Assembly (NCBI GenBank): GCA_002269645.1
Contig: NIVC01004616.1
Coordinates: 1 to 40,442, forward strand
Direction: 5' to 3'
Length of the DNA: 40,442 nucleotides
DNA from: Macrostomum lignano
Taxonomy: Eukaryota
The position numbers were made by a program, and so were the translations under genes. The notes beneath the pieces are model-generated. The model was not told the origin of the DNA. It did not search any database and was given only the letters and a program-made list of their open reading frames with translations. Below, piece by piece: positions 1-40,442 of this stretch. Position 1 is the first letter of the stretch. The number at the start of each line of letters is the position of its first letter.

Positions 1-435
1 ACAATTTCAAAGCCTGTATGGCAAAGGTAAAAGATTCTATTTAAAGAGATTTTCAGCAAACAGATCTTACAATTATTTGGGCTTGAGAAGCAACAAAAGG
101 AAGATTCTGCGTAGCGAGGCTCCGCTCTGCTTCATCTTCTCTGTTAAAACTGTCAGCTTCCTCACTAGAGTTGCCCCGCTGTTAAAGAGTTATGAATTAT
201 TCATTATGAATACGAGTTGACTGGAGTGGCGCGCATCCAGTGTGAGGACGGCGGTTGCCAGGCTGAGTGACTGCGTGTGCAGGCTGCGTGGCGACTGGCG
301 AAATTAAATTGCGGATGGGGTGGGTGTTCGTTTTTACTGCCTCTGGTAGGGTGTGGCCCATCCGGTGTGGAGGCTGCTCCTGTGAGCCATGGACCTCTGC
401 GATACCTGGACAGGGGTAGGGAGTAGGCGATTAGT

Positions 436-722
436 AGGATTGGGATTATGGAATCAGGATTGGGATTATGGGAATCAGGATTGGGATTATGGGAATCAGG
501 ATTGGGATTATGGGAATCAGGATTGGGATTATGGGAATCAGGATTGGGATTATGGGAATCAGGATTGGGATTATGGGAATCAGGATTGGGATTATGGGAA
601 TCAGGATTGGTATTATTGGAATAGGGATTGGGATTATGGGAATCAGGATTGGGATTATGGGAATCAGGATTGGGATTATTGGAATAGGGATTGGGATTAT
701 TGGAATCGGGATTGGGATTATT
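436..722. repeat. 21-bp minisatellite (AATCAGGATTGGGATTATGGG)n
   Basis: Unit recurs at 452, 473, 494...; about 13 copies; explains the ORFs at 204-830. Confidence 0.95.
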
Positions 723-1260
723 ACTAACGTAAACATATTTTCGAGAAAGTGTTAGAAAATATTCAAATTTTAAACTCGTTAGAACGCCTTTGAAAGGGTA
801 CAGTCCAAAGATAATAGTTTGTTGATCCACTTTGTCTCAAACGTGAACTCGCAACTAGAAGGGTTTAGGGTAGATTTAGCCATGTTTCCAGTCCTCCAGT
901 ATGCAGAGGTCCTTGGCATTCTAGTAAGCTCAACGCGTTGCAGATGGATTGACTTTTAGCCTTTTTTCCACTGTACTAAAATATTTTAATAAGATTTCAA
1001 GTACTGGCACGGTTGGAAAACAACACACAATAGCTAGAATGGGAATCCGGTGCAAAGCCACTCTAGCATGCCGTAGTTGAGTCTGAGTAAGTTTTCCCCG
1101 TGCATAAGCGTGACCGGCAATAATTGCAATCGTGCCTTGGCGGTAGAGGTAAAGGACTATTTTACCCCTTTATTTGCTGCTTCCCTAACTGGGAGAAAAA
1201 GAGTAGATATACCCATGAATGATTGAAAAAATGATTCGACGGACGGGTGGATGATTGCGG

Positions 1261-1340
1261 AGATGATTAGATGTATCGATGAATGATTGAATAGATGATT
1301 AGATGTATCGATGAATGATTGCATAGATGACTAGATGTAC
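1261..1340. repeat. 32-bp tandem repeat, about 2.5 copies
   Basis: AGATGATTAGATGTATCGATGAATGATTGAAT at 1261 and 1293, then a partial third copy. Confidence 0.8.
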
Positions 1341-1848
1341 AGAGGATTGGTTGATTAGTTGCACATATTGAGGATCAAATATTTCAACAGGAAATGTTTT
1401 GCTTCAACTGAGCCTCTATATTAGGAAGTGAATATTCCTGACTATACGGGGTATTAACTTTGCTGTCAATAAGAGGTATTGAATTGTACGCATTAAGTTG
1501 GAGCGCAACGCGATTGGGATATACAACTGCTGCATCTGCATGAAGTAGGGAATTAACAATATGGTTGCTGAGTTTGTAGGAGGGGGTGGAAGTTTCTGGA
1601 AGCAACTGAGGGCTGCATGAGGGAAGCTGGAGATAATGAGGAAAAATCGCTACACAACAGAGGGGTTGGCCTGCCAGAGGGATAGGCAGAAGTGCGCAGA
1701 CCCTGGCCGTGTGTATTTGGCCTCGGCCCTAGCAACGGCAAAGCAGAAAGAGAAGAGGAGGTTTGGGTGGTGGGCAGTTTTCTAGTGGATTTATTTTGCT
1801 TCTCAACGCACCCGGGAAGGCCGGACACGGAGCTGACCAGAGCCAGAA

Positions 1849-4800
1849 ATGCCCGAACCAGCGGCTGCAACTCAGAAGCCAGCGACGCCGTCTGTCAAGA
1901 AGGCGGTGCCGCAGTCCGCCGCCAGTGGCGTTAGCAACAAAACTAACGCTAGCGGCAACCTGGCTAAAGGCTCCAATGCTAACAGCGGTAAGCGAGGCAG
2001 CGTTGCCAGCGTCCCGCCGGTTTCTGCTGCCGCCTCAAGTGTTGCCAAGCAGCAGAAGCAGCAGCCTGTCCCAGTCGAGACAGTTGCGGAGCCGACAACC
2101 TTGGCAAAGCGCGCCTCATCAGTGAGCACCCTGCAGCCGGTGCGGCCGAGCAGCGGTCATTCGAAAACCAGCAGCAGCGGAGGCGGTGGCTCCATCGGCG
2201 GCATCACAGAGGAGATCGAAGTTGTGTTCCTAGAGGAGCTGGATAAGAAATACGAGTGCCCAGTCTGCAGCCAGGTGCTCCGCTACCCGGTGCAGTTTGA
2301 CGAATGCGGACACCGGTGCTGCAGCTCCTGTCTGCCCGAATTGCTCAGGTAATTCTACCCGGTTGCTAAGGACCGAGAGTGCATTGTCTTGTTATTGTCT
2401 TAAGACAGTTTGTTGACGGTAAAAATATCTGTCTCTAAGAAACAGAGTTGGTTGCTTGTTGATGTTGGCTCATTTTTTAGTGAGCAGATAGCTGCTCAGT
2501 AGTGAGCAGATAGCGGCTCAGTAGTGAGTAGATAGCGGCTCAGTAGTGAGCAGATAGCGACTCAGTGGTGAGTAGATAGCTGCTCAGTAGTGAGTAGATA
2601 GCGGCTCAGTAGTGAGTAGATAGCGGCTCAGTAGTGAGCAGATAGCGACTCAGTGGTGAGTAGATAGCGGCTCAGTAGTGAGTAGATAGCGGCTCAGTAG
2701 TGAGTAGATTGTACTCGTATCTGACTCAACGAGCAGTGGATGGCTTCATCAACCTATTCTATCACACAGCCTCACAATTTTACCTGTCCGTTGTCAGGGT
2801 GGCGCCCCGCTGTCCCCTGGACCAGATGCCCATCGACAAGGACAAGGTGTACGCGGACAAAGCGTTCCAAGTTGAGACGGACAATTTAGGCGTCAAATGC
2901 AGCTTCTACGGCCGCGGCTGCAAGTGGACCGGCGTGCTCAAGGAGCTCATGGTAAGGTGTTGCGGATTCCTGAGTGACTTAGGCGTGCTTGTAGAGGGAG
3001 ACTGAAGAATCATTCCAGAGTGACTCAGGACCGATTCCAGAGTGACTCAGGACCGATTCCAGAGTGACTCAGGACCGATTCCGGAGTGACTCAGGACTGA
3101 TTCCGGAGTGACTCAGGACCGATTCCAGAGTGACTCAGGACTGATTCCAGAGTGACTGACGACTGATTGAGGTGGGACTGAGAAATAACTGTTTCATGCG
3201 ATTATATGAACAAAATTATTTATGAACCCCTCAACCGCAGCCGCACCTGGAGTCCTGCGACCGCATGCACACGGTCTGCCTCATGCGCTGCGGAGCCGAA
3301 TTCGAAAAACGCTTCCAGCAGAAGCATCGCGACGAGGACTGCCCGAAACGGCAGGTGATTTGCCAGTTCTGCGAGCTGTCAATGCTGGCTGAGACTGAGT
3401 CCGAGCATTCGGACGCCTGTCCGAAGTTCCCCGTGCCCTGTCCTAACAAGTGCAGCAAGGAGGTGACGCGGGAGACCCTGCAGGAGCATCTGGATAGCGA
3501 CTGTCTGCAGCAGAGCCAGCCCTGCCCGTTCGCCAACTACGGTTGCGCGCACACTGTGAGCGGCTGACTTACTTATCTGCCTTGCTTTTGGACTGTCTAA
3601 TCACTTCTTGGTACATCTAGTCATCTCTGCAGTCATTCATCGGTACATCTAGTCATCTCTGCAGTCATTCATCAGTACATCTAGTCATCTTTGCAGTCAT
3701 TAATCGATACATCTAGTCATCTGTCCAATCATTGACTGACTGCACCCTATAATCTGATCTAATCATTCACCTCTCTAGGGCAAGAAGCAGGAGCTGGCGG
3801 CCCACCTGAAGGAGAACCAGATCACCCACATGGAGCTGCTCTGCGTGGCCGTCAAGCGCAGCGAGGAGGCTCGCAACGAGAAGGAGCGCCTGGCCGCCGA
3901 GCTCACCAAAAAGTTGGCCGGCATTGAACGCCGAATTGCCTGCCTAGAGAAGCTGTACGGACCGCAGCTGGTGTGGCGCATCGACTCGTATCAGGAGCGA
4001 CTGGCCGAAGCTAAAAGCGGCAAGAAGACTACTCTATTCAGCCCGCCGTTCCTCACGCACCGCTACGGGTACAAGCTGATCCTGTCCACCTGTTTATACG
4101 GCGATGGTCAGGGTAAGGTTGGAGAGTGTCTCAGCTGGTGGGGTCCAAGTACCCGCCTGTCTCCACCTCCTCTCACACCCACACGTCCCAGAAGTCGCAA
4201 AATTAGCAGCCCCTCAAACACCTCTCCCCAGAAGTCGCGCAAATAATTATCGCGATAATTATCAGCCCCTCAAACACCTCTCCCCAGAAGTCGCACAAAT
4301 AATTATCAGCCCCTCAAACACCACTCCCCAGAAGTCGCACAAATAACAGCAGCCCCTCAAACACCTCTCCCCAGAAGTCGCACAAATAACTAGCAGCCCT
4401 CAAACATCTCCCCAGAAGTCGCACAAATAACTAGCAGCCCCTCAAACACCTCTCCCCAGAAGTCGCACAAATAACTAGCAGCCCTCAAACCTCTCCCCAG
4501 AAGTCGCACAAATAACAGCAGCCCCTCAAACACCTCTCCCCAGAAGTCGCACAAATAACTAGCAGCCCTCAAACCTCTCCCCAGAAGTCGCACAAATTAT
4601 CAGCTCCCAAACATCAGCCCCTTTAAGCCCCCTTAAATGTCATCATGTACGTGCTTGTACGCACTTTTCTAACGTCCTGAAGTTCAAGCATGAAAACAAC
4701 ACCCCAAACCTTTAGCGAAAGCCTCCAAGGTTTCCACCTCTCCCTCGTTAAGTCTCTATCTGCAATATCTGCCATTCAAAGAGCAGTTAGCATCTGCCAT

Positions 4801-5143
4801 CGCCCACTCCGCAGGCCGCGGCGAGTACATGTCGGTGTTCCTGTCCATCTGCAAGAGCGAAAATGATCCATTGCTAATTTGGCCATTTGGTCATCGCGTC
4901 ACCATCTGGCTGCTGGACCAATGCGAGGACGTAAAGGCCAGACGGCACATTTGCTACTCTTTGAAGCCGAACACCTGCAAAGAGAACCGGCCTTTCTTAG
5001 GCCGCCCCACCGGCGAACGAAACGCCAGCTTTGGAGCGGTTAAATTTGTCCGACTGGAGACGCTGAATACGTTGGACTACATCAAGGACGACTCAATGTT
5101 TCTCAAAGTGCAAGTTGATTGCGAAGCACTTGTATCCCTGTGA
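1849..5143 (+). CDS. TRAF: TNF receptor-associated factor (TRAF family: RING, TRAF zinc fingers, coiled coil, MATH), 5 exons, 543 aa
   Basis: Exons 1849-2348, 2798-2951, 3241-3555, 3779-4112, 4815-5143. All introns are GT..AG with matching phases (2,0,0,1); total 1632 nt = 543 aa + TGA. RING CPVC..CGH.CC..C..CPLD (C3HC3D type seen in TRAFs), Cys/His zinc fingers, helical EEARNEKERLAAEL segment, MATH motifs LVWRIDSY, FSPPFLTHRYGYKL, WPFGHRVTIWLLDQ. In-frame TGA at 1834 lies upstream of the ATG. The paralog (TRAF3/4/6-like) cannot be assigned by eye. Confidence 0.95.
2478..2709. repeat. 22-bp minisatellite in TRAF intron 1
   Basis: (AGTAGTGAGYAGATAGCGGCTC)n, about 10 copies. Confidence 0.95.
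3012..3157. repeat. 22-bp minisatellite in TRAF intron 2, carrying TGACTCA
   Basis: (GATTCCAGAGTGACTCAGGACC)n; TGACTCA at 3021, 3043, 3065, 3087, 3109, 3131. Confidence 0.95.
3611..3722. repeat. 32-bp minisatellite in TRAF intron 3
   Basis: TACATCTAGTCATCTCTGCAGTCATTCATCGG at 3612, 3644...; about 3.5 copies. Confidence 0.9.
4187..4615. repeat. ~41-44-bp minisatellite in TRAF intron 4
   Basis: (AGCCCCTCAAACACCTCTCCCCAGAAGTCGCACAAATAA...)n, about 10 copies. Confidence 0.95.
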
Positions 5144-5424
5144 ATCGCTCATAATTAACTCAATTGATCGCTGCTAAAAGTACTAGGAAATAGGAATTAG
5201 CAATGGACACTCCGTTTCTTGAGAAGTTATATGAGGCCATATTTGCTTGGTAAAGTTTCTCTAAACTAATAAGTTTATCTTATTTAATTCAAAAAAGTAA
5301 TTTATGAAAAGAAAAGCAGTTGCCTTGACTTGTAGGCGTAAACAACCGGCTATTGGTGCAGCCATACTGTACATTAGTCTTAGTCACCTCCACTGCCCAC
5401 TGGAAATGTCACGTGGCACGCAGA

Positions 5425-5850
5425 TTTAGGCTGGAATACGGCGGAAGGCAATAAAAATTGGGGGGTAGGGATTTTGTGCGGAAAGACGCGGTCGGAGGGG
5501 TTCAGTTGGGGAGGGGGTTGGGTGAGAGAGCCAATAAATGAGCCTAGATGATGTACATGGGAGCTTTAGCCTGGAACATCGAGGAAGGCAATAAAAGTGG
5601 GGGTAGGCCGGGGTAGAGATTTTGTGCGGAAAGTCACGGCCGGAGGGGTTCAAAACCGGGGGAGGCGGTCGGAGGGGTTCAAACCCGGGGGAGGGGTGAG
5701 AGAGCCAATAAGCGAGCCTTATTACCCTTATATAATGCACATGACAACTTTAGACTGGAACACCGAGGAAGGCAATAAAATTGGGGCAGGCCGGGTTAGA
5801 GATCTTGTGCAAAAAGATTCAGGGGGGATGAGATAGATGGCCAATAAAAA
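5425..5850. repeat. Degenerate long tandem repeat (units of ~140 and ~184 bp)
   Basis: TTTAG.CTGGAA.A..G.GGAAGGCAATAAAA at 5425, 5565 and 5749, each followed by GAT.TTGTGC..AAAG and G.CCAATAA. Confidence 0.75.
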
Positions 5851-6574
5851 TCTTGTCCTAAAAAACGTTAAAATGCTTCTATTTGACTTTCTACGTACTG
5901 AACTGAAATTAGCTTAAACGCACATGTGCTAGGCTAAGCTAAGTGAATGCCATCTAGTTATTATATTATGTTATGTTGCGGTTATACGGTTGTTTAGCCA
6001 AACATAGGCCTCATAAATTTTTAGAAACGAAATGTACTCTGCTTCTACTTCTAGTGAAATATTAAGATTTAATCGTCTATTTCTGGACTAAACAATAGAA
6101 GTTGATTCGCTATTTTGATGTTACTTTGTACGATTTTTTACGGCTTTTCTCTCCTAACACAAAGAACGCTATCTTTGCTAACGAACCCTAACACAATGAT
6201 CTATTCCCAACTCCCGTCCGATAATGAATTGCACACTTCTTCTAACTTAGCGGTTACTCTATCTATTGAGTCCCCGAGAGAGTCCTTGAGAGTCGATGCT
6301 AAAGCTAATATACTATATGTGGAGTACGTAAATATTTTTCCCAGCGGGATTTATTCACAACAATAATAGCCAGAGCTTACTGGCTTAATCACATTTTGCT
6401 AATCTAATTGTTATAATGCTTTCTAGACCTAAGCAAAACATTGCGAGCACAGATTTACACCCGGATGTCTGACTGAAGTCATAATTGGGTCCTGGCCGAT
6501 TTATGGAACTGACTGAGCTGCCCTCCGCTGTCAGCTCGTTCTGTCATGGACTCTGCGCTTGAACAATCGACACG

Positions 6575-6930
6575 ACATCGGCAACCTCTGACACAATTAT
6601 CGGCACCTCTGACACAATTATCGGCACCTCTGACACAATTATCGGCACCTCTGACACAAACATCGACACCTCTGACACATACATCGGCACCTCTGACACA
6701 TACATCGGCACCTCTGACACATACATCGGCACTTCTGACACAGACATCGGCACTTCTGACACAGACATCGGCACGTTTGAGACAAACATTGGCATATGTC
6801 TGACACAAATTTCGGCAACCTCTTACACAAATATTCACACCTCTGAGACAAACATCGGCACGTCTGACACAAATATCGGCTTCTCTAAAACAGAAGCTGC
6901 AGTCTGACACAAAAATCGGTAATCAGACAC
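6575..6930. repeat. 21-bp minisatellite (ACATCGGCACCTCTGACACAT)n
   Basis: CGGCACCT at 6601, 6622, 6643...; explains the ORFs at 6479-6910. Confidence 0.95.
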
Positions 6931-8384
6931 AATAATCTATCTATAATATGACATTACACTGGTGCTATTAATACAAATTTGCAATTCGCCACGAAAATCT
7001 TACGCGAAAATTATAATCTAACACATTGTCTGCTATCTGACAGAAGTATCTGTAATTTGAAACGAAAACCTGTAGTCTGACACAACTTGGGTTGTAGCTT
7101 AGCGGTTAGAGCATGGAACCAGAGACTCCTAAAAAAAGTCTGAGCAACCTTAGTGTGTGCAGCCATTCATAGCTTGTGTAAGCAACAGTGGGTATTTTAT
7201 CTCTCAGAGGGCTGTTACGAGTCTTATATATCGGTGGTGTCAGACGATCTGACGTCCAAAGAAAAGGACAAATTGAAGCGTCGAATTAGAGAAAAAAGCA
7301 CGAAGTTTTCTGTTCACAATTGCGAATTTACTATGAAGTTAAAAATAAGCCATATTTTGTCATACATGTAAAAAAGGGTCGGGATGTGCACAAAAGCCGG
7401 TTCTAAACGGTTAAACTTAAACAGTCAGAACATGTAAAGGCCGATTCACGTATTATTTACAGTTGATTCAGACTCATTTTAACATTGATTTGAGCAATCT
7501 TGGACCCGCAGAGCTACATGTAGTGTGTTCAAGCTCAAGCATTCCATTTTGTATTCTATATTCTAAACGTAGTACCCTGAGTCATTAAAAGTCCACTCGC
7601 TGTATTGCCTCTACGAGCGTATAAGCAATTTCTAGCCTTTCCTACGTTTCAAATAGAACGTCACCTTGCTACGATGTCGAGTAGCTGTCTGCAAATAATA
7701 TATTGAGTTTCCTGTTGGCACACAAGGTGAATCCTAAGGTCACAACACATTTACTAGAGGTAGTTGTGAAACAGCCTTAATAATATTTTACCAACTACCA
7801 ATTTTTCGATCTTAGTATCATCCTTCTGTTTTGCCAAGTAACGAATCGACATCCGTTTTCTGTAGATGAGTGAAATATATACTGTGTAATTTTTGCCTAA
7901 TAGAGTGCTCTGAGTGACTATAGGCGTGACACTCTTGTTAAAAGAGAAATAATTTTCATACCTGCACTCTTGGTCTTTGAATGAAATGTGATCACTTAGG
8001 GCCGGATACCAGAAGCCGGAGATCCTAAAGCAAACCTTAGTTTTTTATCAAGTTTGGAGTTCCCAAGCTGATTCGCGATCTCCGAGTCGGAGAAAGGTTG
8101 GAAGTCGTTGGGGAGATTAGAAATTTCGATGGAGACTGCAAAGCGGCTACCATTCACCGACACGGAAATCGTAAGGTGCTTGCAGCCGCCGGAAGGAGAC
8201 CCTAAAGTCAGGAGTCCTTGCTTGAAGTGTACATGTAGTACCGATCAAGGACAATTAATGTTGTGGAGCACATTAGTGAAATTTAAAACCGTGAGAAAAC
8301 AAGGCTAATTGTAACGAGTGTATGTTCTAGTATAAGCGCTAATTGTAACGCTTTCTAGATCGTAAGAGCAGAGTAGCATGTCCT

Positions 8385-8764
8385 GGGAGACCGACAACTG
8401 ACCGCCATAATTAAACCAACGATAATTAAACCACCGACAATTAAACCAACAACAATTAAACCACCGACAATTAAACCAACAACAATTAAACCACCGACAA
8501 TTAAACCACCTACAATTAAACCACAATTAAACCACCGACAGTTAAACCACCGACAATTAAACCACCGACAATTAAACCACCGACAATTAAACCACCTACA
8601 ATTAAACCACAATTAAACCACCGACAATTAAACTGCCGACAATTAAACCACCGACAATTAAACCACCGACAATTAAACCACCGACAATTAAACCACCGAC
8701 AATTAAACCAACAACAATTCTGAAAAAAACCCGGTCAATTGTGGCGGTCAATTGTCGTAGACCC
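8385..8764. mobile_element. MITE-like non-autonomous element with imperfect ~32-bp terminal inverted repeats and an internal 15-bp tandem array
   Basis: Left end GGGAGACCGACAACTGACCGCCATAATTAAACC versus reverse complement of right end GGGTCTACGACAATTGACCGCCACAATTGACC; interior is (AATTAAACCACCGAC)n. No clear TSD seen. Confidence 0.6.
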
Positions 8765-9409
8765 GCCTGTACTGCACCGGAGGCCAGCCCACCTCATTTC
8801 CAGGCTCCTCCAGTCCAACATTGTGCGAAGCACTCAGCCTGCTGAATTTCCATTTACGAGCTACTAACAAACCCTAATTGTCTCCGGTTGCCAGTCCTAC
8901 TGACCCTTTGCAGGACTTTTGAGCCCCACTCGCCCCAGTCAACTTTCTCAGTCTCTTTTTGCACCTGCGAACCAGGCTATAACTTATAATAGCACTGTAA
9001 ATTTCTCATTGGTCATTTGGAGCCTCGTAAGCCTCAAGAAGGGTTTGAATAGTTGAATACAAAACTCATCGCATATTAGCCGCGAACTGAAACTTGGTGG
9101 CACACAAAACTAGAGACTTCACTATAGCCATCGTTTCGTCTTCTAATAAGTTCGGTGAGTAAATTGGCTCATGTTCACGACCTACATCTACATGCGATCT
9201 TCTGTAGTGTTTTTACTGCGTTGCTCAAAGGTGCAGCCTAAAAAATCTTGGTTTTATCAAGTTTTAAAAACAAAAGCTGTTTATCTTGCGTCTCGTTATC
9301 CCCGAAAGTTATGTATATGTTATATTCTGGGCCTCCCTTACCATGGTATCCCTCCCTTATCCAAAGACTTAAATGAAATAGGATTCACTTCATTTCATCA
9401 ACCGGCCTA

Positions 9410-9745
9410 AGAGACAGAGGTAGGGGGCGCAAACCAAGAGACACGGGCGCTAATCAAAAGACACGGGCGCCAACTAAGAGACAGGGGCGCCAACAAATAG
9501 ACAGGGGCGCCAATCAAGAGACACGGGCGCCAACCAAGAGACAGGGGCGCCAACAAAGAGACACGGGCGCCAACCAAGAGACAGGGGCGCCAACAAAGAG
9601 ACACGGGCGCCAACTAAGAGACAGGGGCGCCAACCAAGAGACAGGGGCACCAACCCAGAGACAGGGGCGCCAACCAAGAGACACGGGCGCCAACTAAGAA
9701 ACAGGGGCGCTCATCAAAGAGTCAGGGAGCGCCCACAAAGACATC
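9410..9745. repeat. 20-bp minisatellite (ACAGGGGCGCCAACCAAGAG)n
   Basis: Unit at 9481, 9501, 9521, 9541...; about 16 copies. Confidence 0.95.
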
Positions 9746-9983
9746 AAATAGTGGCGCCCCTAAGGGTTGCGGCCCCTCCAATTCAAATTTATGCGTATCG
9801 CTAGCTAGGATTTGTAGAATCTGCTTATCTGCTTGCCAAAAATGTTTTTTCTAAGGAAAGCAATTTTTTTCAGTAAAATTTTCATAGGCTCGAGTAACTT
9901 CGCGTTATAAACTTGCCGATAGATTTCTAGCTGGTAGAAGGCTATTTAATATGAAAATCAACACAAATTTTAGCCTCACAAAA

Positions 9984-12900
9984 ATGGCAGGCGCCATGCT
10001 GGGACTCTGGCTGGTCCTGCAGCTGCTGCTAACCGGACCTCAAGACGTATTTGCGATTAGAAATTGTTCGGATGCAGTAAGTGATTTGACTGACTCACTG
10101 GCTTATGTAGAATTGTTATTTAAATACAATTATACAATTGGATGCAAAAAATGTAGATATACAACCAGTTTGATGGCGTTCATATTTGTTTTTTATGCCG
10201 TTGTAAACGGCCATGAAGAGTTACGAGTACTCAGAGCCTTTACAAAATATATCGCAATCAAGTCTTAATACAGGAAACTGTAGTCAAGAATGTCCCGCAT
10301 AACGTTAATTTAACTTAACGTCAAATTTAAAAGCTTTATGTGCCGGTTGAACTCATGACGCCTTTGTATTAAACCACAGGGGGAGTTCGACTGTCCTGCT
10401 GCTAACGGCTGCACAAACATGAGCGCCTGTTTAGAACGCCTCCTGGATAAGGAGCAGCAGTGTCGTTTAAATAACTTGGTGAGCGCTTTGACGTTACTGG
10501 TTTCATGTTATATGTATATGTGTATCTGTAATGTAGTGTTCTTGTACATTTTCAACATTTAATAAAGGAAATATAGCTGTAGCGATATGAGTTGAATTAA
10601 GATCATGCATTTAACTTACACTCGAATTATTGATAAATGCGTGCTAGAAAGATCTATTAGTATGAATATTAAAAAGAGCATTTGTGAGGTCATTCATATG
10701 AGTCTATTGTACACTACATCACACAAAAACTTGGTTGAAAAATGCCTCAGATAGGCACCGCTTGCAGTCAGAATCCAAACAGTTATCTCTTGTGAAGAAT
10801 TCACAAGTTGGCAGTTGACGGAAGGTATTTTACACAAAACCCTGACTAATCTCGCCCCAACCTTGCTGGGTAGCAACTGCCAACACAGAAACTCGGTATT
10901 GTAAATGCTAAGAGGGTTAATCTTTCTCTCGCCACCAACTAATAGTAATACAAGCCCATGCAGGTAGTGACAAAAAACACTTGCTCCATTCATCTTATTT
11001 TATTCGGTTTTGACTATTGCCTGTCTGCGTACGAGTTGTTTCCCGCGGACCAGACCGAGCACGTACCTATTCGGTCGCAGGGGGGCTGCAGGCGCCGCTT
11101 TTAGGCTCCGCTCTAGTTAGAAGTTTCTTCAAATTCTATTCCTTGTATAGTCTAGGCGAATAATACACAAGTAGGCGCGATAGCGAGAGAATAAGCACGT
11201 GAATTGGCCTCGCAAGTTGGCCTCGTGCGCTGGCCTCTATTCATCCTTGCCCCAGAGCCACTTGTCTCTTGCTGTCTCTCCATTGTATTGTACTGTTGCA
11301 GGCAGCAGTAGGCGTGTGCGCCACCTTCTGCACTAGCAACAATCCTTTTAGTTTTTTTTATTTTACAACCACGGTTATTTAGAAAAATGCCATCTGTAGC
11401 TACTGATAAATAGCGCCTACGTGATATGCAAAAGATTGAGGATGTTAACGATTCAACTACGCGTAGGCCAACAAGAAAAGTACTTGTAACCAGATAGACT
11501 TTCTTAATGGTGAACACTTACAAAATTTTCCAGTAAACTTTTCAACCTTTCTCAAAGTGCTCCTTATATCTATAGATATGCGCCTTGTCACCTACATTAA
11601 AGTTTGGTTCACATCTGTAAACTCAAAGGAAGGTTATAGTACTCGCTCTTAAAGATTTAGTTTAATCTCAGAATGAATTGTGTTGTTGTATTTTTCAACC
11701 ACTTCTGATTACCCTGTAGATCGAATTCAAACCAGAGTTAATTTGTGAGAGTGTAGTTGAATCGCTCAATCATTGCAGTCTAAGGATTCACCATAAATTG
11801 GTCACATCTTGTTAATATACTATCCATTTTTATTCTTCTCTCTTACGTTGTCATTTAAAAATGAGTAGAGCTTGTACATATGCTGATTTTAAAACTCTTT
11901 GCCTTCATCAACACAAAGTCTCTCCGATCGTCTCCCTGATTCCTCAAATACTTTTTGGAAGCTTCTGCAACTTCCGCTTCTGCCTTTCTTTTTAAATGGG
12001 ACTGTCCAAGCGTAACGTGTCAAACAGCATGCCAAATGGTGCCTTTTGCATAGTGAATCAGTTTTCCTAAATGGGTTTTGGCTTTCTACTCGTATATGCT
12101 TTATGCAATTTTACAGCATCTTTATAACTAAGACCGTTTTCATATATGGTTAAGCAGTCTATGCAATTTTTGGGGTTAGTACTTTGAATGCCTGATCCAA
12201 AGCAAACTTTGACCTCAATGATACGTTTCACTAGATTTCGAAAGAGTCTCTCTTTCACAGGCAAGTCACTGGTTGGAATGGCATCTAAATCAGCAATCAT
12301 TTTCTCATCAGCTATATGCTTCTTTGCTAGAGCTTCATCTGGTGTGGGTAATGTCTTTTCGACACCTCGATAGTTTTTGTTATGATATAATAATATGCTG
12401 TTCAGTCGACTGGGTTAATTAGTAGACTCTCATAGCGCACCCCCTTATTGTTATATCTCACTACTTGCATAGAGATGCAAGTTAACTTTTGACTCTCTTC
12501 TGTAGGGGCTATCTGTAATTATGCGTCCTCTAGGTCGATGACGGACCTCGATGTCAATGCTTAGCGTTCGGAATGGCATGAAGAATTTCTTCTAGCTTTG
12601 GTAGAAGAAACTAGAAAAGGCTTGTATTGATCTGTATAGATGAGTCTATTGAGTATCACTGAGTAGTCTCCGCATATTCGCACTGCTCTTGCTGGTCCTT
12701 CGAGCTTCAACACCAGCCATCGGATTTTGAGCAGGATAAATGTTGCCTGCGCCCAGAAGTCTCTTCAACTCGATCTCGACATTAGTTTTCATTAAGAATG
12801 ACAGTGATGGAACTGGGTAGCACATAACCTTGAATGATACTTCATAGTTCAGGCGAAAGCTTGCTGTGAATTTGTTTGCATCGTTGACAGTGACAGCAGC

Positions 12901-15900
12901 GCACTTTAAGCTTGAGTCCAAGTTTGGTATCAGATGAAGTTGTCGAATGAAGTTCAATGAAAATTGTTTGACTGCGCTCTTCCCGCTGTTGTCCTTGACC
13001 GCAGCCTGCCTCAGCACTCCAAAAGCAGCTGCCTGAGAGCCTCCATACACTTTCAGAGACGTGGTGTTGTCGCTTTGAATTTCGAGGCCGGTCTTTGCAG
13101 CCAGGTTGTGAGGGATTGCAGAGATTTTACTCTCAGTGTCGACGCACAGAATAGTTTTCAAGCCACCAATTTTAAATTCCTTTAGCAAAAGGTTACTTAT
13201 TTTGTTGTTTGTAGTTTTGAGAATATTAGAATTTTGTCTCTAGTGGTTTTTGATGGTGCTGATTTAAAATATGAGCTTCATTTTTTGGTAGCTTCAACCC
13301 AATTATATGTAGCTTATTAGGGTTATTGACTATTTTATAGATTATTTATGGGAATTAATCTAGTCCATATATACATGGAGCTTGAATAGCCCATCCAAAA
13401 CCCTTTTAGAAATAAAATTATATTACCTCAACTAATTTAACAGCCTAAACTTGAATAGAGACCTCTGAACCTATTCAAGTTTGACTATAATAAATTATTG
13501 ATATTTAGATTGCTATCAATTGTAATCGGAATCTAATTTCAAAGAACAATATTTGGCAAAAATCAGGAAAAAAGTGCATGCTACGAAGTAACGACCAAAA
13601 GCTCACTGTTAGTGTTAGTAATAGATTAGTAAACACATTAGTTGATATGCTAATAGAGTTAGTAGATATTTATTAACAGTACTGATTCTTGCATAACCAA
13701 AATTATTCGGCAAGAAGTATGAATAGAATACAAAACAGCAAAGGTAAACGTTAAATTTTTATTCAAAATACTTCTTTAATCTTTTGTTTTGATAAAGGCT
13801 CATTTTTTAAATACATCATTCGTCGAAACTATTTGTAATCGAATTCTCATTAACAGCATAGGGGATTAACAAAATTGAGGTTGCATAACCACTGAAGGTA
13901 TTTTTTGCAGTGGCTTTTGCATTTTGTAACTTTCGGTACCCCCTGGAAAAAAAGTGTCTGGAAAAAAGTATTAAAAAATCGGAAAATCGGAAGTATTTGA
14001 TCGACCTAAACTTAAAAAGTCCAAAAGTATTGATGACTAGCAATCAGAACGACATTGTGGCAGCATGGGTAGACTTAAAAAATCATTTGAAACGACACAA
14101 TAATGGCATGCCGAGGTCTTCTTCAGATTTGATCTCTCTAAAGCATTTCGATGTTACGTCTTTCTCCAATATTCAGAGTTTCTGCCCGAAACAAGGAATC
14201 TGCTACAACAGTACCGTTCACATGTCTTTGGACAACTGTAATTATTACATGAGCAGCCCGTGTGACAATGCCACACGCACCAGCACTGAGCCACTGATCC
14301 GATGCAATCCCGGATACCAAATGTGCCTAACACAGGCTCAGTGCGATGAAGTGGTGGCAAAGAGGTCGTGTCCAAACAAAAATTTGCTTATCCCGTTTGT
14401 GTGGCCTGCAGCCTCCTGCTTTATTCTTCCGCGTCTGAAGTTTCGCTTCACCGTTGTGCAGCAAGCGGGTCCTCCTGTGATGAGACTTGGATCTAACAAA
14501 CTCAACAACAGCCGCATCGGAGAGGAAATCCAACTCAACAGGCTTCCTGATAACAGCATCTGTGAGAGCGCAGACGCACAGGAAATATCCAAATACGCCG
14601 GCTCCAATGCGAGTCTATCGTGGGTAAAGCTGAGGTTTCGCTACGTCAACAAAGACAACAAAGTAGTCGCAGAGTGTCAACCTACTTTCGGATTGCTGCT
14701 TCCGCCGAAGTTGCGACCGCCACCAGCTGGATTCCCAACGGTCGTGCTGAAAAAGAACAGCACTTCTCACATTAATGAAATTATCATCCCAAGGAATATT
14801 TTAAGCTCAGTATTGAACCAGTCCACAGCATCTGCGCCGTGGTGCGACAGTCTCGGTCAGGCCGAATTTCCCAAATCCTCATTTAACGACCACGTTCGTC
14901 AGCTGTGTCGAGAGACGCCGAGGAAGGCTGCCTACTGCTACATCGAGGCGTCGTCGCTCTACACCGAATATTCGTTCTACGCCCACTATCTTGGCGCTCC
15001 ACCTTATAAGTTCGGCTCAGGATATCTATCGCTATCGGTTGAAGGCTCATACTTTAAAGCGCATCTAAGACAGCCGGGCAGGGTCAATTTGACATGCAGA
15101 CTGTGGAACGGACTGCTTCCGGTGCAAGGCACGCCTCCAACTGACGGAAACTACTTTGGAGACGAGATTCTTCGAATTGAGTATTCATTCAGCTGCTATC
15201 CTGGCTATGTTCCCTGTTTGGCTTCAAAGACTTGCATTTCTTCTGGTGATTTGTGCGAAGCACCGACGAACTGCAGCTCTGTAAGGTTTTTTTCTGTCAT
15301 TCTTATGTGCATCTGAGTTTTCTGTTGCTCTGTAATCGTTAAAATTATTTTTTAGGCTGAGACATACTGTGAGGAACTCAAGCGATGCGCCCCTGTTGGA
15401 TCCTGTTCAAGCACAACGCGGAGTATGGACTCAACAGTGCTGCCCTCTGTGTCTACCCTTGAGTCACAGACATCCACAGTAACCGATCAACGGACTACGG
15501 TTGGTCCTCTTACTACAATCAATCCGAAAACTACAATCGATCAACTGACTACAGAAAAGCCCAGAGATTGCCGATACAAAGTGAGTACAAGCTACTCTCT
15601 GATTTTTTCGTGTTGTTCCAACTTCAAATAAAATCAATTGCTGTCTTTTTACGCAGGTTGCCTGCCCACCCAGTGGTTTACTACTCTGCAAGGCTGCTTG
15701 TGTGCTGTCTCTTGTCGAGCAGGGTGCACAGTGCAACGCAAAAGGCAAGGTAAGTGTTAAAGTGGCTATTATTAGCATTCTCAGCAATACATGCTAATCT
15801 AGTGAAGCAAAAATGCCGCTCGTTTCAGAGATTCTGTCCATCCAACGGTGTTTGCGAGAATGCTACAGCTGAGTCAAGCTTCTGTGCGTCTCTGCCTCAA

Positions 15901-18900
15901 AATTTCACGATATGCGAGGGCGTCAACGAGGTGAGTGGCATAATGCATTTGGCTTTCTATATTTCATAATTACATTCGTAGCAGGTGCAAAAGATCATAG
16001 TTTGCATTACGTATGTCTAATGAGCGGTGACGATGTTGTTTTATTCAAACTGCTCACCCTTAGACTGCCTGTCCTCACGCATTCGGTGCCTGCTTGGACT
16101 TCGCCAACTGCCGCCAACTGTGCCCTCGCTCTCATCGGCTTTTGCCAGCTGCCCAGCTCGTTTCTGGATTCAAGGGCTTGTACAGGGGTGCTCCGGACCC
16201 CGGTGTCTGTCGCACAGGTCACATTCTTGGCGCTGTGTCTGCCGCACGCATCAGAGTGCTTTTTGTCAGCCCGGCACCAGGTATCGAGATGGAGCTGGAT
16301 GGTCGCAAAATCAACGTCAGCGGAAGTTCAGAGCCGATCAGACCCGACAGTTGCTTCCAGTTTCTCGTCCACGGCGCTCAGAATGTACTTATCAATCTCA
16401 CGTACTCGCTGCTACTTCCAGACGGATCAGAATGCGTTATGAGAACCTTTGTGCTCCTACCTCCGAGAGCTCTACCTCCAAATGTGACACTGATTAAATC
16501 CAGCCTCAGCGTCATGGACACTTCTGTGCTGAATGTGTCTCTCTCCACAGTGCTGGTGTTGAGTCCAAACGGGTTCCCGAGCAGCAGTGTGTGCGATCTA
16601 AGACTCGACAATCTAATTGATCTGCACTCCGAGCGAAGTGTCTGCAACATGCGTTCAGGGGTTGAGTCCTCGACTGTCGGTGGCGTGTTCTGCAAGTACA
16701 TGGTGGAGCCAGTGTGGTAAATTTACTCCTGCTTTTGAATCTTACCCGCTTCTAAACGTTGTTAGCAATGTACAAAGAAGCGAAACATAAATCAGTCTTA
16801 ATATTTTACTGAATAAAATAAAAAGTAGAATGATTAATGTATCATGTGAATAGTTGTGGCTCCGGTAAAATATATGATGCATGCATATGTTTTTTGTTGA
16901 ACTTTCAGGCCTGACATCTACGGAAAACTGACGTTCCGAAGTGGAGTCACAGAAAGCGGTATCATCGAGTACATGAGAGGCTTTCTCGTTCCGAGTTCAA
17001 GCCAAGCCCACATACGATTCGAACCAAATCGCAATGCCGCTACCAAGACCTTCGTTCTGATGTGCCAGGCTTGGAGTGGACTGCCGCCTTACTTCAGCTA
17101 CACCAGCTCTGGTTCTCTTGTTCCATCCGTCCTTCCTTCTACAGCCATGGGTGGGACAGTCATCTTCAAGATCAGCGTGCTGCACAACGAGCATCTTCCT
17201 GTTGTGAATAAAGATTTTTTCACTTTTGGTGTTCTCAAAGACAGGGAGAACGAGTACGTGAGTCAGAAATTACAGCGAGAGCGAGGCTTCATGCTGCAAC
17301 GGCACGGAGAAAACTACGGCACCCAGATTCGGGTCGGCGACATGGTATCAATGTTCTTTTGTGACGATAATACATCCGAGTTGGGCGCTCTCGTTCTGCA
17401 AGGCTTCGGCGACGATGCAAGTGGTGTTCTGGAGTACCAGCTGCCGAACTCAATGTCCTGGCAGACTTTGAATGTATCTGCAGACAAGCCTGCGTTTAAG
17501 CAGTACCGTATGCTGTCGCATTTCAAGGACTCAGCAAAAACTGCGGATGCCTTCTCAAGCATCCAGTGCGTGGGAAGCATTTCATCTATATCTTCCTCCA
17601 CGCAGCAGCTCTCTGACTTCCTAGCAGATGACGTCAACAGTACGGGGCCTGTCACCGCGATGTTCCTCCCAGCCAACGCTTCGATCCGATTTCGGCCTAC
17701 GGTCCCGGCGTCCTGGTCCCGCAGTCGCGCCATCCTTGCTTTTACAGCCGCAGAGAAGCTGGTCGCTCAACAACAAGTCTACATCAACCCACTCGTTGTC
17801 AGTAGCGTGGTCAACAAAAGTGCAGCCGCCGGGTGGGTAGTTGTACGTCCAGTGACGGTTGGCTGTGACAATCAGCCGTGGTCAGGTCTCCAGACTGATG
17901 TCTGTAAAATCTGTGGTGGAAATGGTCGCTCATGCATCGACTGCAACGGTGATGCGAATGGCACAGCGATCTGGAACGACTGCGGCAACTGCGTTGGTGG
18001 AAGAACTGGCAAAGCCATGCGATATGGCAAGGACTGCGCTGGTCGATGCAATGGATCCTTTGTCTCGCCAATCCCTGGTCTGTGCTACAATTCCAGTCGA
18101 TATCCGACTGCTGATGAGTACATCCGCTCGGTGTGGTGCGATGGCAACGTGAACAGAACTGCGCGCACCAATAAGTGCGGCTTCTGTACCGAGGGAAGCA
18201 CCGGACGATCCACTAACTTCGGCGTGGGACCTTGCGGCTGCAGCAACGACACTTCTTGTATCACAGGCTGTGACGGTGTCGTTGAGCCATCGGTGTCGCT
18301 CCGAAAGACTCTGGACAAATGCGGTCGTTGTCTACAGCCCAGTGACCCACAGAGAGACATCTGCAATCGGATTCACTTCACAATAAGCCGACATGCATGC
18401 GTGGGGTCGTACGCTGCTCAGCAGCAAGTGACGATCCTCAGCAGCAGCATCAACATCACAATCAGCTCAATTGCTCTGCGCCTGATGAGGGTGACCGATC
18501 GGGTAAGGCATCAATTCCATTTTTCTGGGATAAACCAAAAGCTCTTTTACGCCGCCATCAAATCGCACGAATTTACACAACGATGTAAAATGCGGCAAGA
18601 ATTTGTACAAGCCGTGTAGTTCGTACATTTATCTAGATGATGACGGAAAAAGCTAAAAAAGGAAATAAACCTTTCCTTGCCTGAAGGTATAATTACACTG
18701 ATAGTAGATGCAGGTGCATAAAGCAGTCTAGATAATAATTCCAGTAAGACTCAGAATCCTGAAGCTTTAATTGATAAGTTTGTAAGTAACGTTATTAAAA
18801 TAAAAAAGATTTTCTCTGCTTTCGCATTGAGAGTCCTTCTACATGGAGCTTCAAGCATTGTCCATCGATATATCTTCTGGTCTGTTCCGCTTTTCCGCAC

Positions 18901-21900
18901 CTTTGAGTCTCGTGGCGGGCCAGTACGCCCTGCAGGTGAAATACTTGACCGCTTCCGGTGCTACAGTCATCGAGGACGTTTCCGGTGGAAACTTGACTAT
19001 TTTTGGACCTCCCAGCTTGTCTAGCTTGAGTGTCGGGAGTGGACTCACACTAGAAAATCCCGTTTACTCTCTGCCAGTGAGAGGACAGGGATTCGTCAAC
19101 ACGCCCGATCTCGCCTGCCTTCTCTACTGCGACGATCTTAGCCGCCACACCCGATGCGACCCGCGCACTGGCTTTCTCACTGTGCCCGCTATATTCGACA
19201 GCGCGACCAGTGTCACCTGCAACATCTCTGCGCTGGCCAAAGTCGGACAGCCGTTGCAATGGAAGCTCAGCGTCATGAACTGCAAGCCGCAGACACTCAG
19301 CCACGATGCATTTGCGGTGTTCAAGTGAGTGACTTGTTTCTCGTTATTACAAATATAATTCTTTGCACTAAGTGACACATTGATTACACTTCTTGCAATC
19401 ACCGACCAGGCAAAACTCTCTGTCGCTCTCGATACGCTCGAGTAAGGGTCCAGTGCTGCTCTCAGCAACTGATGACGCCATTGGCTACCACCTGCGTCTC
19501 GAGTTTGACACAAACATCCAACTGCGACAGACAGCATGCTCAGCCATCTTTAATGCGTCGACTCTTGCGCTGATAGGTTCAGGCTCAGAGTGCTACGCGC
19601 GGGCAAACGTTCTCATCGTGCGGAAAGATCGCGGTACTGCAATCTGCTCTGGCTCACGAATCAGCATCAATTCGAATATCATTTATGTGGATGGCAGTGA
19701 CGTCAGCCTGGCCACCAGTTCCAGTGTCAGCAACGCTGTTGTGAATACAAACAGTCGGGAGCCGCCAGTCATCTTTCTGGCCGGAGTCCAGTCAGATGCC
19801 AACAATGTAGCCACCGTCGGATTCTGCGACGCGTTTACCCTGTATGCCACCGTCAGAGGATCGATGGTACAGCGGATCACTTGGGACATCCGCTGTGCCA
19901 CAGGCTCGACCTGTCAAACAACTGAGCTGGCCGCATTCCAGTCAAAATTTTCTACAGAAGTCACTTTCTACGCCGGAAAGGATGTTAGTGCTCTCCAAGT
20001 GCTCAAGTCAGAGAATATAACTCCAAAATATTCATCAGCTCACATTCTCATTTCTTTGCTTTGTATCTTCAGATTCCACCTGGCGAGTCATACAACATCA
20101 CGGCTTTTGCCCAGAACGAATGCGGAACGCAGTCAAATACTGCGAGCATTGTAGTAAAACGACTCGACGAACGAACACCATTCAGCATTAATATCTACGG
20201 ACAGCAAAAGCATGTGATGCCCGATCAGCCGTACAGTGCTGTGCTTATTGTCCGACCTTCATTTTGCTATATCAAGGCTATCGACAGTCTGAGTGTAAGT
20301 AACAGTACTCTGAGAACGCTTACCGGTATAGTAGAAATCGTGCATCAGAACACGATGATAGATGCAAAGACTATAACAAATCGTACGAGCGTAATTGTGA
20401 TATTAGTAAAATGTCTTACTATCGAATAAAAAGTACGCCTGTTCTTTACTGTTCAATAAAATAACTTGATTAGGCTCTTAACCTCCACACTTTACTTTTG
20501 CAGTACAAATGGAAGATCGTGGGTGGTACTAGAGCCGTCAATGTCGAACAACATGGGATCACAGGTCAATTCTTCCGACTGAGATCTGGAGTCCTGCAAG
20601 GAGGCCAGACCTACAACCTCAGTGTCTGCGCTTCCATGCCGACTTGGCCCAGCGTGGCGTGCGGCTTTTTGCTTCTGGAGACCATCAGCCGCCCTCTGAT
20701 TCCCATTTTCCTTCGCGGAGGCCGCTCTGATCTCGGCGTCAGCGAAGCACTGCAGGAATCCGTGTACATCATCGATCATGACTACTCGACCGAGACGACA
20801 TTTTGCACCTTCTATCTGACCAAACGGGCCAACGGTGAGGCAATCTACATGCGCAACATACACACGGGGAACATGCTGTCCTCATTTAGCTTCTTCGGTT
20901 CGGATGGAACTCAGACATCATCGAACAGTATCCAAGTGCCTTGGCCGAATCCCAGTGTATACGAGCTACCCTCAGGCTTCATGAACCTCACTGTGAGTTG
21001 TCAGCGGGGTCAGCGACGGTCCAGTAGTACAAAGCTTGTGCAGATTTTGCCTCGTCCGCCTCCATCAGTCCGGATCTTGACCGAACCGAGCAACAAACCA
21101 ATCAATCCAAACGCTGTTGTCCATGTGACAGCTCTAGTGATTGCCAGTGAGATCACTCAGACCCAATGGTCAGTGGAAACTCAAGAGACTGGCTTTGGCT
21201 CGCTGTCGCTTGAGCAGTGCTCAGTAGGACCGCCGCTGGCCGATACATGCGTACCCAATCGTCGCTGCTTCATCACTTTGGTTCTCCAGCCAGGACGGAG
21301 TTGCAGCTTTGCTGCCGGTGTCTCCTATCAACTGCTTTTGATTGCCAGCGCCAGTTCCGGGACCGCTCAGGCCCAGTTCGACTTCCGCGTCAATGCGCCG
21401 CCAAGTGGTGGAGCACTGTCTGTGACTCCCACCCAAGGAGCCGCTCTGGAGACCTCCTTCACGCTCACAATATGGCCGAATATTACTGACGATTCCGACG
21501 TGTTCTTCAGTTACAGCGCCATGTGCTGTCGCCAAGATTCATCAAGCCAGTGCGTCAGCGTAACTAGTGAACCAACGCCCGCTAGACTGCTCACCACCCA
21601 TCTACCTGGAGGAAACTGGATCTGCAAAGCTTCAGCCATCGACTCTAACGGAGCAGGCTCAGATTGGTTCTCATTTACTACTGCAATTCAGGTGCAAGCG
21701 AAACAGCTAACGCTTGCCAAGCTTGACGATTTACTAAACAACTTGAACAATATTTCAAACAGCTGTGAGTGCGATCAAATTATTTTCGATTTTATTTTCA
21801 TATTACTGCAGCAAAATTAGAATTAACACAGTATCGATATCATAACTTGCATTACAGTTGACGCTCCAGCTCTAGGAGGAATGATTCTGAGTGAGCCAGA

Positions 21901-23943
21901 TACTGGTCTATCGCCCGAAGAAAAGAACAAGAAGAATGAGCTAGTGCAGGGACTAGCGATTCAGGATCTTCTGACTTTAGACACAAGGTATAACTCCTGC
22001 TGTCCTGTCAGCAGTGTGGAATAACTAATGGGTGGTATTTTATTCAAACTTTATCGATTATTTCAGTGTGCCATCAGTATCGTGTCTGAGGACTGCAACA
22101 AGCTGTCAACTGTTTCGGAAAACGAGAGCCAACAAGCAGTACATAACAAACTTGGTACTGAGAACTCTTAAAAAGTGCCTTGATGCGTTTCATTCTCAGT
22201 TGTTTTCACCAGATTCACCAAATGGCGCAAGGAGAAGGCGCGACACATCGGGATCTCAGGGTGGAACAACAAGTAAAATAACTGCCTCTGAAGTGAAGTC
22301 CGTCCTTGAAATTGCATCCGGAGTCTATCACTCCACGCTTGACTCGACAGCAGCTGCCGATATCCAGGCTACAATTCTTAACACCGTGCCTGCCTTCTGC
22401 AACAACCAAAATCCGAACTCGCTAGCTCAAGCGGCAGCGTCTACAATGGCTGTTGTACGCGTTTACAAGACTTCTTTCAATTCGGTGGGTTCAGCCAATC
22501 TGGAGATGGGATGCGACTCAGGAAGCACCGACTGTCTATCCAATTTCAAAGTCCGTCAGCAGATTGCACTGGGAGCCGATCTTGAACAGCGCTACTATAA
22601 CTGGTCATGTGGCCAGACTGACTGCTTCCAGGACGGTGCCTGCATCGGAACCATCCTGCTGGACAAGGATCTGCTCACTCCACAGGCCAAAGTGGCTTCT
22701 CCAACGATTTCCACGCGACGCAGTCCTTTGGCCTACGTAGGAATTTTTCACCCGAGCGACGGCGCGAACCAGAATGTTTCACGCCTCAGCAATGGTGTGG
22801 CTATCACCACCAACATCAGTGGCTCTGTGAATCTCAGTAGCATCAGCCTCATATGCCGCAGCTGGAGCGGAGCCGACTGGACCCCGGATAACTGCACGAC
22901 TCGCGCGCCATTCCAGACCGACGATGGCATCTGGCACGTAACGTGTGTGTGCCATGACATATCCTCATTCATTGGCGTCTTTGAGGGACCACCAGGCTTC
23001 CAACCGGAGACAACTATCGCTCCGTCTACCACCAAAAGTGAGACTAGCCGACACTCGACACTGCAGTCGACACTCTCAGAGACGCAAACTTCAGCTGCAA
23101 CGTTTTGGAACAGCATCACGACGACTACATTACCTCCTGTAACGGCTCCGACACTCTCAAAGACGGACACTGTAGCTGTGACACTCCAAATCAGGGTTAC
23201 AGAGTCATTCTCCAGCGTCGTTACCAACGAAAGCAGCCTTCGAAGCCACCTGACGGGTCAGCTTGCGCGTCAGCTAAGGCTCGTCGAGTCGCAACTAACT
23301 GACATGGAGTTTAAAAATGGTAGCGTTCTTATCAGTTTTACCGTCAACAGTCAGTCTGGTGCCAACACTAGTGCTTCTTTCGCTGTGTATCTACTGGTGC
23401 AGCTCATGAACAACCGCCAGCTCGTGTTACTTAGCCTGAGCAACAGCAGCCTAACTGTGTCCTGGGAGTACCTGCGGCTTCTTGATGTGAAATCAGCTTT
23501 GCAGCCTACTATAAAGAATGGCAGCGACAACACTAGCATCGCTGTTGGTGCTTCAGTTGGTGCCTTTTGCCTAGTTGTGACTTTTATAGTAGTCATTCTG
23601 CTTATGCAAAGGAACAAGCGAAACTCTAAAGTCCCAGAAAAACATGAGAGCAGCTTCAGAAATGATTGGAGTACCGGCCGTGGCTCGAGAGCGATGGAGA
23701 CAAGTTGGCCAGTGGGTGTCATTCCAGTAAAGTTCGCGCCACCCCGTTGGAAAACGGTAAGACGCTCTGAAACTTTCGGTGGGATACATGCTTGCTTATT
23801 TGCATTTTCATTCTTTGCATCAACGCGCACCCGTGTCCTTCCAACACCAGGAAATGCTCAGTGAGGCGGGTCCATCGCAAATTCGAGAGTTGAGAGCTGA
23901 GCCAGTGAGGGAGCGGAGCAACTTGAATTACTATTATCTTTAA
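9984..23943 (+). CDS. Large single-pass polycystin-1/REJ-like receptor (Cys-rich ectodomain, TIG-like, REJ-like, GPS, mucin stalk, SEA-like, 1 TM), ~2,880 aa
   Basis: Phase-consistent model: 9984-10076, 10380-10478, 14048-15280, 15356-15580, 15657-15749, 15829-15930, 16064-16716, 16909-18502, 18834-19324, 19410-19983, 20073-20390, 20504-21764, 21858-21987, 22067-23756, 23851-23943 (8649 nt, ends ...NYYYL-TAA). N-terminal signal peptide MAGAMLGLWLVLQLLLTGPQDVFA; TM at 23538-23606. Uncertain boundaries: acceptors at 14048 and 18834, and donor 20391 versus 20295. Confidence 0.85.
11450..12462 (-). mobile_element. Decayed Polinton/Maverick (adintovirus-like) PLA2 plus retroviral-type integrase fragment
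   Basis: Frameshifted translation gives INPVD*TA..H..NY..KKHIADEKMIADLDAIP...ERLFRNLVKRIIEVKVCFGSG (PLA2-like), VKLHKAY, RYAWTVPFKKK, ERLCVDEGKEF*NQ, AMIERFNYTL..LW.EF..QGNQKWL, PNFNVGDKAHIS..KEHFEKG, VFTIKKV. This is the motif order I recognise from Maverick integrases. Confidence 0.75.
12463..13200 (-). mobile_element. Decayed Ty3/gypsy LTR-retrotransposon pol fragment (aspartic protease and N-terminal RT)
   Basis: ORF 12646-13188 has CVDTES (D-T-G-like protease site) and YPVP..LM..VEIELKRLLGAGNIYP. After frameshifts it reads LLPKLEEILHAIPNAK and VIDLEDA*LQIA..EESQKLTCIS, matching gypsy RT motifs up to the first catalytic Asp. Stops and frameshifts are present. It lies in intron 2 of the receptor gene. 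Confidence 0.8.
17897..18370 (+). other. Cys-rich D-C-x-G-x-C / D-x-CG-x-C-x-G repeat region of the receptor ectodomain
   Basis: DVCKICGGNGRSCIDCNGDANGTAIWNDCGNCVGG..KDCAGRCNG..WCDG..NKCGFC..GCDG..DKCGRC: a recurring Asp/Cys/Gly spacing in ORF 16973-18619. Confidence 0.6.
19005..19324 (+). other. IPT/TIG-like Ig-fold domain of the receptor
   Basis: GPPSLSSL..G..LPVRGQGF..L.CL....VPAIFDSATSVTC resembles the TIG pattern P.I.SL.P..G...V.G.GF...C.F...VPA...S.T.I.C. Confidence 0.55.
19410..21764 (+). other. REJ-like module of the receptor
   Basis: YKWKIV, YNLSVCA, PLIPIFLRGG, ITQTQWSV, YQLLLIA and especially NAPPSGGALSVTPTQGAALETSFTL (~21392-21470), which matches the characteristic PP.GG...V.P..G.AL.T.F C-terminal REJ motif. 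Confidence 0.7.
22854..22970 (+). other. GPS (GAIN C-terminal) motif, variant
   Basis: CRSWSGADWTPDNC...TCVCHDISSF fits C-x2-W...W...C...C-x-C-x-(H)-(L)-(T/S)-x-F; the canonical HL|T/S triad reads D-I-S here. Confidence 0.7.
23163..23480 (+). other. SEA-like membrane-proximal domain
   Basis: Beta-alpha..beta pattern TVAVTLQIRVTESF...LRSHLTGQLARQL....EFKNGSVLISFTV containing F-x-x-G|SV (23319-23330), directly after an S/T-rich stalk and before the TM helix. Confidence 0.6.
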
Positions 23944-24879
23944 GAAACTATTATTGAACAGACTATGAGTTTACTGCTAGTGTAGCCTTCCTTGTGTAGC
24001 TCGGGTGTTTTAACAAGAGCTGTAAGACCGAAAATGTTCTGTTAGAGACTCTGACTACTTTTGCACGTAGAACTATCATTTTTGTTACTCTGTCAAATTT
24101 ACATCTGAATCGTTATATGTACTCACGCACTAGATTTTAGTATTTGTCCCGCTGGGCCATTCAAAATTTCTCTGTATTCAGTCAAATTAAAAAATATTGA
24201 TATTAATGCTTTAAGTCGGTCCAGTGCAGCTGCATCACGGATTCAGTCACAAGGTGTGATCAAGTTCACCAGACTATTAATTCCATCTTTTTGATTACCG
24301 GCGCCCGGCCCAGGTGGATGCACTTGATAAAGCGCTCGAATCCTTCTTACCCTCACGCCCTGATAAGAGGGCATTGAGATCCAAGCCTTTTAGTCAGCCA
24401 TATGCGGAGAATTTTTGGGATGGCTCGCAGTTTTTTTAGACCTAACGCTTTAAATGAAAGCAAAATTTACTAACAAATGCTTTCTATTTATTTAGTAGTC
24501 TAACTCTAACCCATGTTTTTTTTCCAAGTTCGTGTTGACGCCCCAAATCACAGAGTGATTTTAGACTAACCCTTTTTGTTTCAACTTTATATATTTGTGT
24601 TCAAAAAACTGGTTCCTTTCTTAAGAACACTTTTTCTTAGACATGAACTTCTCTGTTGACTATTACCTGTTGACTAATGGTAAATTCAACTCAATAAGAG
24701 AATTCAACTTTTGTACGCAAAATGGCTTGCCCGATATTCAAGATTCTAGTTTTATATATTCGCTGATCGCTTGCTTGCTTGTTATAGAGTCGTTGTGAGG
24801 CTGAAATTTACTCCAGGTGATTAAACGATTCTTCAGCTTCTAATATACAATTTTCTCTAATAATCAGTTCTGATTAGAA

Positions 24880-26260
24880 TAAAATTTTTATGTTCGAGAA
24901 TTTTAACAGATCTAAGAGGGCTTACCAATGCAAAATGCTACTTAGCCAGTAGTAACCAAGCCTCCTTGATAGCTGCACTCCATTAACGTTGTACGCTAAT
25001 AGGCCTTGGTTGCGTCATGCACTCTTCACCAGCAGGTAGTCGTCAAGCCAATACTTGGGCTTTTTTAGACTTGTATCGAACTCCAGCATGTCTTTGTAGC
25101 CAGCGGACTGTACATCGCCGCCTCCATGAACTGTCAGATAGTCGCTTTTAATAAGCAGACTCGAAACTATGACTAAGTGACCACTGTAACCCGATGGCAC
25201 TTCGCTTAGCAGGGATCTGAAGTGATTTTGACTGTCAGTCGATTATAATAGCTGTGAAACAATGTTACTAATTGCTATTAGGGTTCCATGCAGCCTGACG
25301 CACATTGTCCCAGAATCAGCGCTGAGGCAATTCTGCCCATTCCACTGACTCCTGAGCACATACAGGCGCTCTGCACACCCTCACACAGGGTGTAAAGCAG
25401 CCCTGCATTTTGAGTCCCCAGGCATGTACCCAGGTTGGCCCTCATGGATATTGATCGGTGAAACTTTTGCGCTCAAGCCATAAATGACTGTCGCCACGCC
25501 ACGCACTGGAATCGGAATAGAGGCGGCATCGCTGGAGACCACGGCTTGGCGCTGCTTCCTCCCTACTCAACCCATTTGCTCAACAATCATGCAACTCTGC
25601 TGTGCAGCTGGACCACCAGCTTGCTGCATATGCAATTCCGATGTCTCCCACCTTAGTCAATTACAACTGGACAGTGAACTGCAATAGAAATTGCAATAAT
25701 GCCAGCTGGACAAGCGACTTTGCAACGGACATGAATGGATTGCAACTCTGTCCATAGCACAACTGCTCAAATTTTAAAGCATATTTGTTGAAAACGCCTC
25801 AATAACTAGCATCGGCAATCCGATGGAGATGGTCGTGACCGCCAGCTGTCAGCCCGAGCACACAGTTCGTAGATAGGTGGTGGCGAACAAGACCGGATTT
25901 CTGAGAATGCCACTGCAATCTGCGAGCCAGTCACATGCGACAATCTGCCTTACAATTTATTAGTTGCCGAGTTGATGAACCTGACTGTACATTTCCAAAC
26001 ATCAGCCAAAATGGTGAAATATTGCCGGTGAATTAGAACGCCATCGACTTTTCACTCTACTCTAAGGTGTATTACCTATGTCAATATCAAGTCTAACAAG
26101 TGTAGTCGGTTCAGGAAACGCAACATTTAATTCGCCCATCACAAACACAGGCATTGTCGATTGACCACGCGTGCAAGATTTCATTCCTGCACACTTATGC
26201 GTGCAGGATTGTAAGATAAGAACTGAGGACCAATGGATAAAGGAGACAGTATACTATCGT
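24880..26260 (-). mobile_element. Highly decayed non-LTR retrotransposon (LINE) ORF2 remnant: APE endonuclease and start of RT
   Basis: Minus-strand frames give VFVMGELNV (GDxN-like, ~26130), LLDLILT (~26090) and, ~1.1 kb further on, LSHSFES and RPISV (YRPISL-like, ~25000) in the expected order, with many stops and frameshifts. Confidence 0.5.
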
Positions 26261-27675
26261 GGAATTTAATGAACTTCTTCAGGCCGTCTCGCTTACTGTA
26301 CATTTCACAGCCATCAATTATCGATCGTTCCCTAGACCCACCTAGACCCACCTCCCCAAGCCCTCGCTGCGTCTGCCATAAAATATTTTCTACCCTTAAG
26401 CCGCGCCTCTCTGTCTGACACCCCCTTCCGTGCACAGCCAGCCCTAAAAATTAAGTTATTTTGTCTACCTAGACCTTATCCGATCGAGATTCATACTAGA
26501 GAGAGAGGGGCCCTCTTACATAGTCAATTATTTTGATAAGCGCAGCATTTTGATAAAACTTCTTAATGCTTCGCCCCCTTGACCCCTCTCTGTGCACTCA
26601 CTCAAATTTATGATGCAACTTAATAGTCAATCGACAATGGGATTCATGAGTGTAGTGACTGACGCGAAACCGAGATAATTTGCTGAGTAAGACTTCGGCC
26701 CCGCCCCGACTTGGGCATTGGTTACGATATATATATATTTAAGAGCCAACCTAAGGGTTCGATACGAGAGAAATGTACGAGCTACATTCAATTACACGTA
26801 CCCAACCTTGCACGTACATTAGCTCAATGTGCATTTGGAATAAAATAGCCCGCGCAGAGAATGAGGGTGGCCGTGTATAACAATGAGAAGTCGTACAAGT
26901 CAGTTGGAACTGTCAAGTGCAAAGAGGGCAGCTGGGACTTAGAATTACATTAGCTTACATTGATAAAAAATTAAGCAGTCACAGAGCATCATTACTTCTG
27001 GCTTCTTAACCTGCTCTTCCCTCCCTTCAGTGCAAACAGTTTCAGCAGTGACATAGTCAAGGGGTCGGCTGACCATTAAAGTAACAATGAGAGCCATTAA
27101 AAAGCCATCCATCCAGAAAGTGCAGTCTTGTCACCGAAACATTTTTATACTACCATAGACTACTTAGATCGAGTAGTATCGTACGAATATTGTACTGTAC
27201 ATAGCACTTATTCCAGAAAATAAAAAGTTTAATTGCTAAGCAATCTTTAGACCGTTCCACTCCACAGATGGCATGGCTTGTCATGGGAATTGAACAGCGG
27301 GATCCCCTGTTTTGATCTTAAATCTCAACACGCGGCTTACGAGTTGAATCGAGAAAAAAAGCGCCAAAGAAATCGTGAGCTGGCACATTTTCAAGCTCAT
27401 TTTCTTCAATTGGATATCCAATTCTCTGGCTGAAACTGATATTTGAGATCTCGCGCTCATTTTAAAAGCGTCTTCATCTGCGCTGAAAATCGCACACAGC
27501 TTGCGCTGGGAAAGCAGACAACTGCCGCATTCCTTTATCTCGTGGGATTTTCTCTTCACTTCACTTTGATTTCTCACCCGACATCAAGGAAGGAGGCTGG
27601 GACTTCACGCGCAGAAGTTTTGCTTTGGCAACGAAATTGGGGAATGAGAACCGCTGGGAGGGGTGTGTCTGGCCA

Positions 27676-27715
27676 TATAAAGACTCTCACCCCGAGAGCG
27701 CAGCGAGATTCACGC
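27676..27715 (+). promoter_or_regulatory. Putative TATA box and initiator for the secreted-peptide gene
   Basis: TATAAA at 27676-27681, a TCA initiator-like motif ~30-35 nt downstream, then an ATG-free ~100-nt leader ending at the AT|GTAAGT donor. Confidence 0.4.
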
Positions 27716-27813
27716 TGAACTGCTAACGTAGACAGAAAACTGAACGACAAACTCCCGTCAAGTTTATAAGTCACTTTTGCGATAAACCTATTAAAATAAT
27801 CTGAAGAAGAACA

Positions 27814-29149
27814 ATGTAAGTGTCTTAGCGATAGCAACTTCAGTCACAGTAACATTTTAGTCACCGATCCAATTTACCTCAACAACTTTCAAGCAACCAC
27901 ACCCAACTTCCCCCACTCTAAACTTCTCCACACCAGATTTACCACACCTGATTTACCACACCAGATTTACCACACCAGATTTACCACACCAGATTTACCA
28001 CACCAGATTTACCACACCAGATTTACCACACCAGATTTACCACACCAGATTTACCACACCAGATTTACCACACCAGATTTACCACACCAGATTTACCACA
28101 CCAGATTTACCACACCAGATTTACCACACCAGATTTACCACACCAGATTTACCACACCCAGTTCCCTACACGAAGTCTTCCCCACTCAATTCGGGATTTC
28201 CCGAACCCGCCGCAGGTCAGTCTCGCTTTTGCCGCTCTTCCTGACGGTCGCGGTGGTCGCCGCCTGCCTGACGACGCCGACGACCGCCGAGTCCGCCGCC
28301 GGCTGGCCGACCGCCGATTTTGTCGAGCGTCGCAACGACGACACGTCATCGCCGTCGTCCTCAGCGCCGTCTTCGTCCGAGGTCGACAACGCCGTCCGCG
28401 CTGAGGTCGCCTGGTGCCGGCGCCTGGTTGTCGCCGAGCGCGTCGGCGGTCTGAAGGCGGCGTGGGAACTCCTCACCGGGACTGGCGCCGTCTCTGGCCG
28501 GCCCTTGGCTAAACGGCGCGGAAAGTACATCTGGAGGTAAATCTGGTGTGGGTGTGGTAAATTGGGTGTGTTATCTTGGGTGTGGTACATCTGGTGTAGT
28601 TAATCTGGTGTGGAAAATCTGGTGTGGTAAATCTGGTGTGGTAAATCTGGTGTGGTTAATCTTGTGTGGTAAATCTTGTGTGGTAAATCTGGTGTGGTAA
28701 ATATGGTGTGGTAAATCTGGTGTGGTAAATCTGGTGTGGTAAATCTAGTGTGGTAAATCTAGTGTGGTAAATCTCGTGTGGTAAATTGGGTATGGTAAAT
28801 CTGGTGTGGTAAATCTGGTGTGGATAATCTGGAGTGGAAAATCTGGTGTGGAAAATCTGGTGTGGTAAATCTAGTGTGGTAAATTGGGTATGGTAAATCT
28901 GGTGTGGTAAATTTGGTTTTGCATACTGTTTTTGGTAAATTGGGTATGGTAAACATTTTATACTGTAAATTTTGCTATACTCGTAAGTATGGGGCAGAAA
29001 TCTGGTGTTTCGAATGAAGTGTGGTAATTGAAAAAAATGGTCTGGTACAAAATGACTGTTTAGTTTTGTTTGTGTTTATTGTCTGCACTAATTAAATAAT
29101 AATAAACTTATTGTACGACCGAATTTATTAAATAAATTTCAGGCTGTGA
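27814..29149 (+). CDS. Small secreted peptide / neuropeptide-like precursor, 109 aa, start codon split by an intron
   Basis: AT(27814-27815)|GTAAGT intron 27816-28215 ..CAG|G gives ATG. Exon 28216-28536 has strong GC3 bias, no stops, and supplies signal peptide MSVSLLPLFLTVAVVAACLTTPTTA plus dibasic sites RR, RR, KRR. Donor AG|GTAAAT at 28537; acceptor TTTCAG|G at 29143 gives R-L-TGA (29147-29149). The ORF-track start at 28229 is only a TTG. Confidence 0.7.
27929..28160 (+). repeat. 14-bp tandem array (ACCACACCAGATTT)n, left arm
   Basis: About 16 near-perfect copies inside intron 1 of the peptide gene. Confidence 0.95.
28537..28955 (-). repeat. 14-bp tandem array (GTAAATCTGGTGTG)n, right arm, reverse complement of 27929-28160
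   Basis: More degenerate copies beginning exactly at the splice donor at 28537. Confidence 0.95.
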
Positions 29150-29424
29150 GGTGCAGCAGATTCAGTCTGGAGTGTGTCTCAGAATGCTGAGAGTTGAATC
29201 TCAGCTGCAGTTACTTTTATTGTCATCTGATCCACTGCGACCCGACAAAACTTGCTGATTAAGTACATCGAACCTTCAACTGTCACTGCTTCAAGAGGCA
29301 GCAAAAGAGTTGCAAAAATACAAAGAGACAGGGGCAGCCACCGTCAGAGGAATTTTGCTTGCAATGCTCAGATCTTTGAGCTGGTATTTTCTGCTTCTTT
29401 CTTTGCCTGGCATTTCTTAAAAGA

Positions 29425-29880
29425 GATGAAGGGAGGGGATTGTGGCTGGTCGGGAGATAAAGGGAGAGGACTGTGGTAGGTTGTGAAATGAAGGGAGAGG
29501 AGTGTGGTAGGTTGTGAAATGAAGGGAGAGGAGTGTGGTAGGTCGAGAGATGAAGGGAGAGGATTGTGGTAGGTTGTGAAATCAAGGGAGAGGAGTGTGG
29601 TATGTCGGGAAATGAAGGGAGAAGGATTGTGGTAGGTCGGGAGATGAAGGGATAGGACTGCAATAGGTCGGGAGATGAAGGGAGAGGAGTGTGGTAGGTC
29701 GGGAGATGAAGGGAGAGGACTTTGGCTGGTCGGGAGATGAAGGGAGAGGACTTTGGTAGGTTGTGAAATGAAGGGAGAGGAGTGTGGTAGGTCGAGAGAT
29801 GAAGGGAGAGGACTGTGGTAGGTTGAGAGATGAAGCTGAGAGGACTGTGGTAGGTCGGGGGATGAAGGCAGAGGATTATG
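29425..29880. repeat. 31-bp purine-rich minisatellite
   Basis: (GTAGGTYGKGARATGAAGGGAGAGGASTGTG)n; AGGGAGAGG at 29461, 29492... Confidence 0.9.
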
Positions 29881-30161
29881 GTTAGTCGAGAAGGAAGTCG
29901 CTTATCATATCCTATGCTTTTCAAACCATACAGAATAAATAATTAGATTACAGACCGTGAGGAAATCAAGTCAGACAAACCGACAACCCAAAGAATAATG
30001 AGACATGAGCTTGGGGAGTCTTTGCTGCTGACATCAGAGCCTCTGCATGTGGCTGTCAGATGGATTTAGTTTTTTTCATTCAAAACTACCAGCTTTGACT
30101 GTGGGCAGGGTTGATGCGCTTAGAAGTCTTGAATGTCACAGAACGAGAGCAGAATCAGATA

Positions 30162-31128
<967 letters not shown>

Positions 31129-31442
31129 GGTAGACGCTGACAAAAGGCAGAGAAAAAAGAAAAAGACACAAAAGACTTTCCTGATTGCCAATTATTTCCA
31201 CATAATTCTTCCATTGCTCTAATATTAATGAACCAATTATCCAATCCACGTTCAAGACCGTTGGCTGAAGCAATTTTTTACGCAAAAGTCAGAAAGTAGT
31301 CTTAACGCAGCTTGGAGTGAACAGCCAGCCTCAGTCCTCGTGTTCAATTATTGGCTGGCATGACCACTACGGACTGGAAGTTTGTCAGGCCAAGCTGCAT
31401 CAAATAGGCTTCATCCGACATGAACAAAGTAGAGACAGCGTC

Positions 31443-32108
31443 ATGGCCAGCAACAGCAGCAGCGACACGGCCACGGCCGGTTGGAATTTCTTCCTTGGCG
31501 ACACCATCGTGATCCTGGTGGTGGGCCTGGCCGCGGCCATCCTGCTGGCCTACTGCCTGTTCCGCTGCTGCTTCCGCGACCATCCGTCCTGCCCGCCCAA
31601 GGACATCGAGCGCATGGTCGAGGAGGACGACGACTCCGACTCAGACGATTATGACGACTTGACTGACGATGACGGCAACAACGAAGGCGACTCTGGCGAT
31701 GTTGCAAGCGACGAAGAAGAAGAAGGCGCTCAGGAACTCGAGTGTTGGCAGTATTTCGGCATGGCAACCGATGAAGAGTGGCACCAGGAGTTCGACAGCA
31801 GCGCTGGCAGCAGCGAAGCTGAGCAGCCCTGCTCCCACCAGCTGCACGAGGGCGGGGAAGCGTCGGTGGTCACGGCGGTGCACCACCAGCACCCGTCTTG
31901 CAGTCGGCCGCTGCTGTTGCAGTCGCCGCAGGCCTCGCCATTGAGCTCCGCAGCGTCGGTGCTGGCCCAGCTGCAGCGGCAGCACCGGTGGCGGCAGCTG
32001 AGGCGGCTTCAAATGATGGAGCAGCGGCAGCTGATGCCGGCTCAGACTCTGGTGCAGCTGCAGCCCGACAGCGAGGGAGGCACTGCGACCAGGGTTGAGT
32101 TGCTGTGA
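31443..32108 (+). CDS. Single-exon type III single-pass membrane protein with acidic and Gln-rich cytoplasmic tail, 221 aa, unknown family
   Basis: First in-frame ATG at 31443 (the ORF-track start at 31317 is GTG). MASNSS (N-glycosylation sequon), hydrophobic FFLGDTIVILVVGLAAAILLAYCLF, juxtamembrane C-LFR-CC, Asp/Glu-rich tract, GC3-rich codons in the 5' half. Confidence 0.65.
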   Translation: MASNSSSDTATAGWNFFLGDTIVILVVGLAAAILLAYCLFRCCFRDHPSCPPKDIERMVEEDDDSDSDDYDDLTDDDGNNEGDSGDVASDEEEEGAQELECWQYFGMATDEEWHQEFDSSAGSSEAEQPCSHQLHEGGEASVVTAVHHQHPSCSRPLLLQSPQASPLSSAASVLAQLQRQHRWRQLRRLQMMEQRQLMPAQTLVQLQPDSEGGTATRVELL

Positions 32109-32109
32109 T

Positions 32110-32277
32110 GGATAGATAGATATGGGTATAGATATGGATATAGATATAGATATAGATATAGATATAGATATAAATAGTTATAGTTATAGGTATAGACATG
32201 CATATGGGTATAGGTATAGATAATAGATATAGATGTTGGTACATGTATAGATATAGATATAGATATAGATATAGATA
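32110..32277. repeat. (ATATAG)n / (ATAG)n microsatellite
   Basis: Starts immediately after the stop codon of 31443-32108. Confidence 0.9.
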
Positions 32278-32700
32278 CGGCATAGAGACAGTACAGTGAA
32301 GTCCAGTTTTGCAGCCGCCAGCCCATATCACGACAAGTCACACTACTGCGTCAGATATTGTCGGAGAAATATTGTTGTACTTTAATGTATGAATTGGCAT
32401 AATCTGACAAACAGTAATCTCCATATTAGTTGATAACAATGCATAACTCCTCAATAATCGCTAGACTAAATATTTTAAGCAAAGTGCATCTGATTGTGCC
32501 CTCCCTCTATGCAAACTTTTGCATTCCTCTAACTACGAGCGTAATTGTATTTGAAAGTTGCGACTTAAGTATGTCTTGCCAGCTTCACCCAGAAACGTCA
32601 TTGCCACTTCAGATTGTATATTAAATATGCACTTGCGTGGATAGCAATTATCAATTATTAGAGTCTTATAATGCTACTTCTGTTATATTTGATTTGGGGC

Positions 32701-33380
32701 GATGGGGAGAGATAGGGAGAGATGGGGAGAGGAGACATGGGGAGAGATAGGGAGAGATGGGGAGAGAAATGAGGGGAGATGGAAAGAGATGGGGAGAGAT
32801 GGGGAGAGCTGGGGAGAGATGGGGAGAGATGGGGAGAGGAGGGTAGAGATGGGGAGAGATAGGGAGAGATGGGGAGAGATGGGGAGAGAAATGAGGGGAG
32901 ATGGAAAGAGATGGGGAGAGATGGGGAGAGCTGGGGAGAGATGGGGAGAGATGGGGAGAGGAGGGTAGAGATGGGGAGAGAGATGAGGGGAGATGGGGAG
33001 AGATGGGGAGAGAGATGAGGAGAGATGGGTAGAGAATAGGAGAGAGATGAGGGAGAGATGGGGAGAGAGATGAGGGGAGATGGGGAGAGATGGGGAGAGA
33101 GATGAGGGAGAGATGGGGACAGATGGGAGAGAGATGAGGGAGAGATGGGGACAGAGGGGGAGAGAGATGAGGGAGAGATGGGGAAAGAAAAGGGGAGAGA
33201 GAATGGGGGAAAGATGGGGAGAGATGGAGAGAGATGGGGAGAGATGGGAAGAGATGAGGAGAGATGGGAAGAGATGGGGAGAGAGATGGGGAGAGAGATG
33301 GGGAGAGATGGAGAGAGATGGATGGAGAGAGAACGTGAGGGATAAAGAGAATGAGAGAGGCAGATGAGGAAGTAGAGAGG
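32701..33380. repeat. 10-bp polypurine satellite (GATGGGGAGA)n
   Basis: Almost C-free plus strand; degenerate 10-mer. Confidence 0.9.
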
Positions 33381-33854
33381 ATAAATATCTGTGAAAGCTA
33401 GGGTGCATGGCGCAAAGTGCACAGCATATTCCCCAGTCCAGTCAGTGTCACTCGTGTCAGTCCAGCGCACTGCACTGACTGGCAAGCAAGCGGGTAATTT
33501 CTGCCAAAGGATTTGTGAAACCCATTAATGTTTGGCTGCACAGCATTCAACAATGCATCAAAGCGAAGTCTTAACCGCTGCACCTCAGCTTCTGAAGCGC
33601 AGATTTTAGAGTTTGATCTTGCAAAGGTCCAATACTTGACAGCTGTATGGACCAATGCGGTAGTTGTGATTGACTAACTGACTGCCTACTGCTCCTCTGG
33701 GGCTGCAAGTGCCGATTCTACCGTTAAACTTTTGCGTCTTGGCAGCAGTGCCTTTCTATATGCTGAAATATTGGACTGCTTTTACATGCCCCGGTTTTTA
33801 GTAACTTCGGTTTCGTTCATCTCTAACCCCACAAGTTTCACATTCTCTCAAACT

Positions 33855-36555
33855 CTCAAATCTATTCTCTATCATTGCCATCTCTATCATTTCTATTCTC
33901 GTCTCTTTTCTCTATCATTGCTATCTATATCATCTCATCTCTCAACTCTATTCTCTATCATTGCCATCTATATCATCTCATCTCTCAACTCTATTCTCTA
34001 TCATTGCCATCTATATCATCTTATCTCTTAACTCTTTTCTGTATCATTTTTATCTATATCATCTCATCTCTCATCTCTATTCGCTATCATATTGCCATCT
34101 ATATCATCTCATCTCTCATCTCTATTCTCTATCATTGCCATCTATATCATCTTATCTCTTAACTCTTTTCTGTATCATTTTCATCTATTTCATCTCATCT
34201 CTCATCTCTATTCGCTATCATATTGCCATCTATATCATCTCATCTCTCATCTCTATTCTATATCATTGAAATCTATATATCATCTCATCTCTCATCTCTA
34301 TTCTCTATCATTGACATCTATATCATCTCATCTCAACTCTTTTCTGTATCATTTCCATCTAATCATCTTATCTTTCATCTCTATTCTCTATCATTGACAT
34401 CTATATCATCTCATCTCTCATCTGTATTCTCTATCATTGCCATCTATATCATCTCATCTCTCATCTCTATTCTCTATCATTGCCATCTATATCATCTCAT
34501 CTCTTAACTCTTTTCCGTATCATTTTCATCTATATCATCTCATCTCTCATCTCTATTCGCTATCATATTGCCATCTATATCATCTCATCTCTCATCTCTA
34601 TTCTCTATCATTGCCATCTATATCATCTTATCTCTTAACTCTTTTCTGTATCATTTTCATCTATTTCATCTTATCTCTCATCTCTATTCGCTATCATATT
34701 GCCATCTATATCATCTCATCTCCCATCTCTATTCTATATCATTGAAATCTATATATCATCTCATCTCTCATCTCTATTCTCTATCATTGACATCTATATC
34801 ATCTTATCTCAACTCTTTTCTGTATCATTTCCATCTAATCATCTTATCTTTCATCTCTATTCTCTATCATTGACATCTATATCATCTCATCTCTTAACTC
34901 TTTTCCGTATCATTTTCATCTATATCATCTCATCTCTCATCTCTATTCGCTATCATATTGCCATCTATATCATCTCATCTCTCATCTCTATTCTCTATCA
35001 TTGCCATCTATATCATCTTATCTCTTAACTCTTTTCCGTATCATTTTCATCTATATCATCTCATCTCTCATCTCTATTCGCTATCATATTGCCATCTATA
35101 TCATCTCATCTCTCATCTCTATTCTCTATCATTGCCATCTATATCATCTTATCTCTTAACTCTTTTCTGTATCATTTTCATCTATTTCATCTTATCTCTC
35201 ATCTCTATTCGCTATCATATTGCCATCTATATCATCTCATCTCCCATCTCTATTCTATATCATTGAAATCTATATATCATCTCATCTCTCATCTCTATTC
35301 TCTATCATTGACATCTATATCATCTCATCTCAACTCTTTTCTGTATCATTTCCATCTAATCATCTTATCTTTCATCTCTATTCTCTATCATTGACATCTA
35401 TATCATCTCATCTCTCATCTGTATTCTCTATCATTGCCATCTATATCATCTCATCTCTCATCTCTATTCTCTATCATTGCCATCTATATCATCTCATCTC
35501 TCATCTCTATTCTCTATCATTGCCATCTATATCATCTTATCTCTTAACTCTTTTCTGTATCATTTTCATCTATTTCATCTCATCTCTCATCTCTATTCGC
35601 TATCATATTGCCATCTATATCATCTCATCTCTCATCTCTATTCTATATCATTGAAATCTATATATCATCTCATCTCTCATCTCTATTCTCTATCATTGAC
35701 ATCTATATCATCTCATCTCAACTCTTTTCTGTATCATTTCCATCTAATCATTTTATCTTTCATCTCTATTCTCTATCATTGACATCTATATCATCTCATC
35801 TCTCATCTGTATTCTCTATCATTGCCATCTATATCATCTCATCTCTCATCTCTATTCTCTATCATTGCCATCTATATCATCTCATCTCTCATCTCTATTC
35901 TCTATCATTGCCATCTATATCATCTTATCTCTTAACTCTTTTCTGTATCATTTTCATCTATTTCATCTCATCTCTCATCTCTATTCGCTATCATATTGCC
36001 ATCTATATCATCTCATCTCTCATCTCTATTCTATATCATTGAAATCTATATATCATCTCATCTCTCATCTCTATTCTCTATCATTGACATCTATATCATC
36101 TCATCTCAACTCTTTTCTGTATCATTTCCATCTAATCATTTTATCTTTCATCTCTATTCTCTATCATTGACATCTATATCATCTCATCTCTCATCTGTAT
36201 TCTCTATCATTGCCATCTATATCATCTCATCTCTCATCTCTATTCTCTATCATTGCCATCTATATCATCTCATCTCTCATCTCTATTCTCTATCATTGCC
36301 ATCTATATCATATCATCTCTCATATCTTTTCTCTATCATCATTCCTATCTATATCATCTAAACTCTCATCTCTATTCTCCATCATTCCCATCTATATCAT
36401 CTCATCTCTCATCTCTTTTCTCTATCATCATTCCTATCTACATGTATATCATCTCAACTCTCATTTCTATTCTCTATCATTCCTTTCTATATCATGTCAT
36501 CTCTCATCTCTATTCTCTATCATTGCTTTCTATATCATCTCAACTCTCATCTCTG
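33855..36555. repeat. ~43-bp satellite with higher-order repeat structure (~131 and 388 bp)
   Basis: Monomer TCATCTCTATTCTCTATCATTGCCATCTATATCATCTCATCTC (35461 to 35504 = 43 bp); identical ORF starts recur at 131, 388, 476 and 521 bp spacings. Confidence 0.95.
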
Positions 36556-36989
36556 ATCTCTATTAACCAGTCACTGATGTCATCAGTTTATCATGTGTTG
36601 TGAGAACTCTTCAGCGTCCTCAATATTGTCAACGAGTTCATGCAAGCAAAAATTGATACGAGCATGCAGCCAAAAAGTTCGCTAAAAAGGTCTTGCTTGC
36701 TTTTTTAAAGCAGACTGAGAGAAGATGTTCGTATTTTTCTGTGTGAAAAAATTCATTTTTTGGCGTAGCCTGGCACCACAAGATGACTGACCATTGCTGA
36801 GGCCTCCCATCCAGTCTTTCGTGACCACTGATTAGCAACACGAAGTTGCGTGCAACAGCTTGGCAAATTCGATTCTAAGAAACTTGCTGTGAATTCAAGG
36901 ACGTTTTCAAGGTGAATCTGGATTGGAAAACCCTTAAAAATTGGAATATTTTCTTTTAAATCCATTGAACTTTATAGTAACATGTTTAT

Positions 36990-37483
36990 CGATTGTTGAT
37001 GTTGTTGTTGCTTTTGTTCTTGTCGTTTTCGTTGTTTTTGCTGTTTTTATTGTTGTTGTTGCTAATGGTGGCATGGTTATAGTTGCTGTCATTTTTGTTG
37101 TCACTGTTGTTACTGTTGTTGTTGTATTTGTTGTTTCTCTGTTGCTACTTTGTTGTTGTTGTTATTATTTTTGTTGCTTCTTTGTTGTTGTTGTTTTTGT
37201 TGTTGTTGCAGCTGTTTTTTTGTTACTTTAGTTGTGGCTTTTGTTGCTTCTGTTGTTTTTTTGTTGTTGTTTTTGTTGTTGTTGTTGCTATCGCTTTTGT
37301 TGTTTATTTGTTGTTGTTGTTGTTGTTTTTGTTGTTGCTTTTGCTGTTTCTGTTGTTGTTTTGGTTGTTTTTGTTGTTGTTGTTGTTTTTTTGTTTTTAG
37401 ATGATTCTTTCTTGTTGTTGCTGTTGTTTTTGCTTTTGTTGTTGTTTTGGTTGTTTTGGTTGCTGTTGCTATTTTGTTGTTGG
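36990..37483. repeat. Degenerate (GTT)n trinucleotide low-complexity tract
   Basis: G/T-rich run of GTT/GCT/TTT triplets. Confidence 0.9.
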
Positions 37484-37890
37484 TAATTTGACGATGTTAT
37501 AAAAGATATTACTAGTCTGATATAAGCTGATTCCAATTGGCAAGCAGCGGCACACTGTTAAGCTTTTTAGAACACCATGCCGATTGCAGCCAAGACTTGA
37601 AGACTCGAAGCTGAGGGGCAGGCAGGTTCCAAAGCCAACCCGTTTCCATCATATTTCGTTTGGCATAACTTGTTCAGGCATACAGAAAAACAAGGCAATG
37701 TTGTGAACTGGCGGGAGAGCTTCAGAAATTCAGAGCTTCAAGCAGACGGCTGCCTGTCGGGTGCCCCTGTTTTACATGCGCCAAGTTTTTTAATTGGTTC
37801 GCTGTGTCTGCGCCCTCCGCTTCCGACAGACGTGGCCGAGGCTGTCTGCCGAAACCCGGAAAGACAAACTTGACCTGGTAAGACTAATTT

Positions 37891-39472
37891 GAAACCTGAA
37901 TCTGAATCCAAATCTGAATCTGAATCCAAATGTTGAATCTGAATCTGAATCTGAACTTGAATCTGAACCTGAATCTGAATCTGAATCTGAATCTGAATCT
38001 GAATCTGAATCTGAACCTGAATCTGAATCTGAACCTGAATCTGAATCTGAATCTGAACCTGAATCTGAATCTGAACCTGAATCTGAATCTGAATCTGAAT
38101 CTGAACCTGAATCTGAATCTGAACCTGAATCTGAATCTGAATCTGAACCTGAATCTGAATCTGAACCTGAATCCGAATCTGAATCTGAATCCAAATGTTG
38201 AATCTGAATCTGAATCTGAACTTGAATCTGAACCTGAATCTGAATCTGAATCTGAATCTGAATCTGAATCTGAACCTGAATCTGAATCTGAACCTGAATC
38301 TGAATCTGAATCTGAACCTGAATCTGAATCTGAACCTGAATCTGAATCTGAATCTGAATCTGAACCTGAATCTGAATCTGAACCTGAATCTGAATCTGAA
38401 TCTGAATCTGAACTTGAATCTTAATCTGAACCTGAATCTGAATCTGAATCCGAATCTGAATCTGAATCCAAATGTTGAATCTGAATCTGAATCCGAATCT
38501 GAATCTGAATCCAAATGTTGAATCTGAATCTGAATCGGAATCTGAATCTGAACCTGAATCTGAACCTGAATCTGAACCTGAATCTGAATCTGAATCTGAA
38601 TCTGAATCTGAACCTGAATCTGAATCTGAACCTGAATCTGAATCTGAATCTGAACCTGAATCTGAATCTGAACCTGAATCTGAATCTGAATCTGAATCTG
38701 AATCTGAATCTGAATCTGAACCTGAACCTGAACCTGAATCTGAATCTGAACCTGAATCTTAATCTGAACTGAATCTGAATCTGAATCCGAATCTGAATCT
38801 GAATCCAAATGTTGAATCTGAATCTGAATCCGAATCTGAATCTGAATCCAAATGTGAATCTGAATCTGAATCTGAATCTGAATCTGAACCTGAATCTGAA
38901 CCTGAATCTGAATCTGAATCTGAATCTGAATCTGAATCTGAACCTGAACCTGAATCTGAATCTGAATCTGAATCTGAATCTGAACCTGAACCTGAACCTG
39001 AATCTGAACCTGAACCTGAATCTGAATCTGAATCTGAATCTGAATCTGAACCTGAACCTGAATCTGAATCTGAATCTGAATCTGAACCTGAACCTGAACC
39101 TGAATCTGAACCTGAACCTGAATCTGAACCTGAACCTGAATCTGAACCTGAACTGAATCTGAACCTGAACCTGAATCTGAACCTGAATCTGAATCTGAAT
39201 CTGAATCTGAATCTGAACCTGAATCTGAATCTGAATCTGAATCTGAATCTGAACCTGAACCTGAACCTGAACCTGAACCTGAACCTGAATCTGAACCTGA
39301 ATCTGAATCTGAATCTGAATCTGAATCTGAACCTGAATCTGAACCTGAACCTGAATCTGAACCTGAACCTGAATCTGAACCTGAACCTGAACCTGAACCT
39401 GAACCTGAATCTGAACCGGAACCTGAATCTGAACCGGAACCTGAATCTGAATCTGAATCTTAATCTGATTCC
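37891..39472. repeat. Hexamer satellite (GAATCT/GAACCT)n punctuated by CCAAATGTT landmarks
   Basis: About 1.6 kb; the source of the NL, ES, QI, SD and RF dipeptide ORFs. Confidence 0.97.
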
Positions 39473-40139
39473 AAAATGGAAGACAAAGAAATGTTCCATA
39501 AGCTGGCCATTTAAAAGTTGCCTGTTCAGAGTCCAGTCTTTTTTCCTAATAGCATTTTACAACCGGGTCTGGACGCAAGTCCGCCGACACAGGGACTAGA
39601 CAGAATCTACTGACTACGACAAGAGGTATTTAATAATTAATGATCATACGTCAAATCAGATGGATAGCCATAAACCTAATAAGCCACCATTGTGTTAACT
39701 GGATTCCTTTGAATATTAAATCAGTGTGCTGCAGTGCATTCAGTGAGATTTCCTACCCGGAGATAAAAAAACCGCTCAGGCATGAAGACTCTGCTGGATT
39801 GTGGAATTTTTAGTGCGTGAACTTTGCCTCTGTCATACCGCAGTTCAAAGTATTTTCATTTAACAAAGTTCAGTTTGTTTACGTTTGGTTCATCCTACCC
39901 TGGGGGATAAGTTTGTTTTATTTCTTTTTAAAGCATTTTCTATGAATTCATTAAAAATGGAAAATTTTGAATTTTCTTAATAAAGTCAGTAGCATTAGGT
40001 TTGCGGATATATCTGATAATTTAGTGCCAATGTAACCAATAACATGGGCTCCGATAAAAGAGAGGGTAGACAGGGGGTAGAAGAAAGGTGAGGAGGTAGA
40101 GAGAAGAGGAGAGGTAGTGAGTGGAGGGGGAGAGGATAG

Positions 40140-40442
40140 AGAGGGGTAGAGGGAGAGAGTAGAGAGGGTAGAGAGGGTAGAGAGGTAGAGAGTGTAGAGA
40201 GGGTAGAGGTGTAGAGAGTAGAGAGGGTAGAGAGGGTAGAGAGGGTAGAGAGGGTAGAGAGGGTAGAGAGGGTAGAGAGGTAGAGAGGTAGAGAGGGTAG
40301 AGAGGGTGAGAGGGTAGAGAGGTAGAGAGGGTAGAGAGGGTAGAGAGGGTAGAGAGGGTAGAGAGGTAGAGAGGGTAGAGAGAGGTAAGAGAGGGTAGAG
40401 GGTAGAGGGAGGGGGTAGAGAGGGTAGAGAGGTAGAGAGGGT
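40140..40442. repeat. 9-bp polypurine satellite (GAGAGGGTA)n, runs off the window end
   Basis: Degenerate 8-9-mer, C-free plus strand. Confidence 0.9.

What the first reader, a model, noticed from the sequence alone, without database searches (positions are those of the whole stretch)
9984..23943. Giant receptor with an unusual REJ - GPS - mucin - SEA - single-TM architecture
Seen: a phase-consistent ~2,880-aa ORF with signal peptide, Cys-rich N-terminus, TIG-like and REJ-like modules, GPS motif (22854-22970), S/T-rich stalk, SEA-like domain (GSV at 23319), one TM and a short tail ending NYYYL. Known: in polycystin-1 and adhesion GPCRs the GPS sits directly before the first helix of a multi-pass membrane region; sea-urchin REJ1 is single-pass but has no SEA domain after the GPS; in GPR110/GPR116 the SEA domain precedes GAIN. 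Inference: here the GPS is ~190 aa from the membrane, separated by a mucin-SEA spacer, so it cannot act as a tethered agonist for an attached 7TM/11TM region. It may define an undescribed class of shed or mechanosensory adhesion receptor.
Basis: partly seen in the sequence, partly recalled or inferred. Interest (0 to 1): 0.8.

Follow-up and report, generated by a model that had tools for sequence, protein, structure and literature searches.

The report
Single-pass REJ–GAIN–SEA membrane glycoprotein
A flatworm gene encodes a giant cell-surface protein in which the self-cleaving GAIN module, which in polycystin-1 and adhesion GPCRs sits directly against the membrane, is instead separated from a single membrane anchor by a second self-cleaving-type module (SEA); unstudied proteins in cnidarians and insects share this layout.

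Summary
Window 9984-23943 (+) carries an intron-containing gene of 12-14 exons encoding about 2,650-2,715 aa. The closest relative is a Macrostomum lignano protein.

Confirmed parts:
- signal peptide and Cys-rich N-terminus
- REJ domain (Pfam E=4.9e-19)
- GPS motif at 22854-22982, inside a region whose AlphaFold model matches only adhesion-GPCR GAIN domains (Foldseek 2.6e-10)
- a 63-aa S/T-rich linker
- a beta-alpha-beta-beta-alpha-beta domain whose best structural matches are juxtamembrane SEA-like domains (EpCAM, Trop2, IA-2)
- one TM helix and an 80-aa tail ending NYYYL

Pfam does not detect the GPS, SEA or TIG parts. Those rest on fold prediction, motifs and homology.

The same collinear architecture occurs in 'uncharacterized' proteins of Hydractinia and Schistocerca and in two unnamed transcripts. 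In this subfamily:
- the GPS cleavage triad H-L-T is degenerate (D-I-S here, x-L-G elsewhere)
- the SEA Gly-Ser is invariant
- a furin-type RxK/RR site before GAIN is conserved

Best reading: a new variant of the REJ/PKD1 family, a type-I glycoprotein whose GAIN cannot be a tethered agonist and whose juxtamembrane cleavage and shedding role probably lies in the SEA domain. Function is untested.

The parts
9984..23943 (+). Whole coding span of the gene. Exons: 9984-10076, 10380-10478, 14177-15280, 15356-15580, [15657-15749], [15829-15930], 16064-16716, 16909-18502, 18834-19324, 19410-19983, 20073-20294, 20504-21764, 22213-23756, 23851-23943 (includes the stop). Bracketed exons are probable cassette exons.
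   Evidence: GT-AG, phase-consistent joins. Junctions 2/3, 4/5, 5/6, 8/9, 9/10, 10/11 and 11/12 are matched by the M. lignano protein P0001. The acceptor of exon 18834-19324 is the least certain.
9984..10055 (+). Signal peptide (MAGAMLGLWLVLQLLLTGPQDVFA)
   Evidence: Sequence read directly; hydrophobic core with KD19 1.59 at aa 1. An upstream in-frame ATG at 9951 is an alternative start.
10380..16716 (+). Cys-rich N-terminal region. It contains repeated ~30-aa 'xCPxxxxC...C' modules encoded by phase-0 exons, and an S/T-rich linker in exon 15356-15580.
   Evidence: Translations. No Pfam match. Homologous only to P0001.
17864..18373 (+). Cys-rich region with repeated C-x-x-C-G-G motifs
   Evidence: The BLASTP match of model aa 973-1208, which spans this region (aa 1044-1213), is 33.6% identical to Hydractinia P0140 residues 1134-1364, E=1e-27. 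The region also matches Schistocerca P0074 residues 36-110.
18834..19324 (+). IPT/TIG-like region
   Evidence: No Pfam hit in the window itself. Model aa 1331 onward aligns to P0140 from residue 1472, which overlaps that protein's Pfam TIG domain (1460-1530, E=1e-9).
19410..21764 (+). REJ module. The Pfam REJ match itself covers about 20606-21760.
   Evidence: PF02010 E=4.9e-19, profile positions 53-432 of 452. 108 REJ-family hits among 1.84 billion representative proteins.
22227..22244 (+). Polybasic furin-type site ARRRR|D in the disordered linker just before the GAIN domain
   Evidence: An RxK/RR motif is conserved at this alignment position in every sequence of the subfamily and its close relatives (9 sequences from 8 proteins, counting both Tachypleus repeats). 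pLDDT is below 50 for residues 1-17 of the GAIN model. Cleavage is inferred, not shown.
22284..23006 (+). GAIN domain: helical subdomain followed by a beta sandwich
   Evidence: AF2 pLDDT 79.8, pTM 0.80. The top 7 Foldseek PDB hits are all adhesion-GPCR GAIN domains, E 2.6e-10 to 1.7e-5, followed by a sharp drop.
22854..22982 (+). GPS motif (CRSWSGADWTPDNC...VTCVCHDISSFIGVF). The triad position reads D-I-S instead of H-L-T.
   Evidence: Regex and alignment. In the model it forms the last two beta strands, residues 240-246 and 251-257.
22983..23171 (+). S/T/P-rich (mucin-like) linker, 63 aa
   Evidence: 43% S+T and 54% S+T+P. No tandem repeats. Its length varies among homologues, from absent in Hydractinia to well over 100 aa in Schistocerca and P0002.
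23172..23489 (+). SEA-like domain. The candidate autoproteolysis site G|SVLI has its Gly-Ser at 23319-23324.
   Evidence: AF2 pLDDT 75.9, pTM 0.68, topology b-a-b-b-a-b with G59-S60 in the b2-b3 hairpin. Foldseek top hits are EpCAM, Trop2 and IA-2. G-S is invariant in 5 lineages.
23538..23606 (+). Single transmembrane helix (IAVGASVGAFCLVVTFIVVILLM), followed by the basic stretch QRNKRNSK
   Evidence: KD19 2.79, the only strong hydrophobic segment. A chance-level similarity to the TM of sodium-channel beta-2 illustrates its type-I character.
23607..23943 (+). Cytoplasmic tail of 80 aa (23607-23756 plus 23851-23940, separated by a 94-nt intron), ending NLNYYYL, then the stop codon
   Evidence: The splice KT|EML is matched by P0001. 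No Pfam match.

Best explanation
The locus encodes a type-I, heavily N-glycosylated, single-pass membrane protein of a Macrostomum flatworm. It belongs to an old, uncharacterised metazoan subfamily of the REJ/PKD1 family.

The collinear core of the subfamily is: Cys-rich CxxCGG region, IPT/TIG, REJ, furin-type site, GAIN domain with a degenerate GPS, a variable S/T-rich linker, a SEA-like domain with an invariant Gly-Ser, one TM helix, and a short tail.

Shown here: the exon structure, the REJ domain, the GAIN fold, the SEA-type fold, the single TM, and conservation of the architecture in Cnidaria, Platyhelminthes and Arthropoda.

Inferred:
(1) The GAIN domain is a structural ectodomain module. 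It neither self-cleaves efficiently nor provides a tethered agonist, because the catalytic His is Asp and no multi-pass region follows.
(2) The juxtamembrane SEA domain self-cleaves at G|SVLI during folding. This leaves the giant ectodomain held non-covalently on a short membrane stub, from which mechanical load or proteases can release it, as in MUC1-type mucins.
(3) A proprotein convertase cuts at RRRR|D between the REJ and GAIN modules.

The protein would then act as an adhesion, load-bearing or shed surface receptor rather than as a channel-associated polycystin.
For: Gene and homologue: gene model and collinear homologue P0001.

Domains:
- REJ by Pfam, 4.9e-19.
- GAIN: AF2 pLDDT 79.8; the seven best Foldseek hits are exclusively GAIN domains, 2.6e-10 to 1.7e-5.
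- SEA: AF2 pLDDT 75.9 with b-a-b-b-a-b topology and G-S in the b2-b3 hairpin. The best PDB matches are EpCAM, Trop2, IA-2 and dystroglycan, all described as SEA or SEA-like juxtamembrane domains (PMC6586460).
- The only hhalign stretch against MUC1 SEA places NGSV on the MUC1 cleavage site PG|SVVV.
- G-S is invariant in window, P0001, P0002, P0140/P0148, P0074/P0136 and P0032.

GPS pattern:
- The triad is H-[LM]-[TS] in every hit examined where the GPS lies 23-28 aa from a TM helix.
- It reads D-I-S, Q-T-G, Q-L-G, T-L-G or Y-L-S wherever a SEA-like domain intervenes. That spacing was measured at 148-266 aa in four lineages and is comparable in P0032.

Other: the furin-type site is conserved in all members and sits in a low-confidence, presumably exposed linker. 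There is a single TM. The RefSeq homologues end after one TM.
Against: - No sequence-level match to Pfam SEA or GPS, even at E<=10. hhalign probability against MUC1 SEA is only 1.4%.
- Foldseek E-values for the SEA model are marginal (about 1e-3). The ferredoxin-like sandwich is a common fold, and canonical mucin SEA structures are not among the top 50 hits. The top hits (EpCAM, Trop2, IA-2) do not self-cleave.
- The AF2 alignments were shallow (8 and 13 rows).
- Macrostomum keeps a Ser at the GPS +1 position, so GAIN cleavage cannot be excluded.
- No transcript evidence was available, and no cleavage, localisation or expression data exist.
- The N-terminal ~970 aa have no detectable relatives outside Macrostomum, so the ligand and biological role are unknown.
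Confidence: 0.65

Rival explanations
1. The juxtamembrane domain is a non-autoproteolytic SEA-like 'proteolytic switch', as in Notch HD, dystroglycan and EpCAM. It hides a metalloprotease site that is exposed by force or ligand binding, and it does not self-cleave at G|S.
For: The best structural matches are EpCAM, Trop2 and IA-2, which lack the autoproteolytic site (PMC6586460). Pfam SEA is not detected. hhalign against MUC1 is not significant.
Against: Gly-Ser followed by [VIT]-[VIL] is invariant at the b2-b3 hairpin in five distant lineages whose identity to the window sequence elsewhere in the domain is only 12-23%. This is the signature of the self-cleaving SEA site and aligns with the MUC1 G|SVVV.
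Confidence: 0.25
2. The Macrostomum GAIN domain is still autoproteolytic and cuts between Ile and Ser of D-I|S-S-F. The protein would then carry two self-cleaving modules in series.
For: The GAIN fold is intact, and the +1 residue is Ser, a possible nucleophile. P0032 also keeps a Ser at that position.
Against: The general-base His at -2 is Asp here. In the other SEA-bearing lineages apart from P0032, the +1 residue is Gly, which cannot act as a nucleophile. Selection on GPS cleavage therefore seems to have been lost in the subfamily.
Confidence: 0.12
3. The architecture is an artefact of gene modelling. Either two neighbouring genes are fused, or real downstream exons encoding PLAT and multi-TM segments were missed, so the true protein is an ordinary polycystin-1-like protein.
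For: No RNA evidence could be consulted. Several introns had ambiguous splice choices. The M. lignano database model itself contains frameshift artefacts.
Against: - GPS, linker, SEA-like domain, TM and most of the tail all lie in one uninterrupted exon (22213-23756).
- An in-frame stop follows at 23941-23943, and no stop-free stretch of 90 aa or more lies between 24000 and about 27280 on either strand.
- Independent RefSeq models in Hydractinia and five Schistocerca species, and two intron-free transcript contigs, show the same C-terminal layout.
Confidence: 0.04

Closest known systems
[quoted passage not shown]
   Same: Large, heavily glycosylated ectodomain with a REJ domain and a GPS upstream of a single TM. 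No PLAT or 11-TM channel-like region. SpREJ8 and SpREJ9 are about 3,000 aa, with no recognised domains upstream of REJ.
   Different: SpREJ1 has EGF and C-type lectin domains. No SEA-like domain between GPS and TM has been described for any of them.
Polycystin-1 / PKD1-like proteins and adhesion GPCRs (GAIN-domain receptors)
   Same: A REJ module followed by a GAIN domain (polycystins). The GAIN fold superposes on BAI3, latrophilin, GPR56, GPR126 and GPR110.
   Different: In those proteins the GAIN abuts the first helix of an 11-TM or 7-TM region, and its last strand acts as a tethered agonist after H-L|T cleavage. Here GAIN is 186 aa from a single TM, the triad reads D-I-S, and a SEA-like domain occupies the juxtamembrane position. 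In GPR110, GPR116 and GPR126 the SEA domain lies N-terminal to GAIN, which is the opposite order.
SEA-containing transmembrane mucins (MUC1 type) and SEA-like juxtamembrane modules (EpCAM/Trop2, IA-2, dystroglycan, Notch HD)
   Same: S/T-rich segment, then an alpha/beta sandwich, then about 17 aa, then a single TM and a short tail. The G-S-[VI] motif sits in the b2-b3 hairpin as at the MUC1 G|SVVV site. Structural matches were found to EpCAM, Trop2 and IA-2.
   Different: There is no PTS tandem-repeat mucin domain; the linker is only 63 aa. The ectodomain is built of REJ, GAIN, IPT and Cys-rich modules. There is no significant sequence similarity to Pfam SEA.
Uncharacterised homologues: Hydractinia symbiolongicarpus XP_057306062.1, Schistocerca americana XP_047002346.1 (and orthologues in four other Schistocerca species), Macrostomum lignano A0A1I8FVC6
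   Same: Collinear CxxCGG region, IPT/TIG, REJ, furin-type site, GAIN with degenerate GPS, SEA-like domain with G-S, one TM.
   Different: The N-terminal ~970 aa are specific to Macrostomum. Linker length differs. The Hydractinia protein lacks the mucin-like linker. None of these proteins has a described function. The UniProt name 'ZP domain-containing' for the Macrostomum protein is not supported by Pfam.

Membership tests
REJ / PKD1 family | REJ domain (Pfam PF02010) | tested here: met
   E=4.9e-19, 68.7 bits against a cutoff of 25, profile positions 53-432 of 452.
REJ / PKD1 family | GPS/GAIN domain upstream of the first TM helix | tested here: met
   GPS Cys/Trp pattern. AF2 model with top Foldseek hits exclusively GAIN domains. 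It lies 186 aa from the TM rather than adjacent to it.
REJ / PKD1 family | PLAT domain and 11 TM segments (polycystin-1 type; absent from SpREJ1, 8, 9 and 10) | tested here: not met
   One hydrophobic helix only and an 80-aa tail. No PLAT by Pfam.
REJ / PKD1 family and adhesion GPCRs | Cleavable GPS triad H-L|T/S | tested here: not met
   The window reads D-I-S at the aligned positions. Canonical hits in the same alignment read H-L-T. Actual cleavage cannot be tested with these tools.
Adhesion GPCR | 7-TM region directly after GAIN | tested here: not met
   Single TM, 186 aa after the GPS.
SEA domain | Alpha/beta sandwich, b-a-b-b-a-b | tested here: met
   AF2 pLDDT 75.9. Elements: E9-21, H29-43, E51-57, E60-68, H77-89, E105-118. 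Foldseek top hits are EpCAM, Trop2 and IA-2, probability 0.98-1.0, TM-score on the query up to 0.61, but E only about 1e-3.
SEA domain | G|S[VI]VV autoproteolysis motif in the b2-b3 hairpin | tested here: met
   NG|SVLI at aa 2474-2479. G-S is invariant across five lineages. It aligns with MUC1 PG|SVVV. The MUC1 sequence was checked against PDB entry 2acm, whose chains split at that bond.
SEA domain | Significant match to the Pfam SEA profile (PF01390) | tested here: not met
   No hit at E<=10 for the window or for any of the 8 homologous segments. hhalign against MUC1 gives probability 1.4%.
SEA domain | Autoproteolysis with non-covalent association of the two chains | not testable with these tools
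   Needs expression and western blotting or mass spectrometry.
Transmembrane mucins (MUC1 type) | Long PTS tandem-repeat domain N-terminal to SEA | tested here: not met
   No tandem repeats inside the gene. The S/T-rich linker is only 63 aa.
IPT/TIG domain | Match to Pfam TIG (PF01833) | tested here: inconclusive
   No hit in the window. The homologous region of P0140 and P0002 scores E=1e-9 and 6e-9 and aligns to model aa 1331 onward.
ZP domain (the UniProt name of the closest homologue) | Match to Pfam Zona_pellucida | tested here: not met
   No Pfam family at E<=0.1 in P0001 or in the N-terminal 1,685 aa of the model. The PROSITE profile could not be run.
Uncharacterised REJ-GAIN-SEA single-pass subfamily (Hydractinia XP_057306062.1, Schistocerca XP_047002346.1) | Collinear CxxCGG, TIG, REJ, RxK/RR site, GAIN, SEA-like (G-S) and one TM | tested here: met
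   BLAST collinearity, alignments, and GPS-to-TM spacing of 148-266 aa with one TM.

The most novel reading that the evidence does not exclude
This gene is a member of an ancient (pre-bilaterian) and so far undescribed receptor class. In it the GAIN domain has been uncoupled from the membrane and has lost autoproteolysis, while a SEA domain has taken over the juxtamembrane, force-labile cleavage role. That would be a natural swap between the two known self-cleaving ectodomain modules. It would show that GAIN has a function independent of tethered-agonist signalling.
Probability: 0.4. Interest if true: 0.7.

Novelty: new variant of a known kind. Interest (0 to 1): 0.55.

Why it matters
GAIN domains are generally understood through their position against a 7-TM or 11-TM region, where cleavage exposes a tethered agonist. 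This conserved subfamily places GAIN about 150-270 aa from a single anchor, has a degenerate GPS triad, and has a conserved SEA cleavage motif in the juxtamembrane position. That offers a natural experiment on three points: what GAIN and REJ do apart from agonist delivery, how the two autoproteolytic modules substitute for each other, and how REJ proteins function without a channel-like C-terminus. It also gives a provisional description for a set of 'uncharacterized' RefSeq proteins in cnidarians and insects, with related REJ fragments in cockroach and a nematode and a related, SEA-less tandem REJ-GAIN protein in horseshoe crab.

Tried and rejected
- The search for homologous proteins with the last exon, the REJ exon and a SEA alignment returned nothing, not even proteins that the exhaustive HMMER search later found. 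I treat this as a limit of the word index, not as absence.
- Pfam at E<=10 on the GPS, SEA, GAIN, TIG and Cys-rich segments gave no relevant hits.
- Sequence searches of PDB gave only chance matches. I tried the last exon, the REJ exon and the SEA profile. The hits were the sodium-channel beta-2 TM helix and influenza HA2.
Only contiguous exons could be used, and no transcript contigs of the source organism were retrieved.
- Literature searches for REJ+SEA+GPS, GAIN+REJ+SEA and Macrostomum+REJ found no description of this architecture.
- I considered and rejected a transmembrane mucin (no PTS repeats), an adhesion GPCR or polycystin-1 orthologue (one TM, no PLAT), and a ZP-domain protein (no Pfam support).
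My models give 2,650-2,715 aa.
Full report
1. What is in the sequence

The window is eukaryotic and rich in minisatellites. Between 9984 and 23943 the + strand holds a series of long open frames. The largest are 1.1-1.8 kb.

These frames join through canonical GT-AG sites in a consistent phase into a 12-exon, 2,650-aa protein. Two further 93- and 102-nt phase-0 exons lie in what I first took for a 483-nt intron (15657-15749 and 15829-15930). They have very good splice sites and encode the same kind of small Cys-rich module as exons 2, 3 and 5. They would split that intron into 76-, 79- and 133-nt introns, similar to the gene's other short introns of 75-94 nt. With them the protein is 2,715 aa.

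2. Source and closest relative

An exhaustive HMMER search of 1.84 billion representative proteins with the REJ exon gave 108 hits. The best (P0001, E=2.9e-221) is UniProt A0A1I8FVC6 from the free-living flatworm Macrostomum lignano. The window therefore comes from M. lignano (a paralogous copy) or from a close relative.

P0001 is collinear with my model and confirms seven splice junctions. That database model itself carries stretches that correspond to other reading frames of the window, and it skips part of the GPS. These look like prediction artefacts.

3. Domain by domain

Confirmed directly:
- REJ: Pfam PF02010, E=4.9e-19.
- A signal peptide, 99 cysteines, 45 N-glycosylation sequons and a single strongly hydrophobic helix followed by a basic stretch define a type-I topology.

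Pfam does not see GPS, SEA or TIG, even at E<=10. I tested those three by other means.

(a) GAIN. I aligned the 264 aa before and including the GPS with 12 homologous segments and modelled the region with AlphaFold2: pLDDT 79.8, pTM 0.80.
- Foldseek against PDB returned GAIN domains of BAI3, BAI2, CELSR1, latrophilin-1, GPR56, GPR126 and GPR110 as the only seven hits with E<=1e-3 (E 2.6e-10 to 1.7e-5).
- After those the list collapses to probability below 0.2.
- The GPS motif forms the last two strands of the model.

(b) SEA. The 131-aa segment between the S/T-rich linker and the TM was modelled from an 8-row alignment: pLDDT 75.9, pTM 0.68.
- The topology is b-a-b-b-a-b, with Gly59-Ser60 in the b2-b3 hairpin. 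This is the SEA layout.
- The best PDB matches are the C-terminal domains of EpCAM and Trop2 (probability 1.0, TM-score on the query 0.5-0.6), then the IA-2/phogrin ectodomain, with dystroglycan lower down.
- All of these are treated in the literature as SEA or SEA-like juxtamembrane domains (PMC6586460).
- The E-values are marginal (about 1e-3) and the ferredoxin-like fold is common, so this is support rather than proof.
- hhalign against the MUC1 SEA sequence is not significant (1.4%). Its only aligned stretch puts the family's NG|SV on the MUC1 PG|SVVV site. I checked the MUC1 sequence against PDB entry 2acm, whose two chains split at that bond.

(c) TIG. Model aa 1331 onward aligns with the Hydractinia and P0002 proteins over the region where these carry a significant Pfam TIG domain.

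4. A conserved subfamily

The same collinear layout (CxxCGG Cys-rich region, TIG, REJ, GAIN/GPS, linker, SEA-like domain, one TM, short tail) is present in:
- Hydractinia symbiolongicarpus XP_057306062.1 (2,756 aa)
- Schistocerca americana XP_047002346.1 (1,735 aa), with orthologues in four other Schistocerca species
- a 2,913-aa intron-free transcript contig (P0002, run SRR33215971)
- a 1,377-aa transcript (P0032)

These are documented. All named members are called 'uncharacterized'. Related fragments come from Periplaneta and Anisakis. Tachypleus has a tandem duplication of REJ-GAIN-linker without SEA or TM, and P0006 has GPS, a short linker and an anchor.

Among the hits examined, GPS-to-TM distance falls into two classes:
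- 15-34 aa: the REJ/PKD1-like hits with the GPS next to the membrane, several of them multi-pass (P0006, with a degenerate triad, also falls here)
- 148-266 aa with one TM: this subfamily

Three patterns emerged from the alignments.
- The GPS triad is H-[LM]-[TS] in all the canonical membrane-adjacent hits, but reads D-I-S (window), Q-T-G, Q-L-G, T-L-G or Y-L-S in the SEA-bearing proteins.
- The SEA Gly-Ser is the only invariant pair across the SEA alignment, at 12-23% identity to the window sequence for the distant members.
- An RxK/RR polybasic site lies at the same alignment position in every member (RRRR here; KRKRR, RRRRRR, RRKR, RGKR elsewhere). It sits just before the first GAIN helix, in a segment AF2 predicts to be disordered.

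5. How it most likely works

Shown: topology, domain folds, and conservation.

Inferred:
- After signal-peptide removal, the protein is cut by a furin-type convertase between REJ and GAIN.
- It is also cut autocatalytically at G2475|S2476 in the SEA domain. This leaves a large ectodomain held non-covalently on a stub of about 175 aa that carries the TM and the tail.
- The GAIN domain cannot deliver a tethered agonist, since there is no multi-pass region, and it probably no longer self-cleaves.
- By analogy with SEA mucins and SEA-like 'proteolytic switches' (PMC6586460), the juxtamembrane module would set the force or protease threshold for shedding.
- The ligand-binding part, presumably the REJ, TIG and Cys-rich regions, is unknown. 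So are the tissue and the biological role.

Rivals are a non-cleaving SEA-like switch (0.25), a still-active GPS in Macrostomum (0.12) and a gene-model artefact (0.04).

6. Comparison with what is known

The closest described proteins are the single-TM sea-urchin REJ proteins SpREJ1, 8 and 9 (PMC1934368). No SEA domain is reported for them, and I could not test SpREJ8/9.
- Polycystin-1 and adhesion GPCRs share the REJ and/or GAIN modules but not the topology.
- In GPR110, GPR116 and GPR126 the SEA domain precedes GAIN.
- MUC1-type mucins share only the C-terminal cassette.

Full-text searches found no paper describing REJ with GPS/GAIN and SEA in one protein and none linking Macrostomum and REJ.

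I classify this as a new variant of a known kind, the REJ/PKD1 family. It is real, conserved and undescribed, but functionally uncharacterised.

7. Verdict

Interest is 0.55. The decoupled GAIN and the apparent hand-over of autoproteolysis to SEA are notable for the adhesion-GPCR and polycystin field, and they are testable. Single-pass REJ proteins were already known, however, and nothing is known about function.

Noticed in passing
window 1837-5140 (+): The upstream neighbouring gene is a TRAF-family protein. Its exons encode a RING finger, TRAF-type zinc fingers (E=2e-22) and a MATH domain (E=1.5e-21). Its introns are filled with 22-bp, 32-bp and 84/128-bp minisatellites.
   Followed up: partly
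window 12646-13188 (-), inside the 3.7-kb intron 2 of the gene: A 180-aa ORF on the opposite strand has a weak retroviral-type aspartyl protease match (PF13650, E=3e-4). It is probably a retroelement remnant, which may explain why this intron is far longer than the others.
   Followed up: partly
window 15657-15749 and 15829-15930 (+): Two phase-0 mini-exons of 31 and 34 aa, with very good splice sites, encode 'xCPxxxxC...C' modules like those at the start of exons 2, 3 and 5. They are absent from the M. lignano database model, so they may be alternatively spliced cassette exons.
   Followed up: partly
window 22227-22244 and the aligned positions in P0001, P0002, P0006, P0016, P0032, P0074, P0140: A furin-type RxK/RR site is conserved in all subfamily members immediately before the GAIN domain.
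   Followed up: partly
P0001 (UniProt A0A1I8FVC6, Macrostomum lignano): The database model of the closest homologue contains stretches that match other reading frames of the window (for example LLRFGWNSDIIEQYPS and PRDAVLWPT). It also skips the last GPS strands and an IPT exon and starts with a partial duplication. It is named 'ZP domain-containing', but no Pfam ZP or any other family is detected in it.
   Followed up: partly
window 9424-9741, 27928-28917, 29422-29882, 30162-31129, 32701-33330, 33853-36563, 37896-39468, 40059-40442: There is a very high density of tandem repeats around the gene. A 20-bp array ends about 240 bp upstream of the start codon. Other arrays include a 43-bp satellite of about 62 copies (2.7 kb) with extreme C-over-G skew, (ACAG)58, a 20-bp array of 37 copies, and about 260 copies of CTGAAT.
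   Followed up: no
window 31269-32105 (+): A 279-aa open frame contains a predicted single TM helix (ILVVGLAAAILLAYCLF) followed by a very acidic D/E-rich tail. It has no Pfam match, and it is unclear whether it is a gene.
   Followed up: no
P0016 (Tachypleus tridentatus XP_076332546.1) and P0009 (Chrysophaeum taylorii KAJ8598673.1): The horseshoe-crab relative carries two tandem copies of REJ-GAIN-mucin and no TM in its model. REJ-domain proteins with a long C-terminal region after the GPS also appear in a stramenopile alga and in many unnamed marine-metagenome proteins, so the REJ module is not confined to animals.
   Followed up: no
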